Shown here: positions 1 to 64,000 of the stretch, piece after piece
How the letters are laid out: every line of letters begins with the position of its first letter
How positions within the stretch are numbered: the first letter of the stretch is position 1
DNA from: Patescibacteria group bacterium
GTDB lineage: Bacteria; Patescibacteriota; Minisyncoccia; Phycocordibacterales; BOKC01
Reading direction: 5' to 3'
Length of the DNA stretch: 64,000 nucleotides
Assembly: GCA_038062955.1 (NCBI GenBank)
Contig: JBBTWE010000001.1
Span: forward strand, 554,271-618,270
The notes under the pieces: model-generated
What the model saw: only the letters and a program-made list of their open reading frames with translations
Database searches by the model: none
Told to the model about the DNA's origin: nothing
Position numbers and translations under genes: made by a program

Positions 1-1163
1 ATGGTCCTTATGTTTACATCTTCAGCGAAAGTTTTTTTCCTTGAATGAATTTTTAAAATTTCTTCTCTATCATTTCTGTCCGGCAAATCCAAAGTAACTC
101 TCCTATCAAAACGTCCTGGACGAAGAAGCGCTGGGTCCAATACGTCCGGCCTGTTTGTTGCGGCCATGATTATCACTTTCTCATTCGGTTCAAATCCGTC
201 CATCTCAACTAGAATCTGGTTTAAAGTCTGTTCCCTTTCATCGTTTCCTCCACCAACTCCAGTACCACGAACACGGCCAACAGCATCGATCTCATCCATG
301 AAAATAATTGCTGGCGCAGCATGTTTGGCCATTTTAAAGAGATCGCGCACTCTTGATGCTCCAACACCCACAAACATCTCGACAAATTCTGAACCGGAAA
401 TTGAAAAGAATGCGACACCTGCCTCCCCCGCAACCGCTCTTGCAAGCAAAGTCTTTCCGCTTCCAGGAGGTCCCATCAAAATTATGCCCTTAGGAATTCT
501 TGCGCCGATATCAATAAATTTTTTCGGATTTTTTAGGAAATCAACAATTTCGGCTAGTTCTTCTTTCGCTTCTTTAACTCCAGCGACATCTTTGAAAGTG
601 ATCTTTTGTTTTGTATCGTCCGGCGAAGTCATCCGAGCTTTTGATTGTCCAAAAGTGAAAGCTTGCATCCCCGCCCCCTTAACTTGTCTTGTTAGAAACC
701 ACAAAATAAAAATTATAAAAAGAAATGGTAGAAGAAATGGCGCCAAATTCAAGAGCCAGTAACCCAAACCTGTTTGTCTTTTAATTTCAATTTTAACAGC
801 CGCAAGTTCTTTTGTTTCTACTCCGTAATTTTTGAGTGTCTCTGTAAGCGACGCATCAACTTCCTTTTTTGATTCTTTTTTTTCTTCTGTTTTATAATCA
901 ATCTCGAGTTTGTCGCCAAAAACTGTAATTTGCGTTACTAGCCCACTTTTTATATCCTGCGCTAAGTCGGAAATAGCAATATTGTTTGTAGCATCCCTTC
1001 GTTCAGAGATAGTAGAATAGATAGAAAGTAGAAGGAAAAAAACCAAGAAAGCAGTCAGAAAATTGGTCCAAAATTTGTTTCTGTCTGAACGTGCGGGTTT
1101 AATTTGACGCTTGGTCAAAATTACCTTCTTTTTTTCGTCTTTGTTGTGATTATTATTAGCCAT
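1..1163 (-). CDS. ftsH: ATP-dependent zinc metalloprotease FtsH (N-terminal part; gene continues past window start)
   Basis: Reverse-strand translation gives an N-terminal TM segment, an AAA+ domain ([20 protein letters not shown]..., [11 protein letters not shown]) and start ATG at 1161-1163. Absent from ORF track because it is truncated at the window edge. Confidence 0.85.
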
Positions 1164-1225
1164 TATTTATAGTCTTAATTAAGAGAAATCTAGTATAATC
1201 TATCGAGTCAGACAATACAATAAAT

Positions 1226-1663
1226 ATGCCTAATCTAATCCAAAACCGAAAAGCCCATTTTGACTATGAATTCCTTGAGAAAATCGAGAGCGGTATTGAG
1301 CTACATGGTTTTGAGGTGAAAGCGTTAAGAGAAAGCAAAGGGCGCTTGGATGGCGCATATGTAGTAACTCGTGGTGGCGAATCTTTTATTGTAAATTTTC
1401 ATATTTCTCCGTACCAACCAGGAAATACTCCAAAAGGCTACGATCCAGACCGAGTAAAAAAACTACTTTTAACTAAAAAAGAAATAGCCCATATTGCCGG
1501 CTTCGAAAAGCGTAAAGGCTTGACAATTGTGCCTATTTCGGTATATACTAAGAAGAGTAAGATCAAGATTGAACTCGCAATCGCAAAGGGAAAGAAAAAA
1601 TTTGATAAGCGAGAAACGCTTAAAAAGAGAGACGCGGAAAGAGACATGAGGAGGGATATGTAA
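1226..1663 (+). CDS. smpB: SsrA-binding protein SmpB
   Basis: 145 aa. N-terminus (NRKAHFDYEFLEKIESGIELHGFEVKALR) is typical of SmpB. Immediately upstream of tmRNA. Confidence 0.9.
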   Translation: MPNLIQNRKAHFDYEFLEKIESGIELHGFEVKALRESKGRLDGAYVVTRGGESFIVNFHISPYQPGNTPKGYDPDRVKKLLLTKKEIAHIAGFEKRKGLTIVPISVYTKKSKIKIELAIAKGKKKFDKRETLKKRDAERDMRRDM

Positions 1664-1730
1664 GATCTTTGAAATACTAGAATTCGGTCATTCGCGCAAA
1701 ATTTGTCGCCAAAACAAAGGTAAATTTTGC

Positions 1731-2127
1731 GGGGATGATCGGCCTAGACAGAAGAATAATTGGCTGCATGCAAAGCAGAGCTCCGAGAACTCTTAAAAAG
1801 CTCGGAAACACTAAGTGCAAACAACTTAGTTGCAAAAGCTAAATCTATCGTCTCTCCATATTTTGGAAACGAAAAATTGGCTTTCGTTTACGCTTAAAGC
1901 CTAAACGACGTCTCTTCTTTTGACTTCCGATAAGAAGCGAGAGGTGTCATAAAAATCGGGATAGAAAGTTATCTGCCTCAATAACTTTCGAAGTTTAGAG
2001 GCTAAGACATCGAGATGTTTTGTCTGTTTTTAAGTCTCTTTGTTTAAAATACAAAAACAAACTATGCCTTGTAGATTTGCATCCACTTACCTTTTGCACG
2101 GCGGTTCGATTCCGCCCATCTCCACAA
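1731..2127 (+). ncRNA. ssrA: tmRNA (SsrA)
   Basis: Starts GGGGATG... and ends with a tRNA-like T-arm/acceptor (GGCGGTTCGATTCCGCCCATCTCCACA). Internal tag-like ORF ends ...LAFVYA-TAA. Adjacent to smpB. Confidence 0.8.
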
Positions 2128-2138
2128 CAATGAACAAA

Positions 2139-2166
2139 ATGCTCAGAGTAACCCTCTGAGCATTTT
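2139..2166 (+). terminator. Rho-independent terminator after ssrA
   Basis: Hairpin GCTCAGAG-taaccc-TCTGAGC followed by ATTTTGT. Confidence 0.6.
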
Positions 2167-2226
2167 GTATATGGATTTGAGCGGGTTCTAATATTTCTAG
2201 ATTTCGGCAGAGATGACGAGGCTAAC

Positions 2227-2799
2227 TTAGAAATTAAATACCTTCCATTCACAGTCTTTAAGTAGAACTAATTCGAGATTAGTGGCCGTATTCTGCAAAA
2301 CAGTAACTGCTCCTGGGGCAGGCGGCAGTTCTAAGCTTTCGTAATGACAAACTACACGCAAAGGGGCAAGCCCGAGACCCTCGCGCATTACGTCCTCAGA
2401 GTGAGATGCGCCATATTTTGCGATTGCATATGCTCCGGCAGAAGAACCAGCGACTGTCTTATCTTGGATTAAAGGTCGAAGGGATGGGAATGTTCGCAAG
2501 ACGTCTAACAATTTGTTCGTGCTGCCTCCGTGCATATACACGGCATTAGATTTCTTAATTTCCTCCAAGAAACCGTCCTTGGTTGCGAGAATAAATTTAA
2601 TATCCTTGCCGTCTGCTTCAGATAGCATTCTTTCAGCAAGCTCTTTAAAAGTAGTAGAAGGGTCATTATCGCGCGAAGCAAAGAAAACCATAAGCACTGT
2701 TCCACTATTAGGAACGTCTGTCAAAAACTCTTTGAAGAAAAAGCGGTTTAATTCGTTGTCCTTGCGAGTAAATCCTCCGTGGAGAATAAATTTAGTCAT
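2227..2799 (-). CDS. Peptidase S51 family (dipeptidase E / cyanophycinase-like type-1 glutamine amidotransferase fold)
   Basis: 190 aa. Architecture of S51 peptidases (ILATKDGF..., YMHGGSTNKLL, GSSAGA catalytic Ser motif). Confidence 0.65.
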   Translation of the reverse strand: MTKFILHGGFTRKDNELNRFFFKEFLTDVPNSGTVLMVFFASRDNDPSTTFKELAERMLSEADGKDIKFILATKDGFLEEIKKSNAVYMHGGSTNKLLDVLRTFPSLRPLIQDKTVAGSSAGAYAIAKYGASHSEDVMREGLGLAPLRVVCHYESLELPPAPGAVTVLQNTATNLELVLLKDCEWKVFNF

Positions 2800-2842
2800 A
2801 AGAATATTATACCTTGTCTGTGACGGTTTTTTTATAATTAAA

Positions 2843-2871
2843 AACAGCTACTTCGAAAAGTAGCTGTTTTA
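2843..2871. terminator. Bidirectional hairpin terminator
   Basis: Perfect palindrome AACAGCTACTT-cgaa-AAGTAGCTGTT flanked by T/A runs. Confidence 0.6.
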
Positions 2872-2874
2872 GGA

Positions 2875-3135
2875 TCAGATGCCGGGAACACGAGGAACCT
2901 GTATGAGAGATGCGGGGTTTGGAAAATCCCGCACAGTTTGCTCGAACGTCGTGAAGGTAGACGTGAGCAAGCTCTCGAAGGCGCCGAACGGTTCCGACAT
3001 AAGAAACTTGAGAATGAGGATAGTCAGCAAGAGACCTATCGCACCTCGGATGCCAAATGTACGCATGAAAATGGTTCGAGGGGGAACCCTTATTGAGCCG
3101 ACTAAGCTCATTCTCACCCCCGACACTACTGACAT
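2875..3135 (-). CDS. Hypothetical small protein (hydrophobic core) in GC-rich island
   Basis: 86-aa ORF that ends just before the terminator at 2843-2871. Three overlapping ORFs occur here and this one best fits the terminator placement. Local GC is much higher than surroundings. Confidence 0.3.
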   Translation of the reverse strand: MSVVSGVRMSLVGSIRVPPRTIFMRTFGIRGAIGLLLTILILKFLMSEPFGAFESLLTSTFTTFEQTVRDFPNPASLIQVPRVPGI

Positions 3136-3302
3136 GCCATCTCTGGAACATGCCCCTAATGCCGGGGGTATTTCTTTTTTTGAAGAGCAATCTGTTTAAA
3201 AGCTAGCAAAAAATTCTCTTGTTGTCAAAGATAAAAAATTTTGACTTAAACACAGAAATAAGATATCTATATATCCGGACGATCTTACAAAAAAGGAGTC
3301 GC

Positions 3303-3692
3303 ATGATCAGACCCCGATGTCGCCACAGAAGGAGACAGCACATCGCTCAAGCTTTGGTGAAGCACCATGCTTCCCACACCCGCGGACACTGGTGGTGGAA
3401 ACAAACACACCAGAGCATCATGGTTAGATTCAGAGCGCGTTCATTGGTAAACGCAAGAGGTCAGACTTGGGGAAACATCCGCATGCCACGGGACTTAGTG
3501 GAGATCGGCTTCGGAAAGAAAGACGTGCGAGACCAATTCCCCATTGGCTCAGAAATCTATGTGGCCTTTTCGATTGTAGGAACGCGTAGTTCCCCCCAAT
3601 TTATCTGGGAGGGAGTGAAAAAGATCAAACCAGTTTCTTTTAGTAAGGAGAACTCCCAGCTCCAAGAAGCCCACAACGACAAACCGCGATAG
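3303..3692 (+). CDS. Hypothetical Arg/His-rich protein (GC-rich island)
   Basis: AAAGGAG Shine-Dalgarno 5 nt upstream of ATG at 3303. The upstream ATG at 3219 in the ORF track lacks an RBS. No recognisable domain. Confidence 0.5.
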   Translation: MIRPRCRHRRRQHIAQALVKHHASHTRGHWWWKQTHQSIMVRFRARSLVNARGQTWGNIRMPRDLVEIGFGKKDVRDQFPIGSEIYVAFSIVGTRSSPQFIWEGVKKIKPVSFSKENSQLQEAHNDKPR

Positions 3693-3718
3693 ATAATTGA
3701 ATCATCGCGGTTTTTTTT
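3684..3718 (+). terminator. Rho-independent terminator
   Basis: CCGCGAT-13nt-ATCGCGG followed by T8, overlapping the stop codon. Confidence 0.7.
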
Positions 3719-3810
3719 AATTTCCAAACGAATATTTTGACAGAAAATTTAATTTATGTTTATATAAACCAGGATTTTTTACAAATCGTTCTTCAACAAC
3801 TGGAGGTCTC

Positions 3811-4884
3811 ATGAAAGCTCTTTGGCAAGGTATTCTGGTCGTTGTGGCCATCGCGCTCGGTTTGTCTCTCTATTTCATCTATAACAAGACGGGGGCAAGG
3901 GGAAACTTTGTTCCTGCTGAGATTTCGGAAGAGGCTGTTGCTAGATCAGTCCTAAGCTACGCTATTGACCCGATGTTCTCCTCAAGTAATTTGCTTAGCG
4001 ACCTGAATGGTACAAAAGCAAATCTTGTGATGCACGTGTTGGACGAAGACAAGCTTTACTTCTCTCTTCCAAATACCGAAGATTGGGCACTTGCTAGAGA
4101 TTGTTTGACGAAACAACCGGAGAAGATCGAGTTCAGCAGATCAACCGAGGCACCATACAAACTCGGAAGTCTCATCCTGAAGAAAAGAGACGTCTATTTT
4201 TTCCGGATCGACGCGGATGATTTCAAGATTGAGCCGAACGCCCGTCTTCATATCCCATTCAGACAAGCAGTCTACGATCCAACAGCACGCGAACTTGCGA
4301 AGTTCATCACGAATGAAGTGATTATGTGTGGTAGAGAGTATTTTGCCGCAGAAAAGGTGGGTAAGCGGACTGTTTACGCGGCAAACTTCGGCGCCAGAGT
4401 TACCGTTCCGCGCGAATCATCTCTAACCAGACTTGCGAAAGCAATCGTAGGTGAAGAGAAAGATCAAAGTCGCGCTGTTCAGAAGCTTCTCGATTTTGTG
4501 ACGAATGAGATCGAGTATGACAAGGATGAACGCGAATGGGCGGGCAACAGTCAAGTGGTGAAGCGCGCGAATGAAGTCTTGATGACAAAAAGAGCGACTT
4601 GCGCCAGTAAGGCGGCGCTCTATGCGAGTCTGCTCGAACAAATCGATGGGGACTACATCTTCGCGTACTATCCGAAGCACTTGACCGTGTTTGTTTACGG
4701 ACAATATTCGGATTCAAACGGCCACTCGATAGTATACGAAGGGAAACGCTATCATCTGGCTGAAACGACCAATCCCGGTTTCGTAATAGGCTACACCAAA
4801 ATGGAGCCTGAGTTTTCTCCAGAAAACGACTGGACACATCTCCAGAGACCAAAAGACAGGGACGTCCCGAAAGCAAAGAAGTGA
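3811..4884 (+). CDS. Membrane-anchored protein, possible transglutaminase-like cysteine protease fold
   Basis: 357 aa. N-terminal TM/signal (ILVVVAIALGLSLYFIY). C-terminal region with Cys...His spacing (KRATCASKAALYASLLEQ ... YYPKHLTVFV) reminiscent of transglutaminase-like cores. Fold assignment is tentative. Confidence 0.45.
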   Translation: MKALWQGILVVVAIALGLSLYFIYNKTGARGNFVPAEISEEAVARSVLSYAIDPMFSSSNLLSDLNGTKANLVMHVLDEDKLYFSLPNTEDWALARDCLTKQPEKIEFSRSTEAPYKLGSLILKKRDVYFFRIDADDFKIEPNARLHIPFRQAVYDPTARELAKFITNEVIMCGREYFAAEKVGKRTVYAANFGARVTVPRESSLTRLAKAIVGEEKDQSRAVQKLLDFVTNEIEYDKDEREWAGNSQVVKRANEVLMTKRATCASKAALYASLLEQIDGDYIFAYYPKHLTVFVYGQYSDSNGHSIVYEGKRYHLAETTNPGFVIGYTKMEPEFSPENDWTHLQRPKDRDVPKAKK

Positions 4885-4912
4885 GTTTCGTAATCCTCAC
4901 TTCCCCCTCAAA

Positions 4913-4948
4913 GTCACACACCCACACTGTATCGTGGGTGTTTTTTTA
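4913..4948 (+). terminator. Rho-independent terminator
   Basis: CACACACCCACAC-tgtatc-GTGGGTG followed by T7. Confidence 0.7.
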
Positions 4949-4967
4949 TTACCAAAAAAATCTTGCG

Positions 4968-5402
4968 ATGGTACTCTCTTTATGTTTACATAAACGTAGA
5001 TCCAACCCATTTCGGTTTGGACAGTTCTTGGGGAGACAAAACGTGGACGCCACATTCGAACAAATGCTCATAGAAGCGGAACGTATCAGGGCATCGAGAA
5101 AAACACGTGATTTTATCCTTAGACCCTACCAAAGGCATTTTCATTCAATGAGTGAATATGTCCACAAGCAAGGGTTTATCCCGCGCAGAATAGAAGATTG
5201 GTCAGCTAATGATGAGTACCTCGCATTGTGTACAGAACTGGCCATCTATTTTCTAGAGGAAGACCTTGCCGAGGAAATTGGTTCAGTGCTAGACCTATCC
5301 ACCGAGGAAAAGGTTTCGCTTATCGAACGCGTAAGAAGCAAACTTGAACAAGGGATGAGATTTCATGTATGCGTGGTCCGCGGAGATTCAGACACCGAAT
5401 GA
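4968..5402 (+). CDS. Hypothetical protein (GC-rich island); start uncertain
   Basis: ORF track start 4881 overlaps the upstream terminator. First ATG after the terminator is 4968; alternative start about 5063. No recognisable domain. Confidence 0.4.
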   Translation: MVLSLCLHKRRSNPFRFGQFLGRQNVDATFEQMLIEAERIRASRKTRDFILRPYQRHFHSMSEYVHKQGFIPRRIEDWSANDEYLALCTELAIYFLEEDLAEEIGSVLDLSTEEKVSLIERVRSKLEQGMRFHVCVVRGDSDTE

Positions 5403-5597
5403 AATCCTGAAGTCTCCCCTACCCCATAACGCTCCAAGAACATTCGTCAAACGAATCGTTCTGGGGTGTTTTTTATTCCGGCTAGCGAGCGCTATCGCGA
5501 GAATTTATTCTCATGATCCGCGATCAAAGACGGGGTCGACGGGTTTGGTGTCGACACCTGTAGACGGTCAAAGGGTTTTTACCCTTTATTATCAAAT

Positions 5598-6377
5598 TTA
5601 CTCCCCTAAGAAAAACATAAGTAGAACTCCAACAATAATCGAAATAAATTGGATCAAAGATTTTTTAGCACTATGGGTTTTGTGAAGTTCGGGAACCAAA
5701 TCAGAGCCAGCGATGTAGATAAATGCTCCGGCGGCAAAAGCGGCGATAAAAGGATTTACTCCACTAATAAAGTTAGAAGCCAAAATTGCAACCCCCGCAC
5801 CCAAAACGGCAAATAAAGCACTGGCAAAATTAAACCAAAGAGCTTTGGCTTTGCTCATACCTGAATGAAGCAAAAGGGCGAAATCCGCGACTTCTTGAGG
5901 AATTTCGTGGAGAGCGATCGCGATTGTTGTCGCAATCCCAACTTCAACACTTATACCGAAACTGGCCGCGATAACAACACCATCAACAAAGTTATGAATC
6001 GAGTCAGAGATTAAAATTAGAAAACCGAGTGGTTTTATTTTCTTGCTTGGCAAATCAACCATCTCGAGTGCATGACCTTCTTCCACTTCTTCTCCCCCTG
6101 CATGGTGGTGATGCCAATGAAGAAACTTTTCCAAAACAAAAAAGATTAAAATCCCCCCGATAACAAAAAGAGAAATTATTTCTGCATTTTCTACAGCTTC
6201 GAATGATTCAGGAATGAGATGTAAAAAAGCATTACCAAAAAACGCTCCAGCCGCAAGCCCCACAAAAATAAAAAGTGCTTTCTGTAAAAACTCTGCCTTA
6301 AAAGACAGGGCAAAAATGCCGATTAGGGAAATAAGGCTGATTCCAAAGACACTTAGTAAGATGTATAAAGAAAGCAT
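5598..6377 (-). CDS. zupT: ZIP-family zinc transporter ZupT
   Basis: 259 aa, 8 TM segments, His-rich loop (HWHHHHAGGEE), HNFVDGVVIA and HEIPQEVADFALL motifs. Confidence 0.85.
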   Translation of the reverse strand: MLSLYILLSVFGISLISLIGIFALSFKAEFLQKALFIFVGLAAGAFFGNAFLHLIPESFEAVENAEIISLFVIGGILIFFVLEKFLHWHHHHAGGEEVEEGHALEMVDLPSKKIKPLGFLILISDSIHNFVDGVVIAASFGISVEVGIATTIAIALHEIPQEVADFALLLHSGMSKAKALWFNFASALFAVLGAGVAILASNFISGVNPFIAAFAAGAFIYIAGSDLVPELHKTHSAKKSLIQFISIIVGVLLMFFLGE

Positions 6378-6455
6378 GGATGATAATAATTAATTTCAAT
6401 AATATTGGACAAATCCAATGTTAACATATACAAGAAATATGCTTAAATTAAAGAA

Positions 6456-7562
6456 ATGAAAAAAGTATCAAAAATATCATTACTTCTAATCAGCCTTGTC
6501 GCTCTAATATCGACCTTTTCTGGAGTTGAGACGGTTTTGGCCCAAGAACTTCAGCAAGACTTGCAGGGAGTTTGGCGAGCCGAAGTCTTGAAAATTATTA
6601 AAGAGGAAAAGAAGTTAATTGCGGGAACAGAGACAGAAGTAATCATACAAACTCTCGAAGCTAAAATCCTAGAGGGAGATAAAAGCGGCCAAACAGTTAC
6701 ATTGGTAAACGATTACCTACCACTTCAAGTTGGTGATTCTTTTTTCATGAATTATCTGATCACAATTGATGGCAATGAAATCTATTCAGTAAGAGACATA
6801 GACAGAAGGTCCGCACTCATATTTTTTACTTTGCTTTTTGTGGCAGTAATTATTTATTTTGGTAGGTGGCAAGGACTGCGTTCTATAATGAGCCTCTTTG
6901 GAACTTTTTTAGTAATAATTTATTTTTTACTCCCCCTCCTTCTTAAAGGATATCCTCCGGTTTTGACCAGCAGTTTAATTGCCGCGGCTATACTCTTTCT
7001 AGCAATCTTTCTAACCCACGGTTTTAATCGTGAATCAGGAGTAGCTTTTTCTGGCACAGTTATTGCGGTGATTTTAACCGGAATACTGGCTTCGGTAGCT
7101 GTGAGAATGACCAGGCTTACAGGTTTCGGCAATGAAGAGGCCGTCTATTTAAATTTTGCTACTCTCGGCAATTTAAATTTTTCTGGTCTCCTCTTGGGAG
7201 GAATTATCGTGGGAGTTTTAGGAGTCTTAGACGATATTGCTATTACCCAAGTTGCAGTTGTGCGCGAACTTAAAGAGAGTGTACACAACCTTTCAAAAAA
7301 AGAAATTTATCACAAAGCTATGAGAGTCGGACGAGAACATGCAGGAGCTTTAGTTAACACTTTGGCTTTAGCTTACGCCGGAGCAACTCTTCCATTACTT
7401 TTACTTTTTTCGGTATCCCAAATTGAATTTGGAATGATTTTAAATCAAGAAGCGGTCGCGACTGAAATTATAAGAACTATCATCGGAAGCATTGGACTTA
7501 TTCTCACAATTCCAATCACAACTACCTTGGCTGTTTATTTTCTAGGCCCGAGACACGATTAG
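6456..7562 (+). CDS. YibE/F family integral membrane protein
   Basis: 368 aa. Signal/anchor, an extracellular N-domain and a polytopic C-terminal half with YibE/F-like motifs (GVLDDIAITQV). Confidence 0.6.
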   Translation: MKKVSKISLLLISLVALISTFSGVETVLAQELQQDLQGVWRAEVLKIIKEEKKLIAGTETEVIIQTLEAKILEGDKSGQTVTLVNDYLPLQVGDSFFMNYLITIDGNEIYSVRDIDRRSALIFFTLLFVAVIIYFGRWQGLRSIMSLFGTFLVIIYFLLPLLLKGYPPVLTSSLIAAAILFLAIFLTHGFNRESGVAFSGTVIAVILTGILASVAVRMTRLTGFGNEEAVYLNFATLGNLNFSGLLLGGIIVGVLGVLDDIAITQVAVVRELKESVHNLSKKEIYHKAMRVGREHAGALVNTLALAYAGATLPLLLLFSVSQIEFGMILNQEAVATEIIRTIIGSIGLILTIPITTTLAVYFLGPRHD

Positions 7563-7637
7563 TATATCGGTGCTTGACTTTCTATAACACTAGTAGTACC
7601 TTTTATCAAGGTAGTTCTTTAAAAATTGATCACCAAA

Positions 7638-7753
7638 TGAGACGAGCTTTAAGTGGCTTATATTAAGGTCGAAAATTTCTCATAACTTCGTTATTCGAAA
7701 TCTTTCGACATGATTTTTAAAGTGTAAAAATCAGCCTTTTAAAGCTCGTCTCA
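7638..7753. repeat. Perfect 14-bp inverted repeat (GAGACGAGCTTTAA / TTAAAGCTCGTCTC) enclosing an 88-bp spacer
   Basis: Direct reading. Spacer contains a CGACATGATTTTTAAAGTGTAAAAATCAG palindromic module related to repeats at 19988 and 39700. Abuts the GC-rich island. Confidence 0.7.
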
Positions 7754-7833
7754 TCCCCGAGATAGCGCACCCGTCTGCATCCCGCAGACAACCCGGATCA
7801 GTTCGCTGATCCATGTTCCAGGAGTTGGATCTC

Positions 7834-8430
7834 ATGCTCAACAAACTTCTCTCGGTCATGGTCTTCATGGCGTGGCTCGTTTGCCCCGCCGTGATCGCCC
7901 AGGCGCCGCATCTCCACGCGTTCGTGGATCCGGTGAACCAGTCGGTGAACACGATCAACGTCAGTTGGTTCGTCGAAACAGGAGAGCTCCTGATGTCGAC
8001 AGCCATCAGCCGTGCTCCAATGATGGAGTTCAACTGGAATGAAGAAGACGGCACCCACAACACGCTCACGACCGAAGTCAGCAACACCAAGGAATGGGTC
8101 TTCGAGATCACATCGATCACCGGCCTCGGAGCGTTCGAGAACGGCAAGATCGTCCCGCAAGGACAAGGCCAGGGTCCGGCTCAGAGTTCCTACACAACCT
8201 CATGGGTCGATTCGAATGGTTCAACATGGACAGTGCTCACGCTACGCACCTCAACCACTGCTGCAGGAAGGAAAGAAGAACTCCGAAACCACCTCGAACA
8301 AGTAAGGGAGATGCAATCAGCATTCCCCCCAAGACCCGTGACGCCACCGCCCGAACCGGAGCCGGAGGAAGCGTTCCTCTCCCCGCCACCCAGGTGGCAC
8401 CGATCCGAGGTACGACTCGCGCTTGTCTAG
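7834..8430 (+). CDS. Secreted Pro-rich hypothetical protein (about 60% GC)
   Basis: AGGAG RBS, then ATG at 7834. Signal peptide MLNKLLSVMVFMAWLVCPAVIAQA with AxA site. C-terminus PPRPVTPPPEPEPEE. GC about 60% against a 35% background. ORFs on other frames and the opposite strand overlap it. Confidence 0.5.
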   Translation: MLNKLLSVMVFMAWLVCPAVIAQAPHLHAFVDPVNQSVNTINVSWFVETGELLMSTAISRAPMMEFNWNEEDGTHNTLTTEVSNTKEWVFEITSITGLGAFENGKIVPQGQGQGPAQSSYTTSWVDSNGSTWTVLTLRTSTTAAGRKEELRNHLEQVREMQSAFPPRPVTPPPEPEPEEAFLSPPPRWHRSEVRLALV

Positions 8431-8520
8431 CCCCGATAAGTTGGGCTCAACAAGTGTGACCGAACCAACCTCGGAGGTGATCAACGTCTGTGCTTAGGCA
8501 ATTGTGCCTACAGCACCAAT

Positions 8521-8574
8521 CGACCTTCCAATCATATGTCACATCGTGGCAGATGAGTGGAAGGTCGTTTTTTT
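8521..8574 (+). terminator. Rho-independent terminator
   Basis: CGACCTTCCA ... TGGAAGGTCG followed by T8. Confidence 0.65.
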
Positions 8575-8646
8575 GTGCCAAACTTGCTTTAATATGCACT
8601 ATGTGTTAATTTTTATTGATAAAGCGTTAGGAAATAAAGATCAACC

Positions 8647-9162
8647 TTGATTCAAAAACCAAGAATAAACAATCAAATAAGGGCCAAAGAACTCCGAGTT
8701 ATCGGTCCGGAAGGAGAAAACTTAGGTGTTTTGGTGTTCGGGGAAGCTCTTAAAAAAGCTCACGAATTACAACTTGATCTGATTGAAATTTCACCTAATG
8801 CCGTTCCTCCAATTGCGAAAATAGCCGATTTTGGCAGATTCCAATATGAGGAGAAGAAGAAGCAGAAGTTAGCCAAAACCAAGGCTCACACCGTTGAGGT
8901 AAAAAGTATTCAGGTAAAAGTCGGGACTGGCGAACATGATTTGGCTTTAAAAGCCAGAAAAGCTAGTGAATGGCTTGCTGAAGGAAACCGTGTAAGAGTG
9001 GATTTATTTTTACCGGGAAGATCCAAATATCTTGATTTCAAATTTCTTAAGGAAAGATTGGATCGGATCTTGAAATTAGTAGAGATCCCATATAAGGTAA
9101 CTGAAAGTCCTAAAAAAAGTCCGAAGGGATTGACAGTTGTTATAGAGAAGGCGAATGCATGA
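8647..9162 (+). CDS. infC: Translation initiation factor IF-3
   Basis: INNQIRAKELRVIGPEGENLGVL matches the IF-3 N-domain. Non-ATG start (TTG/ATT) is typical of infC. Confidence 0.85.
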   Translation: MIQKPRINNQIRAKELRVIGPEGENLGVLVFGEALKKAHELQLDLIEISPNAVPPIAKIADFGRFQYEEKKKQKLAKTKAHTVEVKSIQVKVGTGEHDLALKARKASEWLAEGNRVRVDLFLPGRSKYLDFKFLKERLDRILKLVEIPYKVTESPKKSPKGLTVVIEKANA

Positions 9163-9301
9163 ATCCTGTAGTAGAATTTCAGGTTGCAAATAGTTAGAGT
9201 GGAAAATGTGTAAAAAATAATTTAATTTTATTATAGCAAAACCATCAATTTCGAGGATAGTTCTGAGCTTTGCGAGGAACGACCTGAAATTTCACTACGG
9301 G

Positions 9302-18919: not shown

Positions 18920-19369
18920 TTATTTTACAGAACCTTGCGCTTTGATTAGTTTGGCTTTTGCCACTTCAGAAATTAAACATCCTTCCAGAGTGAATTTTTT
19001 AGTTATTTCTCCAGTTCCCAAAATTTTTACTTTTGGGAGTTTGCCGGCTTCTGCTTTAAGCAAACCTTTTTCTGCCAAAGTTTTAGGATTTATTACATCT
19101 CCAGATGAAAAAGCCTTTTCTAGATCAACCAAATTTATAACCTTTGGTTTAACTACCGCGTCATTGACGCTTTCCGCTCGATTTTTTCCATGCCCTCGTA
19201 ATTTTGGAATTCTTTTAATAACGTCCCTGATTTCAGGTCTGATTTTCCTTCCAGTTCTAGAGTTTTGGCCTTTAGTACCACGCCCAGAAGTCTTTCCACG
19301 CTTTCCTCCACGGCCAACTTTAATAGACCTTTTTCTTTTAAATTTAGATTTTATTTGATGAATTTGCAT
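18920..19369 (-). CDS. rplO: 50S ribosomal protein L15
   Basis: Gly/Arg-rich N-terminus typical of L15. Confidence 0.9.
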   Translation of the reverse strand: MQIHQIKSKFKRKRSIKVGRGGKRGKTSGRGTKGQNSRTGRKIRPEIRDVIKRIPKLRGHGKNRAESVNDAVVKPKVINLVDLEKAFSSGDVINPKTLAEKGLLKAEAGKLPKVKILGTGEITKKFTLEGCLISEVAKAKLIKAQGSVK

Positions 19370-19374
19370 AAAAT

Positions 19375-19953
19375 TTAGTTAGATTTTTTGGAAAAGCGGG
19401 AAAGAAGCTCCACCGTAGCCTTAGCGTTATTTAGTCGATTTTTGCTTCGAGAAAAAATCTTGGCGCTGATATTTTTAATACCGGCAAGTTCGATTACGTC
19501 TTTAACAGAACTTCCTGCCAAAACTCCCCTTCTGCCTGTTGGTCTTAGAAAGACATCTGAAGCGCAAAGTTTGCCTCTAACTTCGTATGGAATGGAAGAA
19601 TCTTTTGTGAGATTCAAGGAAACCATATTTTTTCTGGCATCTCTAAAAGCTTTTTCAATAGCAAGTGGCGTATCGGTAGCTTTACCCACACCCACACCCA
19701 CAGATCCTTTTCTGTTTCCAGCAACTAGAGACACGCTGAAACTAAAACGACGTCCTCCAGCAACCACACGGGCTACTCGTCTGATACTTATGATTTTTTG
19801 ATCAAATTCAGGTTTGGTTCGACTTTCTCTTCTTACAGATTTGCTAAATTTCTTCTGTGTTTTGTTGTCTTCGCCGCCAGCATTTCCACGACTAAAAGGC
19901 TGTTTAGCTACAGTTCCAGGCGCTTTAAATTCTTTTTTAATTTTTTCTTCCAT
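19375..19953 (-). CDS. rpsE: 30S ribosomal protein S5
   Basis: VVAGGRRFSF...VGVG motif. Followed directly by rplO with no rpmD between them. Confidence 0.9.
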   Translation of the reverse strand: MEEKIKKEFKAPGTVAKQPFSRGNAGGEDNKTQKKFSKSVRRESRTKPEFDQKIISIRRVARVVAGGRRFSFSVSLVAGNRKGSVGVGVGKATDTPLAIEKAFRDARKNMVSLNLTKDSSIPYEVRGKLCASDVFLRPTGRRGVLAGSSVKDVIELAGIKNISAKIFSRSKNRLNNAKATVELLSRFSKKSN

Positions 19954-19980
19954 TTTGATTTTTTATTTTTAGTCAGAAAT

Positions 19981-20012
19981 TTTATTCCGACATGATTTCT
20001 GTGGTGCAGAAA
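19981..20012. repeat. Palindromic module CCGACATGATTTCTGTGGTGCAGAAATCAG
   Basis: Same module at 39690-39720 and a variant at 7698-7728. Confidence 0.6.
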
Positions 20013-20360
20013 TCAGAACTCAAGTCCTCCGGCTCGTAGTGCTTCAGCCAAAGCTTTAACTTTACCAGTATATATAAATCCACCACGATCAAAAACAACT
20101 TTTTTGATACCTTTTTTAATCGCATCGCTCGCCAAAGTCTTTCCCATTAACTGCACTTTTTCCATCACAGAAGATCCTTTAAGTTCTTTGGTTGTACCAG
20201 CAGCTAAAGTTTTACCAACTTCATCATTGATGACTTGGGCTGACAAATATTTATTAGACCTGAAAACAGCCACGCGTGGACGTTCATTTGTACCAGAGAT
20301 TTTAGCTCTAATTTTTTTCTGGCTTCTTTTTCGAGGTGATGTATGTATTAATTTTGCCAT
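20013..20360 (-). CDS. rplR: 50S ribosomal protein L18
   Basis: Sequence and order. Confidence 0.9.
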   Translation of the reverse strand: MAKLIHTSPRKRSQKKIRAKISGTNERPRVAVFRSNKYLSAQVINDEVGKTLAAGTTKELKGSSVMEKVQLMGKTLASDAIKKGIKKVVFDRGGFIYTGKVKALAEALRAGGLEF

Positions 20361-20366
20361 GAAATT

Positions 20367-20900
20367 TTAAGTTGATTTTTTACCTTGCTTTCTACGTACG
20401 GTCTCACCAGAATATCTTATACCTTTACCCTTATATGGCTCTGGTTTTTTGATTTCTCTCACCTTTGCGGTAAATTGCCCAACTAATTCTTTATCAATCC
20501 CAGCAACAAGAATGGAATCTTTTTCAGTTTTTACTTTTAAGTCTTTTGGAACAATTAATTCAATTGGGTGCGAGAAACCAAGATTCATCACGAGCTTGTC
20601 CCCTCTCATCTCTGCCTTAAAACCAATTCCTTCTATAACTAATTTTTTCTCGTATGGTTTATTCACTCCCTCGATCATATTAGAGATATGAGAAGCGTAT
20701 GTTCCCCAAAGAGAAGCGGTGAAAGGATTGTTTTTGACTGGTTTTAAAGTGATTGTCTTATCCGTAATCGCAATATCAATGAGTGGCTTGAATTCTTTAG
20801 AAATTTCTCCCTTAGGACCTTTGATAGTCAAAACCCCCTCTTTCATTGAAGCGGTTGTGTTTGCAACTAAAGTTATTGGTTTTTTTCCTATTCTAGACAT
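20367..20900 (-). CDS. rplF: 50S ribosomal protein L6
   Basis: Sequence and order. Confidence 0.9.
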   Translation of the reverse strand: MSRIGKKPITLVANTTASMKEGVLTIKGPKGEISKEFKPLIDIAITDKTITLKPVKNNPFTASLWGTYASHISNMIEGVNKPYEKKLVIEGIGFKAEMRGDKLVMNLGFSHPIELIVPKDLKVKTEKDSILVAGIDKELVGQFTAKVREIKKPEPYKGKGIRYSGETVRRKQGKKST

Positions 20901-20923
20901 GATGATTTTTTACAGACAAACAT

Positions 20924-21316
20924 TTACCATATTTCAAACAATACTTCACCGCCCAAATTCAAAGATTTAGCTTCATTTCCAGTTAAAATTCCTTTGGAAG
21001 TTGAAAGTATTAGTTTTCCGAAACCATTCTTCACCGGCTTTATCTCTCTTGATTTAATATAAATTCTTCTTGAAAACTTTGAAACTCTTCTTACCCCCTT
21101 AACACGAGGCTTTTTGTCTGCATCAATTAAAAGCTCAACTTCGATAGTTTTATTTATTTTTTTGCCTCCCTTAGAAACATTTTTGAGAAAACCGTGATTC
21201 TTGAGCAAGGTGACCAAAGCCATCTTTATTTTTGAGTATGGAAAAGAAATAACACTACGGCCAGCGTCTCCGGCATTTTTTATTCTAACAATCATGTCTG
21301 CTATTGGATCGTTCAT
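20924..21316 (-). CDS. rpsH: 30S ribosomal protein S8
   Basis: MNDPIADMIVRIKNA... Confidence 0.9.
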   Translation of the reverse strand: MNDPIADMIVRIKNAGDAGRSVISFPYSKIKMALVTLLKNHGFLKNVSKGGKKINKTIEVELLIDADKKPRVKGVRRVSKFSRRIYIKSREIKPVKNGFGKLILSTSKGILTGNEAKSLNLGGEVLFEIW

Positions 21317-21366
21317 TTTTTTGAAAAGGCAGTATAGAGTTTGTTCTACTTACCTTCTTTTTTTAT

Positions 21367-21552
21367 TTACCAGCTCGATTTTTTAACTCCAGGTATCATC
21401 CCCTCATTTGCTAATTCACGGAAACAGATTCTGCAAAGACCGAAATCTCTCATAAATCCCCTTCTGCGGCCACACTTGAAGCAACGCCTAATAACCCTCG
21501 AAGGATATTTTGGTGTCTTTTTTGCTTTTGCAATCAGGGCCTTTGTTGCCAT
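21367..21552 (-). CDS. rpsZ: 30S ribosomal protein S14 type Z (zinc-binding)
   Basis: 61 aa [12 protein letters not shown]...[26 protein letters not shown] track extension to 21660 runs into a MITE and is rejected. Confidence 0.85.
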
Positions 21553-21562
21553 TTTGGGTGAT

Positions 21563-21682
21563 AAACTCCATATTTGGCCAATTTCTTTGCTAAAACCTCC
21601 GCTTCTCACTCGCCGTATCATTAAATACGTCTCGTTTCGATGCTCAGTTTTATCAAACAACTTGTCTCAAATCTGGAAGTTT
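21563..21682. mobile_element. MITE-like mosaic element (family with GAACTTTCAGATTYG termini)
   Basis: Terminal inverted repeats AAACTCCATATTTGGCC / CAAATCTGGAAGTTT. Internal ACGTATTTAATGATACG-type palindrome module. Confidence 0.5.
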
Positions 21683-21834
21683 ATAATTTATAAGAAAGTT
21701 TTATATGAAAAAAGCTTTTAGAAGCTAGGTAAGAAGCATATCAAAAGCCCGAAAGAAGTCAAGAATGAGGGAGGAGGAAAGTTATAATGTTAAAAGTCCC
21801 TTATAAATAAAAAATGAGCAGTGGAATGGTTACC

Positions 21835-22195
21835 ACCGCTCTCGGTCAGCTTGGGATGTCTCACCCTTTCGCTGGGGTAGCTTGCATACCCGTGGATTTC
21901 TCCACCTGTTGTTTTCCTAATCCCCTACAATAGCAAGAATAGGACGCTAATGAAACATTCCTCGGGGGAACAACAGCAATTCCACACGCGGTCTGCGTTT
22001 CTGTACCTACTGGTCTGGAGGTCTCCACGCATATAGTTTTACCGAGAAATGCCGCTTCCACTAACCCGCTCGGAGAGCCTTCTTTTGTTCGCCTAGAAGG
22101 AATCCGTAGGAAGCCCGGAGGCCAGATTTCAGGCGATGATGGTACTGATTGTTGCACCTCCTTTTAAAAGGTTCATCCATTCAGAGTATACCATA
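21835..22195 (-). ncRNA. Candidate structured RNA of unknown identity (GC-rich, no ORF)
   Basis: About 360 nt at about 50% GC inside an AT-rich operon. No plausible ORF on either strand. GNRA-closed hairpins on the minus strand (GTGGA-GAAA-TCCAC, CTGTTGTT...AACAACAG). Loose resemblance to RNase P P10-P12 segments but no P4/CR-I/CR-V, so not called RNase P. Confidence 0.3.
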
Positions 22196-22247
22196 ATAGA
22201 AATCGCCCTACTCAAAAGATATACATTGCGTGGCTAAAAACAAGAGG

Positions 22248-22796
22248 CTATTTAGCAATCTTCTTAAAAGGAAAACCAAGATAATCAAAGAATGATTTGG
22301 CTTCGTCTTTGTTGCGGGCAGTTGTAACAATTGTGATTGCAAGTCCAAAAACGTCTTTTAGATCTTCATCGGAAGTTTCCGGGAAAATAGTATGCTCTTT
22401 TATGCCGATAGTTAAATTACCAATCTCATCCAAAGATTTTGGTGAAAGTCCTCTAAAATCTTTTGATCGTGGCAAAGAAACATTTAATAATCGGTCCAAA
22501 AAATCAAACATTTTCGCTCCCCGAAGAGTTACTTGATATCCAACAACATCCCCTTCTCGAGACTTAAAGCTAGCAATAGAAATTTTAGCAGGACGTGGAG
22601 AAGGTTTTTGTCCTGTAATTTTTGCTAAACGGTCAGCAACCAGCTCAACTTTCTTTTTATCTTTGATAGAGCCAACACCAACGTTTAAAACCACTTTTAA
22701 AACTTTAGGAACCTGCATAGGATTTTTATATCCACTTATTCCTTTAAAATCCTTAAAAGATTTTTCTAATTTTTCTTTAACTAGTATTGTTGTCAT
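22248..22796 (-). CDS. rplE: 50S ribosomal protein L5
   Basis: Sequence. Confidence 0.9.
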   Translation of the reverse strand: MTTILVKEKLEKSFKDFKGISGYKNPMQVPKVLKVVLNVGVGSIKDKKKVELVADRLAKITGQKPSPRPAKISIASFKSREGDVVGYQVTLRGAKMFDFLDRLLNVSLPRSKDFRGLSPKSLDEIGNLTIGIKEHTIFPETSDEDLKDVFGLAITIVTTARNKDEAKSFFDYLGFPFKKIAK

Positions 22797-22823
22797 GATT
22801 TTAGATATTAGGTAGAACTCGGT

Positions 22824-23042
22824 CTATTTTTTCAGTTTAACATTGGAAACATGTATTGGCATGCTCTTATCGACTAATTGACCCTTTTCTCCGCTCTTCC
22901 GAGGTCTTTGGTGGAATTTATTTATATTTAAACCAGAAACAATAAGCTTATCCGCTTTTGGAAAAACTTTTGTAACTTGCCCGGTTTTACTTTTATCTTT
23001 ACCGGCAATTATTGTAACTTCGTCTCCTTTTTTTATTTTCAT
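22824..23042 (-). CDS. rplX: 50S ribosomal protein L24
   Basis: MKIKKGDEVTIIAGKDK... Start trimmed from the track ORF (23144) to 23042. Confidence 0.85.
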   Translation of the reverse strand: MKIKKGDEVTIIAGKDKSKTGQVTKVFPKADKLIVSGLNINKFHQRPRKSGEKGQLVDKSMPIHVSNVKLKK

Positions 23043-23046
23043 AATT

Positions 23047-23418
23047 TTATACAACCTCTGGCGCCAGGGAAATAATCTTTTGGAACCCTCGCTCTGCCAA
23101 CTCTCTAGGTATTGGTCCGAACACACGTCCAGCCAAAGGCTCATCTTTATCTTTTTCCAGAATCACTACGGCATTATCATCAAAACGAATATAAGAACCA
23201 TCTTCTCTTCTGAATGGGGCTTTTTGTCTTACAACCACTGCTCGCAAAACATCCTTTTTCTTTACTCTTTTTCGAGGTTCAGCTTTTTGAACGGATAACA
23301 CCAAAATATCACCGATACGAGCATATCGTCTCATAGATCCTCCAAGCACCTTGAAAACTCTACCGATTTTGGCACCGGAATTATCTGCAATATTCACAAT
23401 GGATCTAGGTTGTAACAT
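23047..23418 (-). CDS. rplN: 50S ribosomal protein L14
   Basis: MLQPRSIVNIADNSGAK... Confidence 0.9.
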   Translation of the reverse strand: MLQPRSIVNIADNSGAKIGRVFKVLGGSMRRYARIGDILVLSVQKAEPRKRVKKKDVLRAVVVRQKAPFRREDGSYIRFDDNAVVILEKDKDEPLAGRVFGPIPRELAERGFQKIISLAPEVV

Positions 23419-23424
23419 ATTTTT

Positions 23425-23676
23425 TTAAGCTACTACTTTGAAATGCTTGTCTTTTGATAATGGGCGACATTCTTCGATTGTAACTTGAGCGCCTATTTTA
23501 TGGAGATTTCCAGCATCATGAGCCTTATACCTTTTTTTCTCTTTTATATACTTACCATATTTTCCATGTTTAACAAACCTTTGCACAGCAACTACCACAG
23601 TGTCTTTCATTTTGTCTGACACGACAATTCCTTTGAGTTTTTTTGGTCTGCTAATGTTTTTATTTGTAGATTCCAT
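23425..23676 (-). CDS. rpsQ: 30S ribosomal protein S17
   Basis: Sequence and order. Confidence 0.9.
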   Translation of the reverse strand: MESTNKNISRPKKLKGIVVSDKMKDTVVVAVQRFVKHGKYGKYIKEKKRYKAHDAGNLHKIGAQVTIEECRPLSKDKHFKVVA

Positions 23677-23723
23677 ATTTTTTCTTAACTATTTGTTTTT
23701 ATTTTTTCTTCCTTTTCTAAATC

Positions 23724-23743
23724 CCTGCCTGCCGGCAGGCAGG
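23724..23743. repeat. Perfect 20-bp palindrome CCTGCCTGCCGGCAGGCAGG
   Basis: Identical palindrome inside MITE copies at about 46082 and about 51812. Confidence 0.7.
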
Positions 23744-23935
23744 TTAAATCTTTTGTGAGCTGTTTAAGGCTGTTAAAATTCTGGCAATTTCTTTCTTGAG
23801 TTTCTTTCCTTCTTTTACATCCCTGGTTTTGCTGCCCGAAATACCAAAATGGAAATTACGGATATTTTCCTTCTTTTCTTTGAAAAGATTAATCAATTCT
23901 GTCTTATTTTTGGTTTTAAAATCAGTCTTTTTCAT
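23744..23935 (-). CDS. rpmC: 50S ribosomal protein L29
   Basis: 63 aa, order L16-L29-S17. Confidence 0.85.
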   Translation of the reverse strand: MKKTDFKTKNKTELINLFKEKKENIRNFHFGISGSKTRDVKEGKKLKKEIARILTALNSSQKI

Positions 23936-24026
23936 AGATTTACGATTTACGATATAAGATTTATGATTTTCGGTTATAAATTCTATTTTTTCTGTCTTAC
24001 AAATCTGAAATCTTACATCTGATATC

Positions 24027-24446
24027 TTAAATGCGACTTATCACTTTGGTTTTAACCGGCAACTTCGCTCCAGCCGCAACAAGAGCTGCTATCGCGGTCT
24101 TACTATCCACTCCGTCTACTTCAAACAAAACTCTTCCTGGCTTAACTGGGACACAATAGCCCTGTATATCGCCCTTACCCTTACCCATTTTTACTTCAGC
24201 AGGTTTTGAGGTAAAAGGCATATCAGGAAATACTCTGATCCATGATTTTCCGAACTTACCAACTTGTTTTGAAATGACTTTTCTTGCGGCTTCTAGTTGG
24301 TTTGAACGAAGTCTGCCTGGAGTGAGTGCTTTCAGCCCAAAAGATCCAAAAGAAACTCTTGTGCCTCTGGTAGCTAGGCCAACCTTATTCGGATTCTTCC
24401 TTAAGGTGTGCCATTTTCTGTATTTTACTTTTTTTGGGACTAACAT
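24027..24446 (-). CDS. rplP: 50S ribosomal protein L16
   Basis: MLVPKKVKYRK... Confidence 0.9.
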   Translation of the reverse strand: MLVPKKVKYRKWHTLRKNPNKVGLATRGTRVSFGSFGLKALTPGRLRSNQLEAARKVISKQVGKFGKSWIRVFPDMPFTSKPAEVKMGKGKGDIQGYCVPVKPGRVLFEVDGVDSKTAIAALVAAGAKLPVKTKVISRI

Positions 24447-24485
24447 GATAAAAATTTAAGATATACGATTTAAGATTTATGATTT

Positions 24486-25157
24486 CTACTCTCCTTGTTT
24501 TTTGGCAAAAATTTCTCCTTTATAAATCCAGACTTTTATGCCGATTTTTCCATAAGGCAACATCGCCTCAACGCGAGCAAAATCAATATCGGCTCTAAAA
24601 GTTTGAAGTGGGATTCTACCTACTTTACGGTGCTCAATTCTCGCCATAGTAGCTCCGCCCAATCTGCCGGCGAGAAGGATTTTTACTCCCAAGACATTTC
24701 TATTAGCAACAACTTTGCTAATGATTTGCTTCATAACTCTTCTAAACGGCATTCTTTTTTCCAATCCTTCAGCCACCATTTGGCCAACAATTGCGGCATT
24801 GGATTCAGGAGCCTTCACTTCTCTAATATCAATCTTAACTTCCTGTTTTATTTCAGTGCCAGAAAGACGCTTTAATTCTTTTAAAAGTTCGTCCTTAAGC
24901 TTTGTGGCACCTTCACCATTTCGGCCAATAATAACGCCCGGTCTTGAGGTGTCGATAATTATTTTTAAAGCTTTTTGACCACGTTCGATAGAAACCAAAC
25001 TTATAAAAAATCCTTTTAGTCTTTTATTTAAAAATGCTCTAATAAGCAAATCTTCTTTGAGAAGTTCTTTGTATTTCGGTTTAACGCTAAACCAACGAGA
25101 TTTCCAGTCTCTGATTATTCCTAGTCTATGGGAGTATGGGTGTACTGTATGTGACAT
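24486..25157 (-). CDS. rpsC: 30S ribosomal protein S3
   Basis: KH domain and S3 C-terminus. Confidence 0.9.
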   Translation of the reverse strand: MSHTVHPYSHRLGIIRDWKSRWFSVKPKYKELLKEDLLIRAFLNKRLKGFFISLVSIERGQKALKIIIDTSRPGVIIGRNGEGATKLKDELLKELKRLSGTEIKQEVKIDIREVKAPESNAAIVGQMVAEGLEKRMPFRRVMKQIISKVVANRNVLGVKILLAGRLGGATMARIEHRKVGRIPLQTFRADIDFARVEAMLPYGKIGIKVWIYKGEIFAKKQGE

Positions 25158-25177
25158 TTTAATTTAAGATATAAGAT

Positions 25178-25552
25178 TTAAGATTTTATTGGTTTCTTGT
25201 TTTTTATTGAAACTGTTTTTTCTCCGAGTACCAAGATTACCTTACTTGTTCTCTTTCTTATCGGCACCACTCGGCCCCTTGCTCTAAAACGTCTTCGATA
25301 AAGAATGGCTCCCCCATCAACAGATAATCTCTTTATGTAAAGCGTGTCGGCGGTAACATTCTGGCTCTTGGCGTTAGCTAAAGCTGATTTAATCAGTTTG
25401 GTAAGCGGCGCAGAAGATTTTTTTGGAAGCAAACTTAATTCAACCAAAGCACGTTCAGCATTCTTGCCTTTAAGCAAACTTGCAACCAATCTCATCTTTC
25501 GTGGAGATTGTCTGAAGTCATTCAATTTTGCTGTGATTGTTTTTTGTTCCAT
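25178..25552 (-). CDS. rplV: 50S ribosomal protein L22
   Basis: Sequence and order. Confidence 0.9.
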   Translation of the reverse strand: MEQKTITAKLNDFRQSPRKMRLVASLLKGKNAERALVELSLLPKKSSAPLTKLIKSALANAKSQNVTADTLYIKRLSVDGGAILYRRRFRARGRVVPIRKRTSKVILVLGEKTVSIKNKKPIKS

Positions 25553-25560
25553 TGCCTTTT

Positions 25561-25920
25561 TTATTTAGGTTTAGCAGCAGCGTTCGGAGCGGCAACAGCG
25601 GCTTTAGCGCTTTGTGCTGCTGCGATCTCGGACTCTTTCTTCTTCTGCTCGAGTTCCTTCTGCATCTTTCCTCCATGTCTTAAGAATTTTCTGGTTGGAG
25701 AGAATTCGCCCAATCTGTGTCCCACCATGTCTTCGGTAACTCTCACTTCTACATGTTCTTTACCGTTATGCACACCAAAGAGATAACCCACCATTTCTGG
25801 CGCTATCTGGCTGCTACGAGCCCATGTTTTAACCATTCCGACTTCGTCTGGCTTCTTTCCAGAAATTTTCTTTAAAAGCCGTTCGTAGACGTATGGACCT
25901 TTTTTAAGTGATCGTACCAT
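25561..25920 (-). CDS. rpsS: 30S ribosomal protein S19 with Ala/Lys-rich C-terminal extension
   Basis: [13 protein letters not shown]... motif. About 25-aa low-complexity tail. Confidence 0.9.
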
Positions 25921-26005
25921 ATTGTTTAAAAAAAATTACGCTCAAAAGGCGTACTAAGATGTTAGCAGAACACAGCCGTTTGTCAAATTTCCCTGCTCTA
26001 AAGCA

Positions 26006-26491
26006 CTAATTGCAGTCCCGTGGCAGAACTGGCATTGGTTCACCTTCCTTACGAAGGGAAATATTGAGTCTTATTTCCGCACATTTTTCTTGTTGTTTTT
26101 GTTCTAAATCTATTCGCCCCTGCTCCATTTGAGCATTAAATTCTGAATAGGTTCTAGGCCTAGAATCAGGATTAAAAAACAGAATAGACAACCAAATACA
26201 GTAAGGAAATACGAATACGACTGTACCTAGTATTAGCAAAGTAGAGCGAAACACTTTATGGATGTCTTTTCTATAAAACCTGGAAATAATCACGAGAATT
26301 AGAGATAGACCTAATAAAACTAAAGCAGGAATTCCCAAAGCTAGTAATATTCCACCAAATGCAAAGGCATCGCAGTAGAATGCTGAATGGGTTTGAAAAC
26401 ATCTAAACCACCAATAACCTATTACAAGAATATTAAAAATACTTAGCAGTAAAAAAGTAATTCCCAATTTCAATAAAGATTTATTCCACAT
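26006..26491 (-). CDS. Hypothetical 4-TM membrane protein inserted between rplB and rpsS
   Basis: 161 aa, AT-rich like the host, good hydrophobic profile. A candidate internal promoter (TTGACA, 16 nt, TAACAT) lies between it and rpsS. Confidence 0.5.
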   Translation of the reverse strand: MWNKSLLKLGITFLLLSIFNILVIGYWWFRCFQTHSAFYCDAFAFGGILLALGIPALVLLGLSLILVIISRFYRKDIHKVFRSTLLILGTVVFVFPYCIWLSILFFNPDSRPRTYSEFNAQMEQGRIDLEQKQQEKCAEIRLNISLRKEGEPMPVLPRDCN

Positions 26492-26620
26492 AACTAAATT
26501 ATATCACGGAGTCAAGCATTTATTTTGTAGGGGGTTGCGAGCACGACTGGTGCGAGCACTTCAGTTATTTTTTCAGCAGAAAAAATAACGTACCCGGAAA
26601 AATAAAAGCTTGACGAAAAA

Positions 26621-27487
26621 CTACCCTTGTTGCATTCGCTTAGGTTTCCTTCTAGCCACAATCGATCTATTAGAATACTTCTTTGGAGTTCTGGTTTTTT
26701 GGCCAATACCGCTTGGTTTACCCCATTTGGTCTTAGCGCGGCGAAGTCCTCTACCCGATCTACCTTCTCCTCCTCCATAAGGATGATCTACTGGGTTCAT
26801 AGCAGAACCTCTAACCTTTGGTCGAATACCGAGCCATCTGCTTCTTCCAGCCTTTCCTAGATTTACCAAACGATTTTCTTCGTTACTTACTTCCCCAATC
26901 GATGCCCAAACTTTTTCACTCACTCTTCTGATTTCTCCTGATGGCATTTTCAAATCCGCATAGCCTCCGTCTTTGGCAACAAGTTCAGCAAAACAACCAG
27001 CAGATCTGATAAGTTTGGCTCCGTCTCCAGGTTTTAACTCAACATTATAAATAAAAGTTCCAACGGTAAGGCTCTTGAGAGGCAATCTATTACCAATTTT
27101 CATTGGAGCGTTTGCAGAAATCATAAATTGTTCGTCTCTTCCAAACTTTTGAGGAAGAAGCATATATCTTTTTTCTCCATCAGCAAAGACAGCAAGTCCG
27201 ATAAAACCAGTTCTGTTTGGATCGTATTCAACAGAAATAATTTTATAAGGAACTTCTTTTTTATCCAAAACAAAATCCACCATTCTAAAGCTTCTCTTGT
27301 GACCACCACCTTTGTGGCGAACGCTTATTTTACCATCGCTATTGCGGCCAACTCGGCGTTTAAAGCCAGAAACTAAAGATTTTGTGGGTTTGGTTCCAGT
27401 CAAAAGCTGACTGTAATTAATTCCAGTCATCCCCCTTCGGCTCTTGGTTGTTGGTTTATAAAATTTCATAGATTTAGACGGTTTCAA
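26621..27487 (-). CDS. rplB: 50S ribosomal protein L2
   Basis: Sequence. Confidence 0.9.
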   Translation of the reverse strand: MKPSKSMKFYKPTTKSRRGMTGINYSQLLTGTKPTKSLVSGFKRRVGRNSDGKISVRHKGGGHKRSFRMVDFVLDKKEVPYKIISVEYDPNRTGFIGLAVFADGEKRYMLLPQKFGRDEQFMISANAPMKIGNRLPLKSLTVGTFIYNVELKPGDGAKLIRSAGCFAELVAKDGGYADLKMPSGEIRRVSEKVWASIGEVSNEENRLVNLGKAGRSRWLGIRPKVRGSAMNPVDHPYGGGEGRSGRGLRRAKTKWGKPSGIGQKTRTPKKYSNRSIVARRKPKRMQQG

Positions 27488-27851
27488 TCTTGTCTCCTTC
27501 TTTTAAGTAAATATAAGCCTTCTTCACACCTTTTTTTACTCCTCTCTTGCCTCTTATTACAACATTCTTAGCAGGGTTTTTTACAATATTAACCTTAATC
27601 GGAATAATTTTATAAATCTTGGCAAAAGCCAGTCTTACTTCGTTTTTATTGGCCTTAGAATTTATCTCAAAAACATACACATTATTTCCTTGAAGATCTG
27701 TGGCTTTTTCCGTAACTCTTGGCTTTAAAATAATATCGGATGGTTCTTTACTTATTCTAGTAGACAAAACTGAAGTATCTTTTAAAACAGGAGAAATTTT
27801 CTCTGTTGCGACTTTCACTTTTTTTTCTTTTGTTTTTCCAAATAAAGCCAT
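27474..27851 (-). CDS. rplW: 50S ribosomal protein L23 (N-terminal extension)
   Basis: Sequence and order. Confidence 0.85.
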   Translation of the reverse strand: MALFGKTKEKKVKVATEKISPVLKDTSVLSTRISKEPSDIILKPRVTEKATDLQGNNVYVFEINSKANKNEVRLAFAKIYKIIPIKVNIVKNPAKNVVIRGKRGVKKGVKKAYIYLKEGDKIETV

Positions 27852-27861
27852 GTTTGTAGAT

Positions 27862-28572
27862 TTAAGATTTCAGATTTACTTTCGTTTTTTTGTTTTTACC
27901 TGATTCCGAAACAGGGAGTTTATCAGATATACTTTTCAGTGCAACTTTTGGATCAACAACCACCAAATATTTATACTGTAAGAGCATAAGAGGGTTTACA
28001 TTTCTTAGCTCTTCTATTGTTATATTACTGAAATTTCTAAGGCTCATCTCCGCATTTTTATTGCTTTTACTTAAAGCGATAATAGCGTTATTATTTTTCT
28101 TCTCTGAAATTCCTTTAAAACCTTCTACTTTACCTAAATTATTTAAAACTTTTTTAGCATCTTTCGTTTTTGGTTTATCAAAATTTATAGCATCTACAAA
28201 AAGAATTTCATTATCCTTTAGTTTTCTCGAAAGAATTGAGTATAGAGCTTTAGATTTTTTCTTTTTATTGATTTTTTGTGAATAGTCTTTGTCATTACGT
28301 GGACCATGAGAAACTCCTCCACCAACCCAAATAGGAGATCTTGTAGAACCGTGTCTAGCGCGGCCTGTACCCTTTTGTTGCCAAGGTTTTTTACCTCCTC
28401 CACTTACATCCCCTCTGCCTTTAGTGTGAGCTGTTCCACGTCGCATATTTGCTGTCATGCCTAGAGTAACTTCTTTTACCAAATCAGAAGCCCAGGCAAC
28501 ACCAAAAACATCAGTCGGTAAATTTACCTTATCAATCGCTTTTCCTTCCTGGTTGTAAACTACGGATTCCAT
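27862..28572 (-). CDS. rplD: 50S ribosomal protein L4
   Basis: Sequence and order. Confidence 0.9.
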   Translation of the reverse strand: MESVVYNQEGKAIDKVNLPTDVFGVAWASDLVKEVTLGMTANMRRGTAHTKGRGDVSGGGKKPWQQKGTGRARHGSTRSPIWVGGGVSHGPRNDKDYSQKINKKKKSKALYSILSRKLKDNEILFVDAINFDKPKTKDAKKVLNNLGKVEGFKGISEKKNNNAIIALSKSNKNAEMSLRNFSNITIEELRNVNPLMLLQYKYLVVVDPKVALKSISDKLPVSESGKNKKTKVNLKS

Positions 28573-28629
28573 ATTTTTAATTTATTATTTCTTGTTAGAA
28601 CTTTCAGATTTGAGATTTTAGATTACAAT

Positions 28630-29253
28630 CTATATCCCTCTAATTTCTAACAGTGTTCCTCTTCTTCCGGGCACTGCCCCTTTCACAAAAATATAGTTTT
28701 CTGTCTCATTTAAACCGATAACAACCAAATTTTTGACTTTAACTCTATCTCCCCCCATACGTCCTGCCATTCTCATACCCTTAGCAACACGCCCTCCCGC
28801 ACGCCCTCCACCTCCGATAGATCCTGGTTCACGTTCCGAATGTTTCTGACCGTGAGTTCGAGGTCCTCCTCTAAATCCATGTCTTTTTACCACTCCCTGA
28901 AAACCTTTCGATTTAGATATAGCGGCAACTGACACCATATCACCCAAAGAAAAAATGGATGAGTTAATTTTGTCCCCGACTTTATATTTTGATGATTCTT
29001 CCGGAGACACTCTTTCTTCTTTTAAATATTTAAAATTACCGAGTTTTTTCAAATGGCCCATTTGAGGCTTTTTGATGTTTTTAGATTTCCTAAACCCCCC
29101 ACCAATCTGAACAGCGGTGTAGCCATCTTTCGCATCAGTTTTTAGTTGAACAACAGTAACAGGCTCTGTTTTTATAACAGAAGCAGGATAAGACTTACCG
29201 TCTTTCTCAAAAATTTGAGTCATTCCTATTTTTTCTCCTAAGATGAATTTCAT
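28630..29253 (-). CDS. rplC: 50S ribosomal protein L3
   Basis: MKFILGEKIGMTQIF... Start trimmed from the track (29313). Confidence 0.85.
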   Translation of the reverse strand: MKFILGEKIGMTQIFEKDGKSYPASVIKTEPVTVVQLKTDAKDGYTAVQIGGGFRKSKNIKKPQMGHLKKLGNFKYLKEERVSPEESSKYKVGDKINSSIFSLGDMVSVAAISKSKGFQGVVKRHGFRGGPRTHGQKHSEREPGSIGGGGRAGGRVAKGMRMAGRMGGDRVKVKNLVVIGLNETENYIFVKGAVPGRRGTLLEIRGI

Positions 29254-29360
29254 ATCGGCTATAAAAGTTATATATGTCTGCAGCAGATTATAAGTTTTCA
29301 CGCTATAAGTCAATGACTTAGGGCAAATTTACAGAAGGTCATCAATAATCTCTGTTTCTA

Positions 29361-29482
29361 AAACTTTCAGATTTGAGTGCAGTACTAGGCGCGAGCGAGG
29401 AGCGAACCGAGGCCTATTTGGCAATAGGACGAGGGAGCACCGGAGCAAAGTAACGACGTAATGCACTAAATGTGGAAGTTTT
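29361..29482. mobile_element. MITE-like element (same family), abutting rpsJ stop
   Basis: TIR AAACTTTCAGATTTGAG / AAATGTGGAAGTTTT. Internal core is the reverse complement of the core at 36855-36976. Confidence 0.55.
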
Positions 29483-29861
29483 AGATAATTTTGACATCTA
29501 TATCAACCCCTGAAGGCAAACTCATATTCGTAAGCGATTCGATAATCGCAGGCGCCGGGTTAATGATATCTATCAGTCTTTTGTGCACCCTCATTTCAAA
29601 CTGCTCTCTTGCGTTCTTATAAACGAAAGCCGCCCTGTTAACAGTGTACTTTTTTATTTCTGTTGGGAGAGGGATCGGCCCCAACACTTTGGCATCAAAC
29701 CGAAGAGCTGTGTCGATTATTTGTTTAACCGATAAATCTAATACTTTATATTCATAAGCTCTCACTCGGATGCGAAGCTTGGTGATAGCATTCAAGCCTC
29801 CAGCATTTTTTATGGATGCAGCTTTGGTTTTTTTTGTCGTTACTTTTTTAGTGGTAGGCAT
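29481..29861 (-). CDS. rpsJ: 30S ribosomal protein S10 (N-terminal Lys-rich extension)
   Basis: GPIPLPT...HKRLIDI motifs. Confidence 0.9.
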   Translation of the reverse strand: MPTTKKVTTKKTKAASIKNAGGLNAITKLRIRVRAYEYKVLDLSVKQIIDTALRFDAKVLGPIPLPTEIKKYTVNRAAFVYKNAREQFEMRVHKRLIDIINPAPAIIESLTNMSLPSGVDIDVKII

Positions 29862-29909
29862 ATGAATATTTTATTTGTAAAAGTACCAGATAAATCAACT
29901 AGGAGAACG

Positions 29910-31100
29910 TTAGGCAGCTATTTTTGTTACCACACCTGCTCCTACAGTCTTTCCTCCCTCTCGGATAGCAAATCTTTGCTGAACTTCTAGGGCAATTGGA
30001 GCAACCAATTTAACTTTAAATTTAACTGTGTCTCCTGGCATAACCATCTCTACTCCTTCTGGCAAAGTAGCTTCTCCAGTAACGTCAGTAGTTCTCATGT
30101 AAAACTGTGGCTTGTAACCTGAAAAGAATGGGGTGTGTCGTCCGCCTTCTTCTTTCTTAAGAACGTAGATTTCAGCTTCAAATTCTGTATGAGGAGTCAC
30201 TGAACCTGGTTTAGCCAAAACTTGTCCACGATGAACATCTTCTTTCTTGAGACCTCGGAGAAGAATTCCGGCGTTATCTCCAGCCAAACCTTCTGAAAGA
30301 GATTTGTTGAACATTTCAATTCCAGTCACAACAGTTTTAGCTGTTGGATGAAGACCGATAATTTCAATTTCTTCACCAACTTTTACTGTACCTCTTTCGA
30401 TTCTTCCGGTAACCACAGTTCCTCGGCCTTCAATTGAGAAGATGTCTTCAACTGGCATAAGGAATGGCTTATCTACCTCTCTCTTTGGCATTGGAATATA
30501 TTCATCAAGAGTGTTGGCAAGTTCCAAAACCTTCTTTGACCAATCATCATTATTATCTTTAGCTTCGAGCGCTTTAAGAGCAGAACCTCTTATAATCGGA
30601 GCAGTTTTTCCATCAAAATCATACTTGGAGAGTAATTCTCTAACTTCTTCTTCCACGAGATCAATAAGTTCAGGATCAGGAACCATATCGCACTTATTCA
30701 AGAAGACGATAATCTTTGGCACACCAACTTGTTTTGCAAGAAGAATATGTTCTCTGGTCTGTGGCATAACACCGTCAGTTGCGGCAACAACCAAGATCGC
30801 ACCGTCCATTTGGGCGGCACCAGTAATCATGTTCTTGATGTAATCAGCATGTCCTGGAGCATCAATGTGAGCATAGTGTCTTTTAGCTGTTTCGTACTCG
30901 TTGTGAGAAAGAGCAATAGTAATACCTCGAGCTTTTTCTTCTGGAGCGGAGTCAATTTGGTCTACTCCTTTTATTTTTACGTCAAAACCAGCTCGGTGAA
31001 GAACGTTTAAAATAGCTGCTGTTAAAGTAGTTTTCCCGTGATCAACGTGACCGATGGTTCCTACGTTAACATGGGGTTTGCTTCTATTAAATTCTGCCAT
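29910..31100 (-). CDS. tuf: Elongation factor Tu
   Basis: [25 protein letters not shown]... Track start 31127 runs into the MITE, so trimmed to 31100. Confidence 0.95.
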
Positions 31101-31108
31101 AGTGTTAT

Positions 31109-31261
31109 AACTTTCACATTTGGCCAATTACTTTGCTAAAATCTGCGCTTCGATGCTGATTTCTACATCATAGAAATCATGTCGGAAGATTTTTTATCAC
31201 GAAGTGATATAAAATTTCTGACTCAGTTTTATCAAAGAACTTGTCTCAAATCTGGAAGTTC
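31109..31261. mobile_element. MITE-like element immediately upstream of tuf
   Basis: TIR AACTTTCACATTTGGCC / CAAATCTGGAAGTTC. Contains the GAAATCATGTCGGAAGATTTTTTATCACGAAGTGATATAAAATTTC module shared with 50371 and 62280. Confidence 0.55.
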
Positions 31262-31394
31262 TAAGTTATTAGTAAATAATTATTAAAATTTTATCAAAAT
31301 TTAAATCAAATTGATTATTTTTGCTTACATACAAAAACAAAAATAGCGCAAAAGCGTTATCTGACATATTAACAAACATAATAAAAGAGTCAAC

Positions 31395-31459
31395 CCCGTA
31401 GTAGATTTTGGCATAGCAACTTCGTTGCGACAGCAACAATGCCAAAATCTACTACGGGG
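31395..31459. repeat. Long hairpin repeat (family B): CCCCGTAGTAGATTTTGGCAT ... ATGCCAAAATCTACTACGGGG
   Basis: Perfect 21-bp arms. Homologous copy at 63245-63301. The CTACTACGGG motif recurs at 9292, 36493, 54370 and 54466. Confidence 0.7.
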
Positions 31460-31487
31460 TCAAGGGATGATTTAGTTTTATAGGTTA

Positions 31488-31560
31488 ACCCGCCTAAATT
31501 TTTCTTGAAAAACTTTGGCGGGTAAAAGAAAAGACCCGTACCGAAGTACAGGCCCCATTT
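31488..31560. repeat. About 70-bp repeat (family C) at the 3' end of a GC-rich gene
   Basis: TTAACCCGCCTAAATTTTTC...GGCGGGTAAAAGAAAAGACCC. Homologous copy at 42762-42835 in the same position relative to another GC-rich minus-strand gene. Confidence 0.65.
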
Positions 31561-32072
31561 TAGGCTTTGGAATGCACTTGGCGAGAGAACACTCGACAAT
31601 TGCCAAAGCCCCTGTGAGACCACTTGAATGAACTGTGTGTGGTCATAGCGCCAATACGCCAACTACCATCAATCCAGGACACGTAGACAGTACGAAGCGT
31701 ACCTGCAACATCTCTGACATAGAAAATGTTGGCCATGGCATTTGTAAGAAGAACACCACGTTCACGATTCTCTTGCATCTTCATGAGAGAAGACATCACC
31801 GTCAAGGTGGTTTCAGCTTTTGCTTCACCACCAAGTTCATCTATGATGGAACTGTTGCAACAGGGCTGACACAATTCGTGATAACAGAGAGTCTGTTCGT
31901 CTTGTGGCTCCTCAACCTTGCCGTCACCCGCGAAAAACCAAATGTTGAAATTTTTTCTGGGGCAGTTTGGTCTTGCCTTAACTTCTCCACGACCGAACTT
32001 GGTCTTGGCAACCAACTTTTCAGCACTTGCAGACATGACAATCGTCCCAACAGTCTTGAGAATTGCAGACAT
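31560..32072 (-). CDS. Hypothetical Cys-containing protein (GC about 50%) inserted between fusA and tuf
   Basis: 170 aa. AGGAGG RBS 7 nt upstream of ATG. No recognisable domain. ORFs on the opposite strand overlap it. Confidence 0.5.
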   Translation of the reverse strand: MSAILKTVGTIVMSASAEKLVAKTKFGRGEVKARPNCPRKNFNIWFFAGDGKVEEPQDEQTLCYHELCQPCCNSSIIDELGGEAKAETTLTVMSSLMKMQENRERGVLLTNAMANIFYVRDVAGTLRTVYVSWIDGSWRIGAMTTHSSFKWSHRGFGNCRVFSRQVHSKA

Positions 32073-32319
32073 GACACACCTCCTAGATGTGTTTTGAATT
32101 GGATTTGTGACTTAGCGAAGTTGCTTTGCCACAGCAGGAGAAAGCCCAGGTTTTGGGCTGCATTCTGCTGTGGCAAACACGTATTTCTAACAAAGAACAA
32201 TCAAATATAGTATACACCCTTGCAGTATTTTTGTCAAGAACAAATTAGCCCTAGAAACAAGGTTAGTTTATGTATAAACAGGGTAAATAAGGAAAAAATA
32301 GTAGCAAATCAAAATTCTT

Positions 32320-34464
32320 TTACTTGCGAGATTCGATGATTTCAAGAGCTACGTTTTGAGGCACAATAGCATAATGATCAAATTCCATTGTTGAAGTACC
32401 ACGGCCAGAGGTCATAGAGCGTAGGGTTGTAACGTAACCGAACATTTCAGAGAGAGGAACAGTTGCTTTGATAGTTTTAAGATCACCTCGTTCTTCCATT
32501 CCTTCAATCTGTCCGCGTCTTCCACTCAAATCACCAGAAATATCACCCATGAATTTCTCTGGAGTAACGACTTCAACTCTCATGATTGGTTCAAGTAAAA
32601 CTGGCTTTGCTTTTTTGGCAGCTTCCTGAAAAGCTTGGGAGGCAGCAATTTTGTAGGCAATTTCTGAAGAATCAACATCGTGGTAAGAACCGAAAAGAAG
32701 ATCGCAAGAAATATTTGTCATCTTGAAACCAGCCACAATTCCCCTCTCGGTTGCTTCTTTAAGACCCTTTTCTACAGCTGGAATAAATTCTTGTGGAATA
32801 GCGCCTCCTTTGATGGAATCAATGAATTCAAAATCTCCAGTTCTCTTAACATTTTTAGGCACTTTCTTTTCTGGATCAAGTTTCTCCATTGGGGCAATCT
32901 TGATTTTAACGTGACCGTACTGTCCCTTACCTCCGGATTGCTTAATGTATTTAACTTCAGCTTCAGCGGTTCCAGTCACAGTTTCTTTGTAAGCTACTTG
33001 AGGTTTACCAACAGCTGTCTCAACAGAAAATTCTCTTTTCATACGATCAACCAAAATTTCTAGGTGAAGCTCTCCCATACCCATGATGATAGTTTCCCCA
33101 GTTTCGGCATCACTTTTAATTCTGAATGTTGGGTCTTCATCCGAAAGACGTTTAAGAGCCATACCCATTTTTTCTTGGTCGGCTTTTGTTTTAGGTTCAA
33201 TACGAAGAGAAATAACTGGCTCTGGAACAACAATTTTATCCAAAATAATCGGATTTTTCTCATCACAAAGAGTGTGAGAGGTTTTAGCTTCTTTAAGACC
33301 CACAGCGGCGGCAATTTCTCCGGAATAAACCTTCTTTACCTCCTCTCTCTTGTCTGCCTGAAGTCTCACGATACGGCCTAAGCGCTCGGTCTTTCCGGTT
33401 GAGGAATTGTAAATATAGGTACCGGCTTCCACTACTCCAGAATAAACTCTAAAGAATGCGAGTTGGCCCACGAATGGATCGTTTTGCAGTTTAAACACAA
33501 GAGCAGAAAGAGGCTCTTCATCGGATGGATGCCTCAACACTTCTTCATTGGTGTCAGGATGAACTCCCTTTACCGCTTTAATATCAAGCGGAGACGGCAA
33601 ATACTCGGTAACTGCATCGAGAACGAGCTGAACTCCTTTATTTTTAAGAGCGGAGCCAGTAAATACTGGAAAGAGACTACTACTGATTGTTGCTTTTCGA
33701 ATTGTTTTCTTCAAATCCTCGATTGAAATTTCTTTCCCTTCGAGATATGCGCTCATAAGGACATCATCAAATTCAACTACCTTCTCAACTAATTCTGCTC
33801 GGTATTTTTTTGACTCTGCGAGCATATCGGCCGGAATTTCTTTCTCGATAATGTTTATTCCTTTTTCACCGTCAAAATAATAGGCCTTCATCTTGAGGAG
33901 ATCAATCACTCCTTCAAAATTTTCTTCAGAGCCGATTGGCAACTGCATTCTTACAGCATTTTTATTCAAACGATCAAGAATTGAAGCGAAAGATTTATTG
34001 AAACTCGCTCCCATTCTATCGAGCTTATTGATGAAACAGATTCTTGGCACTTTTCCTTCATCGGCATATCGCCAATTAGTTTCTGATTGCGGTTCTACGC
34101 CGGCGACACCGTCGAACACCACGACCGCGCCGTCTAGTACACGGAGAGATCTTTTTACTTCAATTGTAAAATCAATGTGTCCTGGAGTATCGATAATATT
34201 GAAACGAAATTTCTTCGAATCATCCCCTTTTGGCATGTAGGTTGGATTCCAAAAACAAGTAATAGCGGCGGCGGTAATAGTAATACCTCTTTCTCTTTCT
34301 TGTTCCATCCAATCAGTGGTGGTTTCGCCCTCATGAACTTCACCGATCTTATGAATCATTCCGGTGTAATACAAAATACGCTCACTGGTTGTGGTTTTCC
34401 CAGCATCAATGTGCGCGATAATACCGAAATTACGTACTTTTTCTAGAGGATAATCACGATTCAT
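32320..34464 (-). CDS. fusA: Elongation factor G
   Basis: 714 aa, GTPase motifs [17 protein letters not shown]. Confidence 0.95.
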
Positions 34465-34755
34465 ATGATTTAAGATTTACGATTTATGATTTAAGAAATC
34501 AGTTAATTACTTTTTAAAAATTGTTCGAGCGATTATTATTATCGCATGAAATGGGCGATCCCAGTTCTAATTTTAATTGTAAATCAACTAGCAAAGCGCT
34601 TCGCCCATACAAGGAAGCGCTATTCGCGCACGCGCTTTGCGTGAGAAAGTGATTGAGCTTCTTTCAATTACGTTCTGTAAAAATAACTTGGTAAAATTAG
34701 AACAGGATGCTCCATTTTGCTAAGTAATTTTTCGACGGCAAAAGCCGTCTAAAAA

Positions 34756-35226
34756 TTACCAAGCAAAATGGGCAAACGCCTTGTTCGACTCCGCCATTCT
34801 GTGAGTATTTTCCCTCTTTTTCATAGCTTCACCCTCACTCTTGCTTGCCGCAATGAGCTCATCAGCAAGCTTCATGGCCATAGGAACTCCTTTTCGGCTT
34901 CTAGCAGCCTCAATTATCCATTTCATAGACATTGCTTGTCTGCGTTCTGGTCTAACTTCTCTTGGAATCTGATAATTAGCTCCTCCAACACGGCGAGATC
35001 TAACTTCCATAGAAGGACTAGTGTTTTTTATAGCAGTATCAAAAATTTCTAGAGGATTTTCTGTTTTGGCCTTTTCTTTTATGAGATCCATCGCTTCATA
35101 GACAACTTTCCTGGCAACTTCTTTTTTGCCGTCGTTCATCACGTAATTTATAAATTTATCCACCTTAACGGAGTTAAATTTAAAGTCTGGATGAATTTCT
35201 CTTTTTGTTCTGATTTTTCTTCTCAT
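34756..35226 (-). CDS. rpsG: 30S ribosomal protein S7
   Basis: Sequence and order. Confidence 0.9.
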
Positions 35227-35247
35227 AATTTTAGATTTTTAGTGATT

Positions 35248-35664
35248 CTATTTAGCAGCCTTCGGTTTTTTAGCTCCGTACTGGCTTCTGCCTTTCATTC
35301 TTTTCTCTACACCTGTTGCATCAAGCACACCTCTTACGATGGTATACCGGAGACCAACGTCTTTTACTCTACCACCGCGGATCATAACCACTGAATGCTC
35401 TTGGAGATTGTGTCCAATACCTGGAATGTACGCAGTTACTTCCATACCATTTGTGAGTCGAACTCTCGCAATTTTTCGAATAGCGGAGTTTGGTTTCTTA
35501 GGAGTTTTAGTTGTTACTTTAATACATACACCTCTTTTAAAAGGAGCTGGAAAATAAACCGGTCGATTTTTTAAAGTATTAAAACCACGAGCCAAAGCAA
35601 CGGCCTTTGATTTTTTATATACTTTTATTCTTTTTCTTCGGACTAATTGATTTATTGTCGGCAT
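35248..35664 (-). CDS. rpsL: 30S ribosomal protein S12
   Basis: [10 protein letters not shown]... Confidence 0.95.
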
Positions 35665-35751
35665 GTTTCAATCTTAAATCTGAAATCTTCGATCTCAAAT
35701 CTGTTTATACGAATAGGCAATACTTTAATACTTTTCCTATAAAAATGCAAA

Positions 35752-36384
35752 TCAAAATGGTAGGCCGGTTAAAAGACCATAAAGCCAGCCGATGAGTGGA
35801 GAAACGAAATCCCATAAAAAGAAAACGAAAAAAAGAACAATCACGAATCCGAATTGTTCCAAGCGATCTTTGAGACCTTGAAATCGCAAAGGCAAAATTG
35901 AAAATAAAATCTTCGAACCATCTAGAGGCGGAATTGGGATTAAGTTAAAAAGGCCTAAAACTATATTTAAAATAACGATAGAGCTTCCTAAATTTATAAA
36001 TGCTGGAGAAACACCAAAATTTATTCCAAACCTTATTACCAAGCCAAAAATTACTGCTAAAAATAAATTGGTGATAGGACCTGCCGCCGCAACAATTAAT
36101 TCTCCCCACTTTTGATTTCGAAGATTGTACGGATTATAAGGAACGGGTTTGGCCCAACCAAAAATTATGCCGGTGCCCAAAATTTGAAGCATTAAAGGGA
36201 TAAATATTGAACCGACAGGATCAATATGCTTTATTGGATTCAAAGTAAGCCTGCCGGCGTGTTTGGCAGTATTGTCCCCCAAGAAAAGCGCGGCATAACC
36301 ATGAGAAAGTTCGTGGAGAATGACCGACATTATGAGGATTATGATTATAAAAATGAAATCCATCCCGTTAGTGAAAAATGGCAT
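35752..36384 (-). CDS. Site-2 protease family (M50) zinc metalloprotease
   Basis: HELSH within TM1, polytopic, LDG motif. Confidence 0.75.
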   Translation of the reverse strand: MPFFTNGMDFIFIIIILIMSVILHELSHGYAALFLGDNTAKHAGRLTLNPIKHIDPVGSIFIPLMLQILGTGIIFGWAKPVPYNPYNLRNQKWGELIVAAAGPITNLFLAVIFGLVIRFGINFGVSPAFINLGSSIVILNIVLGLFNLIPIPPLDGSKILFSILPLRFQGLKDRLEQFGFVIVLFFVFFLWDFVSPLIGWLYGLLTGLPF

Positions 36385-36615
36385 TATTTGCTCGCCATTA
36401 TCAATTTAATTTATAAACAATATATTAAAACTATATAAATTATATTATTCTTAATTATCTTTCTCGCAAATAAATAAGAGCTATGCCATTTTCTACTACG
36501 GGATCCATACTAAAAGTGTAAATATTCTCCTATTTGATTTTTAACCAGCTTATGATAACATGCCAGAACATATTTTAAGTCCTTATAACCTACAAACTTA
36601 TAACTTTTAAACAAT

Positions 36616-36855
36616 ATGAGAGTCTGTCCAATAACAAATAAAAAAACAATTGTCGGCGGGGGTTACAGTAACAGAACTCGTGCTACCCAGTTTAATCCAA
36701 CTGGTAAAAGAACCAAAAAACCTAATATCCAAAGAAAAAGGATCTATATTCCTGAACTCAAAAAAACTATTTCTATAAATATTTCAACTAAAGGCCTCCG
36801 AACTATCAATAAGAACGGGGCCTACATCACCCTCAAAAAAGCCGGCATCATATAG
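36616..36855 (+). CDS. rpmB: 50S ribosomal protein L28
   Basis: MRVCPITNKKTIVGG... Confidence 0.85.
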   Translation: MRVCPITNKKTIVGGGYSNRTRATQFNPTGKRTKKPNIQRKRIYIPELKKTISINISTKGLRTINKNGAYITLKKAGII

Positions 36856-36976
36856 AACTTGTAATTTTGACGCAACTTCGTCGTTACTTCGCTCCGGTGC
36901 TCCCTCGTCCTATTTATTAATAGGCCTCAGTTCGCTCCTCACTCGCGCCTAGAATTGCATCCAAAATTACAAGTTC
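36855..36976. mobile_element. MITE-like element with perfect 15-bp TIR (GAACTTGTAATTTTG / CAAAATTACAAGTTC)
   Basis: Abuts rpmB stop. Internal sequence is the reverse complement of the 29361 copy's core. Confidence 0.6.
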
Positions 36977-37015
36977 TAAGGAAAAAGAAGGCCTCTGCAG
37001 TAAAGCGAGGTTTTT

Positions 37016-37885
37016 TTATTTATTAGAAAAAGAACGAACGTCTAAATTTTTTCCATCAGACTCAATCAAAATCGTTCCTAAATCATAAGTTCCTAAAATT
37101 TCTATATTATGAGAGTTTAAAATATCAATCACTTCCTTATGGGGATGGCCGTAACTATTATCTTTTCCTGCTTGAATTACTGCGTATCTCGGATTTACCG
37201 TCTCAATAAATGAAGTTGCACTTGAAGTTCTCGAGCCATGATGACCGATCTTTAAAACATCGCTTTCTAAATTTTCACCATCTAAATACACTAAATATTC
37301 TTCAATTGATTGAGGAGAATCTCCGGTAAGTAGGAAGCTCTTTTCTCCATACACCAATTTACCAACAATTGAGGCAACATTTGTTTCGACATCCAACACA
37401 TCTCTATCTGGAAAAAGAATAATAAACTTTGCCCCTCCCCCCAAATCAACAGTCACTCCCCTCCGCGCAACAATTCTTTTAGTGTCTTTTTTTGATAGGG
37501 CAACTTCAAAATTTCCAAGAACCGCGGTTTCAGCGTTAACATTTGGATCTATTTCAAAATCAACATCGTAATTTTTCAAAACCTCGACCAGCCCGCCTAT
37601 ATGATCTTTGTCTGGGTGTGTCGACACAACTACATCAATTTTTCTATCATGAAAAGGAAGAACTTTTGATAATTCTTGAAGAACAGTTTTTCCTGGACCC
37701 CCATCAACGATCATTTTATTGCCAGATGGAGATTTAATAAAAATCGAATCTCCTTGCCCTATATCTAGAAAATAAACTAAAAGTTTGTCGTTTTGCTCCC
37801 AAGCGACCACATACCAAACAAAAACATTCACTAAAATCAAAAGGCTGACAAGATATTCTTTGGAATGTCTAGCTAGTTTTTGCAT
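37016..37885 (-). CDS. ComEC/Rec2-type metallo-beta-lactamase domain protein (stand-alone)
   Basis: N-terminal TM anchor then MBL motifs (HPDKDHIGG, GHHGS). Matches the C-terminal domain of ComEC. Confidence 0.7.
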   Translation of the reverse strand: MQKLARHSKEYLVSLLILVNVFVWYVVAWEQNDKLLVYFLDIGQGDSIFIKSPSGNKMIVDGGPGKTVLQELSKVLPFHDRKIDVVVSTHPDKDHIGGLVEVLKNYDVDFEIDPNVNAETAVLGNFEVALSKKDTKRIVARRGVTVDLGGGAKFIILFPDRDVLDVETNVASIVGKLVYGEKSFLLTGDSPQSIEEYLVYLDGENLESDVLKIGHHGSRTSSATSFIETVNPRYAVIQAGKDNSYGHPHKEVIDILNSHNIEILGTYDLGTILIESDGKNLDVRSFSNK

Positions 37886-38048
37886 TGTAATGATTATATT
37901 TCAATAAAGAAAATAGATATAATATATTTAAATTAAGTCAAAACTCAAAAGGCAAAAATCAAAATTTAAAGTAAAAAGTGTTAAATTTAATAATATTAGA
38001 TTCTTTTTTGACTTTTGGATTTTTAATTGCAATTTTGACCTTTGAATT

Positions 38049-39563
38049 TTGCCTTTTAACTTTACTTTTATGAAACGTCCCTCTAATTGGGTCCTAGGCT
38101 TCATCTCCGCATTTATTATCGGAGTATTCATTCAATCTTTCCTAAATTTCACAGGTCTTTATCTTTTTTTTCTCGAACTAGCCTTAATATTTGGGGGAAT
38201 TTCACTTCTCCATTTCTTTCAAAAAAATAGAATCTCTCTCACTTTTGGTTTTTTAACACTAATACTTATCGCTTCCTCTTTAGGGATTCTTAGAACAGAA
38301 AAAGTTCTATTACCAAAAGATAATCTAGAAAAATCTCGTGATACTGGAGAAATTATAACCTTTATCGGAACTATCGTAGAAGAACCTGACATAAGAGACA
38401 CCAACATAAAATACACCGTTTTAGTTGAAGAAATTGATGAGAGAATCTTAATTACTGCTAAAATTTTTCCAGAGTTAGAGTACAAAGATAGAATAAAGTT
38501 GTCTGGAAAATTAGAAACACCGAAAGAATTCCCAGAATTTAACTATCGAGAATTCTTAATTAAAGACAAAATACACACCGTTTTATACGATCCAGAAATT
38601 GAGTTAATCGAAAAAAAGAATTTTTCTTTTTATCAAAAAATTCTAGACATTAAAAATATTTTAAGACGCTCCACAGAAAAAATTCTGCCTTATCCATACA
38701 GTGAAATTTTAAAAGCGATGATGCTCGGCGATACCAGTTCTCTTCCTCAAGATGTAAAAGATATTTATAAAAATGTTGGTTTAAGCCATATTCTGGCAAT
38801 TTCCGGAAGTCACATCACTATAATTGCCGGAATTTTATTTTCTCTCTTAAACCTTACTAGATTTAGAAAAAAATCTTTTTACATAATTTTGAGCGTGCTC
38901 ATTTTCTATATCGTACTAATCGGGTATCCTGCTTCCGCGGTAAGAGCTGGTATTATGGCCGGAATTTTACTCTTGGGTGAAAAATTAAAACGGCCTTACT
39001 TTATAGAAAGAGGTCTTTTGGTCGCAGCCTTTTTAATGCTTATAATAAATCCTTTGTTCTTACGATACGACATTGGATTTCAGTTATCTTTTCTCGCAGT
39101 TCTAGGCATATCGCAAACCCAAAATATTTTTAAAGATTTTTTCAATAAATTTTTCCGAGGAAAATTACTGTGGTTTCAGGATGTTTTGGCGATCACTTTG
39201 GCTGCTCAAATCTACACTTTACCACTTGTTATATATAACTTTGGTTTCTTTTCTTTATTCTCTCCTCTGGTCAACATTCTAGTTGTTCCAACCTTGCCGA
39301 TGCTCACAATTTTGAGTTTTATCGCGATCTTTGCCGGCGTAATCTGGAGTTTCTTGGGAATTCTCCTTGCTCTGCCTGTTTATCTAATTCTGGTTTACAT
39401 ACAAAAAATAAGTATCTTTTTCGGAAGCATTCATTTAAATTCAATAACAATAGAATCTTTGAGCTTCTTTTGGGTGATTATTCTTTACCTCGTTATTGGA
39501 CTAACAGTCTGGCGTCTCAAAAAGCGGAATAAACGTGCATTACAAAACTCGTCTAATCAATAG
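38049..39563 (+). CDS. comEC: ComEC/Rec2 competence channel domain protein (DUF4131 plus competence domain, no MBL domain)
   Basis: 504 aa polytopic. Competence-domain motifs (LGDTSSLP..., LSHILAISGSHITI). Confidence 0.75.
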   Translation: MPFNFTFMKRPSNWVLGFISAFIIGVFIQSFLNFTGLYLFFLELALIFGGISLLHFFQKNRISLTFGFLTLILIASSLGILRTEKVLLPKDNLEKSRDTGEIITFIGTIVEEPDIRDTNIKYTVLVEEIDERILITAKIFPELEYKDRIKLSGKLETPKEFPEFNYREFLIKDKIHTVLYDPEIELIEKKNFSFYQKILDIKNILRRSTEKILPYPYSEILKAMMLGDTSSLPQDVKDIYKNVGLSHILAISGSHITIIAGILFSLLNLTRFRKKSFYIILSVLIFYIVLIGYPASAVRAGIMAGILLLGEKLKRPYFIERGLLVAAFLMLIINPLFLRYDIGFQLSFLAVLGISQTQNIFKDFFNKFFRGKLLWFQDVLAITLAAQIYTLPLVIYNFGFFSLFSPLVNILVVPTLPMLTILSFIAIFAGVIWSFLGILLALPVYLILVYIQKISIFFGSIHLNSITIESLSFFWVIILYLVIGLTVWRLKKRNKRALQNSSNQ

Positions 39564-39589
39564 TTTTTGAGAGACATTGCGGAGGCGAG

Positions 39590-39720
39590 TCAGAAATTTT
39601 ATATCACGAAGTGATATAAAATCTTCCGACATGATTTCTGTAGTGCAAATCGCGTCGTAAATTTTACACAACTACGTTGTGAAAAATCTTCCGACGTGAT
39701 TTCTGTAGTGCAGAAATCAC
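39590..39720. repeat. Two inverted-orientation copies of the ATCACGAAGTGATATAAAAT / CCGACATGATTTCTGTAGTGCA modules
   Basis: Shared with MITE internal modules (31161, 50455, 62366) and with 19981. Confidence 0.6.
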
Positions 39721-40460
39721 CACCCCTTAAGAACTTCTCTTTCTTCCTCCTGATTCGCAACTTTTTTAAACTTAGCCCCTTTAACCCCCAAAACTATTCT
39801 TTTGCATTCATCCCAAGTCTTATGAGTCATTATTTTTCCATCAACCTTACTTAGATAATATCCAATTTTCGGGGCACGAGATTTTGATTTCTTTTTTAAC
39901 GCAGTTTTAATCTTAATATCGAAAATATCTTTAATTTTATAATCTTTAAAATCGCCAGAAAAAAGTTCGGGAATTTTACCTTCTGCAAAACCCCCAGCAA
40001 TTTCATCTACTCTTTCATTACCCGGAATTCCACTATGACCGGCGACATGTATCCATTCCACGGGTCGGATTTTGGTTTGCTCTAAAAGCTCCTCCCACAA
40101 ATCTTTATTTAAAACCGGCTCTTTATTCATCGTAACCCAATTGCGCCTCTCCCATGAGAAGACCCATTTGGTAATGCCGTTTATAACATAACTTGAATCA
40201 GTGTGGACTTTGATAGAATGCCGCGTCGCCAAATTAGACGCATGCAATAATTCTAAACCTTTTATCGCAGCCATAAGTTCCATTCGGTTATTGGTAGTAT
40301 GCTTCTCTCTCCCACCCACTTCTTTCACTGTGTAATCATTTTCTTTTGGAATCAAAACAACTGCCCCATAACCTCCTGGCCCAGGATTACCTAATGACGC
40401 ACCATCAGCAAAAATAACAATACTATCTGAACTATTTTGAATATTTTTTTTCTTAATCAT
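39717..40460 (-). CDS. rnhA: Ribonuclease HI with C-terminal hybrid-binding-domain-like extension
   Basis: RNase H catalytic residues (FADGASLGNPG..., TNNRMEL, HTDS, HSG..NE.VD). C-terminal YYLSKVDGKIMTHKTWDECKRIVLGVKGAKFKKV resembles the HBD/caulimovirus-viroplasmin motif normally N-terminal in RNase H1. Track start 40535 lies in a repeat, so trimmed to ATG 40460. Confidence 0.75.
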   Translation of the reverse strand: MIKKKNIQNSSDSIVIFADGASLGNPGPGGYGAVVLIPKENDYTVKEVGGREKHTTNNRMELMAAIKGLELLHASNLATRHSIKVHTDSSYVINGITKWVFSWERRNWVTMNKEPVLNKDLWEELLEQTKIRPVEWIHVAGHSGIPGNERVDEIAGGFAEGKIPELFSGDFKDYKIKDIFDIKIKTALKKKSKSRAPKIGYYLSKVDGKIMTHKTWDECKRIVLGVKGAKFKKVANQEEEREVLKGW

Positions 40461-40474
40461 AAATTTCTTTGAAT

Positions 40475-40595
40475 TACAAAACTCGTCGAAATCATAGTTT
40501 TTGAGAGACATTGCGCAGGCTGGCGAGCCGAGCATAGCAAAAATCTAGCAAGATTTTATGCGCGTCTATCAAAAACTTATGATGAGAAAGGGTTT
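40475..40595. repeat. Dispersed repeat family D
   Basis: Near-identical to 62478-62630 except that the latter carries a 32-bp insert also present at 5540-5570. Partial copy at 39555-39583. Confidence 0.7.
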
Positions 40596-40611
40596 TGTAA
40601 TTCAAGGTAAT

Positions 40612-42324
40612 TTATAAAAATACGTCGATAATCCTCAACCTTAATTCTTTTCTTCCTCCAAAAGAAGATTTTTCGAGCGAAGCTACCAGATTCACTTTAG
40701 CATCTGGAAGCAGGAGCCCCAACTTATCTGTACTTACAAAAAAACAAATTCCTTTTACTCTTGTGCCTTTTAAGCCTAGTTCCAAATGATTTTTCTGCTT
40801 TCCAAAAATCTTAACATACCCCACCTCTGCCTGCTCAATTAAAAAAATCGGTTTGGGATTGCTCATTCCAAAGGGGGCGAGCTTATCAATCAAATCAAAT
40901 GTCTTCCAAGTAAGATCGGTGAGAGATAATTTTTCATCTATCGGTGTTTTTGCTCTTTCTCTTCCAGAGGAAGCTTCCTCGGCACAAATTGATTCGTAAG
41001 ATTTCAAAATTGCTTCTGGGAGTGTATGTATTTTTTCAAAAGAAACAGAAAATCCTCCAGCCGCTTTGTGTCCCCCAAATTGCAAAAATTCTCCCGAAAT
41101 TCTCTCCATTATAGCGAGCGTGTTTATCTTTCCATCCCCCCTACATGATCCTTTAATAATTTCCTCCCCATCACGGCCCCAGAGAAACACTGGTTTGCAA
41201 AAATCTTCCACCAAAGAGCCTGCGACTAGCCCCAAAAGAGACGGTCGCCACTTTGGGTTCCCAAGCACTATAACTTTTTCGAAACGCCCAGTATCTTCTT
41301 TGATTCTTGCTCTAACTTCTTTGGCCATTCCTGCGACCACCCCTTTCCTCTCATCATTTATTTTATTTAAAATGTCAGTCTTTTCCCAAGCAATTGTTTC
41401 ATCTGTCGTGGATAAAAGGTGGAAAGCGTCCCGAGGGTTCCCCATCCGACTTGCGGCATTTATCCGGGGCGTGATCATAAATCCAATATCATCTTCAGAT
41501 GCCGAAGATTGATTCACTCCAACTTTTCGAAACAGTCGCTTGAGCCCAGGACGACGAGATTTTCGCAGGACCTTAAGCCCAAAATAAGCCAAAATTCTGT
41601 TTTCACCCAAAAGTGGAACCATATCTGAAAGTGTTGCGAGCCCGGCCATATCGAGAAACCATTTTTCGGCACCCTCTTTCCAAGGAAAAACTTTTTGACC
41701 TGATGCAAGTACTCCTTGGACCAATTTAAAAGCTGTAGCGGCCCCGCAAATCATTGTAAAAGGATATTTAGAGTCTGGATGTTTGGGATTTATAACTGCG
41801 AACGCCTCCGGCAATTTTGTTTTTGGCTCATGATGGTCAGTGATAATCACATCGATGCCAGAATCCTGGGCCATTCTCACTTGCTCTATGTCCGCAATCC
41901 CGCAATCAATCGTGATAATTAATTTGACCTCATCTTTGGAAAAATTTTCAATCGCTTTGAGATGGAATCCGAACCCTTCTAAATGTCGGTCTGGAATATA
42001 GTTGGTAAAATTCTCGTGCCCTGCCGCCCTAAAAAAATCATGGAGAATTACCGCGCCAGGAATTCCGTCAGCATCATAATCGCTATAAATAACTATTTTT
42101 TCTTTCTTTTCGATCGCTTGGAGAATTCTTTTAACCGCCTTTTCCATATCAGCGAGCAAATACGGGTCATGCAAACTGGCATAATCAGGATTTAAAAAAG
42201 TTTCGATTTCTTTTTTTTCCGTAATACCTCGGATGGAAAGCAATTTTCTAAGTAATGGAGATAAATTATCCTCTTTTAAATTATTGGATGTAAAGACATC
42301 GGTATTTAAGGAGTATTTATCCAT
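40612..42324 (-). CDS. recJ: Single-stranded-DNA-specific exonuclease RecJ
   Basis: DHH (ITDHHEP) and DHHA1 motifs, 570 aa. Confidence 0.85.
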   Translation of the reverse strand: MDKYSLNTDVFTSNNLKEDNLSPLLRKLLSIRGITEKKEIETFLNPDYASLHDPYLLADMEKAVKRILQAIEKKEKIVIYSDYDADGIPGAVILHDFFRAAGHENFTNYIPDRHLEGFGFHLKAIENFSKDEVKLIITIDCGIADIEQVRMAQDSGIDVIITDHHEPKTKLPEAFAVINPKHPDSKYPFTMICGAATAFKLVQGVLASGQKVFPWKEGAEKWFLDMAGLATLSDMVPLLGENRILAYFGLKVLRKSRRPGLKRLFRKVGVNQSSASEDDIGFMITPRINAASRMGNPRDAFHLLSTTDETIAWEKTDILNKINDERKGVVAGMAKEVRARIKEDTGRFEKVIVLGNPKWRPSLLGLVAGSLVEDFCKPVFLWGRDGEEIIKGSCRGDGKINTLAIMERISGEFLQFGGHKAAGGFSVSFEKIHTLPEAILKSYESICAEEASSGRERAKTPIDEKLSLTDLTWKTFDLIDKLAPFGMSNPKPIFLIEQAEVGYVKIFGKQKNHLELGLKGTRVKGICFFVSTDKLGLLLPDAKVNLVASLEKSSFGGRKELRLRIIDVFL

Positions 42325-42391
42325 AATGTGAGAGATTATAGCACGGTCAAATAGCGATTTTTCATTAATTTGGTATTATTTACCCAAACAA

Positions 42392-42760
42392 ATGGAGGAT
42401 AAAAACTGTATTTTTTGTAAAATAGTTAAAAAAGAAATTCCAGCAAATATTGTCTATGAAGACAATGATTTTCTAGCCTTTTTGGATATTCACCCACAAT
42501 CCCCTGGGCACACCCAAGTGATTCCCAAAAAACATTTTAGATATGTATGGGATGTTCCGAATGCCGGAGAATATTTTGAAATAGCAAAAAAAGTGGCTCT
42601 AGCCCAGAGAAAAGCATTTAAGACTGACTGGATTTTAAGCAAAATTGTTGGAGATGAAGTTGAACACGCACACATTTGGGTTTTTCCCGGAAACGATGCG
42701 ATTGGAGACAAAAACGACTTCAAACAAAACGCCGAGGAAATTATTAAAAATTTGGATTAA
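42392..42760 (+). CDS. HIT family (histidine triad) hydrolase
   Basis: HAHIWVFP triad, 122 aa. Confidence 0.8.
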   Translation: MEDKNCIFCKIVKKEIPANIVYEDNDFLAFLDIHPQSPGHTQVIPKKHFRYVWDVPNAGEYFEIAKKVALAQRKAFKTDWILSKIVGDEVEHAHIWVFPGNDAIGDKNDFKQNAEEIIKNLD

Positions 42761-42761
42761 C

Positions 42762-42835
42762 CCGCCAAAATTTTTGCGGAGCAAAAACTTAGGAGGGTAA
42801 AAGAAAAGCCCCACACCAAGTGTGGAGCCGGAGTT
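42762..42835. repeat. Family C repeat copy 2
   Basis: TTAACCCGCCAAAATTTTTGC...GGAGGGTAAAAGAAAAGCCCC. Confidence 0.65.
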
Positions 42836-42855
42836 CAACGCATATCTCCAAAGCG

Positions 42856-43512
42856 TTAGTAGCAGAACCAGATTGCCGTCGTGACGAGCCAGCTCAATTC
42901 ATTGCCTGACTCGCCGATTAGCATTCCTTGGTTCTTCTTGTTCCAACCATCCTGTCGTGCCGCGAGCCAAATCTCAACTAGCCTCGTGCAAACAGTGATG
43001 TGACCTATCGTGAGAGTCGCACCTGCCAAACCGTCTTTTCGACCTGCAACGATGATGCAGTACCCGATAAACAGTTGAGGCACACTCTTGAGTAGCAACG
43101 CGATAATGCCTCTGGTGATCGGTTCAGAAACTGTCGCAACGAGCGACCCTTTCCGTCGTGTTACCAGTAGCACCGCGAGACTAACGAGAATCAAAATGGT
43201 GAGTATCGTGTCTTGTCTCGACCACGTGCCCTTGATGGCGATGATGGCGAACAAAGTAAGCCAGAGCAGCAACCAGTTTGCATACACGAGCACCACCTGA
43301 CCAGCCTTTCGACTCTTCGACTGTTCATAAGCTCCGAGAGCCAAGAACAAATTGATGAGAACGAATGCCGAGCAGAACATGGTCCATGTAATGGTCATGC
43401 CCGCAGTGCTCTCAAGAGAACGGATGACTTGCGGCACAGTGAAGGCCCAAGCCATTGATAGCTGGAACCAGAAAAGCAGGTCGCCAGCTAGCCGCTTGTT
43501 TTCGGCAGACAT
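42856..43512 (-). CDS. GC-rich polytopic membrane protein, possible PQ-loop repeat family
   Basis: 218 aa, about 7 TM. Two PQ motifs (VPQVIR, VPQLFI) about 110 aa apart. Local GC about 52%. Confidence 0.4.
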   Translation of the reverse strand: MSAENKRLAGDLLFWFQLSMAWAFTVPQVIRSLESTAGMTITWTMFCSAFVLINLFLALGAYEQSKSRKAGQVVLVYANWLLLWLTLFAIIAIKGTWSRQDTILTILILVSLAVLLVTRRKGSLVATVSEPITRGIIALLLKSVPQLFIGYCIIVAGRKDGLAGATLTIGHITVCTRLVEIWLAARQDGWNKKNQGMLIGESGNELSWLVTTAIWFCY

Positions 43513-43653
43513 TGGAAACCTCTTTCGGTTGATTGTTTGAAGGAACTCAAATCCTTTACTAGGATAGCATACTTGCTACTTGTTTGTCAATAGAATCTTA
43601 TGGCTTTAAATAAGGCCTGATTTGGCAAGATATGCTGAAAAAGAGCTCAGAAT

Positions 43654-44046
43654 TTACTTAGGGATATAGTATAAATCCTCTTCAAATTCATAACCAATTG
43701 ATTCCTGACCCCATTCTTTTGCCCAAACTGCTATTCGTTCGAAAAGTTTGTTTTGATTTTTCTTGAATGCTTCATCTGTAGCAAAAGATACTACACGTAC
43801 AAAATGTTCTTTTATAATTTTGTCTTCTCCTTTTTTACGAATCACATATCCCCCCGTGAGATCATACACATTGTATCCGCCAAAGAGACTAGCCAAAAAT
43901 GAACAGACCTCGTCAACTCTTTGAATAAGCTTTTCACGAGAAAGTTGTTCAGAAATATTACTAGTTGATGGGACATATACTGCCTGTTGTATAGGCAAAT
44001 GTATAAATTTACTTTCTTGTTCTTTCGTTAAATTTAGAACTACCAT
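43654..44046 (-). CDS. Hypothetical protein
   Basis: 130 aa, no recognisable motif. Confidence 0.4.
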   Translation of the reverse strand: MVVLNLTKEQESKFIHLPIQQAVYVPSTSNISEQLSREKLIQRVDEVCSFLASLFGGYNVYDLTGGYVIRKKGEDKIIKEHFVRVVSFATDEAFKKNQNKLFERIAVWAKEWGQESIGYEFEEDLYYIPK

Positions 44047-44076
44047 AAGTTTGTATAATTAACTTATAAATACATC

Positions 44077-45210
44077 TTAGTCCCTCATTAGAACTTCGAT
44101 GCCAGGCAGTGTTTCTTTCAGGAGAAATTCCAACATTGCGCCTCCGCCGGTAGATATAAACTTGAATTTATCTTGAAGATTGAGAGTTGAAATAGCGGCT
44201 AAAGTATCCCCCCCTCCTACCACTGCTTCCACTTTACTTTCGGCAATTATTTTGGCTAATTCCGAAGTTCCTTCGATATACCCTTCTTCATAATTCCCTA
44301 TGGGCCCATTCCAAACCACAATCTTGGAATTTTTTATTACCTTCTTTAGATTTAAAATGGTTTCCGGTCCTGCATCTTCTATTATTTCATCAGCTAAAAC
44401 ATTTTCTGATTTTTTTATTTCTTTTTGACCTTTTTTATTTTTAACCACCACATCAATTGGTAAAATAATTCGTTTACTTTCCAATATTTCTTTTAAGTCA
44501 AAATTACCTTCCGAAACTAGTGATTTTCCAATTTCAAGACCTTTTTCTTTAAAAAAATTATGAGCTAATGCCCCGCCGACAAATACCTTATCAAAGTGTT
44601 TTAAAACTTTCTTGATTAAAGGAATTTTAGTCTCAAACTTTGACCCACCCAGAATAAACAGAGATGGGTGAGCCGGATTAAAAGCTTCCGACAGATTTTC
44701 AACTTCATTTTGAAACAAGAAGCCAGCAAATGAGGGTAGATATTTAGAAATCCCAACTATCGAAGCATGATTTCGATGCGAAACTGAAAATGCTTCGTTC
44801 ACAAAAATATCTCCAAACGATGAGAGTTTTTTGGCAAATTCAGGATCGTTTGTTTTTTCGCCAGGATTGAATCTTAAATTCTCAAAAAGCACTGTGTCCC
44901 CTTCTTTCGTTTTTGAAATAGATGTCTCAAGTTCTGAAAAATCAGAAGCAAACGCAATTCGGGGTATATATTTCTTTAAAAACTCAAATATTGGTTTTAG
45001 ACTTCCCGGCTTGCCTGATTTTTCTTCGAAATGGCTAAGTAAAATAATCTTAGCCTTGTTTTTTATTAAAAAATTTATTGTTGGCAAAGTTTGCTTGATC
45101 CTAAAATCATCTCTTATCTTTCCATTTTGAACGGGCACGTTCAAATCAACTCGGAGGAGAATCCTTTTACCAGTTAAATTTGTTCCATCTTTGAGGCTTC
45201 TTATCTGCAT
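44077..45210 (-). CDS. pgk: Phosphoglycerate kinase
   Basis: RVDLNVP, GGGA motifs. Confidence 0.9.
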   Translation of the reverse strand: MQIRSLKDGTNLTGKRILLRVDLNVPVQNGKIRDDFRIKQTLPTINFLIKNKAKIILLSHFEEKSGKPGSLKPIFEFLKKYIPRIAFASDFSELETSISKTKEGDTVLFENLRFNPGEKTNDPEFAKKLSSFGDIFVNEAFSVSHRNHASIVGISKYLPSFAGFLFQNEVENLSEAFNPAHPSLFILGGSKFETKIPLIKKVLKHFDKVFVGGALAHNFFKEKGLEIGKSLVSEGNFDLKEILESKRIILPIDVVVKNKKGQKEIKKSENVLADEIIEDAGPETILNLKKVIKNSKIVVWNGPIGNYEEGYIEGTSELAKIIAESKVEAVVGGGDTLAAISTLNLQDKFKFISTGGGAMLEFLLKETLPGIEVLMRD

Positions 45211-45986
45211 TATATTATAGACAAAATATCTAGAATTTCAGCGATCTTTTGAGACTCCAAACTAGATCTTCCTGCTAATATACCGCTAACATGGCCTTCA
45301 GAAATGATATCTTTCACATTAAAAGGAGAGACTGAACCACCATAAACTATCGGGGTTTTAAAAGCTTCAACTTGACCAAACATTTCGGAGAGTATTTTTC
45401 TTATAAAAATGGCCATTTGATAAAGATCTTCGCCTTTCATTGATTCACTTTCATTTTTACCTATAGCCCAAATTGGTTCGTAGGCGATAATAATCTTTTG
45501 TAGATCCGATTTTTTAATTTTGTTTAGAGTGTCTTTTATTTGAATTTTCAGTGTTTCAAAAAATTTGCCATCAATATCATGTTCCTTTTCACCAATACAA
45601 ATTATCGGAGTAAGCCCTGCCCCAAGCGCAATTTTTATTTTTTTATTCACTTCCTCATTAGTTTCTCCCATAGATCGTCTCTCCGAATGGCCCAAAATAA
45701 CATATTTCACACCAGCGTCTCTAAGCATCGAAGCGCTTATTTCTCCAGTAAAAGGTCGGCTGCCTGTTTCTGGATTGTCCCAAAAAACATCCTGGGCGCC
45801 GAGTTTTAAGGAAGAAACCTTGTCTATTTTATTTTTAAGATCCGAGAGATATACAAATGGAGGACAAACGACGATATCGATTTTAGGAAATTTCTTAGAT
45901 AATTTCTTAATTTCTGAAAAAATCTTCCTGGCTAAAATCAGGTTTTCAGGATTCATCTTCCAATTACCGATTATAATTTTCTTCAT
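45210..45986 (-). CDS. tpiA: Triosephosphate isomerase
   Basis: NWKMN, AYEPIWAIG, YGGSV motifs. Confidence 0.9.
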   Translation of the reverse strand: MKKIIIGNWKMNPENLILARKIFSEIKKLSKKFPKIDIVVCPPFVYLSDLKNKIDKVSSLKLGAQDVFWDNPETGSRPFTGEISASMLRDAGVKYVILGHSERRSMGETNEEVNKKIKIALGAGLTPIICIGEKEHDIDGKFFETLKIQIKDTLNKIKKSDLQKIIIAYEPIWAIGKNESESMKGEDLYQMAIFIRKILSEMFGQVEAFKTPIVYGGSVSPFNVKDIISEGHVSGILAGRSSLESQKIAEILDILSII

Positions 45987-46066
45987 ATGAGTTTAGGTTA
46001 ACTTCGTAACTTACGGAATATTTTAGCACGTTTTTATAGTTATTGAAGAAAAAATAGAGAATATTA

Positions 46067-46208
46067 AAACTTTCAGATTCCTGCCTGCCGGCAGGCAGGT
46101 GAGACAAGTTTTTTAATAAAACCGAGCACCGAAACGAGACGTATTACCTATACGATGAAGTGAGGCGCGGAGGTTTTAGTAAAAAAATTGGCCAAATATG
46201 GAAGTTCT
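46067..46208. mobile_element. MITE-like element abutting a pilin-like gene stop
   Basis: TIR AAACTTTCAGATTC / CCAAATATGGAAGTTC. Contains the 20-bp CCTGCCTGCCGGCAGGCAGG palindrome and a GACGTATTACCTATACG module. Confidence 0.55.
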
Positions 46209-47751
46209 AAAGCTCTTCCCAAGAAATGGTGGAATACTGATCCGATGTAAGTGGAAAACTAGGCGGTGGACCAAACAATAGATTGGCGTCATAAACAATA
46301 TTCCTTGTGCAGTAACCACTACCTATATTTCCGATTGTTCCTCCACAGTTCCAATTAGATCCAGTGTAGGTAAAACCGTATCGCTGACTAGTTGCAATCA
46401 TGCCGTACAAATTGATTTGTTGTCTATGATAACTGCTACTACAACTAGTATTGTAATAGTAACGCCCAACCCTTCCACTTTGAGCAATTAATGCGGCATC
46501 AATATCTAGAGAATCGGCGCTATAAAGACCGATGTTTATATTATTTTGTGCAATTAAAGCAATAACATCGGTTCCGTTAGTATTCGTATAATTTAAACTA
46601 TCAGTCATTGTGATACTGGTCCTGGTTGCCGCCACATCCGGAAATCTACCCGAAGCAACCGTAACTCTATCTCCGTTTATAGTACCTGAAACCCAAGCAT
46701 GATCTTCAACAAAAATTAAACCGTTCGAGGGAATTTGGTAAGTTCCGATTAAGGTTGTAGATCCTCCGGTTGTGCCGATACTCCAAGTTCCCCAACCTAT
46801 CTGGGTGTCGGTAGCAGGTGGAGCTGGCGCTGCTGGTTTAGTGCATCCACCAGGTGGGTTTCTTAATGTGTTGATTCTATAAATTGAAAAAGTATCCGTC
46901 CCATTTGAAACTGGATTAAAAACTATTCTATATCCAAGCCCGCCAGACGCGGCAAAATAACGCCCGGAAGATTGAGCGCTAGCCTTAATTTGAGCTAGAT
47001 CAGTTGTAAGCCCGACGAAATCCACTGCTGGCACTGGAAATTGCCGGCCGGCTTCAAAAACGTCAGGACGATATGGCACAGGAGTTGTTGGTGGCGCTTC
47101 ATTTGGTCGAAAAGTATCATTTATACCTGTTCCCGGAGGAGCGTTCACATGAGTATGCACACCAAATTCATTTCCACCAGCATGATCTGGATCGTCATAA
47201 TCCGATCGAGCACTTGAGATTATGTTGTGAGATAGACCATCAAATCGAATACCGCCATTTGAATGTATCTGACCAAAAATTTCCGTACCAGCACCAAAAC
47301 GCATATCGCTATTCGAAACAAAAGCATATTTTGCTAAAGATGGAATAGCGAGTCTGGTGCGAATTGTTCTTTGTATCGAAAGATCTTCTACCACAGTACC
47401 TGTAGATTCAATTGTAACAATGGTCGAACCTGATAGCGGAGGTGTAATTGAGAGTGAGAAAGTGCCAATTTTAACACCGTTTTTATCATTAAAATCGTGG
47501 ATGTAAGGGCCGGGATTCCCTGTTCCATCTGTGAAGTCTTGGGGGTCGTGTGCCAAATGCCAACGGTAATAATCAACACCGGCTTCAGCAATTTGAATAG
47601 ATTTTTCTCTTAAAATTGATCTTTTTGCTAATTTTATATTTGCTCCGCTCCAAGAAGAAAGCCCTCCTATGATTAAAACCGCCAAGGCGGCAAATATCAC
47701 TGTTTGGACGAGCATGAAACCTGAATTAGCATTAGAATTAAAAGTTTTCAT
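46207..47751 (-). CDS. Large type IV pilin-like (pseudopilin / minor pilin) protein
   Basis: Class III signal NSG|FMLVQTVIFAALAVLIIGG, then a 480-aa Gly/Thr/Ser-rich beta-rich domain. Confidence 0.65.
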   Translation of the reverse strand: MKTFNSNANSGFMLVQTVIFAALAVLIIGGLSSWSGANIKLAKRSILREKSIQIAEAGVDYYRWHLAHDPQDFTDGTGNPGPYIHDFNDKNGVKIGTFSLSITPPLSGSTIVTIESTGTVVEDLSIQRTIRTRLAIPSLAKYAFVSNSDMRFGAGTEIFGQIHSNGGIRFDGLSHNIISSARSDYDDPDHAGGNEFGVHTHVNAPPGTGINDTFRPNEAPPTTPVPYRPDVFEAGRQFPVPAVDFVGLTTDLAQIKASAQSSGRYFAASGGLGYRIVFNPVSNGTDTFSIYRINTLRNPPGGCTKPAAPAPPATDTQIGWGTWSIGTTGGSTTLIGTYQIPSNGLIFVEDHAWVSGTINGDRVTVASGRFPDVAATRTSITMTDSLNYTNTNGTDVIALIAQNNINIGLYSADSLDIDAALIAQSGRVGRYYYNTSCSSSYHRQQINLYGMIATSQRYGFTYTGSNWNCGGTIGNIGSGYCTRNIVYDANLLFGPPPSFPLTSDQYSTISWEEL

Positions 47752-47912
47752 ATTATTTGAGTCTTCAGAAATTTAATACTTAGTATGCTGAGAGTAAGAA
47801 TTTTCAATTTTCCAATGACCAATTATCAATAGTTTGGTAATTGAGATTTGGAGCTTGATTGATAATTGTGTATTGATAATTGATAATTTTGTCTTAAATC
47901 TTGAATCATAAC

Positions 47913-48533
47913 TTAGGAATTATCCTTCAAGTTCCTGAGCGTCACTTGTGAAGTGAAAGTAAGCGGTGCCGGCAACTTATTTGAATTATTATCAATAACA
48001 ACAGTTACTTTTATAAGTCTGATGGAAAGCAAATCAATCGGAGTAGAAAGTGGCGCGGAAGTGCCGTCATAATTAGTGTCGTAGTACTCAAAAATTGGAG
48101 TGCTAGTTGAGTTGGCAATATCTGTCGCAAGTACAGATACGACTTCAGAGGCTGGATTATAAACAAGCGGAGAACCAACAGGGTTAATGACCCCTTTCAT
48201 GATTGTGCTTCCCTGCTTATAATACCGCACTTGTTCTATAATCGGATCATCGTCAACATCAGAAAAAAAAGTAATCGAGGAAGTTGCGACACTCACGATC
48301 GGAAAAGCACCAAGATTTGAAGAAGCCGATTTACGAAGTTCTGGAATAATAGTTCTCATTACGTTTTGACCTTGAAAATGGGAATTAAGACTAGACTGGC
48401 TCAATCCATTTAAAACAAATATGTCGCTCTCCAAACGAAACACCATAAATACAACGAAAGAAAGAATGCCAATAACCACAACTAATTCCAGTAAGGTGAA
48501 TCCGTTTTGTTTATTTTTATAATACTTAAACAT
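47913..48533 (-). CDS. Type IV pilin-like protein
   Basis: KNKQNG|FTLLELVVVIGILS prepilin motif with Glu+5. Start trimmed to MFKYY. Confidence 0.7.
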   Translation of the reverse strand: MFKYYKNKQNGFTLLELVVVIGILSFVVFMVFRLESDIFVLNGLSQSSLNSHFQGQNVMRTIIPELRKSASSNLGAFPIVSVATSSITFFSDVDDDPIIEQVRYYKQGSTIMKGVINPVGSPLVYNPASEVVSVLATDIANSTSTPIFEYYDTNYDGTSAPLSTPIDLLSIRLIKVTVVIDNNSNKLPAPLTFTSQVTLRNLKDNS

Positions 48534-48550
48534 TTGTAATTGATTGATTT

Positions 48551-50341
48551 TTATAAAGGGGAAAGCAATACCTCTTGTTGTTGCCAATTATTAGAAACAG
48601 AAACCTGTGTGGAGGATGTCGCATAATCTTCGTGTGAAATCGTAAGATCATAAGTGCCAGAACCAAGACCGTTAAAAAGAACTTGTCCTGGAGGAATACA
48701 GCTTGAAGTGAAGGTGAATGAAATATTTGAAACATTTGGAGAAATGCTCGTGTCGGCGGTAGAAAGATATAATTTATATCTCAAGAATTGATTGCTATTA
48801 TGAACTGAACTGATATTAGTATTTGATGTCGTGTAAAATGTGCTGGCTGTGCCGTCCGGACCCAAGAAATTCCACGTTTCTGTATCGTTATTGGTGGCAA
48901 TTTGATACTTAACACTGTCTACTCCGCTTAAAATTGGCTGATCTCCAGGTTGCCACAACAATTGCTGAAAATTATTTGGCGCCCCAGTATCAAAAGTAGA
49001 AGAAGTTAAAGTGCCAGATCCATCGTAAGTCCCAAGAAAATTAGTGAGCTTGAGTTCCCCGCTTGGATTGTCAATATCAACATTGGAAGAAGAAAAATAC
49101 ATGCTTGGGTCGCTTGACGTTGCTTGCCCAGAACCACCGTCCCAGTTAGTTTGTGAGATAAACCCAAGCCCTGTCATAAGAGTTTCATCGTAACCGGTTT
49201 TTTCTAGTCTGACAGTTGCATTAGCAAGAGGTAATCCTGTAGCCAAATCTTTAACAACCGCTAGAAGATTGCGTGGATTTGTTGGAGCAACAACCAACAT
49301 GACTTCTTGTAAAGCGTTCGGCACCAAAGATACTGGGAAAATAGGGTTTGTGCCAGCTAAATCATAAGACGTGTCTGTGAGCAAAAGAGAGTAGGTGTCC
49401 CATTCAAGACCAGATACTGTTTTGGTCCCTGCCCCGCCCGTAATATAATTTTGATCAAATTTAAAAACATCTGGATTGGTACCAATGAGCCGATCGCCCT
49501 TGAGAGAAAAATCTACCGATGACACAGGTGAGCAGGTCTGCGTAACTGTAGAGATATTCATTGTGCTCTCTTCATCAATTATAAAACTTATTTGGGTGAC
49601 TTGTTGTAATGCGACCGTTGCATGCGGTTTAATCGGATTTGGGTTCCCCACTGCCCCGGGCGTGTATGTTTGATCTGAAGTGTATCCACTCTTTGTAATT
49701 GTAATTTCATAGGCTGTATCCCCAGGTGGGACATCCACAATCTGAAGCATCCCTGAAATATTTGTGCTGTCATCGATTATCACAGCAGGGTTAATTTGAT
49801 TGTTTTCAATATGCACAGAAGCATCTTCCACAGGTTGACCATTCGCATTAAAAACTCGCACAAAAAGCGCGCCATTACTTGAAGTAGTTTCAAGATTCTT
49901 TGGGGCTACTTTAGTATTAACAAAAATAGAATTAAAACTGCCACAGAGAGAACATCCGATCTCAAGTTCTACCAGTTTATAATCTGCTGGTGACAAATCA
50001 TTTGGACTACCTCCAAGAGTGCCGTCGTAAGAATCATCAATGTTTCTGATCGTAGCTGTTACGCTAAAAGTAACATTGCTTCTCGTTAGAGTCTGGACAT
50101 GGGGAATCTTTCCGCTGGGTATACCACTCACAACTCCAACATCGACATACGGCAAATTGCGAATAATTTCAAATTGCTCGTTGGCCAAAGCCATGGCAAT
50201 AACCCTATTTCTCGAAACATTTATAACTTTTATGATCTCGGAAAAAGCTTGGAAAGCGCTTATCGCAACAACAGAAAAAAGAGCTACGCTAACGACTAGC
50301 TCCACGAGAGTCAGACCTGATTTATTGCGTAACTTTTTCAT
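48551..50341 (-). CDS. Large type IV pilin-like protein (596 aa)
   Basis: KSG|LTLVELVVSVALFSVV prepilin motif. Confidence 0.7.
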   Translation of the reverse strand: MKKLRNKSGLTLVELVVSVALFSVVAISAFQAFSEIIKVINVSRNRVIAMALANEQFEIIRNLPYVDVGVVSGIPSGKIPHVQTLTRSNVTFSVTATIRNIDDSYDGTLGGSPNDLSPADYKLVELEIGCSLCGSFNSIFVNTKVAPKNLETTSSNGALFVRVFNANGQPVEDASVHIENNQINPAVIIDDSTNISGMLQIVDVPPGDTAYEITITKSGYTSDQTYTPGAVGNPNPIKPHATVALQQVTQISFIIDEESTMNISTVTQTCSPVSSVDFSLKGDRLIGTNPDVFKFDQNYITGGAGTKTVSGLEWDTYSLLLTDTSYDLAGTNPIFPVSLVPNALQEVMLVVAPTNPRNLLAVVKDLATGLPLANATVRLEKTGYDETLMTGLGFISQTNWDGGSGQATSSDPSMYFSSSNVDIDNPSGELKLTNFLGTYDGSGTLTSSTFDTGAPNNFQQLLWQPGDQPILSGVDSVKYQIATNNDTETWNFLGPDGTASTFYTTSNTNISSVHNSNQFLRYKLYLSTADTSISPNVSNISFTFTSSCIPPGQVLFNGLGSGTYDLTISHEDYATSSTQVSVSNNWQQQEVLLSPL

Positions 50342-50370
50342 TTAAAATATTTTAACTCAACCAAATTTTA

Positions 50371-50549
50371 GAACTCTCAAATTCGGTGCATACCTTTGTT
50401 ACTTCGCTCCGAGAGCCTCCCTCAACGTATTATTAAATACGTCTCGTTATGGTTCACCATAGAAATCATGTCGGAAGATTTTTTATCACGAAGTGATATA
50501 AAATTTCCGACTCGCTCGTACCTCGGTCTGCATCCGAATTTGAGAGTTC
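50371..50549. mobile_element. MITE-like element between pilin gene and pilC
   Basis: TIR GAACTCTCAAATTCGGTGCA / TGCATCCGAATTTGAGAGTTC (20 bp, one mismatch). Modules: CGCTCCGAGAGCCTCCCTCAACGTATTATTAAATACGTCTCG, and GAAATCATGTCGGAAGATTTTTTATCACGAAGTGATATAAAATTTCCGACTC. Confidence 0.65.
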
Positions 50550-50552
50550 TAA

Positions 50553-51776
50553 CTAGATAGCGTCGGCGAGGGAGTAAATCGGCCCCAACATGGAAACTGC
50601 AAAAATCCCAACAAAAAGACCGATGCAGACCATCAAGAGAGGTTCTATGATCGTTGAGAAATTTTTAGTTTTCTGGTTAACTTCATCCTCATAAAAATCA
50701 GCGACATTTGAAAGCATGACAGACAATTTTCCTGTTTCTTCACCAATACTTGCCATTTCTCCAACAAACGGCGGGTAGAGATTTTGAACATCCGGTCTTA
50801 GAAAAATAGCTGAAATAACATCCCCTTTTTGAACGCCTTCTTCGGCTTGTTTCAGGACCTTTCTATAAAATGGATTTTGGACTACATCTCGAGTAATTCT
50901 TATCGCAACAAGAAAATCAACTCCAGAAGAAAGAAGGGAGGATAAGGTTCTCGCAGTTTTAGCTGAATTGCTTTCTTTAATAAGGGTCGAGGCAATCGGC
51001 ATTTTAAGTGCTATGAAGCTAAAGAATTTTTTTCCACCTTTGGTTTTTAAAACGAAAGAAAAAGCGGTAATAAAAAGTAAAATTGCTCCAGCCACTACAA
51101 TGTAGTGATTTTTTAGAAAATCGCTTAATTTTATAATTATTCTGGTAGAAAGAGGTAGCTCAACATTTAAATCTTTGAAAGTGGCAGTCAAGGAAGGCAC
51201 CAAAAAAATTAAAAGTAAAACACCAATTATAACCATAACTGTTATGACTATGGCGGGATAGATCATCGCTCCCCGAAGTCTTTTCATCAACATATAGATT
51301 TTTTCCATCTGATCAGAAATAGATTTGAGAGACTTTGCTATTGTACCGCTTTCCTCTCCAGCTTTAACCATAGAGACAAATATTGGAGGAAAAACCTTCG
51401 GGAAACCGGCGAAGCTTTGGCTTAAAGAGTCACCTTTATTAATATTATTTTGCATCGTAACAAAAATATCCTTCAATTTTGGGTTCTTAGTTTGTCTCTC
51501 TAACACTGAAAGAGAGCGAATGAGTGGAAGCCCTGATTCAAGCATTGAACCTAAATTTCTAGCAAAGCTGATTTTGTCATTAGTGCTTATGCGATGAAAA
51601 AAACCTTCCAATTTAAGCTTTAACTTATTATTAGAATTTGATTTTTCTTCTGTAACAGAAATAACTGTATCACCGCTAATCCGAAGATCATGAAAAATGG
51701 AGTTTTTATCCGAAGCCTCTCGAACTTCTTCGTATCGTCCGCCATTGTTTTTTATTGCTATGATTTTAAATTTCAT
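50553..51776 (-). CDS. pilC: Type IV pilus assembly platform protein PilC (GspF family)
   Basis: Two GspF repeats, 3 TM. Confidence 0.85.
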   Translation of the reverse strand: MKFKIIAIKNNGGRYEEVREASDKNSIFHDLRISGDTVISVTEEKSNSNNKLKLKLEGFFHRISTNDKISFARNLGSMLESGLPLIRSLSVLERQTKNPKLKDIFVTMQNNINKGDSLSQSFAGFPKVFPPIFVSMVKAGEESGTIAKSLKSISDQMEKIYMLMKRLRGAMIYPAIVITVMVIIGVLLLIFLVPSLTATFKDLNVELPLSTRIIIKLSDFLKNHYIVVAGAILLFITAFSFVLKTKGGKKFFSFIALKMPIASTLIKESNSAKTARTLSSLLSSGVDFLVAIRITRDVVQNPFYRKVLKQAEEGVQKGDVISAIFLRPDVQNLYPPFVGEMASIGEETGKLSVMLSNVADFYEDEVNQKTKNFSTIIEPLLMVCIGLFVGIFAVSMLGPIYSLADAI

Positions 51777-51798
51777 GTTTGTTGCTTAAATTTTTGTA

Positions 51799-51874
51799 GA
51801 ACTTTCAGATTCCTGCCTGCCGGCAGGCAGGTGAGACAAGTTTTAGTAAAAAAATTGGCCGAATCTGGAAGTTC
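51799..51874. mobile_element. Short MITE-like element between pilC and pilB
   Basis: TIR GAACTTTCAGATTC / GAATCTGGAAGTTC enclosing the CCTGCCTGCCGGCAGGCAGG palindrome. Confidence 0.55.
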
Positions 51875-51875
51875 T

Positions 51876-53624
51876 TTACTCTGATACTACTCTAAGTATC
51901 TCCTCAAGCGTCGTAAGCCCCTGAACCGCTTTAAAAACACCGTCTTCAATCATTGTAATCATACCTTCTTCTTTGGCTTGTTTCTCAATAATTTTATCAG
52001 CTTTTTCTTGAAGAATCAGTTCTTTTATCGCGGGTGATACTTTCAAAATTTCATAAATTCCCATTCTACCGGAGTAACCATCTTCAGAATCTTCAGTTAT
52101 TTTGGGTTTGTAAAAAGGGATTTTGTCCCACTCTGCACCAGGAGGAACTATTGATTCCATCTTTAAAAACTTGAGAACTCTTTTTAGATCCACCGCTTTG
52201 CTTAAAGTATCAAGTTCTTCTTTTTTGAGAAAATATTTTTCTTTTTTTTCAGTAAGTTTTCTCACCAACCTCTGCCCAATGATAACATTCACGGTAGAAA
52301 CTATTAAGAATGGCTCCGCTTTCATATCAATAAGTCTTGGGATAGCGCCAGCCGCTGAATTGGTGTGGAGGGTCGATAAAACCAAGTGCCCAGTGAGAGA
52401 CGCATTTATGGCAAGAGAAGCGGTTTCATTGTCTCTAATTTCTCCCACCATAATAATATCGGGGTCTTGTCGGACCAGAGCTCTTAGTCCGTTTGAAAAT
52501 GTGAGTCCAATTTCAGGCTTAACTTGAGTTTGGTTGACTCGGTTTATCTGATATTCAACTGGGTCCTCAATCGTGGAAATATTCACTCTCGGCACATTCA
52601 GAATCTCAAGAACCGTGTAAAGTGTGGTGGTTTTCCCTGATCCTGTTGGGCCAGTAGTCAAAATCATTCCTGTAGTAGCTCGAGTAGCGCTATGAAGTTT
52701 TTCCAGGCCTTCTCCATGAAAACCGAGAGCTTCTAATGTAAACCCAGAGGCATCTTCCCGTAGTAATCGCATAACCGCTTTTTCACCAAAATATATTGGC
52801 AATGTTGAAACACGAAAAGAAACCTTTTCGCCGTTCATATCTATTTTAAACCTCCCGTCTTGCGGCAATCTTTTCTCATCAAGTTTTAGATTAGACAAAA
52901 CCTTTATGCGAGCAATTATACTTAGAGCGACATTTTTAGGGAGAATCATAGCATCTCGCAGAATTCCATCAATGCGATACCTTACCACGACTTTTTCTTC
53001 TGTTGGTTCAATATGAATATCGGAAGCATTTTGGATAATCGCATGTTTTAGCAAAGTGTCGACTATTCTGACAACAGGCAAATCTTCCGCGAGTTTTTTA
53101 AGATCACTTCCTGAAAGATCTTCCTGCCCTTCTGGAATAGATTTCAAAGAAACTGCTTCTTTTTGAATAATATCTCCGAACTCCGCTCTTAAACTTTTTT
53201 GATACTGCAGTAAAACGCTTTTTATTGATTCAGCATCTGTTAACCTAGGAAGAATCCGAAGCGCAACTTTTTTCCTTACAAAATCAATAGCTGACAAATC
53301 AGTTGAGTCGAGCATAGCGACCTCAAGAAAATCTGGCCCTTTCTTAAAAGCGATAATGTTGTGGTTACGAGCAACTGGCTCCGGAATAAGTGACAATATT
53401 TCAAAATCTATTTTTTGATTCTTTAAATCAACAAAAGGGATACCGAGGATCATTGCTTGAACCCGTCGGAGTTCATTCTGATCAATCTTACCCTTACGAA
53501 GAAGCACTTTCTCTAAGTTTTCATTCTTTTCCAGAGATTCTTTTTCCACTTCCTTAAAATCTTTTAAGGAAATTAAACCTGAATCTATAATGAATTCTTT
53601 GAGTTGTTGATCAGTAACTTGCAT
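51876..53624 (-). CDS. pilB: Type IV pilus assembly ATPase PilB/GspE
   Basis: Walker A GPTGSGKTTTLY, Asp/His boxes, N-terminal GSPII domain. Confidence 0.9.
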   Translation of the reverse strand: MQVTDQQLKEFIIDSGLISLKDFKEVEKESLEKNENLEKVLLRKGKIDQNELRRVQAMILGIPFVDLKNQKIDFEILSLIPEPVARNHNIIAFKKGPDFLEVAMLDSTDLSAIDFVRKKVALRILPRLTDAESIKSVLLQYQKSLRAEFGDIIQKEAVSLKSIPEGQEDLSGSDLKKLAEDLPVVRIVDTLLKHAIIQNASDIHIEPTEEKVVVRYRIDGILRDAMILPKNVALSIIARIKVLSNLKLDEKRLPQDGRFKIDMNGEKVSFRVSTLPIYFGEKAVMRLLREDASGFTLEALGFHGEGLEKLHSATRATTGMILTTGPTGSGKTTTLYTVLEILNVPRVNISTIEDPVEYQINRVNQTQVKPEIGLTFSNGLRALVRQDPDIIMVGEIRDNETASLAINASLTGHLVLSTLHTNSAAGAIPRLIDMKAEPFLIVSTVNVIIGQRLVRKLTEKKEKYFLKKEELDTLSKAVDLKRVLKFLKMESIVPPGAEWDKIPFYKPKITEDSEDGYSGRMGIYEILKVSPAIKELILQEKADKIIEKQAKEEGMITMIEDGVFKAVQGLTTLEEILRVVSE

Positions 53625-53767
53625 AAGTTTAGGTTTTGGGAGATTACCTGCCTGCTGACAAGGGCACTAGGCACTAGGAAACTTTAAAATCCAACCAGAA
53701 AAAACGGTGTGATACTCACAAAAGGAGAATTAACTACAAAAAATTAAAAAATCTTAAAAAATGATTT

Positions 53768-54365
53768 TTATTCTGGAAGTTGAGCTGGAAACAGAAACTC
53801 GCAGCAAACCACAAAGGCAGTAACTGGTACTGATTCTTGACATGTTACGCTCCACTCGTCATCACCTACTGGTTCTGAAATTTCAATTGAAGAATTTGGG
53901 CATGATCCTCCACCTCCAGTTCTCGCTTTTGGCAAACTTCCACATTCAGCGGTAACACTACCAACACCACTAGCACTTCCTGTGGTGCAAGACAGACTAG
54001 AAGCGACAAGGCTAGTTGACCATCCAAGAGTTCCTTCGTTGTCAGTAGCCACCAAAGCCTTGCCGGTCGAAGGAGAACCGCTGGTTATTTTTAGAGTACC
54101 TCCAATTTCAAAGTTGCTGTTAATAAACCCCCCTCCAGTAGAACCTAAAAATCCTCCCCAAAAAGAATCGATTACATTGAATTTGCCAAGTTTAGTCTGT
54201 TCAGAACTCCCCGCATTTATTGGAGCTTCAACGTTTCCACCAAAAGGAGCGGCGGTTGGTCCTGTCCAACCATATACAATACTTATTCCAGCACTCAATA
54301 TAACGGCGAGTGCAATAATTTTTGCAGTTGTGAGATATTTATTGATTTTTTTTGTTAATTTCATC
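53768..54365 (-). CDS. Secreted/anchored Gly/Ser/Thr-rich hypothetical protein
   Basis: Start MKLTKKINKYLTTAKIIALAVILSA (signal anchor). The 26 nt before ATG are identical to the 26 nt before rpmI ATG at 9302. Confidence 0.5.
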
Positions 54366-54475
54366 CCGTAGTGAAATTTCAGGTCGTTCCCACAGAACAC
54401 GCGAGAACTATCCTAGAAATTTGTTTATTATTTTATACCCGCAATTAGTATTTTAAACCTGAAATTCTACTACGG
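54364..54475. repeat. Inverted repeat CCCGTAGTGAAATTTCAGGT ... ACCTGAAATTCTACTACGGG flanking about 70 bp
   Basis: Family B-related. One arm doubles as the 5' leader of gene 53768-54365. Confidence 0.65.
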
Positions 54476-54483
54476 GATCATGT

Positions 54484-54828
54484 TTATAGATTTTGTTGTG
54501 CTTGCAATCGCGATTCTATCGAACTTTTTTCTTCGGTCGATAATTCTTGAACTTCGGTTTCCAACTCTTTTTCAATATTTTCTCTGTCTTCTAAGCCAAG
54601 TTCTTTTTTAGCCCAGCTGCCCAAAACCCTCTTCTCAATACTTATTCTTTTTTCGGCCGAAAACCCAGGATGTTTAGTTTCGAAGTCAAGAAATAGGTTT
54701 GTTTCTGTGTTAATTATAACAAGGAGTCCGATAATTGCTAGGGAGAAGCTCACTATAAAAAACAACCAGTACAGTTGGCTTTTTCTGGCCTTCTTCTCAA
54801 TCTCTTCAATATAAAAATAATGTGACAT
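54484..54828 (-). CDS. Small single-TM hypothetical protein
   Basis: 114 aa, one TM, Glu-rich C-terminus. Confidence 0.4.
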   Translation of the reverse strand: MSHYFYIEEIEKKARKSQLYWLFFIVSFSLAIIGLLVIINTETNLFLDFETKHPGFSAEKRISIEKRVLGSWAKKELGLEDRENIEKELETEVQELSTEEKSSIESRLQAQQNL

Positions 54829-54848
54829 TGTATTTTTTTAAACTAATC

Positions 54849-56114
54849 CTAAAATTCAAGCATTTGAAAAACTCTAGGAATTATATTTACAATCGGACAA
54901 TCACTAAAAGAAACTCCATTATTTATAGACACTTTTGGTTTCTTCGGACCAATAGTAGAGTAAGAAACCTCACAAATGTCTGACAGACAGCTATCTGTTT
55001 CTGCATCGCTCCACAAAAACTCCTCATCGCCTATTGGATTTGTAATTGTTGCCTGATAAGTAACCGTTTGGCCAGGATAAAATACAACTTCATCCACGTC
55101 ACAAGAAACTTCTGGATCAGGTATCGGCGGAATCACTTTGAATTTAACTTCTGTTGTTCGTACTATCTCGCTCAAACTAGAAACTCCTCCAATCGTAAAT
55201 TCATATTGGCCGGTCGAAGCTTCTGGTTCAACTTCTATTGTAACCGAACTAGCGCAATTTGGATTAAGCCAGCTTATACTGCACGGATTGTTTGAAACAA
55301 TAGTAATAGTTACGGGAGAACCAGCTCCTGAAACCACTGAAAGAGTTATAGATTCTTGTGTCATACCGGCAAGCAATTCTCTATCAACGCTAATATTCCC
55401 AGTATTTCCCTGCTCTATCTCTAACTCATAATCTGGACTGGTGTTTGAAAGATCATAATCAAAATCTTCATCTTCCGGAGGACCGAACGAAACATTGTAA
55501 AAATTAATCCAGCCCACAACATCACTCCCCCAAGCACTACCTACCAGTTTTTTTATTTCTTCATCGTAAGTCACTCCACCTGTTCCACTAAACTGCGGAG
55601 AAGGATAATTGGTCTTATTAGACAAACTTATCCAACCATCCCAACCATCAGTGCGAGATGTCATAGAACTACAATTGCCACTTGCTGTGCCAGCACAAGC
55701 CCTAACCCAACCTTCAACTTTACCTTCTTCAGATCCATTAAACTTAATCAGAGCATTACTACCTTGATCAGTGGAAGGAAATCCCGACAACCCATCAAAT
55801 TTTATCCAACCAATATTGTCAGACCATGCTGATCCAGACATTAAGCCGGTTTTATTGTTTACTTTGACTGAATAATCTACCGCCCCGCAATTTTCCGAGC
55901 CTTCTGTTGGGCAATTGTTGAAACTTACCCATCCGATATTGTCAGACCATGCTTGCCCATAAAGAGTTGTTTCGCTAGGTGCGGCTTCAACTTGTTGTTC
56001 TAAATTAAAAATTGGCAAAAAACTAATTACTGTAAGTAAAGTAAAAGTGATCAAAAGAAAAAGAGGTGGATTTAAAAATCTGCCTTTTGTGATTCTCACA
56101 TGGAGCTTAGACAT
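54849..56114 (-). CDS. Secreted repeat protein (AWSDNIGW motif repeats)
   Basis: Signal anchor. Three copies of G-x-AWS-D-N-I-G-W-[VI]-x-F and a related WDGWISL. Cys-rich C-terminal half. Confidence 0.5.
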   Translation of the reverse strand: MSKLHVRITKGRFLNPPLFLLITFTLLTVISFLPIFNLEQQVEAAPSETTLYGQAWSDNIGWVSFNNCPTEGSENCGAVDYSVKVNNKTGLMSGSAWSDNIGWIKFDGLSGFPSTDQGSNALIKFNGSEEGKVEGWVRACAGTASGNCSSMTSRTDGWDGWISLSNKTNYPSPQFSGTGGVTYDEEIKKLVGSAWGSDVVGWINFYNVSFGPPEDEDFDYDLSNTSPDYELEIEQGNTGNISVDRELLAGMTQESITLSVVSGAGSPVTITIVSNNPCSISWLNPNCASSVTIEVEPEASTGQYEFTIGGVSSLSEIVRTTEVKFKVIPPIPDPEVSCDVDEVVFYPGQTVTYQATITNPIGDEEFLWSDAETDSCLSDICEVSYSTIGPKKPKVSINNGVSFSDCPIVNIIPRVFQMLEF

Positions 56115-56187
56115 TTTATAATTATAAAAGAATAGAAGAAAAAACCCTAATGGGGTTTATTAACATTAAACAAATCTTAAGGTATGA

Positions 56188-56304
56188 AAGAATCGATCGC
56201 TACTCGATCATTCCCCTTGTTGGATAAATTTTCGTTTTTCAAACTCAAATTTATGCTCAACAAGGCTTCGATTCTCTAAACATGCGATTAAGATCGCATG
56301 TTTC
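56188..56304 (-). other. tRNA-linked composite structured element, copy 1 (90-nt element plus hairpin) downstream of tRNA-Pro
   Basis: Minus-strand: tRNA-Pro, then GAACGAAGTGA, then hairpin AAACATGCGAT-ctta-ATCGCATGTTT, then 90-nt element closed by GAGAATCGA/TCGATTCTT. 62-nt core identical to the copy at 57689-57778. Flanking stems differ by compensatory changes. Confidence 0.6.
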
Positions 56305-56318
56305 GCTCTCACTTCGTT

Positions 56319-56388
56319 CGGGGCGCCGAGAATCGAACTCGGGCCACATGATCCCAAATCATGTATACTACCGCTATACTACGCCCCG
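56319..56388 (-). tRNA. tRNA-Pro (anticodon UGG)
   Basis: Manual cloverleaf: acceptor CGGGGCG/CGCCCCG, anticodon loop UUUGGGA, T-arm CCGAG-UUCGAUU-CUCGG. Confidence 0.7.
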
Positions 56389-56479
56389 TTTTTAAACAAA
56401 CAAAACTTATACTTAATGCGACATCGAAATAAATGTTATGTTATGCTAGCATATTCCTGTTCGGTAATGAAATTCCAAA

Positions 56480-56797
56480 ATGAAAATTGATAGGAAGTTT
56501 CAAAGAACAGTTGAAGATTTTAAATGCACACATTGTGGAGCTGAAATTAAAGGAAATGGCTACACAAATCATTGTGAGAACTGTCTCTGGAGTAAACATG
56601 TAGACAAAAACCCAGGCGATAGGTCTTCAAATTGCAATGGCGAAATGCCACCATTGAGTGTATTCCAAAGAAAAGGAAACTATTTTTTGGTTCATAAATG
56701 CACGAAATGTGGTTTAGAGAAAAACAATAAAGTGTCCGGCAAAGATGATTTTGAAAAGGTGCTTCATCTTTCAAGTGGTATAGAAAAGAAAAAGTAA
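56480..56797 (+). CDS. RNHCP-domain zinc-ribbon protein
   Basis: CTHCG...NHCENC...CTKCG motifs. Confidence 0.6.
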   Translation: MKIDRKFQRTVEDFKCTHCGAEIKGNGYTNHCENCLWSKHVDKNPGDRSSNCNGEMPPLSVFQRKGNYFLVHKCTKCGLEKNNKVSGKDDFEKVLHLSSGIEKKK

Positions 56798-56807
56798 AAA
56801 ATGTAAA

Positions 56808-56881
56808 GCGGGATTAGTTAAATGGTATAACTCCAGTTTTCCAAACTGGTGTCGGGAGTTCGATTCTCCCATCCCGCACCA
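56808..56881 (+). tRNA. tRNA-Gly (anticodon UCC), CCA encoded
   Basis: GCGGGAT acceptor, anticodon stem CCAGU / loop UUUCCAA, T-arm GGGAG-UUCGAUU-CUCCC, 3' ATCCCGCACCA. Confidence 0.8.
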
Positions 56882-56896
56882 ATAGAGCGAAGCTGG

Positions 56897-57026
56897 GCGG
56901 GATAGAACGTGCCTGCGCACGTTCGTGGGAGAATCGAAAGGGTTTTCGATGTTTCTGAAAAGCTTTGTTTTGAGGAAACCGAAAACCACCTGACTACGTG
57001 ATAGCCGATTCTCTCACCCCGCACCA
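56897..57026 (+). other. tRNA-like composite element, copy 3, downstream of tRNA-Gly(UCC)
   Basis: Begins GCGGGATAG (same as the tRNA 5' end). Then 8-bp hairpin GAACGTGC-ctgc-GCACGTTC. Then long element closed by GAGAATCG...CGATTCTC. Ends CCCCGCACCA (copy of the tRNA 3' end). Confidence 0.5.
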
Positions 57027-57042
57027 ATTTAGTATCAGTTCC

Positions 57043-57438
57043 CTACTCCGGCACCACATCTTCAATAATTTTTACTCGAGCAACTTTCTTAATCGGGTCA
57101 AAAAGAATTGAAATGACTAAGAAATTCCAATCCGAATCTTCTTTGTGTTTGCTCCATAAGTAAACCTGGATTGTTTTAGAAATTCGACGAAGTTTCCCCG
57201 CATTTACTTTTTCTTCCGGACGAGGACGATTTATCAAAGACAAAGATTCTAATTGTTTTAAATCCACCGTTTCTGTTTTTACCTCAACAAAACATATTTG
57301 TTTGTCTTTTTCAGCAACTATATCGATTTCGCCGCATTTTTTAGAATAATTCCTATCTAAAATTTTATATCCTTTTTCTATAAGGATTTTGCAGGCTATA
57401 TCCTCACCTTTATTCCCTGTTTTCTTTTTCTCAAACAT
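57043..57438 (-). CDS. yraN: YraN family (UPF0102) endonuclease-like protein
   Basis: GEIDIVA...FVEVK core. Confidence 0.7.
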   Translation of the reverse strand: MFEKKKTGNKGEDIACKILIEKGYKILDRNYSKKCGEIDIVAEKDKQICFVEVKTETVDLKQLESLSLINRPRPEEKVNAGKLRRISKTIQVYLWSKHKEDSDWNFLVISILFDPIKKVARVKIIEDVVPE

Positions 57439-57676
57439 TAATTAGAAATAAAAAAACAATTTTTTAGACCTTTTTAAACAGACTAAATGACCAGAATAAC
57501 CTTAAGGGACTGCTTTTTGTCTTTAAATACACATTTCCACAGACTTATCCACAGTTCCTAAACAAACTTTTTAGATTAAATTTTTCAAAGAGGGCTTATT
57601 TTATAAACTTTCCAAAAAAATTATTTTTAATTTATACCTTAATATTGCCTAATCAATATTTTTAAGGACATTTTTT

Positions 57677-57803
57677 GGTGCGGGTGCCGGGAATCGACCG
57701 TTACTCGGTCAGTCCCCTTGTTGGATAAATTTTCGTTTTTCAAACTCAAATTTATGCTCAACAAGGCTTCGATTCCCTGAAAAAGTGCTTCCGAGCACTT
57801 TTT
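57677..57803 (-). other. tRNA-linked composite structured element, copy 2, downstream of tRNA-Gly(GCC)
   Basis: Minus-strand: tRNA-Gly, then GAACGAAGTGA, then hairpin AAAAGTGCTCGGAAGCACTTTT, then 90-nt element (GGGAATCGA...TCGATTCCC), then GGCACCCGCACCA. The last 22 of 24 nt match the tRNA-Gly(GCC) 3' end GGTTCGATTCCCGGTACCCGCAC. Confidence 0.6.
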
Positions 57804-57835
57804 CTACCCTTTCTAATTTCACTTCGTTCAATTTG

Positions 57836-57906
57836 TGCGGGTACCGGGAATCGAACCCGGGTCTCGTCCTTGGCAAGGACGTGTCATACCATTAAACTAT
57901 ACCCGC
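57836..57906 (-). tRNA. tRNA-Gly (anticodon GCC)
   Basis: GCGGGTA acceptor, anticodon stem CGUCC / loop UUGCCAA, T-arm CCGGG-UUCGAUU-CCCGG. Confidence 0.8.
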
Positions 57907-58029
57907 TTTTTTTTAAGTGCTACTCGAAAAGAATAGCAAAGATTTGCGTTTGTTTCTAGTTAGAAATTTACTAGTAAATAAAAAGAGCCTAAAGCTAGAA
58001 CTTAGGGCCCTGTGATTTGTATACGCTTC

Positions 58030-58295
58030 TCAAGAACAAGTTTTGGGACAGTTATGTGTCTCACCAATCTGAAACTTTGCGCCGCAGAGATTGCAGATCT
58101 GTAGTGGAAGCATATGTCCTGTCATGAATATTGCACCACAACAATCGCAGCCATAAGCGGTGGCATCATCCCACAAGTCACGGCTCCCACACTTCATGCA
58201 CCTACCAGTAAAGTGTCCTGTGGGCAAATTGTTAGGATTATTAGTCATCTGAAGCTGGGCCAGTTCATTCACGTCTGTGATTGGTGTCTTCATTA
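58030..58295 (-). CDS. Small Cys-rich (10 Cys) zinc-ribbon-like protein, GC-rich
   Basis: GAGAGG RBS then ATG (MKTPITDV...). CxxC...CxCC...CxxC...CxxxC pattern. GC about 50% against AT-rich flanks. Confidence 0.45.
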
Positions 58296-58396
58296 TTTCC
58301 TCTCTTTTGAAAGAACAGAGATATTGGTAGTTTTGAGAGACACACCAATAATCTATTTTCATACTCGCATACAAACACCAAGAGGTCAAAATTTTG

Positions 58397-58468
58397 TGCG
58401 CCCGGCAGGACTCGAACCCGCAATAACGGTTCCGAAGACCGTTGTGATATCCATTTCACCACAGGCGC
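58397..58468 (-). tRNA. tRNA-Arg (anticodon UCG; anticodon call tentative)
   Basis: Acceptor GCGCCUG/CGGGCGC (one G-U), D-arm GUGA...UCAC, anticodon loop CUUCGGA, T-arm GCGGG-UUCGAGU-CCUGC. Confidence 0.6.
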
Positions 58469-58539
58469 AGTACATAATGTGAATTTAAGATTATAATGAA
58501 AAATTAGTAAAAAGACAAAGAATGTAATAAAATTCAGCT

Positions 58540-60006
58540 ATGAAATTTGAAATTCCAAAAGAAATTTTGAGCATCTCTCAAAAAATAAAAGAAGCTGGAT
58601 TTGAGGCTTATTTAGTTGGCGGATGTGTCAGAGATTTAATTTTAGGCAAAAAGCCTAAGGATTGGGATTTTGCAACTAATGCTAAACCGGAAGATATAGT
58701 TTTACTTTTTACGAAGACTTTTTATGAGAACGAATACGGCACGGTTGGAATAGTAAACGAGGGTGTTTCAGATGAAACCTTAAAAATCGTCGAAATAACT
58801 CCTTTCAGAACAGAATCAGAATATTCAGATTCAAGACGACCCGACAAAGTAAGTTTTGGAGCAACACTTGAAGAAGATCTGAAAAGACGTGACTTTACAA
58901 TCAATGCAATAGCCCTAGATGCTGATAAAGGACATTTATACGATCCACATAAAGGACAAGAAGATATAAAGGACAGAATTATAAAAACTGTTGGAGATCC
59001 TAGAGTAAGATTTGGAGAAGACGGTCTACGAATATTACGAGCAATTAGGTTTAATGCCGAGCTTGGTTTCATGATTAACGAGGAGACAAGTCAAGCAATA
59101 AAAGCCCGCGCTTCCCTACTTCAAAATATATCTAAAGAGAGAATAAGGGATGAATTTATTAAGATCATCATGTCTGATCGTCCGATGGAAAGTATTATTT
59201 TAAGCCAAGAATTAGGAATCTTAAAGATTATAATCCCGGATTTAGAATCGACAATTGGAATAGAACAGAACCAAGCCCACTCTTTCGATGTTTGGCTTCA
59301 TCTACTGAAGTCCTTAAATCATGCGGTCAAGAAAAAAATGTCTCTAGATTTACGTTTGGCGGCCTTATTCCACGATATTTCTAAGCCGGAAACCAGAAGA
59401 TGGTCACCCGAAAAGAAAGATTGGACATTCTATGGCCACGACGTAGTCGGCGCCAAAAGAGCCGTCAAAATCCTTAAAGATTTGAGGTTTTCAAACGATT
59501 TAATAGAAAAAGTAGAGAAGTTAGTCAGATGGCATATGTTTTTCTCTGATACTGAACAAATTACTCTTTCGGCCGTTAGAAGGCTCATTGTTAACGTTGG
59601 AAAAGAAAACATTTGGGATCTAATGAACGTGAGAATTTGCGATAGGATAGGCACCGGTAGGCCCAAAGAAAGCCCTTACAGGCTAAGAAAGTACCGTTCT
59701 ATGATTGACGAAGTGTTAACAGACCCAATATCCGTAGGAATGTTAAAAGTGGATGGTGGTAAAGTTATACGTGTAACCAAACTGTCTCCAGGACCAAAAA
59801 TTGGTTATATTCTTCATGCTCTACTAGAAGAAGTACTGGAAGATCCGAGTTTAAACACCGAAGAATACTTAGAAACCAAAGCACTTAAATTAGCTGAATT
59901 GCCTGAAAACGAATTAAAAATTCTAGGAGAAAAGGCCAAAGAAAAGAAAGAATTGGAAACGGAAAAGAAAATAACCGAGATTCGTGATAAGCATTGGGTT
60001 AAGTAG
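58540..60006 (+). CDS. cca: CCA tRNA nucleotidyltransferase (PolyA-pol head plus HD domain)
   Basis: GGCVRDLILGKKPKDWDFAT and RDFTINA motifs. C-terminal HD-like region. Confidence 0.8.
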   Translation: MKFEIPKEILSISQKIKEAGFEAYLVGGCVRDLILGKKPKDWDFATNAKPEDIVLLFTKTFYENEYGTVGIVNEGVSDETLKIVEITPFRTESEYSDSRRPDKVSFGATLEEDLKRRDFTINAIALDADKGHLYDPHKGQEDIKDRIIKTVGDPRVRFGEDGLRILRAIRFNAELGFMINEETSQAIKARASLLQNISKERIRDEFIKIIMSDRPMESIILSQELGILKIIIPDLESTIGIEQNQAHSFDVWLHLLKSLNHAVKKKMSLDLRLAALFHDISKPETRRWSPEKKDWTFYGHDVVGAKRAVKILKDLRFSNDLIEKVEKLVRWHMFFSDTEQITLSAVRRLIVNVGKENIWDLMNVRICDRIGTGRPKESPYRLRKYRSMIDEVLTDPISVGMLKVDGGKVIRVTKLSPGPKIGYILHALLEEVLEDPSLNTEEYLETKALKLAELPENELKILGEKAKEKKELETEKKITEIRDKHWVK

Positions 60007-60087
60007 CAGATAACACTAATTTGTAATTTTAGGTATTTTAGCCAAAAATTATAGTTTCATAAGAAACAATTAATGCACTCAATTTAC

Positions 60088-60122
60088 CTATTAGGTTTAG
60101 ACATTATCAACAAAACTGGTAT
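60088..60122 (+). promoter_or_regulatory. Strong sigma70-type promoter with extended -10
   Basis: TTAGAC, 17 nt, TGG-TATAAT. Confidence 0.5.
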
Positions 60123-60124
60123 AA

Positions 60125-60290
60125 TTTTTGGAATCTTTTAGAAGATAATTATTCAAAAGAAAGCGATATTTTGTGATTTTCTTGGTTTTATACAGATAAC
60201 CCAACCATCTAGTTTAATCTAATACTTTAGAGCTAAAATAGAAAATACGTTTCATGAATAACCGCCAAGCGCGGTTATTTTATTATTAGC
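60125..60290 (+). ncRNA. Candidate small RNA between promoter and terminator
   Basis: Promoter at 60088-60122, then about 160 nt with no ORF, then terminator ATAACCGC-caag-GCGGTTAT followed by TTT at about 60262-60290. Confidence 0.3.
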
Positions 60291-60479
60291 TCGAACCGAA
60301 ACACGATCTTCAAGTTTAGAAAAATTTAAAAATTATTTTTTGACTTTTTTTTTAAATTAAGATGCAAATAATTTTTAGTGGTGTTGGTTACTATTTAACT
60401 TTTTAGATGTTTCATAAGAAACTTTTTGAGTTTTTATAAATTTGAAACTTTTTGACAAAACTTTTTTATATTGGGAAAT

Positions 60480-60900
60480 TAAATTTAGAAAAAATTTGGA
60501 AACGAAAAGTCCACATCGAGCAGAGGGCTTGACATGGACTTCGGAGCGATCGGAAATAATCAGAGAGATAACCTACCACTAGTTTTAGTTTATTTGTGGA
60601 TGGTTGGTAGTTATCTATCGGACATTTCTTCCTGCTTAATGGAGACCCTTTGGTGTCTCCTGAGAAGAACAAATATCCTCAAACACTCGAGAGGACATCT
60701 GACACTATTATACATGAATATTATAAAGGACAAAAACTGTCTGTGGATAACCCCCACACCTATCAAGACATCTCGAGAGATTTTTTAAAAAATTATGATT
60801 TTAAGCTAGATTTCAGGCTAAATTTTGGATATTTCCCGAATTGTGGTCTCGCAGAAAAATCCATGCCTTGATAGGTATGGGGGATAACTGTCCTTTATAA
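60480..60900. other. Structured non-coding region with nested long inverted repeats
   Basis: GATAACCCCCACACCTATCAAG / CTTGATAGGTATGGGGGATAAC (about 23-bp arms, 105 nt apart), GGAGACC...GGTGTCTCC, AAGTCCA...TGGACTT. No credible ORF. Confidence 0.3.
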
Positions 60901-60911
60901 TTTAAGATTGA

Positions 60912-61694
60912 CTAAATTTTGATTTTTAAAGAGATAGGACAATGATCCGAACCATATATTTTACTTAGAATTTCAGTCGAAACCAGATGAGGAATTGTTT
61001 CTTTACTTACAAAAAAATAATCTATTCTCCATCCGACGTTTCTTTCTCTAGCAAAAGTTTTCATATCCCAGTATGTGTATGTATCTTTCAGATTAGGAAA
61101 ATAATACCGAAAAACATCAACATACCCCTTATTTACCAACGTATCGATCCATGCCCTTTCTTCTGGCAAAAAACCTGTGTTTTTGGAATTTTCTTTTGGC
61201 CTAGCTAGATCTATTTCTTTGTGAGCAGTATTTATATCTCCACAGAAAATAATATTTTTATATTTTTTTCTTAATTTTTCAACAAATTTTAAAAAAATTT
61301 CATAAAATTCAAGTTTATACTTTAGTCTAATTGGCCCACCTCCACCATTAGGGAAGTAAACATTTAAAAGAACAAAATCCTTATAATAGGCCGTTATTAA
61401 GCGTCCTTCTTGATCAAATTCTTTACTATCCATACCTTCTTTTACACTTTCTGGCTTTTCCTTAGAATAAATAGCAACACCGCTGTAGCCTTTTCTGCCT
61501 TTGGAGTGATCAAAAAAACTGTAGTAACCTTTTGGATTTCTTACTTCTTCTGGGAGCTGTTCTGGCAAACTTTTAGTTTCTTGAAGACAGAGAATATCTG
61601 GATTTGCAGAAATGATTTCTGTAAAACAACCTTTTTTATGGCAGGCTCGAAGTCCGTTTACATTCCATGAGATTATGTTGAGGTTTTTTTCCAT
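60912..61694 (-). CDS. xth: Exodeoxyribonuclease III
   Basis: ISWNVNGLRA, CLQETK, GDINTAH, SDHCPI motifs. Confidence 0.85.
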   Translation of the reverse strand: MEKNLNIISWNVNGLRACHKKGCFTEIISANPDILCLQETKSLPEQLPEEVRNPKGYYSFFDHSKGRKGYSGVAIYSKEKPESVKEGMDSKEFDQEGRLITAYYKDFVLLNVYFPNGGGGPIRLKYKLEFYEIFLKFVEKLRKKYKNIIFCGDINTAHKEIDLARPKENSKNTGFLPEERAWIDTLVNKGYVDVFRYYFPNLKDTYTYWDMKTFARERNVGWRIDYFFVSKETIPHLVSTEILSKIYGSDHCPISLKIKI

Positions 61695-62010
61695 TTGACC
61701 CAGTCTCAAAAATAACCTCTAGTAATAAAGTTATAAACGCTTGAACAACCAAATGTCCAAATTTCGGCAAAAAACCAAGTTTCGACAGTCACCTTACTAT
61801 AAGTAGGTTTCCTGTCTCATCCTTGATTTTTTCCTTCGAAATTTTGCCATTTGTTTAGTTCATTATTTTTGAGACTGGCTCTTAATTCTACTTTTATCTC
61901 CCAAATATTCCAAATAATCTTGACCCTTAAAAAGCCTGAATTTCTGGCTTTTATAGCCCATTGGAGCATAAGACTGGTCAAAAAAATTGTTTTATGATAA
62001 AATGGGAGCC

Positions 62011-62280
62011 ATGTTAGCTAAAACCAAAAAACAAAAAATCATCAAGCTTGTTAAAGTTCATGATACAGACACAGGATCTCCAGAGGTTCAAGTTGCAGTT
62101 TTGACCAAAAGAATTGAAGAACTATCAAAACATTTAAAGAAAAACACCACGGATAAGCATTCGAGGAGAGGGCTTTTAGGATTGGTAGCCAAAAGACAGA
62201 AACAAATGAACTATCTTCTCAAAAGTAGCCCTCGAAGATTTAATTCTTTAGTTAAAAAGTTAGAACTCAAGAAGAAGTAG
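62011..62280 (+). CDS. rpsO: 30S ribosomal protein S15
   Basis: TKKQKIIK...DTGSPEVQVA...HSRRGLLGLVAKRQKQMNYL. Confidence 0.85.
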   Translation: MLAKTKKQKIIKLVKVHDTDTGSPEVQVAVLTKRIEELSKHLKKNTTDKHSRRGLLGLVAKRQKQMNYLLKSSPRRFNSLVKKLELKKK

Positions 62281-62466
62281 AACTTTCACATTCGGCGTAT
62301 CTCTGCGTTACTTCGCTCCGAGCCTCCCTCAACGTATTATTAAATACGTCTCGGTACGGTTCTGATTTCTACACCATAGAAATCATGTCGGGAGATTTTT
62401 TATCACGAAGTGATATAAAATTTCCGACTCGCTCGCGCCTTGATCTGCATCCGAATCTGAAAGTTC
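62280..62466. mobile_element. MITE-like element overlapping rpsO stop
   Basis: TIR GAACTTTCACATTCGG / CCGAATCTGAAAGTTC. Module content near-identical to the 50371 copy. Confidence 0.65.
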
Positions 62467-62477
62467 TATAAGAAACT

Positions 62478-62630
62478 CATTGAAATCATAGTTTTTGAGA
62501 GACATTGCGCAGGTCGACAGGTTAGGTGTCGACACCTGTAGACGGGCTGGCGAGCCGAGCATAGCAAAAATCTAGCAAGATTTTATGCACGTCTATCAAA
62601 AACTTATGATGAGTAAGAGTTTCGAGATAA
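62478..62630. repeat. Family D repeat with 32-bp insert
   Basis: See 40475-40595. Insert TCGACAGGTTAGGTGTCGACACCTGTAGACGG also at 5540-5570. Confidence 0.7.
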
Positions 62631-62646
62631 GGTTAAATAAAAAATT

Positions 62647-63222
62647 ATGGCAGTCATTAAACACGCTGATCAAAAAGTAGGGGTCTTTATAGATTCTCAA
62701 AATCTCTATCATAGCGCTAAAAACTTATATAAATCTAAGGTTAATTTTGGGCAAGTTTTAAAAGATGCTGTGGCAGACAGGCTCCTAATCAGGGCCATAG
62801 CTTATGTTATAACGACAGAATCTGGCGAAGAAAAAGCTTTTTTTGAAGCTCTGGTTAAGTTAGGAATAGAGACCAAGACAAAAAATCTTCAAGTATTTTT
62901 TGGTGGCGCCAAAAAAGGGGATTGGGACGTAGGAATAGCAGTAGATGCTATAAAATTTGCTCCGAAGCTTGATACAATCATATTAGCCTCCGGAGATGGG
63001 GATTTTGTTCCTCTAGTAGAATATTTAAAAGTTAACCAAGGATGCCAAGTGGAAGTCGTTGCTTTTGGACGTTCGTCGTCAAGTCGTTTGATAGAAGCCG
63101 CAGATGATTTTACCGATTTAGATAAAAATCCTAAAAAATACTTAATTTCCCGAAATCCTGTGAGACCAGGAAAACAATCACCTAAAAATAAACCAATTCC
63201 TCCTTTAGAAATCAAAAGCTAA
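62647..63222 (+). CDS. NYN-domain (LabA-like, PIN-related) protein
   Basis: VFIDSQNLY...ILASGDGDF. Confidence 0.7.
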   Translation: MAVIKHADQKVGVFIDSQNLYHSAKNLYKSKVNFGQVLKDAVADRLLIRAIAYVITTESGEEKAFFEALVKLGIETKTKNLQVFFGGAKKGDWDVGIAVDAIKFAPKLDTIILASGDGDFVPLVEYLKVNQGCQVEVVAFGRSSSSRLIEAADDFTDLDKNPKKYLISRNPVRPGKQSPKNKPIPPLEIKS

Positions 63223-63244
63223 AGACGGGGTTGACCCCTGAGTT

Positions 63245-63301
63245 TCTTTTGGCATCGTCACATTCGCAACGGAAGTTGCTATGGCAAAATCTACTACGGG
63301 G
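63245..63301. repeat. Family B hairpin repeat copy
   Basis: TTTTGGCATCGTCACATTCGCAACGGAAGTTGCTATGGCAAAATCTACTACGGGG, homologous to 31395-31459. Confidence 0.65.
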
Positions 63302-63454
63302 TTGACTGGAACACTATAAATAATATACAATTGGGTACTAATGGTTCGCCCGCAAGGCGAGCCAAATTTTTTAGAAAAATAAGACGCAAAGCGACTATAT
63401 TTTTCTTAACCCTAAATAAGGTGTTCTAGAAATTAATCGCTTATTACAAAATTA

Positions 63455-63575
63455 GAACTTTCAGATTTGAGACAAGTTTGTTGGAAAAACTGAGCACCGA
63501 AACAAGACGTATTTAATAATACGATGAAGTGAGGAGCGGAAGTTTTTACGACAAAATTGGCCGAATGTGAAAGTT
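63455..63575. mobile_element. MITE-like element upstream of nusA
   Basis: TIR GAACTTTCAGATTTGAG / CCGAATGTGAAAGTT. GACGTATTTAATAATACG palindrome module. Confidence 0.6.
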
Positions 63576-63583
63576 ATAACATC

Positions 63584-64000
63584 ATGTTTGATTTAAAAGT
63601 AATAAATTCAGTCATCCATCAATTAGAAGAGGAAAGAGGAATTCCTAAAGAAAAAACCATTGAAGCGGTTGAGGTTGCTTTGGCTACCGCTTATAAAAAA
63701 GAATATGGTAGCCGAGGACAAATTATAAAAACAAAATTTGATCCTAAAGAAGCTTCGGCTAGTTTTTATCAAATAAAGGTTGTGGTAGATGAAAAAAATA
63801 CTTATGCCGACAAGGAAGAGTGGATGAAAGCTCGAGAAGCCAGCTTGAAAGAGAAGACCGAAAAAGAGGGAACGGATTCTCCTCTAGAAATAAAGGAATT
63901 ATTTAATCCAGAACATCACATCTGGCAGAGTGATGCTCAAAAAATCAAAAAGGGGGCTATGGTTGGCGATGAAATGATTTTCCCTTTGGAATCAAAACAT
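63584..64000 (+). CDS. nusA: Transcription termination/antitermination factor NusA (N-terminal part, continues past window end)
   Basis: MFDLKVINSVIHQLEEERGIPKEKTIEAVEVALATAYKK... matches the NusA N-domain. Not in the ORF track because no stop occurs in the window. Confidence 0.8.
   Translation, partial: MFDLKVINSVIHQLEEERGIPKEKTIEAVEVALATAYKKEYGSRGQIIKTKFDPKEASASFYQIKVVVDEKNTYADKEEWMKAREASLKEKTEKEGTDSPLEIKELFNPEHHIWQSDAQKIKKGAMVGDEMIFPLESKH

Follow-up and report, generated by a model that had tools for sequence, protein, structure and literature searches.

The str operon, with the order rpsL-rpsG-fusA-tufA, is the classical arrangement in Escherichia coli and most bacteria, and its co-transcribed fusA and tuf genes are separated by a short spacer that is free of signals. 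The Correia elements of Neisseria are TA-flanked MITEs derived from IS630/Tc1-mariner-type elements, and they occur as many dispersed intergenic copies, lying in transcribed leaders and beside gene starts and stops. Integron gene cassettes are single-ORF units, each with an imperfect hairpin, that are swapped at a fixed site. Among the DGRs, whose variable proteins have TvpA and Mtd as structural prototypes, a CPR-specific clade (clade 2) has targets without recognizable domains, in which neither a transmembrane segment nor a known domain was reported and for which intragenic recombination was proposed (Roux et al. 2021, PMC8144416).

Here, we analysed a 64-kb stretch of DNA (the window) from a tiny groundwater member of the Patescibacteria, equivalent to positions 556,562–620,561 of the 703,865-bp contig of the MAG GCA_964363395.1. 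Positions given below are those of the window, and features lie on its minus strand unless stated otherwise. On this strand, the gene order is rpsL (35248–35664), rpsG (34756–35226), fusA (32320–34464), a 170-aa ORF (ORF170, 31560–32072), tuf (29910–31100), rpsJ (29481–29861), rplC and rplD, which preserves the order of the classical str operon from rpsL to tuf and rpsJ on one strand. The locus differs from that operon in that fusA and tuf are not adjacent, as is also the case in the clade, and in that tuf has its own conserved promoter-like region. The upstream border of the slot is formed by fusA, a 714-aa ORF with EF-G Pfam domains and sister homologues that are 96–97% identical, and the downstream border by the EF-Tu gene tuf, with its ATG at 31100 and its stop at 29910. 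The distance between them, predicted to be about 1.2 kb, was measured as 1,219 bp, and it is occupied by ORF170, hairpins and a MITE, with a predicted promoter, a terminator and a second promoter instead of a signal-free spacer. We propose that three layers of different age are combined here: an accessory expression cassette, a group of repeat hairpins, and the ancestral promoter and leader of tuf. The promoters, the terminator and the function of the cassette leader are predicted from sequence and conservation.

The space between fusA and tuf in Patescibacteria

The original prediction regarded the separation of fusA and tuf as a rare break of a near-universal adjacency, a view that the relatives do not bear out. 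In the 21 nearest loci in which fusA was found (EF-Tu 71–85% identical), the gap spans 116–4,745 bp, with a median of ~960 bp (about 1 kb), and it exceeds 380 bp in 19 of them, compared with 40–247 bp in 23 loci of other, non-CPR phyla. The "universal" adjacency of fusA and tuf is, as such, unusable as a synteny expectation in Patescibacteria. The gaps in this group hold unrelated small genes. In several Patescibacteria lineages, a small ORF recurs in the gap, and its N-terminus appears Phd/YefM-like by eye only.

The comparison of synteny with relatives, suggested beforehand as a way to establish whether the ORF is ancestral, showed that the closest genomes hold different genes in the slot. 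Sisters with 96–97% identical FusA (loci L091-L095; L094 = L097) have, at the corresponding position, a promoter and leader homologous to those of ORF170, followed by ORFx (106 aa, GC3 0.70) or ORFy (GC3 0.63). The slot contains a DUF6498 gene and ORFx in L091-L095, the DUF6498 gene of L091 being AT-rich, and ORFy in L094. Homologues of ORF170 in L001, L002 and L004 are found in unrelated neighbourhoods and behind other leaders; compared with the genes around them, they are rich in GC3 in L001 and L002, but only marginally so in L004. Considering the occupied gaps of the clade, the different cargo of the sisters and the unrelated neighbourhoods of the homologues, the sequence comparison indicates that ORF170 is not ancestral at this position; it came recently, as an addition or a replacement, to a slot of which the clade makes habitual use. 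The space between fusA and the tuf promoter would then be a site for replaceable cargo, where the sisters hold cassettes of the same promoter-leader class, and the cassettes may be exchanged by recombination via the highly conserved flanks.

The composition of ORF170 is consistent with the foreign character proposed for it. Its GC content, overstated beforehand as about 50%, is 46.6%, against 41% in fusA and tuf and 38.8% in the whole window, and the outlier is clearer in GC3, which reaches 0.47 in ORF170 compared with 0.23–0.41 in the neighbouring core genes and a median of 0.315 for the 68 ORFs of the window, an automatically called set of at least 90 aa without curation. The ORF itself and its strong ribosome-binding site were as described, with the Shine-Dalgarno sequence AGGAGG (32079–32084, read from the sequence) located 6 nt before the ATG. 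Native genes had been characterized as AT-rich with a weak or no Shine-Dalgarno sequence; in agreement with this, an SD-like 4-mer precedes only 7 of the 68 ORFs, all seven being GC3-rich outliers, and the motif is absent from the AT-rich leaders of eight core genes inspected by eye. ORF170 is, therefore, compositionally foreign, being GC3-rich and preceded by a Shine-Dalgarno sequence, which the core genes of this genome do not have. The distinction drawn beforehand between native and foreign signals holds, and does so generally in this genome; imported genes can be recognized in it by the pair of a Shine-Dalgarno sequence and high GC3, neither of which is found in the native background.

The 170-aa protein and its family

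ORF170 was originally described as a Cys-containing hypothetical protein. An identical protein is indeed recorded as hypothetical, both in the MAG GCA_964363395.1 and in Hainich groundwater contigs. No match was obtained in NCBIfam or PADLOC, PHROGs returned a single chance-level match (E 0.22), a PDB sequence search returned nothing relevant, and Pfam contains no entry for the family, giving only a sub-threshold match to a RING finger. The latter is due to a Cys cluster (C63, C68, C71 and C72), and a zinc finger was rejected, only C63 recurring in the family.

Sequence and profile searches placed the protein in a large Patescibacteria family. More than 150 homologues with 37–51% identity were found, all from Patescibacteria wherever the source was named, and a profile of 120 homologues retrieved 3,917 cluster representatives at E≤1e-3. 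ORF170 matches this profile with an E value of 1.3e-64, a circular figure given that ORF170 itself is within the profile. According to our own count from the homologue alignment, it keeps 39 of the 44 near-invariant positions. Most homologues have 200–240 aa and a variable N-terminal module, and these modules are shuffled; ORF170 lacks the module, and short forms like it, of 160–180 aa, are common. The AlphaFold model is confident (pLDDT 90.6), and Foldseek found nothing significant for it in the PDB; the modelled fold may be similar to that of C-type lectins, the fold of DGR targets.

The relatives revealed what kind of family this is. In L154, two members are found at both ends of a DGR with the order P0074-TR-bAvd-RVT_1-P0049, and the two VRs differ from the TR at 20 (VR1) and 21 (VR2) positions, every one of them a TR adenine. 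In L155, P0008 shows 14 VR/TR mismatches, again all at TR adenines, and is followed by bAvd and RVT_1. The last ~115 nt of P0074, P0049 and P0008 are repeats of an intergenic template, and the variable columns at the C-terminus of the family (GVLRAVxVxWxDDGWxVxAxSVxxPxxWxxGxRVFSRN) correspond exactly to the AAC codons of the template. Given this genomic context of the relatives, with bAvd and RVT_1 and with mismatches only at template adenines, together with homology, ORF170 can be assigned by sequence to a family of DGR variable proteins, as a short-form member.

Like the described CPR targets, ORF170 has neither a transmembrane segment nor a known domain, and its family shares with them a C-terminal VR paired with a TR that differs only at adenines, beside bAvd and RVT_1; the shuffled N-terminal modules are consistent with the intragenic recombination proposed for that clade (PMC8144416). 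The family thus appears to fit the CPR-specific DGR clade. The last ~40 residues of ORF170 would represent the scaffold on which, in relatives, adenine-specific mutagenic retrohoming acts, presumably to give a C-type-lectin-like fold whose ligand-binding surface varies. An anonymous hypothetical protein is in this way placed in a family of at least 3,900 clusters at 50% identity, which has no Pfam model and could be labelled CPR DGR variable proteins.

The expression cassette and its leader

ORF170 appears to lie in an accessory expression cassette (~32237–31531) that comprises a sigma-70-type promoter, a structured leader, the Shine-Dalgarno sequence, the ORF and a terminator. The promoter, from which transcription of the cassette would start, is TTGACA-17-TATACT (32209–32237), which agrees with the consensus at 11 of 12 positions and is homologous to TTAGCCAC..TTGACAA..TATACT upstream of other cassettes. 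It is followed by a conserved 5' leader (32121–32219) with a GTTCTTTG motif and then the hairpin TTTGCCACAGCAG...CTGCTGTGGCAAA. The 12-bp inverted repeat noted upstream of the ORF in the original prediction (2 matches vs 0.16 expected) turned out to be part of this longer hairpin of 53 nt (32125–32177; dG -33.3, z -5.7), which belongs to a leader common to many such cassettes. Just after the stop codon, the putative intrinsic terminator (31531–31556) has an 11-bp stem, a TTCG loop and a U-run (z -5.05), and a tail like GGGTCTTTTCTTTT is also found behind other cassettes.

The leader covaries. In an alignment of 17 sequences, 99.3% of the cells are paired and 9 of the 16 pairs show compensatory change, a result reached by none of 500 shuffles, and slid controls drop to 35–62% paired. 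Fourteen of the 17 sequences were found by a pattern that fixes the 3' arm, whose invariance is therefore by construction, and the independent evidence comes from the 5' arm and the inner stem. With the covariance model R1, the sense strand reaches 86.5 bits, far more than the 44.7 bits of the antisense strand. One pair is U-G in 14 of the 17 sequences, which favours an RNA structure of the sense strand. A search of Rfam with the leader gave nothing at the gathering score and only generic miRNA-precursor hairpins at E≤5, and no Rfam family fits any hairpin of the spacer.

A metagenome scan for the hairpin recovered ~15 true instances, each behind the same type of promoter and ahead of a different GC3-rich ORF, the ORFs behind the 17 leader sequences having GC3 values of 0.5–0.8. 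The leader precedes members of the ORF170 family (L114 and L123) and of the ORFy family (L096 and L112/L124), as well as proteins whose N-terminal modules are also present in homologues of ORF170 (L109 and L129), and a diverged version of it is carried by the DGR targets of L154 and L155. Two of the cassettes with this leader belong to complete DGRs: in L098 and L124, Avd and RT genes are adjacent, and the VR departs from the TR at 7 and 14 positions, respectively, each of them a TR adenine. The covariance model R1 added L022, where a gene of the ORF170 family and an RT remnant lie directly upstream of tuf. Twelve leader-bearing loci include several kb of flanking sequence; four of these contain Avd and RT, one an RT remnant and seven neither, so stand-alone cassettes like that of ORF170 are common.

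Several known elements were considered for the hairpin. A phage origin was discarded, as a scan of viral contigs gave two matches, both without the left arm and attributable to chance. A CIRCE-like dimeric operator is unlikely, given that the spacer between the arms varies from ~20 to 33 nt and that the U-G pairs are strand-specific. A 16-nt inverted match between the leader tail (32116–32131) and the family-B loop (31409–31424), which might have marked terminal repeats of the cassette, was rejected as such, being only marginally above chance and absent in the sisters. Integron gene cassettes are similar in being single-ORF units swapped at a fixed site with an imperfect hairpin each, but here the hairpin is located 5' of the ORF, behind a promoter carried by each unit, and the leader cassettes are dispersed singly rather than arrayed. 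We rejected this identity on the position of the hairpin; in addition, inspection by eye revealed no attC-like core, and the Pfam-annotated neighbourhoods contain no integrase gene, this annotation covering loci other than the cassette loci of the metagenome scan.

It is possible, if short of probable, that the promoter and leader define an undescribed and exchangeable "variable-protein expression cassette" of Patescibacteria, consisting of TTAGCCAC..TTGACAA-17-TATACT, a GTTCTTTGATA motif and a covarying hairpin with the outer stem GCCAYAGC/GCTRTGGC, the leader being a new cis-acting RNA and the space before tuf a preferred landing site. If so, the leader could regulate DGR target genes, serve as their processing site or provide a homology handle for cassette swapping, and its conserved hairpin makes it a candidate, open to testing, for a new RNA element associated with DGR targets. 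The protein is of a known kind; the novelty lies in its placement, in the fact that it is an orphan and, most of all, in the conserved leader. Targets of DGRs also exist in stand-alone form, as units that run from promoter to terminator with no retroelement, and near-identical genomes apparently exchange these units even where they lie within the chromosome's most conserved gene cluster.

Diversification of ORF170 would concern the region equivalent to a VR (aa 124–165, GTLRTV...RVFSRQ; 31578–31703), which has 62–65% nucleotide identity to the VR and TR of L154 and L155. It keeps scaffold residues and the conserved 12-nt VR-end motif GTGTTCTCTCGC (31581–31592), and it shows scaffold substitutions and a 3–4 aa insertion relative to verified VRs. 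These differences may have made it incompetent as a target, a point that has no bearing on what the protein binds. With three RTs and one Avd as queries, tblastn retrieved only chance matches from the window (E≥1.3) and nothing from the 9 kb past its right end (L156), which together make up ~73 kb of the 704-kb genome; an RT match at 31301–31510 (E 3.0), in AT-rich sequence, was taken as noise. A second copy of the 3' end of ORF170, or a TR, is likewise absent from these 73 kb. At the level of assemblies, ORF170 shows no variants: its 90% cluster (P0001) consists of one member sequence, and the identical protein is present on nine contigs from several assemblies. Together with the absence of an N-terminal module, these features distinguish ORF170 from the described CPR DGR variable proteins.

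The lack of RT, Avd and TR within ~73 kb and the same sequence in every assembly point to an orphan or a remote target. We consider it probable that ORF170 is an orphan DGR target and at present a fixed copy, a judgement that applies jointly to this reading, to the cassette and to a tuf gene with its own promoter. Being alone in the stretch inspected, it would most likely be a binding protein fixed in one specificity. It is unlikely that ORF170 is an active remote target, for which a DGR (RT, Avd and TR) elsewhere in the 704-kb genome would be directed by the conserved VR end and rewrite the C-terminal codons in trans. Such a role would suit a family of proven DGR targets and the retained GTGTTCTCTCGC motif, the ~73 kb searched leave ~630 kb in which the DGR could be encoded, and one TR does serve two targets in L154, though both are within ~2 kb of it; against this stand the single sequence on nine contigs, the substitutions and insertion in the VR-equivalent region, the lack of DGR parts in the 73 kb and the fact that 7 of the 12 leader-bearing loci with flanks are also RT-less. 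Even less likely is a functionless, decaying relic of a lost DGR. The absence of a local DGR, the N-terminally shorter protein (170 aa vs 200–240 aa in most homologues), the insertion in the VR-like region and the RT fragment that remains of a DGR just before tuf in L022 would all agree with decay, but the reading frame is intact and provided with a consensus promoter, a Shine-Dalgarno site and a terminator, most near-invariant positions are kept by our reading, forms of 160–180 aa are frequent in the family and the structural model is confident.

The tuf leader, the MITE and the repeat hairpins

Downstream of the cassette, a promoter-like site, TTGACT-16-TG-TAATAT (31366–31393), has its orthologue in TTGACT..TAAGAT, which immediately precedes tuf in the sisters L091 and L095. 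The ancestral 5' leader of tuf that follows (31269–31378, 110 nt) is 89% identical to positions 4957–5068 of L091 and 3851–3962 of L095, where it ends 10 nt before the tuf ATG with no MITE in between. The original prediction had made tuf dependent on a promoter within the insert or the MITE; given that the promoter region and the leader are conserved with the sisters, no such promoter is needed, and tuf appears to have an older promoter of its own. A promoter borne by the MITE was also rejected on the basis of orientation, since its sole consensus-like site (31113–31142, plus strand) points away from tuf.

The MITE (31106–31263) is a non-coding element of 158 bp with the TIRs TAGAACTTYCAGATTYG and TA on both flanks, and it adjoins the tuf start as predicted, the ATG being 5 nt from the flanking TA and 7 nt from the TIR core. 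It contains a nested double-hairpin module (31153–31224), which also occurs alone elsewhere and is 100% identical over 51 nt to L091 1299–1349. TIR-like 15-mers number 22 in the window against 3.3 expected, and ~9 elements were delimited in the 64 kb, with several copies aligned. TA flanks both ends of most copies, and at tuf the length of the empty site fits a duplication or a TA at the TIR end equally well. In L091 and L095, the orthologous tuf leader is uninterrupted and free of the MITE, and the sequence evidence thus indicates a separate and later insertion into a leader that tuf already had. The element resembles TA-flanked IS630/Tc1-mariner-type MITEs such as the Correia elements in its size, its non-coding nature, its TA-flanked TIRs and its many intergenic copies in transcribed leaders and beside gene starts and stops. 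It differs from them in being modular, with interchangeable inner hairpin modules, and in being known only from the loci of this genome, the TIR pattern being absent from all sister loci.

These observations bear on the original explanation, by which one foreign insertion of gene and MITE split an ancestral fusA-tuf operon and left tuf to be driven from a promoter in the insert or the MITE. ORF170 is compositionally foreign, the MITE does touch the tuf start, and the three strong hairpins after ORF170 would impede read-through from fusA, all as expected from such an event. However, both insertions are real but distinct, with 110 nt of ancestral sequence between them, the spacer was already filled with different cargo in the sisters and most relatives, the tuf promoter and leader are older than the MITE and lie outside the cassette, and the promoter-like site of the MITE faces the wrong way, which makes a single insertion very improbable. 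The description as a foreign gene plus a MITE was partly right; it is more informative to identify the insert as a cassette that encodes an orphan DGR variable protein and occupies a hypervariable slot. In the layered arrangement that we favour, the ancestral promoter and leader of tuf make up the third layer, and the MITE landed in that leader 5–7 nt before the ATG, which would lengthen it by ~158 nt and leave its last ~30 nt unpaired, as in the MFE fold.

The second layer would be formed by two repeat hairpins after the terminator, which probably shield tuf from read-through. The family-C hairpin (ACCCGCC...GGCGGGT, 31488–31523; z -4.4) is part of the repeat predicted at the 3' end of the gene (about 31485–31542), which recurs at 42757–42817 of the window and has a copy at L091 8311–8343. 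The family-B hairpin (31393–31460), for which arms of 21 bp had been given, has perfect arms of 22 nt (dG -46.9, z -10.5), and its 3' end enters the -35 box of tuf. It is absent in the sisters, with the homology breakpoint inside the spacer of the tuf promoter. A half copy of family B, joined to GGGGTTGACT, is located at 63272–63307, upstream of nusA.

MITE copies at gene boundaries

The arrangement upstream of nusA (ATG at 63584, + strand; 63272-63586) matches that upstream of tuf, where a copy of the MITE, a short TIR-bounded element with TA flanks, adjoins the ATG. Upstream of nusA, an arm of the hairpin repeat family B is joined to GGGGTTGACT and is followed by a MITE at 63448-63585, which ends as GTTA-TA-ACATC-ATG, while the tuf copy ends as GTTA-TA-ACACT-ATG, with equal spacing.

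MITE copies or TIRs are also harboured by the S10 and spc ribosomal-protein operons (29362-29480, 28599-28613 and 21558-21690), in the rpsJ/rplC and rplC/rplD gaps and, 5-11 nt from its start at 21552, upstream of a gene of 61 codons. In two further places, 46207 and 51876, the end of the element reaches the stop codon of the neighbouring gene or comes within a few nucleotides of it; the TAG stop at 46207 is part of the TIR.

The tuf-adjacent MITE includes, at 31226-31240, the 11-mer GTTCTTTGATA. This sequence is also the conserved motif of the cassette leaders, the hairpin regions preceding GC3-rich ORFs such as ORF170, where it follows the -10 box and precedes the hairpin. The 11-mer common to the MITE and the cassette leaders may be due to chance or may represent a shared binding site.

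GC3-rich ORFs and the ORF170 family

Besides ORF170, the 170-aa ORF located between fusA and tuf (31560-32072, - strand), GC3-rich ORFs with an SD-like motif were detected at 3303-3692, 3811-4884, 13103-15917 and 42856-43512, along with one lacking such a motif at 7813-8430. The GC3 of these other ORFs, including the latter, ranges from 0.50 to 0.70, compared with a window median of 0.315, and within the window SD-like motifs are confined to ORF170 and the ORFs in the four regions where they were detected. The combination of an SD site and high GC3 seems to mark imported genes.

A 13-nt direct repeat, GTCATGTCTGCAA, is found at the start of ORF170 (within 32027-32098), with a second copy 36 nt downstream, so that codon 13 is another ATG in the same frame. 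In some members of the ORF170 family the ORF170-like domain also occurs in tandem, with five copies in protein P0241 (926 aa) and two in P0242 (379 aa), the latter with a putative N-terminal signal peptide, as judged by eye.

Gene slots in relatives

In L022, from another Hainich Patescibacteria MAG, the region between rplL and tuf (1852-4989) contains a leader together with a gene of the ORF170 family (2015-2626) and the C-terminal part of a reverse transcriptase (4633-4812), and is a decayed diversity-generating retroelement immediately 5' of tuf. In several other Patescibacteria (L028, L029, L035, L038, L048 and L089), the fusA-tuf gap holds a small ORF whose N-terminus resembles Phd/YefM by eye (…GKxIIxENGKPxxVxMxxxxY…). 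At matching chromosomal positions, syntenic relatives differ in the leader cassette that they carry, and some have no cassette there (L109, 496-1244 and 12273-12960; L096, 12836-13354). In another comparison locus, L120, AT-rich housekeeping genes (GC 0.37-0.41) are interspersed with five or more single-gene islands that are GC-rich (GC 0.50-0.56).

Heptamers ahead of start codons and RNA genes

In fusA, rplW and several spc-operon genes, the start codon is directly preceded by tandem TAAATCN heptamers (34467-34492, 27859-27877, 25168-25186, 24460-24485 and 23937-23969). The motif has 24 matches where 4.8 would be expected, and the heptamers may act as an SD-independent translation signal or as a regulatory signal. 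The window also encodes a tmRNA and four tRNAs, Pro-TGG, Gly-TCC, Gly-GCC and Arg-TCG (1731-2127 and 56318-58468).

Follow-up and report, generated by a model that had tools for sequence, protein, structure and literature searches.

The element of about 70 bp that lies just 3′ of two GC-rich genes in the 64-kb stretch of Patescibacteria DNA analysed here (hereafter the window) is best read as a composite 3′ module – a predicted transcription terminator (hairpin A and its T-tract) joined to one copy of a widespread repeat (hairpin B) – and not as a recombination site that delivered the genes; we give this composite-module reading a probability of roughly 0.6. Because the terminator is joined to a widespread hairpin-forming repeat, the element appears to be a gene-end module rather than a sign of a gene-cassette vehicle. 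This removes the lead towards an integron-like vehicle: what the two genes share is a terminator with a promiscuous palindrome attached.

Organisation of the shared element

The preliminary description of this DNA had reported a shared element immediately after the stop codons of two GC-rich minus-strand genes, and the observation is real. The near-identical stretches lie at 31485–31537 and 42757–42812, where that description placed them, except that identity begins three bases earlier than stated, at TTAACCC (31485 and 42757), and in both cases hairpin A follows closely on the stop of its gene (Table 1). Outside the variable apex, 45 of 49 alignment columns are identical (~92%), the overall count being 46 of 56 aligned columns. 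Identity extends through GGGTAAAAGAAAAG.CCC, up to 31537 and 42812, past which the copies have only structure in common, namely the GC-rich stem-loop of hairpin A. On the strand of the genes, the stop codon is followed by hairpin A (which differs in sequence between the copies), then by CTTTTCTTTT and finally by the imperfect palindrome of 36 or 39 nt that we call hairpin B.

The two sites stand out clearly from the rest of the window. A search for the 19-nt left arm with up to three mismatches returned four matches – both arms of each copy – against 0.21 expected, and a covariance model trained on 116 unrelated hairpin B copies found the same two places, the next best site in the 64 kb having E = 0.38. 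Hairpin B is thus present in two copies only, with no degenerate copies in the window, and the two belong to different apex subtypes. For copy 1, the minus strand is the better-pairing, G·U strand; in copy 2, the first A doubles as the final base of the TAA codon that ends the HIT gene on the plus strand.

Table 1. Features of the two gene ends and their surroundings in the window (E values from the covariance model)
Feature	Position	Strand	Remarks
Hairpin B copy 1, 36-nt imperfect palindrome ACCCGCCTAAATTTTT-CTTG-AAAAACTTTGGCGGGT	31488..31523		Short-apex subtype; E = 3e-13
T-tract copy 1, CTTTTCTTTT	31524..31533	-	Directly adjoins hairpin B
Hairpin A copy 1, stem-loop GGGGCCTGTAC-TTCG-GTACGGGTC	31531..31556	-	Starts 3 nt past stop of 170-aa gene
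170-aa gene, function unassigned	31560..32072	-	GC 46.6%, GC3 0.47; inserted between fusA and tuf
Promoter-like TTGACA-17-TATACT	32209..32237	-	5′ of 170-aa gene; 11/12 matches
HIT-family gene, native	42392..42760	+	Convergent with 218-aa gene; last codons and stop (..AATTTGGATTAA) enter hairpin B
Hairpin B copy 2, 39-nt palindrome ACCCGCCAAAATTTTT-GCGGAGC-AAAAACTTAGGAGGGT	42760..42798		Long-apex subtype; E = 8e-15
T-tract copy 2, CTTTTCTTTT	42799..42808	-	Directly adjoins hairpin B
Hairpin A copy 2, stem-loop GGCTCCACAC-TTG-GTGTGGGGC	42807..42829	-	26 nt past stop of 218-aa gene
3′-UTR motif GCTTTGGAGATA-N7-AACTCCGG	42828..42854	-	Between 218-aa stop and hairpin A; also in L136/L137 and L133
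218-aa gene, multi-pass membrane protein	42856..43512	-	GC 51.6%, GC3 0.62
Promoter-like TTGACA-18-TATCCT	43561..43590	-	5′ of 218-aa gene; promoter and 5′ UTR kept in homologous loci

The part nearest the genes has the features expected of a terminator: a stem of at least 5 bp (here 11 and 10 pairs in copies 1 and 2, with 5 and 6 G–C pairs), a loop of 3–8 nt (4 and 3 nt), a U run directly 3′ – the 10-nt T-tract, the same in both copies – and a stop codon shortly upstream on the same strand. Hairpin A and the CUUUUCUUUU that comes after it on the minus strand form a predicted Rho-independent terminator, which would end the transcript of each GC-rich gene. Folded as RNA, the minus strand gives two clean hairpins (−33.2 kcal/mol, z = −4.5 for copy 1; −39.1 kcal/mol, z = −4.8 for copy 2), which none of 200 shuffles matched; the plus strand folds poorly. 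Hairpin A resembles known intrinsic terminators in its 10–11-bp GC-rich stem, its loop of 3–4 nt, its U-rich run and its position 3–26 nt past the stop. What sets the element apart from them is the second, AT-rich-cored hairpin after the U-run, hairpin B, which is itself no terminator: in the window copies, no U-run follows it on either strand.

In two other organisms, 218-aa homologues likewise precede a terminator of the type CC[CT]GTAC..GTAC[GA]GG followed by TTTcTTnTTT. The hairpin pattern occurs in only three places in 1.53 Mb of fetched DNA: once after the window's 170-aa gene, and twice after genes of the 218 family, in L124 and in L125/126. As the same hairpin type and interrupted T-tract stand behind 218-aa homologues in other genomes, the terminator travels with the gene. 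The earlier suggestion of a shared imported terminator is partly right: it holds for the GC-rich hairpin and its T-tract, but does not extend to hairpin B, the best-conserved part of the element, which is no terminator and does not accompany the genes elsewhere. In the window, hairpin B would most likely be only an extra stem-loop or insulator beyond the terminator, while copy 2 would also supply the convergent HIT gene with the last base of its stop and possibly with its final codons.

The hairpin B family

Hairpin B is a Patescibacteria-wide palindrome family. Scanning groundwater metagenomes and Patescibacteria genomes for the exact pattern gave at least 203 non-redundant copies, with matches on more than 117 metagenome contigs among the matches listed and in 97 stretches of GTDB representative genomes (1–6 listed stretches per genome); as all copies were retrieved by an exact pattern that itself demanded ACCC..GGGT ends, these figures understate copy numbers and overstate conservation. 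Every listed GTDB record with a lineage name belongs to the Patescibacteria/CPR, and the same scan of viral contigs produced no match. We found no Rfam family that matches hairpin B and no description of it in the literature.

The family consensus, ACCC[G/T]CC-n-AAATTTTT-apex-AAAAACTT-n-GG[C/A]GGGT, is an imperfect palindrome of 36–39 nt with two conserved mismatches; individual copies span 35–42 nt, with 37 and 39 nt the usual lengths. Covariation is seen among the variable stem pairs – one pair is GC in 62 copies, UA in 23, AU in 2 and CG in 1, and an apical pair is GC in 39, AU in 10 and UA in 4 – with a covariation score of 0.057 against 0.024 in shuffles, none of 500 shuffles reaching the observed value. 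The flanks vary (TTT, TTA or TTC on the left; AAA, TTA, GAA or GCT on the right). What makes the family worth attention is that it is nearly invariant across many candidate-phyla-radiation lineages, is of a size fit for in-frame insertion and recurs in three settings: leaders of pilins, sometimes two or three in tandem; the sites immediately before the genes with the highest expression, in which the 3′ arm makes up the ribosome-binding site; and gene ends.

Of 117 metagenome copies, 41 fall within ORFs that are 80 codons or longer. Of the 203 copies, 21 stand in frame in the leader peptides of type IV pilins, just before G|FTLIE and adjoining the N_methyl motif; these copies measure 37 or 40 nt only, and two flanking bases bring each in-frame insert to 39 or 42 nt. 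Tandem doublets or triplets of near-identical units occur inside pilin ORFs in L051 and L058, and in L090 one copy is inserted in frame before a DeoC domain. Before genes, 38 copies stand within 30 nt upstream of an ATG, the sense strand being the A·C-mismatch strand in 28 and the G·U-pairing strand in 7; the other 3 are symmetric. The genes directly 3′ of hairpin B include tuf (EF-Tu), tsf (EF-Ts), rplO (L15), rplJ (L10), rpsD (S4), mreB, ndk and pilC, and the 3′ arm AGGAGGGT stands 3–16 nt before the ATG of tuf, tsf, rplO, rplJ, mreB, ndk and pilC; orthologous positions are retained across genomes, as upstream of tsf in L211 and L214. After genes, about 60 of the 203 copies fall within 30 nt of a stop codon, in both orientations. 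Hairpin B occurs broadly behind native genes as well, the very finding that the preliminary description had named as counting against its own reading. One copy adjoins the 5′ end of a 16S rRNA gene.

These contexts suggest that the family may behave as a small palindromic insertion repeat that is tolerated at sites where it causes little damage and is at times co-opted, its 3′ arm AGGAGGGT being able to act as a Shine–Dalgarno sequence; no filled/empty allele pair was found for hairpin B, and it is from the contexts that we infer its mobility. If mobile, hairpin B would be among the smallest insertional repeats known and a useful marker of DNA exchange in these unculturable bacteria; if functional, it would be an expression signal common to the group. 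The latter possibility – that hairpin B is chiefly a selected cis-acting RNA hairpin and not a selfish repeat, acting as a 5′ stabiliser or by Shine–Dalgarno sequestration at highly expressed genes, and as a protective or insulating 3′ stem-loop in the window – would account for the covarying stem pairs and conserved mismatches, the strong orientation bias before start codons (28 versus 7), the placing of the 3′ arm before the ATGs named above and the orthologous position at tsf. We nevertheless consider it unlikely, as the same sequence also stands in frame in coding regions, in tandem, after stops in both orientations and beside the 16S rRNA 5′ end, and is sporadic across genomes yet near-identical in distant CPR lineages, while the window copies have no downstream start codon and, on the strand of the genes, come only after the terminator.

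It is most improbable that the whole element is a generic native terminator of this organism, of the kind found after many ordinary genes. The post-stop copies just mentioned and the canonical form of hairpin A with its T-tract would fit such a role, but hairpin B, with no U-run on either strand, is found within ORFs and before start codons as well, there are only two copies in 64 kb with roughly 60 genes, and the junction sequence is found in this genome alone.

Comparison with known repeats and arrays

Among described repeat families, REP/BIME elements are proteobacterial and are mobilised by RAYT, a Y1 HUH transposase. Like hairpin B, they are short (20–40 nt) imperfect palindromes with strand-unequal conserved mismatches, often located just 3′ of genes and free of target-site duplication. 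They are, however, present in tens to hundreds of extragenic copies per genome, whereas hairpin B has 2 in 64 kb and 1–6 listed per genome; about a third of its copies lie inside ORFs; and its sequence is common to many CPR lineages instead of being species-specific. No GTAG-type 5′ tetranucleotide was seen beside hairpin B in the flanks of the copies.

Rickettsia palindromic elements (RPEs), reportedly repeats of 100–150 bp confined to Rickettsia, share with hairpin B the habit of lying both in frame in protein-coding genes, where they add a short peptide, and between genes. The differences are that hairpin B adds only 13–14 codons (39–42 nt), mostly to a type IV pilin leader that is cleaved off, and that its named hosts are all Patescibacteria. 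The Correia/NEMIS elements of Neisseria, which measure 100–155 bp, have a TA duplication and number in the hundreds per genome, are likewise small palindromic repeats that carry expression signals, form hairpins when transcribed and lie near gene starts or ends, but hairpin B matches neither their size nor their TA duplication nor their copy number.

Two further candidates were rejected. A MITE would have terminal inverted repeats and a target-site duplication of fixed length; the flanks of hairpin B lack a consistent duplication, and the apparent GGnTTTACC repeat at the pilin copies is nothing but the pilin's own G-F-T codons. TIGR arrays consist of alternating 8–12-nt repeats and variable 9-nt spacers, in 5–15 units, beside a gene for a Tas protein with a Nop domain (PMC12045711); hairpin B occurs singly or as two or three near-identical tandem units without variable spacers, the latter within pilin ORFs.

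The two genes and their homologous loci

Both genes are GC-rich, as first described, compared with 38.8% for the window and a GC3 of 0.23–0.36 in neighbouring housekeeping genes (Table 1). The 170-aa gene family is restricted to Patescibacteria, as are the homologues of the 218-aa protein, which are 52–92% identical. The latter had been called a PQ-loop-like membrane protein: its multi-pass membrane nature stands, while the PQ-loop part comes solely from the JGI name of one homologue, with no Pfam match. The promoter-like sites richest in consensus matches within 14 kb are those 5′ of the two genes, and the homologous loci L118, L120, L123, L124, L125 and L236 share with the 218-aa gene its promoter, 5′ UTR and terminator. 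Each GC-rich gene is a self-contained unit, an ORF with its own RBS and predicted promoter and terminator, and probably came from a Patescibacteria donor of higher GC.

Homologues of both genes elsewhere have their own terminators and lack hairpin B, which is absent from loci L118, L120, L123, L124, L125, L133, L134 and L237 (seven independent loci). In L133 and L134, the 170-family homologues behave as single-gene insertions of ~0.9–1.0 kb flanked by direct repeats; these repeats are the duplicated 3′ end of the upstream gene and not hairpin B. In L136, a syntenic relative, the slot between the HIT gene and PGK holds different GC-rich genes, again without hairpin B.

The preliminary description had proposed a common vehicle for the two genes (a cassette, an integron-like system or a transposon end). 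On such a reading, the element would be the site at which a mobile gene cassette recombines – an attC-like site or transposon end that delivered both. Like attC, hairpin B is an imperfect palindrome with unpaired bases and stands 3′ of foreign genes; its unpaired positions are conserved, and the two genes in question are unrelated and compositionally foreign. In favour, too, the 170-family homologues of L133 and L134 behave as single-gene insertions. Yet hairpin B lacks the conserved RYYYAAC/GTTRRRY cores (R″/R′), ending instead in ACCC..GGGT with variable flanks. Both genes have their own predicted near-consensus promoters and lie 11 kb apart among housekeeping genes of the str operon and glycolysis, with no array; a scan of the GC-rich islands found no integrase or transposase domain; and a search of the window found no matching element at the 5′ boundary of either gene. 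With no such 5′ partner, with hairpin B missing from every homologous cassette examined and with the great majority of family copies in native contexts, the cassette-end reading is largely refuted, and we regard it as very unlikely.

The junction between T-tract and hairpin B

That both copies should share the same junction calls for an explanation of its own. A terminator hairpin and T-tract directly adjoin hairpin B in 4 of the 203 copies, two of them the window's, and elsewhere a neighbour that deviates as much in GC as those of the window is found at only ~3–4% of copies. With two of the four abutments in the window, its junctions are probably historically linked; taken together with the scarcity of GC-atypical neighbours, this means that no general property of hairpin B accounts for the co-occurrence, which implies shared history or a specific junction mechanism in this genome. 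The junction GGGTAAAAGAAAAG was not found in 185,579 species-representative genomes, and in 1.5 Mb of related loci it occurs only in this genome's own contigs. Within the composite-module reading, either the whole module of terminator and hairpin B may have been copied long ago from one gene unit to the other, or two hairpin B copies may have gone into two homologous terminators at one and the same position.

Alternatively, hairpin B could be a resident host site that attracts DNA, with foreign units captured beside resident copies and the junction left as a scar of capture; a cruciform prone to breakage or fork stalling, or an enzyme that recognises hairpins, might for instance bring this about. 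Exact junctions with different hairpin B subtypes are what independent resident copies would give; in L198, another Patescibacteria genome, tuf is immediately preceded by two hairpin B copies; the HIT–PGK slot holds different GC-rich genes in L136; and the arrangement, rare elsewhere, is found twice here. Capture at a resident site is nonetheless quite unlikely: among 157 copies elsewhere, GC-atypical DNA is not enriched nearby (3.2% of neighbours versus 4.1% at random positions), the foreign genes in the L136 slot stand without hairpin B, the L133 and L134 cassettes are bounded by the duplicated 3′ end of the upstream gene instead, and homologous terminators better explain an identical 10-nt T-tract.

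More speculatively still, and in our view decidedly doubtful, hairpin B might be the recognition hairpin of a new Patescibacteria-wide DNA- or RNA-handling system, so that the window junctions would be scars of hairpin-directed capture or exchange of single-gene units, and the copies in pilin leaders and Shine–Dalgarno positions would be by-products or co-options. Such a system would be functionally analogous to capture at attC, but with no known integrase.

As to how these small genomes take up genes, hairpin B is a less promising lead than the single-gene units with their own promoter and terminator, the direct repeats of the upstream gene end on either side of such units in two other genomes and the one slot that holds different foreign genes in relatives.

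Anatomy of the two elements

Each of the two elements joins a predicted terminator to a small palindromic repeat, and the repeat belongs to a new family that extends across the CPR. They lie where the preliminary description had placed them, each 3′ of a GC-rich minus-strand gene: copy 1 behind a 170-aa gene and copy 2 behind a 218-aa membrane protein gene (together, the cargo genes). Read on the minus strand, both run from the stop codon through hairpin A – a GC-rich terminator stem-loop – and CTTTTCTTTT into hairpin B, an imperfect palindrome of 36 or 39 nt (ACCC.CC.AAGTTTTT-apex-AAAAATTT.GGCGGGT), followed by TAA. Hairpin A is unlike in sequence between the copies (GGGGCCTGTAC-TTCG-GTACGGGTC in copy 1, GGCTCCACAC-TTG-GTGTGGGGC in copy 2, minus strand); the identity spans TTAACCC (31485 and 42757) to AAAAGAAAAG.CCC (31537 and 42812), with 45 of 49 positions identical outside the palindrome apex. 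This likeness is far beyond chance, given four arm matches against 0.21 expected in the window and covariance-model E-values of 3e-13 and 8e-15 for the two copies, the next best hit in the 64 kb having E = 0.38. The minus-strand RNA is predicted to fold as exactly hairpins A and B (−33.2 kcal/mol with z = −4.5 for copy 1, −39.1 kcal/mol with z = −4.8 for copy 2), the plus-strand RNA of both copies folds poorly, and a simple scan lists hairpin A with its T-run as a terminator-like site behind both genes.

Coordinates of the features discussed (L-numbers are loci fetched from other genomes and metagenomes)
Feature	Sequence	Coordinates	Strand or remark
170-aa gene	window	31560–32072	minus
Hairpin B, copy 1	window	31488–31523	36 nt
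T-tract, copy 1	window	31524–31533	U-rich run after hairpin A
218-aa gene	window	42856–43512	minus
Hairpin B, copy 2	window	42760–42798	39 nt
T-tract, copy 2	window	42799–42808	U-rich run after hairpin A
36-nt tandem duplication	window	32027–32098	72% identity
Inverted match, 16 nt	window	31409–31424, 32116–32131	
Long hairpin	window	31393–31460	perfect 22-bp arms
Relative of long hairpin	window	63240–63302	
GC-rich islands	window	7813–8430, 13061–15917, 3219–4884	
Further intergenic repeats (examples)	window	31166–31262, 50455–50551, 62372–62468, 39586–39712, 46054–46121, 51786–51853	
3′-UTR motif	window	42828–42854	minus
3′-UTR motif	L136	4893–4919	
3′-UTR motif	L137	4529–4555	
3′-UTR motif	L133	4975–5001	
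Slot comparison	L136; window	4400–5700; 42760–44050	
Direct repeats, 39 nt	L133	3840–3878, 4849–4887	79% identity, 1009 nt apart
Direct repeats, 29 nt	L134	3874–3902, 4753–4781	100% identity, 879 nt apart
Tandem hairpin B in pilin leader	L051	2460–2535	two copies
Tandem hairpin B in pilin leader	L058	1564–1678	three copies
Hairpin B ahead of tuf	L198	4303–4466	two copies
Hairpin B near 16S rRNA gene	L162	2153–2230	

Hairpin B as a widespread repeat family

An exact palindromic pattern of hairpin B, with about 27 specified bases and by our own estimate no matches expected by chance, was searched in three collections. It matched at least 117 metagenome contigs, from groundwater and sediments, and 97 stretches in GTDB species-representative genomes (1–6 listed stretches per genome), and had no match in viral contigs. 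Among the species-representative matches listed, all hosts with a named lineage are Patescibacteria: Wolfe-, Zambryski-, Jackson-, Buchanan-, Lipton-, Kaiser-, Yonath-, Nealson-, Taga-, Nomura- and Yanofskybacteria, Paceibacterota and MAGs labelled Saccharibacteria. We found no publication describing hairpin B and no Rfam match at gathering thresholds, permissive thresholds returning only noise (miRNA and snoRNA models); a reading as a TIGR array was rejected.

The 203 non-redundant copies collected are mostly 37 or 39 nt long. In the first set, 102 of 119 share the same strand asymmetry: the AC strand reads AAATTTTT..AAAAACTT with an A.C mismatch, and on the opposite, GU strand the same position is paired G.U. 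Positions left free by the pattern covary, one stem pair being GC in 62 copies, UA in 23, AU in two and CG in one, and the apical pairs GC in 39, AU in 10 and UA in four; a mismatch prevails at two positions (in 87 and 97 of 116 copies), and the copies score 0.057 for covariation where shuffles score 0.024. Since the apex varies in length while pairing stays, hairpin B forms as a stem-loop in single-stranded nucleic acid rather than being a duplex operator. In copies with a ‘gctc’ flank (L014, L043, L073, L023, L066 and similar), hairpin B is the apex of an imperfect palindrome of about 100–130 nt – a possible larger parent element – whose outer arms resemble CGAAGTGA...TCACTTCG or GAGCGAAGCGAAT...CGCTTCGCT.

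Genomic contexts in other organisms

Some 60 copies follow a stop codon at a distance of no more than 30 nt, both orientations being represented. In 38 copies the ATG of a long ORF comes within the next 30 nt; the sense strand is AC in 28 of these and GU in seven. Upstream of genes, the 3′ arm AGGAGGGT falls at the place expected for a Shine–Dalgarno sequence, 8–18 nt before the ATG. The genes directly downstream include EF-Tu, EF-Ts, L15, L10, S4, MreB, NDK and PilC, with near-identical copies ahead of tuf, tsf, rplO, rplJ, rpsD, mreB and ndk (L198, L211, L214, L144, L172, L159, L208, L205). Several such upstream copies can occur within one genome, and L198 has two ahead of tuf alone.

Twenty-one copies are in frame in type IV pilin-like leaders, immediately 5′ of the G|FTLIE cleavage/methylation motif (L022, L027, L051, L058, L069, L102, L110, L163, L194, L215 and others), with the N_methyl motif beside them. 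There hairpin B encodes T-x-Q-N-F-S-K-K-N-L-G-G, occurs only in the in-frame lengths of 37 or 40 nt (adding 13 or 14 codons), and on the coding strand is AC in 16 copies, symmetric in four and GU in one; tandem copies also occur in these leaders. Among other in-frame copies, one lies immediately 5′ of a DeoC domain (L090) and one at the N-terminus of a radical-SAM protein (L107). In L162, hairpin B stands a few bases upstream of the 5′ end of a 16S rRNA gene, AGAGTTTGATCCTAGCTCAG, a sequence that we take by eye to be the 27F primer site.

Two compositionally foreign genes and their terminators

The window, which comes from a Patescibacteria genome of Hainich groundwater, is low in GC (38.8%), and the minus strand dominates the part around copy 1, where the gene order is rpsL-rpsG-fusA-[170-aa gene]-tuf-rpsJ-rplC; around copy 2 it is ComEC, RNase H, RecJ, HIT (plus strand), [218-aa gene], a 130-aa gene, PGK and TIM. 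Both cargo genes are compositionally foreign, with a GC3 of 0.47 (170-aa gene) and 0.62 (218-aa gene) against 0.23–0.36 in their neighbours. Both protein families are confined to Patescibacteria, mostly to genomes of 45–50% GC, with no family match in Pfam, NCBIfam or PHROG and no relatives on viral contigs or in PHROGs. The top consensus matches of the promoter scan stand 5′ of these genes (TTGACA-17-TATACT for the 170-aa gene, TTGACA-18-TATCCT for the 218-aa gene); since total counts of promoter and terminator sites in this simple scan do not exceed those in shuffles, the case for such sites rests on position and conservation. With a promoter-like site, RBS, ORF and terminator apiece, each cargo gene can be read as a self-contained unit. 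A tandem duplication covers the start of the 170-aa gene; ATGTCTGCAA is present at codons 1 and 13, and the second ATG may be the true start.

In six other loci, homologues of the 218-aa gene are preceded by a comparable promoter and 5′ UTR; five of these loci also have a terminator directly 3′ of the stop, the sixth (L236) ending before that point. In two of these (L124 and L125) the terminator reads CCCCGTAC-loop-GTACGGGG, then TTTCTTGTTT or TTTGTTGTTT; hairpin A of the window's 170-aa gene is of this type too, and the terminator of the window's 218-aa gene is related to it through paired stem changes. The motif CC[CT]GTAC..GTAC[GA]GG occurs at only three places in 1.53 Mb of fetched DNA: at the window's 170-aa gene, in L124 and in L125. 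Homologues of the 170-aa gene (L133, L134, L237) have another terminator in common, TTGACCC(C)TCGG...CCGAGGG-T run. This difference, with the motif shared with 218-family loci, argues that the window's 170-aa gene bears a terminator of the 218-gene type. Hairpin B is absent from the homologous loci of both cargo genes examined, these five among them; the terminator moves together with its gene, hairpin B does not. The suggestion of a shared imported terminator holds to that extent for hairpin A and the T-tract, and fails for hairpin B.

History of the two junctions

A terminator hairpin and T-run abut hairpin B in only four of the 203 collected copies, two of them the window's. The junction AAAAACTTNGGNGGGTAAAAGAAAAG has no match in species-representative genomes, which left neither a donor nor a relative sharing it, and GGGTAAAAGAAAAG was not found elsewhere in the species-representative genomes and related loci searched. 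Given this rarity and uniqueness, two independent accidents seem unlikely. No strain-level polymorphism was seen at copy 1, six contigs of the same population being identical over 930–1230 nt.

The likeliest of three histories, at a probability of roughly 40%, is that the terminator and hairpin B were copied long ago, as one module, from one gene unit to the other, which would also account for the 218-type terminator on the 170-aa gene. The two hairpins B, however, differ at four of four informative positions and belong to different apex subtypes (CTTG in copy 1, GCGGAGC in copy 2), copy 2 being nearer to copies from other organisms (L018, L108, L140) than to copy 1. In a somewhat less probable course, each of two homologous terminators received its own hairpin B at the same point; the far-side flanks (TAACC and TAATCC) are alike as well. 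Capture of both gene units beside resident hairpin B copies is improbable. Whichever of these histories holds, the two elements would function as a putative terminator plus accessory hairpin.

At copy 2, hairpin B begins with the final A of the plus-strand HIT gene's TAA stop. The 11 bases ahead of this A, AATTTGGATTA (N-L-D-stop), recur unchanged at the end of the PilB gene in L004 and L175, which is unrelated to HIT and continues into a hairpin B copy whose arms are identical. In L136 and L138, both syntenic relatives, the HIT orthologues have other ends and no hairpin B. Together these suggest that the inserted unit of the copy-2 subtype includes some bases further left and replaced the gene's last codons.

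Is there a common vehicle?

The preliminary description had offered a cassette, integron-like or transposon-end vehicle common to the two genes as one reading. This was not borne out: hairpin B, the conserved half of the element, occurs broadly after native genes too, which that description had named as refuting it. Across the 64-kb window the covariance model returned neither a third nor a degenerate copy, and none 5′ of either cargo gene, and repeat searches around both genes gave no partner for hairpin B, so that neither has a matching element at its opposite boundary. The proteins encoded in the window's GC-rich islands are ordinary accessory enzymes, with no integrase or transposase domain among them. 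Nor is hairpin B enriched beside GC-atypical DNA (with the cut-off set at +8 GC points, 3.2% of 157 copies elsewhere and 4.1% of randomly chosen positions), on which a general association was rejected. These three absences – of a 5′ partner, of an integrase or transposase in the islands, and of enrichment – leave the integron-like or transposon-end reading unsupported.

Other candidates were also set aside. The only flanking repeat around the 170-aa gene, a short inverted match, belongs to a different, promoter-associated hairpin family with another member near 63.3 kb; a 22-nt flanking direct repeat (73%, 1003 nt apart) is AT-rich and not significant; and a viral origin was rejected, with no viral-contig match for hairpin B, the 3′-UTR motif described below or the 22-nt arm of the neighbouring hairpin.

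The other GC-rich islands (GC3 0.48–0.70) contain one ORF without known function, a sugar-modification trio of GFO/IDH/MocA oxidoreductase, DegT aminotransferase and NUDIX protein, and a transglutaminase-like protein. None carries hairpin B, and the 3′ ends of the first two in the table are their own, unrelated hairpin and T-run terminators.

Movement of single-gene units

The slot between HIT and PGK, occupied in the window by the 218-aa gene, looks like a hot spot for foreign genes. In L136 (a syntenic relative of equal GC, 38.7%) and L137 it holds an unrelated 200-aa GC-rich gene and a paralogous fragment, and in L236 a 92% homologue of the 218-aa gene directly follows PGK. In L136 the 200-aa gene and the fragment share 126 nt at 87% identity; the 200-aa gene was compared with the 170-aa gene and found unrelated.

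After the slot genes of L136 and L137, GCTTTGGAGATA-N7-AACTCCGG (the 3′-UTR motif) and a terminator are homologous to the corresponding part of the window. Three organisms have the motif, with a variable terminator hairpin behind it, 3′ of GC-rich genes that are not related to one another; in L133 the gene is of the 170 family and ends 267 nt before it. Further 3′, L133 and L136 also have ...GTAGTAGGTGAATATG; the motif has no Rfam match and may be a 3′-UTR element, a small RNA or the boundary of a module.

In L133 and L134, direct repeats bracket the 170-family unit; they are the 3′ end of the upstream gene, the inserts are about 0.9–1.0 kb, and the one in L134 stops at the T-run of its terminator. 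They look like the footprint of a single-gene insertion. No such repeat brackets the unit in L237 or the window, and its absence from L237 means that the duplication is not universal. Slot, motif and direct repeats, none of which involves hairpin B, bear on the movement of single-gene units.

Other repeats in the window

The 3′ end of the long hairpin beside copy 1 overlaps a promoter-like TTGACT-16-TAATAT ahead of tuf, as that of its relative near 63.3 kb overlaps TTGACT-N-TATAC; 15 nt from its loop (GGCA.AGCAACTTCG) reappear in inverted orientation within the 170-aa gene's 5′ UTR (32116–32130). At least 20 further intergenic repeat families occur in the window, many being hairpins whose loop is GAAG or TTCG, and hairpin B is only one among several repeat families in this small genome.

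Follow-up and report, generated by a model that had tools for sequence, protein, structure and literature searches.

A ComEC DNA-uptake protein probably encoded as two divergent genes in a member of the Patescibacteria

Two divergently oriented genes, separated by an AT-rich spacer, occupy positions 37016 to 39563 of the window, by which we mean the whole 64-kb stretch of DNA that was analysed. The features of this locus, and a second copy of a repeat found in its spacer, are as follows, with the supporting evidence in brackets.

17518..17629, no strand: second palindromic copy, between secY (17633-18904) and adk (16862-17449) (blastn, alignment, Pfam SecY and ADK)
37016..37885, minus strand: probable ComEC nuclease half, a TM helix plus ComEC-type metallo-beta-lactamase (MBL), 289 aa (Pfam Lactamase_B, TIGR00361, PDB, AF2, Foldseek)
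37601..37618, minus strand: metal-binding motif H-P-D-K-D-H, aa 90-95, of the ComEC form HxDxDH (relatives' alignment)
37793..37861, minus strand: N-terminal TM helix of the nuclease half, aa 9-31 (hydropathy, AF2, alignment)
37886..38069, no strand: divergent spacer, 184 bp, 17.9% GC, holding both presumed promoters (ORF ends and composition)
37930..38067, no strand: imperfect palindromic element, copy of a dispersed intergenic repeat (arms 37930-37977 and 38020-38067, 48 nt, 75% complementary)
38070..39563, plus strand: probable ComEC channel half, N-terminal TM helices, OB fold (DUF4131) and Competence domain, 497 aa (Pfam, TIGR00361, PDB, NCBI protein P0121)
38169..38603, plus strand: DUF4131/OB-fold region (Pfam PF13567, aa 41-185 in 504-aa numbering)
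38718..39524, plus strand: Competence (channel) domain (Pfam PF03772, aa 224-492 in 504-aa numbering)

The plus-strand ORF carries a nearly full-length Competence domain (PF03772, E 1.9e-51, profile positions 1-269 of 270), preceded on its N-terminal side by a DUF4131 match above the gathering score (PF13567, E 4.2e-14). In a PDB sequence search, residues 88-448 of its product align to 80-461 of ComEC 30bt, and we equate the protein with TM1-TM10 of the solved ComEC. A first-pass annotation had described it as a plus-strand DUF4131/Competence protein of 504 aa, a reading that starts at TTG 38049. The strand and domains hold, but the length does not: the start was placed at ATG 38070 because P0121, an NCBI ComEC/Rec2 protein 100% identical to the channel protein, is 497 aa long and because the closest channel orthologue opens with MKNPSNWVLGF.

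The minus-strand ORF does encode a 289-aa MBL protein with its own N-terminal TM anchor, as that annotation had it, with a hydropathy segment at residues 9-31 and an AF2 helix at 8-29. The ORF matches Pfam Lactamase_B (E 3.4e-14), and the best NCBIfam match of its product is to the C-terminal part of the ComEC_Rec2 model TIGR00361 (E 1e-37). Its six PDB sequence matches are ComEC chains without exception, residues 12-283 aligning to 513-793 of the 801-aa ComEC 30bt, and no non-ComEC PDB chain matched the protein at E<=0.001. The AF2 model (pLDDT 91) has as its top Foldseek match 9ic4, a ComEC beta-lactamase-like domain (E 8e-26); the next fold match, Pce, is ten orders of magnitude weaker. Across 29 relatives, residues H90, D92, D94 and H95 do not vary, nor do the GQGD, TGD, GHHGS and YGHP motifs, and HxDxDH has also been described for the ComEC MBL domain (PMC12455585).

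In an NCBIfam profile search the two products tile TIGR00361, the channel protein covering model positions 29-415 and the MBL protein 413-660. Their scores of 115.5 and 129.7 bits sum to 245, each alone falling below the 190-bit cutoff. Across the ORF pair all of the model's modules are present (Competence, the DUF4131 OB fold and the MBL nuclease); a single above-cutoff polypeptide with every ComEC module is absent, and there are two ORFs on opposite strands instead. As PDB sequence matches of either half are ComEC chains only, and the best family and fold matches are likewise ComEC, the locus appears to hold a genuine two-gene ComEC, as first proposed. It is likely that the two ORFs encode complementary halves of one ComEC DNA-uptake machine, separate genes being the norm in Patescibacteria (CPR). 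Lying on opposite strands, the two genes are necessarily transcribed apart. Neither half has a further copy within the 64-kb window.

Elsewhere in the window, the ORF at 9976-11358 gave a weak, unrelated MBL-fold match, and the type IV pilus genes pilB and pilC, with a pilin-like gene, lie ~10 kb from the ComEC pair. In a cultured Saccharibacterium (a Patescibacterium), deletion of ComEC abolishes natural transformation (PMC10633639). The pair described here has a putative role in DNA import for natural transformation.

A comparison with relatives indicates that the split is an ordinary feature of the phylum and not a one-off of this genome. The best 120 database relatives of each half are all single-module proteins, and intact single-module homologues number in the thousands. 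Among 81 non-redundant related loci, 49 hold a split but linked pair and 12 are fused, the latter comprising 11 labelled Chloroflexi and one labelled only "bacterium"; none of the Patescibacteria-labelled loci in this set is fused. Linkage is kept in 49 of ~54 informative Patescibacteria-type loci, and in 13 loci the halves abut or overlap (-25 to +136 nt). The halves are unlinked in at least five loci that have generous flanks, no channel gene being found within ~5-8 kb of the MBL gene (L005, L022, L039, L041 and L082). CPR bacteria have been reported to lack the ComEC fusion (Méheust 2019, PMC6744442), and in other bacteria the MBL domain is found on only about half of Competence-domain proteins (PMC6299819). 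The split itself is confirmed in relatives and is not peculiar to this locus.

Only the head-to-head orientation is lineage-specific. A divergent pair was found in the window, in L001 and in L002-L004, and the 47 other linked loci are all same-strand; the usual patescibacterial order, with the channel gene upstream of the MBL gene and on the same strand, is not followed here. The synteny HIT-RecJ-RNaseH-channel-MBL is kept in L001 and L002. Elsewhere an opposite-strand SOD-like gene often lies between the channel and MBL genes, and in most lineages an intervening gene on the other strand means that the halves are transcribed separately; the window contains no SOD-like gene. The present order probably arose in this lineage when the channel gene was inverted with respect to the conserved sod-like/MBL pair; the sod-like gene would then have been lost, and a dispersed palindromic intergenic repeat would later have inserted into the spacer and lengthened it.

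The position of the break bears on how the halves might work together. The MBL protein takes up the ComEC model at the very point where the match of the channel protein stops, and in fused Chloroflexi ComECs the break corresponds to the loop that joins the final two TM helices; alignment for domain boundaries, suggested at the outset, therefore places abutting halves with the cut before the last TM helix. The N-terminal anchor of the MBL protein aligns with the pre-MBL TM helix of the fused Chloroflexi proteins, with a Trp common to both. By cryo-EM, ComEC has 11 TM helices, TM10 and TM11 being separated by a short cytoplasmic helix, and its OB and MBL domains are periplasmic (PMC13539106). 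We equate the anchor with TM11 of fused ComEC and read the break as the TM10-TM11 loop. Basic residues precede the anchor helix, so the positive-inside rule puts its N-terminus inside and predicts a cytoplasmic break loop. A cut in a short cytoplasmic loop would allow each half to insert into the membrane alone with its native topology.

In the working model, the 497-aa protein would supply the N-terminal TM helices, the extracytoplasmic OB fold and the Competence channel, while the 289-aa protein would supply the last TM helix and an extracytoplasmic MBL nuclease with all its metal-binding motifs intact. The anchor helix and MBL domain would dock again on the channel/OB half, with incoming duplex DNA held by the OB fold; the MBL would degrade the non-transported strand, and the other strand would pass through the channel. 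We infer physical association of the two halves; the homology of the anchor to the pre-MBL helix of fused ComEC, with its conserved Trp, suggests that packing against the channel has been kept. Several observations weigh against a single machine, among them the unlinked loci and the separate transcription of the halves in most lineages. When isolated, the ComEC MBL shows little activity and binds DNA weakly unless it shares a chain with the OB fold (PMC12455585), which makes an unlinked nuclease look less efficient; and free secreted ComEC-type MBLs exist in Firmicutes, so the nuclease could act alone.

These Firmicutes paralogues also bear on an alternative in which the membrane-anchored MBL is a channel-independent surface nuclease that breaks down environmental or host DNA for nucleotide scavenging, its linkage to the channel gene reflecting a shared pathway or history with no complex formed. 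Such a role is consistent with the separate transcription units here and in most relatives, with the unlinked state of some loci, and with strand degradation in S. pneumoniae by the separate membrane nuclease EndA (PMC12455585). CPR bacteria generally lack the means to make nucleotides, and scavenging has been raised for them in the literature (PMC6744442). Against it stand the ancestry of the anchor helix and its Trp, the linkage in nearly all informative loci with several gene overlaps, and the finding that Saccharibacteria com genes are needed for transformation but dispensable for growth (PMC10633639). We consider an independent nuclease unlikely.

The uncoupling of nuclease and channel could be a functional adaptation of CPR, an idea we regard as unlikely. 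Were it so, a cell with independent promoters could vary its nuclease-to-channel ratio and switch between import of intact ssDNA for transformation and degradation of DNA captured from a host or the environment, to scavenge nucleotides; docking through the TM11-like helix would be reversible, and the sod-like gene frequently found between the halves might join the same module.

The spacer had been described as a 160-bp region with an inverted repeat. With the channel start at ATG 38070 it spans 184 bp, and the shorter figure was dropped. The repeat is real, with arms CAAAAGGCAAAA at 37946-37957 and TTTTGCCTTTT at 38047-38057; an exact 11-nt arm is unremarkable alone, since 173 of 2000 shuffles that kept the A-rich and T-rich halves also gave one, though the score of the extended palindrome was reached in just 4 of 2000 composition-aware shuffles. 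That symmetry, its central position between divergent genes that serve a single pathway, and a -35-like TTGAGT inside the left arm would suit a dedicated operator co-regulating both halves from a bidirectional promoter. We nonetheless judge an operator very improbable. Positions 37949-38062 match 17521-17629 at 74% identity over 115 nt (E 1.5e-16, blastn within the window), and this second copy lies between secY and adk, two genes that run in the same direction. Other dispersed intergenic palindromes are abundant in the window, the closest relative (~72% protein identity) has a 48-bp spacer without the element, and promoter-like hexamers in a scan of 36400-40000 were not enriched (7 against 12.6 expected in shuffles). 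Given the dispersed copy and the absence from the closest relative, the palindrome probably does not serve as a regulatory site specific to ComEC and is better regarded as a generic dispersed intergenic element. An exact-pattern search for it in 84 fetched loci gave no match. As for a role as an RNA hairpin, the spacer fold has a z-score of only -1.9 and neither predicted transcript would hold both arms, and this candidate was rejected.

The MBL ORF might instead be an unrelated neighbouring hydrolase (a beta-lactamase, glyoxalase II or Pce-like esterase) beside an MBL-less ComEC. ComECs with DUF4131 and Competence domains and no MBL are common, also in transformable species (PMC6299819), and the MBL protein has weak sub-threshold matches to blaAHM (92 bits against a cutoff of 590) and to defence-system MBLs. 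When set against non-ComEC hydrolases, as the first-pass annotation had advised, ComEC prevailed in the family model, the PDB search and the fold comparison, which contradict this reading; with the invariant ComEC-form motif, the start of the protein at the end of the channel's model match, and a gene pair conserved across the phylum, it is highly improbable. That the split is an artefact of mis-assembly or frameshift or the relic of a pseudogenised comEC is scarcely credible: division of comEC by insertion elements or decay is reported elsewhere, for instance in P. salmonis (PMC12955456), but here the two ORFs lie on opposite strands and each has a start and a stop of its own, identical proteins occur on several independent contigs (3 and 6), the numerous single-module homologues keep invariant catalytic residues, and the independent assemblies L002-L004 have the orthologous arrangement.

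Compared with canonical ComEC/Rec2 (Neomoorella carbonis 30bt, B. subtilis, TIGR00361), the pair has the same modules, order, catalytic motifs and predicted MBL fold, and the same inferred topology with OB and MBL outside. The difference is that canonical ComEC is one polypeptide, whereas here there are two, from opposite strands, with the break read as the TM10-TM11 cytoplasmic loop. The architecture of the channel protein is precisely that of the MBL-less "DC-profile" ComECs (Pimentel & Zhang 2018; Méheust 2019 for CPR). Those surveys scored the Competence-containing protein only, and we found in them no discussion of a separately encoded TM plus MBL partner; here the MBL module is encoded by the adjacent gene, and module and channel gene are conserved together across the phylum. 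The secreted or lipoprotein ComEC-type MBLs of Firmicutes (L080-L084) have ~42% identity over the MBL domain and HPDxDH, GHHGS and YGHP in common with the MBL protein. They carry a signal peptide or lipobox, some with extra N- or C-terminal regions, not a ComEC-like TM helix, and there is no channel gene in the locus. EndA is not known to be an MBL-fold enzyme, whereas the trans nuclease here is the ComEC MBL module, still with its preceding ComEC TM helix. S. pneumoniae ComEC with EndA does offer a precedent for a separate membrane-bound strand-degrading nuclease (PMC12455585).

Our literature search, with most subscription journals outside its reach, found no full-text description of a two-gene ComEC beyond the account of the missing CPR fusion (Méheust 2019). 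Natural transformation relies universally on ComEC to import DNA across the inner membrane. The present locus is an ordinary member of a phylum pattern, which corrects the impression that CPR ComECs "lack" the nuclease, since surveys based on the Competence domain only would miss a neighbouring partner. The ComEC structure was solved only recently, and natural split versions offer ready constructs for tests of MBL/TM docking. A natural split across the phylum would mean that a covalent tether between nuclease and channel is not needed.

Both divergent ORFs that the first-pass annotation read as a split ComEC are present in the window, and their domains were confirmed by Pfam. The channel ORF had been listed from a TTG at 38049 (504 aa); because an identical NCBI protein (P0121, 100% identity) is 497 aa long and the closest orthologue has the N-terminus MKNPSNWVLGF, the start was moved to the ATG at 38070, which widens the spacer from the 160 bp first given.

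37016-37885 (-), MBL ORF, 289 aa, Pfam Lactamase_B
37886-38069, spacer between the MBL and channel genes, 184 bp, 17.9% GC
38070-39563 (+), channel ORF, 497 aa, Pfam DUF4131 and Competence

On the NCBIfam model TIGR00361 (ComEC_Rec2, 663 positions), the match of the channel protein spans positions 29-415 and that of the MBL protein 413-660, thus the halves tile the model end to end; their scores (115.5 and 129.7 bits) each fall below the 190-bit cutoff and exceed it when combined. All PDB sequence matches of the channel protein (five of five) and of the MBL protein (six of six distinct sequences) were ComEC. The best for the MBL protein were the beta-lactamase-like domain 9ic4 (E 2e-34) and 30bt, a full-length ComEC of 801 aa in which residues 513-793 align with MBL residues 12-283 and residues 80-461 with channel residues 88-448. 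The AlphaFold2 model of the MBL protein (pLDDT 91.2, pTM 0.87) places a single long helix (8-29) at the N-terminus, ahead of an MBL fold, and its top Foldseek match was 9ic4 (E 7.8e-26, TM 0.84), with the esterase Pce as runner-up (2.6e-16). Aligning 29 relatives showed no variation in the motifs GQGD, H90-x-D92-x-D94-H95, TGD, GHHGS and YGHP; HxDxDH is the form reported for the ComEC nuclease (PMC12455585). Since family, PDB, fold and motif evidence all favour ComEC over non-ComEC MBL hydrolases, the MBL gene is not simply an unrelated neighbour, and the pair is a genuine two-gene ComEC.

To place the break, the window proteins were concatenated and aligned with fused Chloroflexi ComECs. Their junction lies in the loop that connects the final TM helix of the channel to the lone TM helix ahead of the MBL domain. 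The N-terminal helix of the MBL protein aligns with this pre-MBL helix, with a conserved Trp in common. The channel protein carries ...WRLKKRNKR at its C-terminus and the MBL protein starts MQKLARHSKEY ahead of its hydrophobic stretch at aa 9-31. Under the positive-inside rule, the two ends at the break would face the cytoplasm. N. carbonis ComEC, solved by cryo-EM, has 11 TM helices; a short cytoplasmic helix lies between TM10 and TM11, the OB and MBL domains are periplasmic, and TM11 has no density in one protomer (PMC13539106). Based on the junction alignment, the positive-inside ends and this topology, the channel protein would comprise TM1-TM10 plus the OB fold and the MBL protein TM11 plus the MBL domain, with the break where two separately inserting fragments would retain native topology.

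The MBL half's top 120 database relatives all measure 239-311 aa and have MBL-fold domains only, and those of the channel half are all 387-514 aa (120/120) with DUF4131 and Competence only; several MBL-only relatives carry the NCBI name "ComEC/Rec2 family competence protein". The MBL alignment was used to retrieve 80 loci from GTDB species genomes, and all ORFs were scored with HMMs of both halves; these plus L001 and the closest relative, L002, form 81 non-redundant loci.

Arrangement of the ComEC halves in the surveyed loci
Fused ComEC, stop-to-stop length about 760-970 aa: 12 loci
Channel directly upstream of the MBL gene, same strand (-25 to +136 nt): 13 loci
Channel upstream of the MBL gene, same strand, at greater distance (167 nt to 6.2 kb): 34 loci
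Divergent channel and MBL genes: 2 loci (L001, L002)
No channel gene: 21 loci

Eleven of the 12 fused loci are Chloroflexi-labelled and one is labelled only "bacterium"; no fused ComEC was scored among the Patescibacteria-labelled members of the 81 loci. This matches the fusion of ComEC and MBL in only six CPR genomes in Méheust et al. 2019 (PMC6744442). Neither that work nor Pimentel & Zhang 2018 (PMC6299819) discusses a separately encoded MBL partner, and a further full-text literature search found no description of a two-gene ComEC. Among the loci lacking a channel gene, about ten are truncated by a contig end near the MBL gene, four are secreted paralogues from Firmicutes and five have ample flanks. 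Some Chloroflexi-labelled genomes (L046, L051 and L067, Anaerolineae / Dehalococcoidia-labelled) carry a separate MBL ORF 3' of the channel ORF; the two overlap by 45 nt in L067, and the L046 channel ORF has about 250 additional C-terminal residues without a match to the MBL profile. Recent fission, a frameshift or degeneration of the domain could account for these split ORFs.

Where a gene lies between channel and MBL ("gap" loci), it is usually on the opposite strand. In many Patescibacteria it encodes a ~200-aa SOD-like protein with a DMWEH motif: of 24 gap loci that were examined, 15 have this gene, and five others (the Yonathbacteria-type L013, L014, L016 and L021, and L053) have instead one for a polytopic membrane protein, which we read as DedA-like.

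L001 5350-5940, SOD-like gene between the ComEC halves, Sod_Fe_C match, DMWEH motif
L006, L009-L012, L015, L027, L029, L030, L034, L036, L037, L043, L044, SOD-like gene in the channel-MBL gap, opposite strand

The common layout is channel(+) / sod-like(-) / MBL(+); because an opposite-strand gene separates the halves, these lineages too have a distinct promoter for the MBL gene. L001 reads channel(-) sod-like(-) | MBL(+). The window and L002-L004 (proteins 72% and 71% identical to the window's) have the two genes head to head without the sod-like gene, which is found nowhere in the 64-kb window. The flanking HIT-RecJ-RNase H genes are conserved. Most simply, the channel gene would have inverted in this lineage and the sod-like gene would have been lost afterwards.

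The inverted repeat described for the AT-rich spacer (CAAAAGGCAAAA / TTTTGCCTTTT) is there. The score of the extended palindrome was reached in 4 of 2000 shuffles, with A-rich and T-rich halves shuffled separately, and is above chance; the exact 11-mer arm alone (173 of 2000) is not. Positions 37949-38062 are 74% identical to 17521-17629 over 115 nt (E 1.5e-16). We regard the palindrome as an inserted generic intergenic repeat and not as a ComEC operator, since the copy at 17521-17629 separates secY and adk, two genes that run in the same direction, the closest relative's 48-bp spacer lacks the element and the window holds many further families of dispersed intergenic repeats; promoter-like hexamers in the spacer were also not commoner than in shuffles. 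The 48-bp spacer (L002 5902-5949) serves both divergent genes; next to the MBL start it has a perfect palindrome, TACAATAATTGTA, and about 16 nt 5' of the channel ATG an extended -10-like TGTTATAAT.

37930-37977 and 38020-38067, extended palindrome arms, 75% complementary
39536-39586, 40470-40520 and 62464-62514, 51-nt dispersed repeat, 75-88% identity among copies
39586-39647 and 39651-39712, tandem repeat copies where the channel and RNase H genes converge; further members at 7665-7726 and 19985-20015
31166-31262, 50455-50551 and 62372-62468, dispersed repeat family
40518-40595 and 62545-62622, dispersed repeat pair
23698, 46054 and 51786, dispersed repeat family
39717-40535 (-), RNase H ORF
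9976-11358 (-), second, unrelated MBL-fold ORF, 460 aa, weak ComEC-MBL profile match (E 2e-7)

The window abounds in dispersed intergenic repeats with internal palindromes, which belong to several families, one pair being 96% identical over 78 nt; this is a high load of REP-like elements for a ~0.7 Mb genome. The 3' end of the channel ORF lies within the 51-nt copy at 39536-39586, which gives the ORF its last 8 codons and stop (…ALQNSSNQ*); the L002 orthologue has a different C-terminus (…KKLIPTL*). The listed RNase H start is probably too far upstream, since the L002 orthologue starts at the Met26 equivalent and a dispersed repeat overlaps the additional N-terminal residues. The C-terminus of this ORF (aa 239-264) has a weak, sub-threshold match (E 8e-4) to an 'RNase H1 N-terminal' domain (Cauli_VI). 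The second MBL-fold ORF is, at a guess, an RNase J/beta-CASP-type enzyme.

Both ComEC halves are intact, conserved, complementary and usually linked. In the membrane, they would come together again as a ComEC-like machine: the OB fold would bind DNA, the MBL domain would degrade one strand and the channel would pass the other. Transformation of a cultured Patescibacterium requires ComEC (PMC10633639), and type IV pilus genes (48551-53624) lie about 10-15 kb from the pair.

48551-50341, 596-aa pilin-like protein, N-terminal pilin methylation motif and CarboxypepD_reg domains
50553-51776, pilC-like platform (T2SSF)
51876-53624, pilB-like ATPase (T2SSE and MshEN)

The main rival is that the anchored nuclease works alone, for example in nucleotide scavenging; unlinked loci, separate transcription and the free Firmicutes paralogues speak for it, whereas the TM11-like helix that the MBL protein has kept and the strong linkage of the MBL and channel genes argue for a joint machine. 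The Firmicutes proteins (L080-L084; Bacillus cereus, Lysinibacillus, Heyndrickxia, Paenibacillus) carry a ComEC-type MBL domain (HPDADH, GHHGS, YGHP; ~42% identical to the window protein), are secreted or lipoproteins, some extended N- or C-terminally, and have no channel gene nearby; they are free-standing relatives of the ComEC nuclease.

As far as could be found, the literature holds no explicit description of a two-gene ComEC, a variant of a known system that annotation pipelines recognise and the literature implies. The head-to-head pair of the first-pass annotation is real, but the split is not peculiar to this locus: the window's two-gene ComEC is typical of the phylum, and only its head-to-head orientation and inserted repeat are local details.

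Follow-up and report, generated by a model that had tools for sequence, protein, structure and literature searches.

Folded non-coding tails behind tRNA and tmRNA genes of Patescibacteria as candidate small insertion elements aimed at the T-loop

Genomic islands and prophages bearing an integrase integrate in tRNA and tmRNA genes with the crossover in the T-loop, and a direct repeat that spans the gene from its T-loop to its 3' end is the hallmark of such integrase-mediated insertion. Short repeats of the ERIC/IRU, Correia, Rickettsia palindromic element, REP/BIME and MITE types are non-coding, multi-copy, hairpin-forming and below 300 nt, they are patchy among relatives and often co-transcribed with neighbouring genes, and for ERIC compensatory changes have been reported. 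The integron attC and CTXphi attP(+) sites (XerCD) keep their structure while the sequence varies and fold in a strand-specific way; the R''/R' boxes of attC follow the consensus GTTRRRY, and the right end of integrated CTXphi reads antisite, loop, site, chromosomal flank. Primer-binding sites of retroviruses and LTR elements are complementary to the 3'-terminal 18–25 nt of a specific tRNA. Here we describe tails behind tRNA genes of a Patescibacteria genome that have features in common with each of these systems.

In the window, the whole stretch of 64 kb that was analysed, tRNA-Pro(UGG) (56318–56388, minus strand), tRNA-Gly(UCC) (56808–56881, plus strand, CCA encoded) and tRNA-Gly(GCC) (57835–57906, minus strand, without encoded CCA, T-loop TTCGATT at 57849–57855) are each followed on their own strand by a folded tail of 130–160 bases. 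A first-pass annotation, made from the sequence alone, had proposed three tRNA genes with composite tails, and all three are confirmed by the gene placement with ARAGORN and Rfam (69.5 bits with the tRNA model for Gly-GCC) as well as by a pattern derived from the three cores, which matched three times in the 64 kb, exactly at the tails, with 0.00 matches expected. The proposed layout is also present in all of them: a C(GAA)G mini-hairpin motif (GAACGAAGTGA behind Pro and Gly-GCC, GAGCGAAGCTG behind Gly-UCC) is followed by a locus-specific hairpin 1 of 8–11 bp and a core of about 90 nt, closed by pairing of GAGAATCGA, GGGAATCGA and GGGAGAATCG with TCGATTCT, TCGATTCCC and CGATTCTCTC, respectively. 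The fourth tRNA of the window, tRNA-Arg(UCG) with the T-loop TTCGAGT, and the tmRNA at 1731–2125 have no tail.

The Gly-GCC tail (minus strand) has its mini-hairpin motif 6 nt past the tRNA (57819–57829); this motif is also found 3' of tRNAs in the distant CPR loci L057, L031 and L012. Hairpin 1 (57779–57804) has 11 bp, GAAAAAGTGCT-cgga-AGCACTTTTTC, and the 5' closing strand GGGAATCGAA (57768–57777) is antisense to the T-loop of tRNA-Gly(GCC) and to the start of its T-stem 3' strand. A long hairpin with an internal UGAG/CGAA loop of the tandem G.A type (57716–57766) is followed by the junction GGACU and the short hairpin GACCG-AGUAA-CGGUC (57696–57715), and the tail ends in a copy of the 3' part of the tRNA, TCGATTCCCGGCACCCGCACCA (57676–57697), the first bases of which are the 3' closing strand. 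The Pro tail (56181–56317, minus strand) is built in the same order from the motif ACGAAGTGA (56309–56317), hairpin 1 (56278–56303), the 5' closing strand AGAGAATCGAA (56267–56277), a long hairpin identical to that of the Gly-GCC tail (56215–56265), the junction GGAAU (56210–56214), the short hairpin GATCG-AGTAG-CGATC (56195–56209) and the 3' closing strand GATTCTT (56188–56194), past which only a decayed remnant and no true copy of the acceptor strand is left. The Gly-UCC tail (56882–57026, plus strand) belongs to a second core subtype. It contains its motif (56885–56895), the stretch GCGGGAT antisense to the acceptor 3' strand (56897–56903), hairpin 1 (56905–56924), the 5' closing strand GGGAGAATCGAA (56927–56938), the long hairpin (56941–56987), the junction (56988–56991), the short hairpin (56992–57006) and a copy of the tRNA 3' part, CGATTCTCTCACCCCGCACCA (57006–57026).

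The Pro and Gly-GCC cores are identical over 63 nt and show compensatory changes in the short hairpin (GAUCG/CGAUC vs GACCG/CGGUC), the first-pass annotation having named an identical centre of 62 nt and the same changes, and the three tails fold more stably than their own shuffles (z = -5.0 to -5.8). The claim that each tail ends in a copy of the 3' end of its tRNA holds for Gly-GCC and Gly-UCC (18/20 positions each) and fails for Pro, where TCGATTCT alone is common to tail and tRNA and the remainder matches at 10/20, the level of non-cognate tRNAs. The window segment Pro-RNHCP-Gly(UCC) is inverted relative to two related loci (L065 and L069); a crossover within the tails was unsupported, the 3' ends of the Pro and Gly-UCC tails being not clearly swapped.

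A pattern search of GTDB genomes gave 64 matches, about 45 of them from CPR, and a covariance model (E < 1e-5 for family membership) collected 66 copies in CPR/Patescibacteria, including Saccharibacteria, Paceibacteria, Kaiserbacteria and Lloydbacteria, in line with the CPR origin guessed in the first-pass annotation. A tRNA or tmRNA gene lies on the same strand within 400 nt upstream of 59 of the 66 copies (within 106 nt for 54 of these), and the seven others are mostly at contig ends. Only one core (L055) has no tRNA nearby, its neighbour being a methyltransferase-like ORF and not an integrase. The tails always lie on the strand of the tRNA. Their hosts comprise at least 19 tRNA anticodon species and tmRNA, and 53 of 94 tRNA/tmRNA genes bear a tail in loci that were chosen for holding at least one tail each. 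The inserts are about 100–190 nt long, non-coding and without ORF, and two loci (L049, L076) have tandem arrays of tails with differing subtypes. Between tRNA and core a terminator-like hairpin with a T-run was seen in about 27 of 45 relatives, a count made by eye, as the scripted terminator scan was too crude to confirm it; a strong terminator ahead of the core is absent from all three tails of the window and from the short forms L012, L040 and L007.

The family matches no described RNA family or mobile element. Rfam 15 gave tRNA and tmRNA matches alone, both in an E-value scan of window positions 55500–59000 and in a gathering-threshold scan of 15 related loci, and neither ARAGORN nor the Rfam tRNA model calls a tail. 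Viral contigs searched with two patterns gave 0 matches each and thus no sign of a phage-borne attP, and no free, circular or phage-borne form of the element was found in this search. Four pattern matches from a metagenome scan were not upheld by the covariance model and are chance matches. Among the Pfam matches within about 12 kb there was no integrase, as the first-pass annotation had stated, and also no transposase, recombinase or reverse transcriptase. A full-text literature search found no description of such an element; the group I introns reported in Patescibacteria tRNA genes (PMC13011429) are sited in the anticodon loop and are different from it.

In the core, the closing helix, a long hairpin and a short GUA-loop hairpin meet in a three-way junction, and selection acts on this single-strand fold. 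Covariation is thin among the three window copies by themselves, and the structural selection claimed from them is now supported by the 66 related copies, in which 96.6% of cells are paired and double changes occur at 16 of 19 pairs; 0 of 500 shuffles were as good and slid controls were paired at 33–59%. For the short hairpin (helix 3) 97% of cells are paired, with double changes at 5 of 6 pairs. The unpaired junction GUACUGA, the GUA loop and the tandem G.A of the long hairpin are conserved from Saccharibacteria to Parcubacteria, and in 62 of 65 members of the family the closing helix is adjoined by a hairpin 1 stem of at least 6 bp, counted with one mismatch tolerated. In 57 of 63 copies the sense strand is stabler than its antisense; it also has double the number of G-U pairs. 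A possible pseudoknot between the GUA loop and the UAC of the junction is backed by a single compensatory case, GUG with CAC, from the Gly-UCC tail of the window and is inconsistent across the family. Reading the short-hairpin loop (CUGUAAG) as an anticodon loop was rejected since its flanking positions covary as a pair (UA 48, CG 10), and a hammerhead or other small ribozyme was rejected by eye, as CUGA is present but neither the GAAA strand nor the order of helices fits, and Rfam gave no match.

The closing helix follows the target. Its sequence goes with the T-loop and T-stem of the gene upstream; this is so for the unusual T-loops TTCGAAT, TTCAAGT, TTCGACC, TTCAAAT, TTCAATT and TTCGAAC and, in L065, for a lineage-specific change of the T-stem from CCCGG to CTCGG. 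In 22 of 55 tails the 3' part of the cognate tRNA is matched at 18 or more of 20 positions, compared with a mean of 10.4 of 20 for non-cognate tRNAs. The direct repeat is shortest in truncated forms, at about 8 nt, and measures at least 45 nt in L057, where it takes in a terminator-like hairpin, and in L012 and L057 it reaches non-functional trailer or terminator sequence, which is a signature at the DNA level. About 40% of copies also contain an antisense of the acceptor 3' strand. It forms a complete acceptor-like stem with the 3' acceptor copy in just 8 of 55 tails, the two strands being statistically independent, and a selected tRNA-like acceptor stem was rejected for these reasons. Where the downstream acceptor copy has decayed to at most 5/8 (24 tails), the antisense strand still matches at 8/8 in eight tails and at 7/8 in three, so that the partner which is kept is apparently the upstream copy completing the tRNA, and this fits with the upstream copy belonging to the element.

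Comparison of orthologous loci shows that tails are gained or lost between close relatives and are dispensable locus by locus. When empty sites were sought at orthologous tRNA loci, as the first-pass annotation had suggested, L069 turned out to be empty at Gly-UCC and at tRNA-Gly(GCC), where the gene is directly joined to the flank that the window and L065 have past the 3' copy. The filled and empty alleles thus differ by the insert and one copy of the repeat. The Gly-GCC tail is also missing from four genomes that are more distant and keep this gene order, and many tRNAs in tail-bearing genomes have none. Since empty sites can equally arise by deletion between direct repeats, they are silent on insertion versus loss. 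The orthologous Pro, Gly-GCC and Gly-UCC tails of L065 have a core subtype different from those of the window. Cores found behind different tRNAs of one genome resemble each other more (0.72) than do cores behind the same isoacceptor in different genomes (0.67, p = 0.03), and between genomes same-isoacceptor pairs are no closer than pairs from different tRNAs (0.67 vs 0.66). Cores have been exchanged among the tRNA loci of one genome, with the closing helix staying matched to the local tRNA.

The reading which accounts best for these data, and to which we give about an even chance, is that the tails are a CPR-wide family of short non-coding, non-autonomous insertion elements targeting the T-loop region of tRNA and tmRNA genes. 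The insert is placed between two copies of the T-loop-to-3'-end segment of the gene; with the upstream copy the tRNA is complete and working, past the downstream copy comes the flank known from the orthologous empty site, and the strand antisense to the T-loop and the T-stem 3' strand pairs with the tRNA-like segment and closes the three-way junction on the sense strand. We infer the way in which the tails move and what they do as follows. The element would enter or leave by site- or structure-specific recombination at the T-loop, using an enzyme encoded elsewhere, and the fold would be the feature recognised by the recombination machinery. Possibly the folded single strand re-forms the target as a duplex, in the manner of CTXphi attP(+) or integron attC. 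The upstream 3' part of the tRNA would be carried by the element, as in classical tRNA-integrating islands, and cores may spread among loci by gene conversion bounded by common T-loop sequences. As no strong terminator intervenes, the window tails are probably co-transcribed with their tRNAs, and an RNA product is then expected even for a selfish element.

Several points stand against the insertion reading: the family has no recombinase, transposase or reverse transcriptase linked to it, and no free, circular or phage-borne form came to light; the empty sites would fit deletion equally well; the service of about 20 different tRNAs needs many co-evolved lineages or a novel route of target copying; and the conservation of junction and loop bases over phylum-level distances in sub-megabase, deletion-biased genomes would also fit a host function.

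An insertion element of this kind would resemble the tRNA/tmRNA islands in the direct repeat from the T-loop to the 3' end or past it that flanks the insert and leaves the gene intact, in the use of tmRNA, in the filled and empty alleles and in a repeat length that varies per element. It differs from them by its length of 100–190 nt without integrase or any gene, by an interior that is a covarying single-strand fold with strands antisense to the target, and by one core family serving about 20 different tRNAs. The short palindromic repeats and MITEs are similar in size, copy number, hairpins, lack of coding sequence, patchiness among relatives and frequent co-transcription with a neighbouring gene, whereas the tails are strict in target, which is the flank 3' of tRNA and tmRNA genes, and in orientation, and form a three-way junction instead of a simple hairpin. 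Unlike in MITEs, the terminal inverted repeat (the closing helix) is not constant and copies the local T-loop and T-stem, and there is no target-site duplication of fixed length. The proposal of a SINE/MITE-like or site-specific element is the earlier idea nearest to our best reading, except that the tails are not tRNA-derived as pseudogenes. Like attC and CTXphi attP(+), the tails vary in sequence under a kept, strand-specific fold, and their order of antisense strand, core, T-loop copy and tRNA 3' remainder is that of the CTXphi right end. In contrast to these sites, inspection of the core alignment against the consensus sequences revealed no R''/R' boxes or XerC/XerD arms, the 'loop' is a conserved junction, the element of about 150 nt is neither cassette nor phage, and we know of no cognate recombinase. 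Like primer-binding sites, the tails are complementary to the 3' end of a tRNA, here to its acceptor and T-stem 3' strands and part of its T-loop. Priming by a mature tRNA was rejected, as the complementary sequence extends to the gene trailer instead of the added CCA (L010, L064, L037). In the tails, unlike in primer-binding sites, hairpin 1 interrupts the strand, and no reverse transcriptase was seen.

The main rival to an insertion element, tentative and in our view rather unlikely, is a functional tRNA-linked RNA that is co-transcribed by read-through and acts in cis. It could possibly be a switch or quality-control device, in which the antisense strands capture the T-loop-to-3'-end segment of the tRNA and the 3' copy of the tail competes for these strands, or it could be a stable RNA that presents the three-way junction to a protein, whether its end is tRNA-like or not. 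The strand-specific fold with its G-U pairs, the very strong covariation, the phylum-wide conservation of unpaired bases and the invariable tRNA-strand orientation are all in favour of such an RNA, and the tails without strong terminator ahead of the core (those of the window, L012, L040 and L007) would allow read-through. The minimum-energy fold of the tRNA-plus-tail co-transcript is predicted to be domain-swapped, the tRNA 3' half pairing with the antisense strands of the tail and the tRNA 5' acceptor strand with the 3' copy, so that the co-transcript would have two mutually exclusive folds; it agrees with this model that the acceptor-antisense strand can still pair with the tRNA where the downstream copy has decayed. 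Less easily explained by an RNA function are the terminator-like hairpins before the core in over half of the relatives inspected by eye, the patchy occurrence at orthologous tRNAs of close relatives and behind the tRNAs of one genome, and the repeat that reaches trailer or terminator sequence in L012 and L057, pointing to the DNA level. A minority of tails (e.g. window Gly-UCC, L037 and L076) can form an acceptor-like stem that is stacked on the T-stem-like helix and ends 3' in (N)CA or CCA, as known from tRNA-like RNAs (the tmRNA domain, YrlA, viral TLS, mascRNA). In contrast to these, the T-loop bases of the tail copy are paired inside the closing helix and leave no tRNA elbow, the complete stem is rare, the stems copy the neighbouring tRNA and Rfam gave no tRNA-clan match. 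The buried T-loop bases together with the incomplete acceptor stems make tRNA-style recognition doubtful, and the suggestion of a tRNA-linked RNA processed by RNase P/Z is weakened by the same stems, by the terminator-like hairpins and by the dispensability of the tails.

Very unlikely, in comparison to an insertion element with a fold of its own, are scars of integrase-bearing islands or prophages, in which each tail would be a fused attL/attR remnant with the interior deleted. The direct repeat from the T-loop to the 3' end, the use of tmRNA besides tRNA, the upstream copy restoring the tRNA and the orthologous empty site bear out the attL/attR likeness noted at the outset. It is not expected, though, that 66 independent deletions converge on one covarying fold of 90 nt, and different tRNAs of one genome have cores in common. 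No full-length element was seen, the solitary core of L055 has no integrase beside it and the viral contigs were without match. Still more improbable are degenerate tandem tRNA duplicates, in which a hairpin would be all that is left of the D and anticodon arms and the T-loop would have gained an insertion. Full tails such as window Gly-UCC, L037 and L076 do have a tRNA-like order of acceptor-like 5' strand, hairpin, T-stem-like strand, T-loop and 3' strand. We rejected this reading since the 5' closing strand is the complement of the tRNA 3' strand at 8 of 13 informative positions and copies its 5' strand at 1 of 13; in addition, the seven T-loop-antisense bases have no tRNA counterpart, homologous cores stand behind about 20 different tRNAs and tmRNA, and the tRNA models call no tail. 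Ordinary terminators or a chance likeness of three intergenic regions are already refuted, for although some hairpins are terminator-like and the scan flags the Pro short hairpin, the terminator-like sites of the region are no more numerous than in shuffles, and the three pattern matches against zero expected and the 66 covarying relatives speak against chance.

Carrying the insertion reading and its main rival one step further, we tentatively suggest that the tail is either a minimal mobile element of a class not recognised before, a fully base-paired, three-armed single strand of about 150 nt guiding itself to a matching T-loop with the enzyme supplied in trans, or a phylum-wide cis-acting RNA that toggles the tRNA 3' half between cloverleaf and a sequestered rod. 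In the mobile version the T-loop-to-3'-end segment of the tRNA and the element's own antisense strand would form a self-made duplex or guide.

The same element stands behind many CPR tRNA and tmRNA genes and reaches far beyond the window; genomes of CPR/Patescibacteria are tiny and deletion-prone, yet more than half of the tRNA/tmRNA genes in the tail-selected loci bear it. The duplicated tRNA 3' ends made by the tails can mislead predictors of att sites and genomic islands, and the repeats can drive deletions and possibly rearrangements, for example the inverted tRNA segment of the window. If mobile, the tails would be among the smallest target-specific insertion elements known and would recognise or copy their target in a previously undescribed way. 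If they are an RNA device, they would represent a phylum-wide, undescribed layer of tRNA biology. Should either be true, it would be a new principle of parasitism or control of tRNA genes in ultra-small genomes.

The same composite tail stands, on the gene's own strand, directly 3' of three of the four tRNA genes of the window, tRNA-Pro(UGG) (56318-56388, minus), tRNA-Gly(UCC) (56808-56881, plus) and tRNA-Gly(GCC) (57835-57906, minus), as the first-pass annotation had recognised, and a pattern derived from the three cores matches exactly these three places in 64 kb (0.00 expected). No tail follows tRNA-Arg(UCG) (58396-58468, minus; T-loop TTCGAGT) or the tmRNA (1731-2125; T-loop TTCGATT), which has a terminator alone downstream; all these genes were called by ARAGORN and Rfam. 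The tag peptide predicted for this tmRNA is unusually long (ANNLVAKAKSIVSPYFGNEKLAFVYA), and, unlike it, the tmRNA genes of the related loci L045 and L046 do carry tails. Each window tail opens with a mini-hairpin motif of the C(GAA)G type (GAACGAAGTGA or GAGCGAAGCTG) and an 8-11-bp hairpin of locus-specific sequence. Next comes an antisense strand that covers the T-loop and the first bases of the T-stem (GGGAATCGAA, AGAGAATCGAA, GGGAGAATCGAA), then a long hairpin linked by a short junction to a short one, and a last strand that matches the antisense strand (TCGATTCCC and so on). In both Gly tails this last strand runs on as a near-copy of the T-stem 3' strand, the acceptor 3' strand and (C)CA of the tRNA. 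The earlier claim that every tail ends in a copy of its own tRNA 3' end thus holds for these two and fails for Pro, where the tail closes with TCGATTCT, after which the sequence is unrelated and holds no copy of the Pro acceptor strand. Each tail folds better than its shuffles (z = -5 to -5.8), and the Pro and Gly-GCC cores have 63 identical bases in common beside a short hairpin that differs by the compensatory changes noticed before. The C(GAA)G motif, in the form GCGAAGC or ACGAAGT, lies right after the tRNA at 56885-56895, 57819-57829 and 56309-56317 and also in four other CPR loci (L057, L031, L012 and L077); as DNA, d(GCGAAGC) forms a mini-hairpin of unusual stability. We also note that 18 consecutive bases are common to the window Gly-GCC locus and the Saccharibacteria locus L057 (ATTGAACGAAGTGAAATT).

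Among GTDB species genomes the core pattern matched 64 loci, about 45 of them from CPR/Patescibacteria (Saccharibacteria, Paceibacteria/Parcubacteria, Kaiserbacteria, Lloydbacteria and Zambryskibacteria), the remaining 19 being chance or coding matches. Using a covariance model built from 47 copies, we found 66 copies in the collected sequence of related CPR genomes at E < 1e-5, about 19 of them outside the pattern. The selection on structure that the first-pass annotation had proposed is borne out by this larger set: in the model-fitted alignment, which biases pair counts towards the model structure, standard pairs occupy 96.6% of cells (73.7% in shuffles, 33-59% with slid partners) and 16 of 19 pairs show two-sided changes, while none of 500 shuffles reached the observed score. 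RNAalifold on a plain MAFFT alignment already gave the same helices, with 12 of the 19 pairs covarying. In 57 of 63 copies the sense strand folds better than the complementary strand, and its G-U pairs are twice as numerous, so that the selected structure is that of the tRNA-sense strand, be it RNA or single-stranded DNA. Conserved across lineages are the unpaired GAA(R) after the 5' closing strand, the unpaired (U)GUACUGA that separates the hairpins, a GUA loop with a covarying closing pair, and a tandem G.A motif inside the long hairpin. At the 5' side of the closing helix a further hairpin (hairpin 1) with a stem of at least 6 bp, one mismatch being tolerated, was present in 62 of 65 copies, often as GCAAG...CUUGCG with a CUGC loop. 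No Rfam 15 family matched the tails and we found no prior account of them in Rfam or in the full-text literature searched. A divergent tail behind tRNA-Pro (T-loop TTCAAAT) at L077:3199-3358 has the GCGAAGC motif, an acceptor-3'-strand antisense, hairpin 1, a T-loop-region antisense and a T-loop copy around a core unlike the family consensus; since the covariance model did not detect it, even without filters, these counts understate the breadth of the family.

The link to tRNA genes is intrinsic, as is shown decisively by the closing helix, whose sequence is not fixed and changes with the T-loop and T-stem of the gene upstream. In L004 TTCGAATCCCGG is paired with GGGATTCGAA...GTTCGAATCCCGGC, in L010 TTCAAGTCCTC with GAGGACTTGAA...TCAAGTCCTCTT, and the same tracking is seen for TTCGACCCCCAC (L005), TTCAAATCCCAC (L021), TTCAATTCCCGC (L006) and TTCGAACCCTTG (L031); in L065, from a close relative, the helix follows even a lineage-specific compensatory change in the T-stem of tRNA-Gly(GCC). 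A tRNA or tmRNA gene lies on the same strand within 400 nt upstream in 59 of the 66 copies (within 106 nt in 54), and the hosts comprise tRNAs of at least 19 anticodon species as well as tmRNA, the latter confirmed by Rfam for L045. Most of the seven copies without such a gene are at contig ends. The exception is L055, with no tRNA detected upstream, where the copy (L055:1742-1960) comes after a 191-aa ORF that looks methyltransferase-like from its sequence. A D-arm-like fragment (GCTCGGTAGAAC) ahead of this copy may be what is left of a lost tRNA gene. The cognate tRNA 3' part is matched at 18 or more of 20 positions by 22 of 55 tails (non-cognate mean 10.4), and the repeat can reach into the trailer (25 nt in L012) or across a terminator-like hairpin (at least 45 nt in L057). 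In about 40% of tails hairpin 1 is preceded by an antisense of the acceptor 3' strand, which complements the gene including its trailer and not the mature CCA end. In the fetched loci, each picked for at least one tail and therefore a biased sample, 53 of 94 tRNA/tmRNA genes were followed by a tail.

Comparison of orthologous loci for empty sites showed that tails come and go. Contigs of close relatives were found via the YraN gene between two of the tails (protein identity 83-85%). In L065 the tails at Gly-GCC, Pro and Gly-UCC have one common core subtype, unlike that of the window, and hairpin 1 of its Gly-GCC tail is almost identical to hairpin 1 of the window Gly-UCC tail. L069 has a tail behind Pro only; its tRNA-Gly(GCC) is directly followed by AAAAAGTGTCCTTAAAAATATCGATTAGGCAATATTA, which is the flank after the 3' copy in the window and L065, and thus represents a clean empty site. 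The Gly-UCC site of L069 is likewise empty, as is the Gly-GCC site in all four more distant Parcubacteria with the same gene order. Two tandem tails stand behind Pro in L076, and such arrays can mix subtypes (L049). Core similarity is 0.72 within a genome between different tRNAs (several pairs at 0.9 or more), 0.67 between genomes at the same isoacceptor (p = 0.03 against the within-genome value) and 0.66 between genomes at different tRNAs, so that cores are not tied to one tRNA over time.

The surroundings are housekeeping only: within about 12 kb we found PGK, TIM, type IV pilus genes, an RNHCP-domain protein, a CCA-adding enzyme, an exonuclease III-like protein and an NYN-domain protein. 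There is no integrase, in agreement with the first-pass annotation, and no transposase or reverse transcriptase. Two patterns gave no match in 2.9 million viral contigs and a metagenome scan gave chance matches only. The order CCA-adding enzyme (HD domain), tRNA-Arg(UCG), tRNA-Gly(GCC), box-rich spacer, YraN, tRNA-Pro is kept in the window (58540-60006, plus strand), L065, L069 and L076-L079, among them Parcubacteria with a YraN identity of just 44-51%. The AT-rich, non-coding spacer from the YraN gene to the Gly-GCC tail (57440-57680) is probably an origin of replication, or at a minimum a region under DnaA control, as judged from a perfect DnaA box (TTATCCACA, 57545-57553), another box-like sequence immediately upstream of it (ATTTCCACA), the minimum of the cumulative GC skew at about 57-58 kb and the flip in gene orientation there; a similar box cluster (CTGTGGATAAGTCTGTGGA...) occupies the equivalent place in L065, L069 and L076-L079. 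The segment with tRNA-Pro, the RNHCP gene and tRNA-Gly(UCC) (56188-57030) is inverted relative to L065:4000-5800 and L069:3400-4300. In L065 it is bounded by two outward-pointing tails, which are therefore candidate inverted repeats for the rearrangement. The two tails of the window show no clear swap of their 3' ends and so give no support for a crossover inside them. Further repeats beside tRNA genes and tails (L039:5880-6080 and 6290-6380; L063:1370-1440) may be a second kind of tRNA-flank element: in L039 tRNA-Glu is followed by a direct repeat in tandem, about 100 nt long, and an element common to L039 and L063 reads ...CTTAGTAGA...ACGAAGTG...GATTCGTGACCACAA.

At the DNA level, filled and empty sites form a clean polymorphism, the direct repeat begins in the T-loop and varies in length, and both tRNA and tmRNA genes are used. 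The upstream gene stays intact and in many relatives has a terminator-like hairpin behind it, whereas the downstream copy decays; tandem arrays and subtype turnover occur as well. Such traits are typical of elements integrating into tRNA genes by a crossover in the T-loop, from which the tails differ in being only about 150 nt long and encoding nothing. Strand-specific covariation, conserved junction bases and antisense strands that track the target point to a folded single strand under selection. A non-autonomous element joins both sets of facts, and we give this reading an even chance. Its fold would pair its own copy of the tRNA 3' part with an antisense strand, closing the conserved three-way junction, and integration would give the order that is observed: tRNA, a terminator-like hairpin (in many), acceptor antisense (in some), hairpin 1, T-loop-region antisense, core, T-loop copy and, at the end, the chromosomal 3' part that was displaced. 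The right end of integrated CTXphi reads antisite, loop, site and chromosomal flank, the same order as in the tails, and integron attC sites resemble them in conserving structure and not sequence; both are analogies and do not imply membership. Neither recombinase boxes nor an enzyme were identified for the tails.

The main rival reading, that the tails act as RNA, as a cis-acting switch or a protein-binding RNA, is possible though less likely. In the window no strong terminator separates tRNA and tail, and the minimum-energy fold of the co-transcript is domain-swapped, the tRNA 3' half being captured by the tail, which would allow such a role. Against it, a terminator-like hairpin lies between tRNA and core in about 27 of 45 relatives (scored by eye), tails are dispensable locus by locus, and the repeat has properties of the DNA level, as it reaches into the trailer and the terminator. 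We rejected a selected tRNA mimic that has an acceptor stem of its own, as antisense acceptor strand and downstream copy occur independently (both in 8 tails, antisense alone in 14, copy alone in 17, neither in 16). Where the downstream copy has decayed to 5/8 or less (24 tails), the antisense strand is still 8/8 in eight and 7/8 in three more, so that the 3' copy seems to decay freely while core, hairpin 1 and antisense strands are kept. A decayed tandem tRNA was likewise rejected: at 13 T-stem sites with G-U pairs or mismatches in the tRNA, the 5' closing strand of the tail agrees with the Watson-Crick complement of the tRNA 3' strand at 8 and with the tRNA's own 5' strand at 1. The same counts remove the tRNA-derived half of the proposal of a SINE/MITE-like or site-specific element, of which a site-specific, MITE-like element comes closest, and attL/attR scars are unlikely.

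In summary, the first-pass interpretation is partly supported, and the observation behind it is confirmed, with the Pro tail as a caveat, and extended to a phylum-wide family. How the tails would move, and what function they might have, is inferred. The mobile-element and RNA readings are compatible and do not exclude each other.
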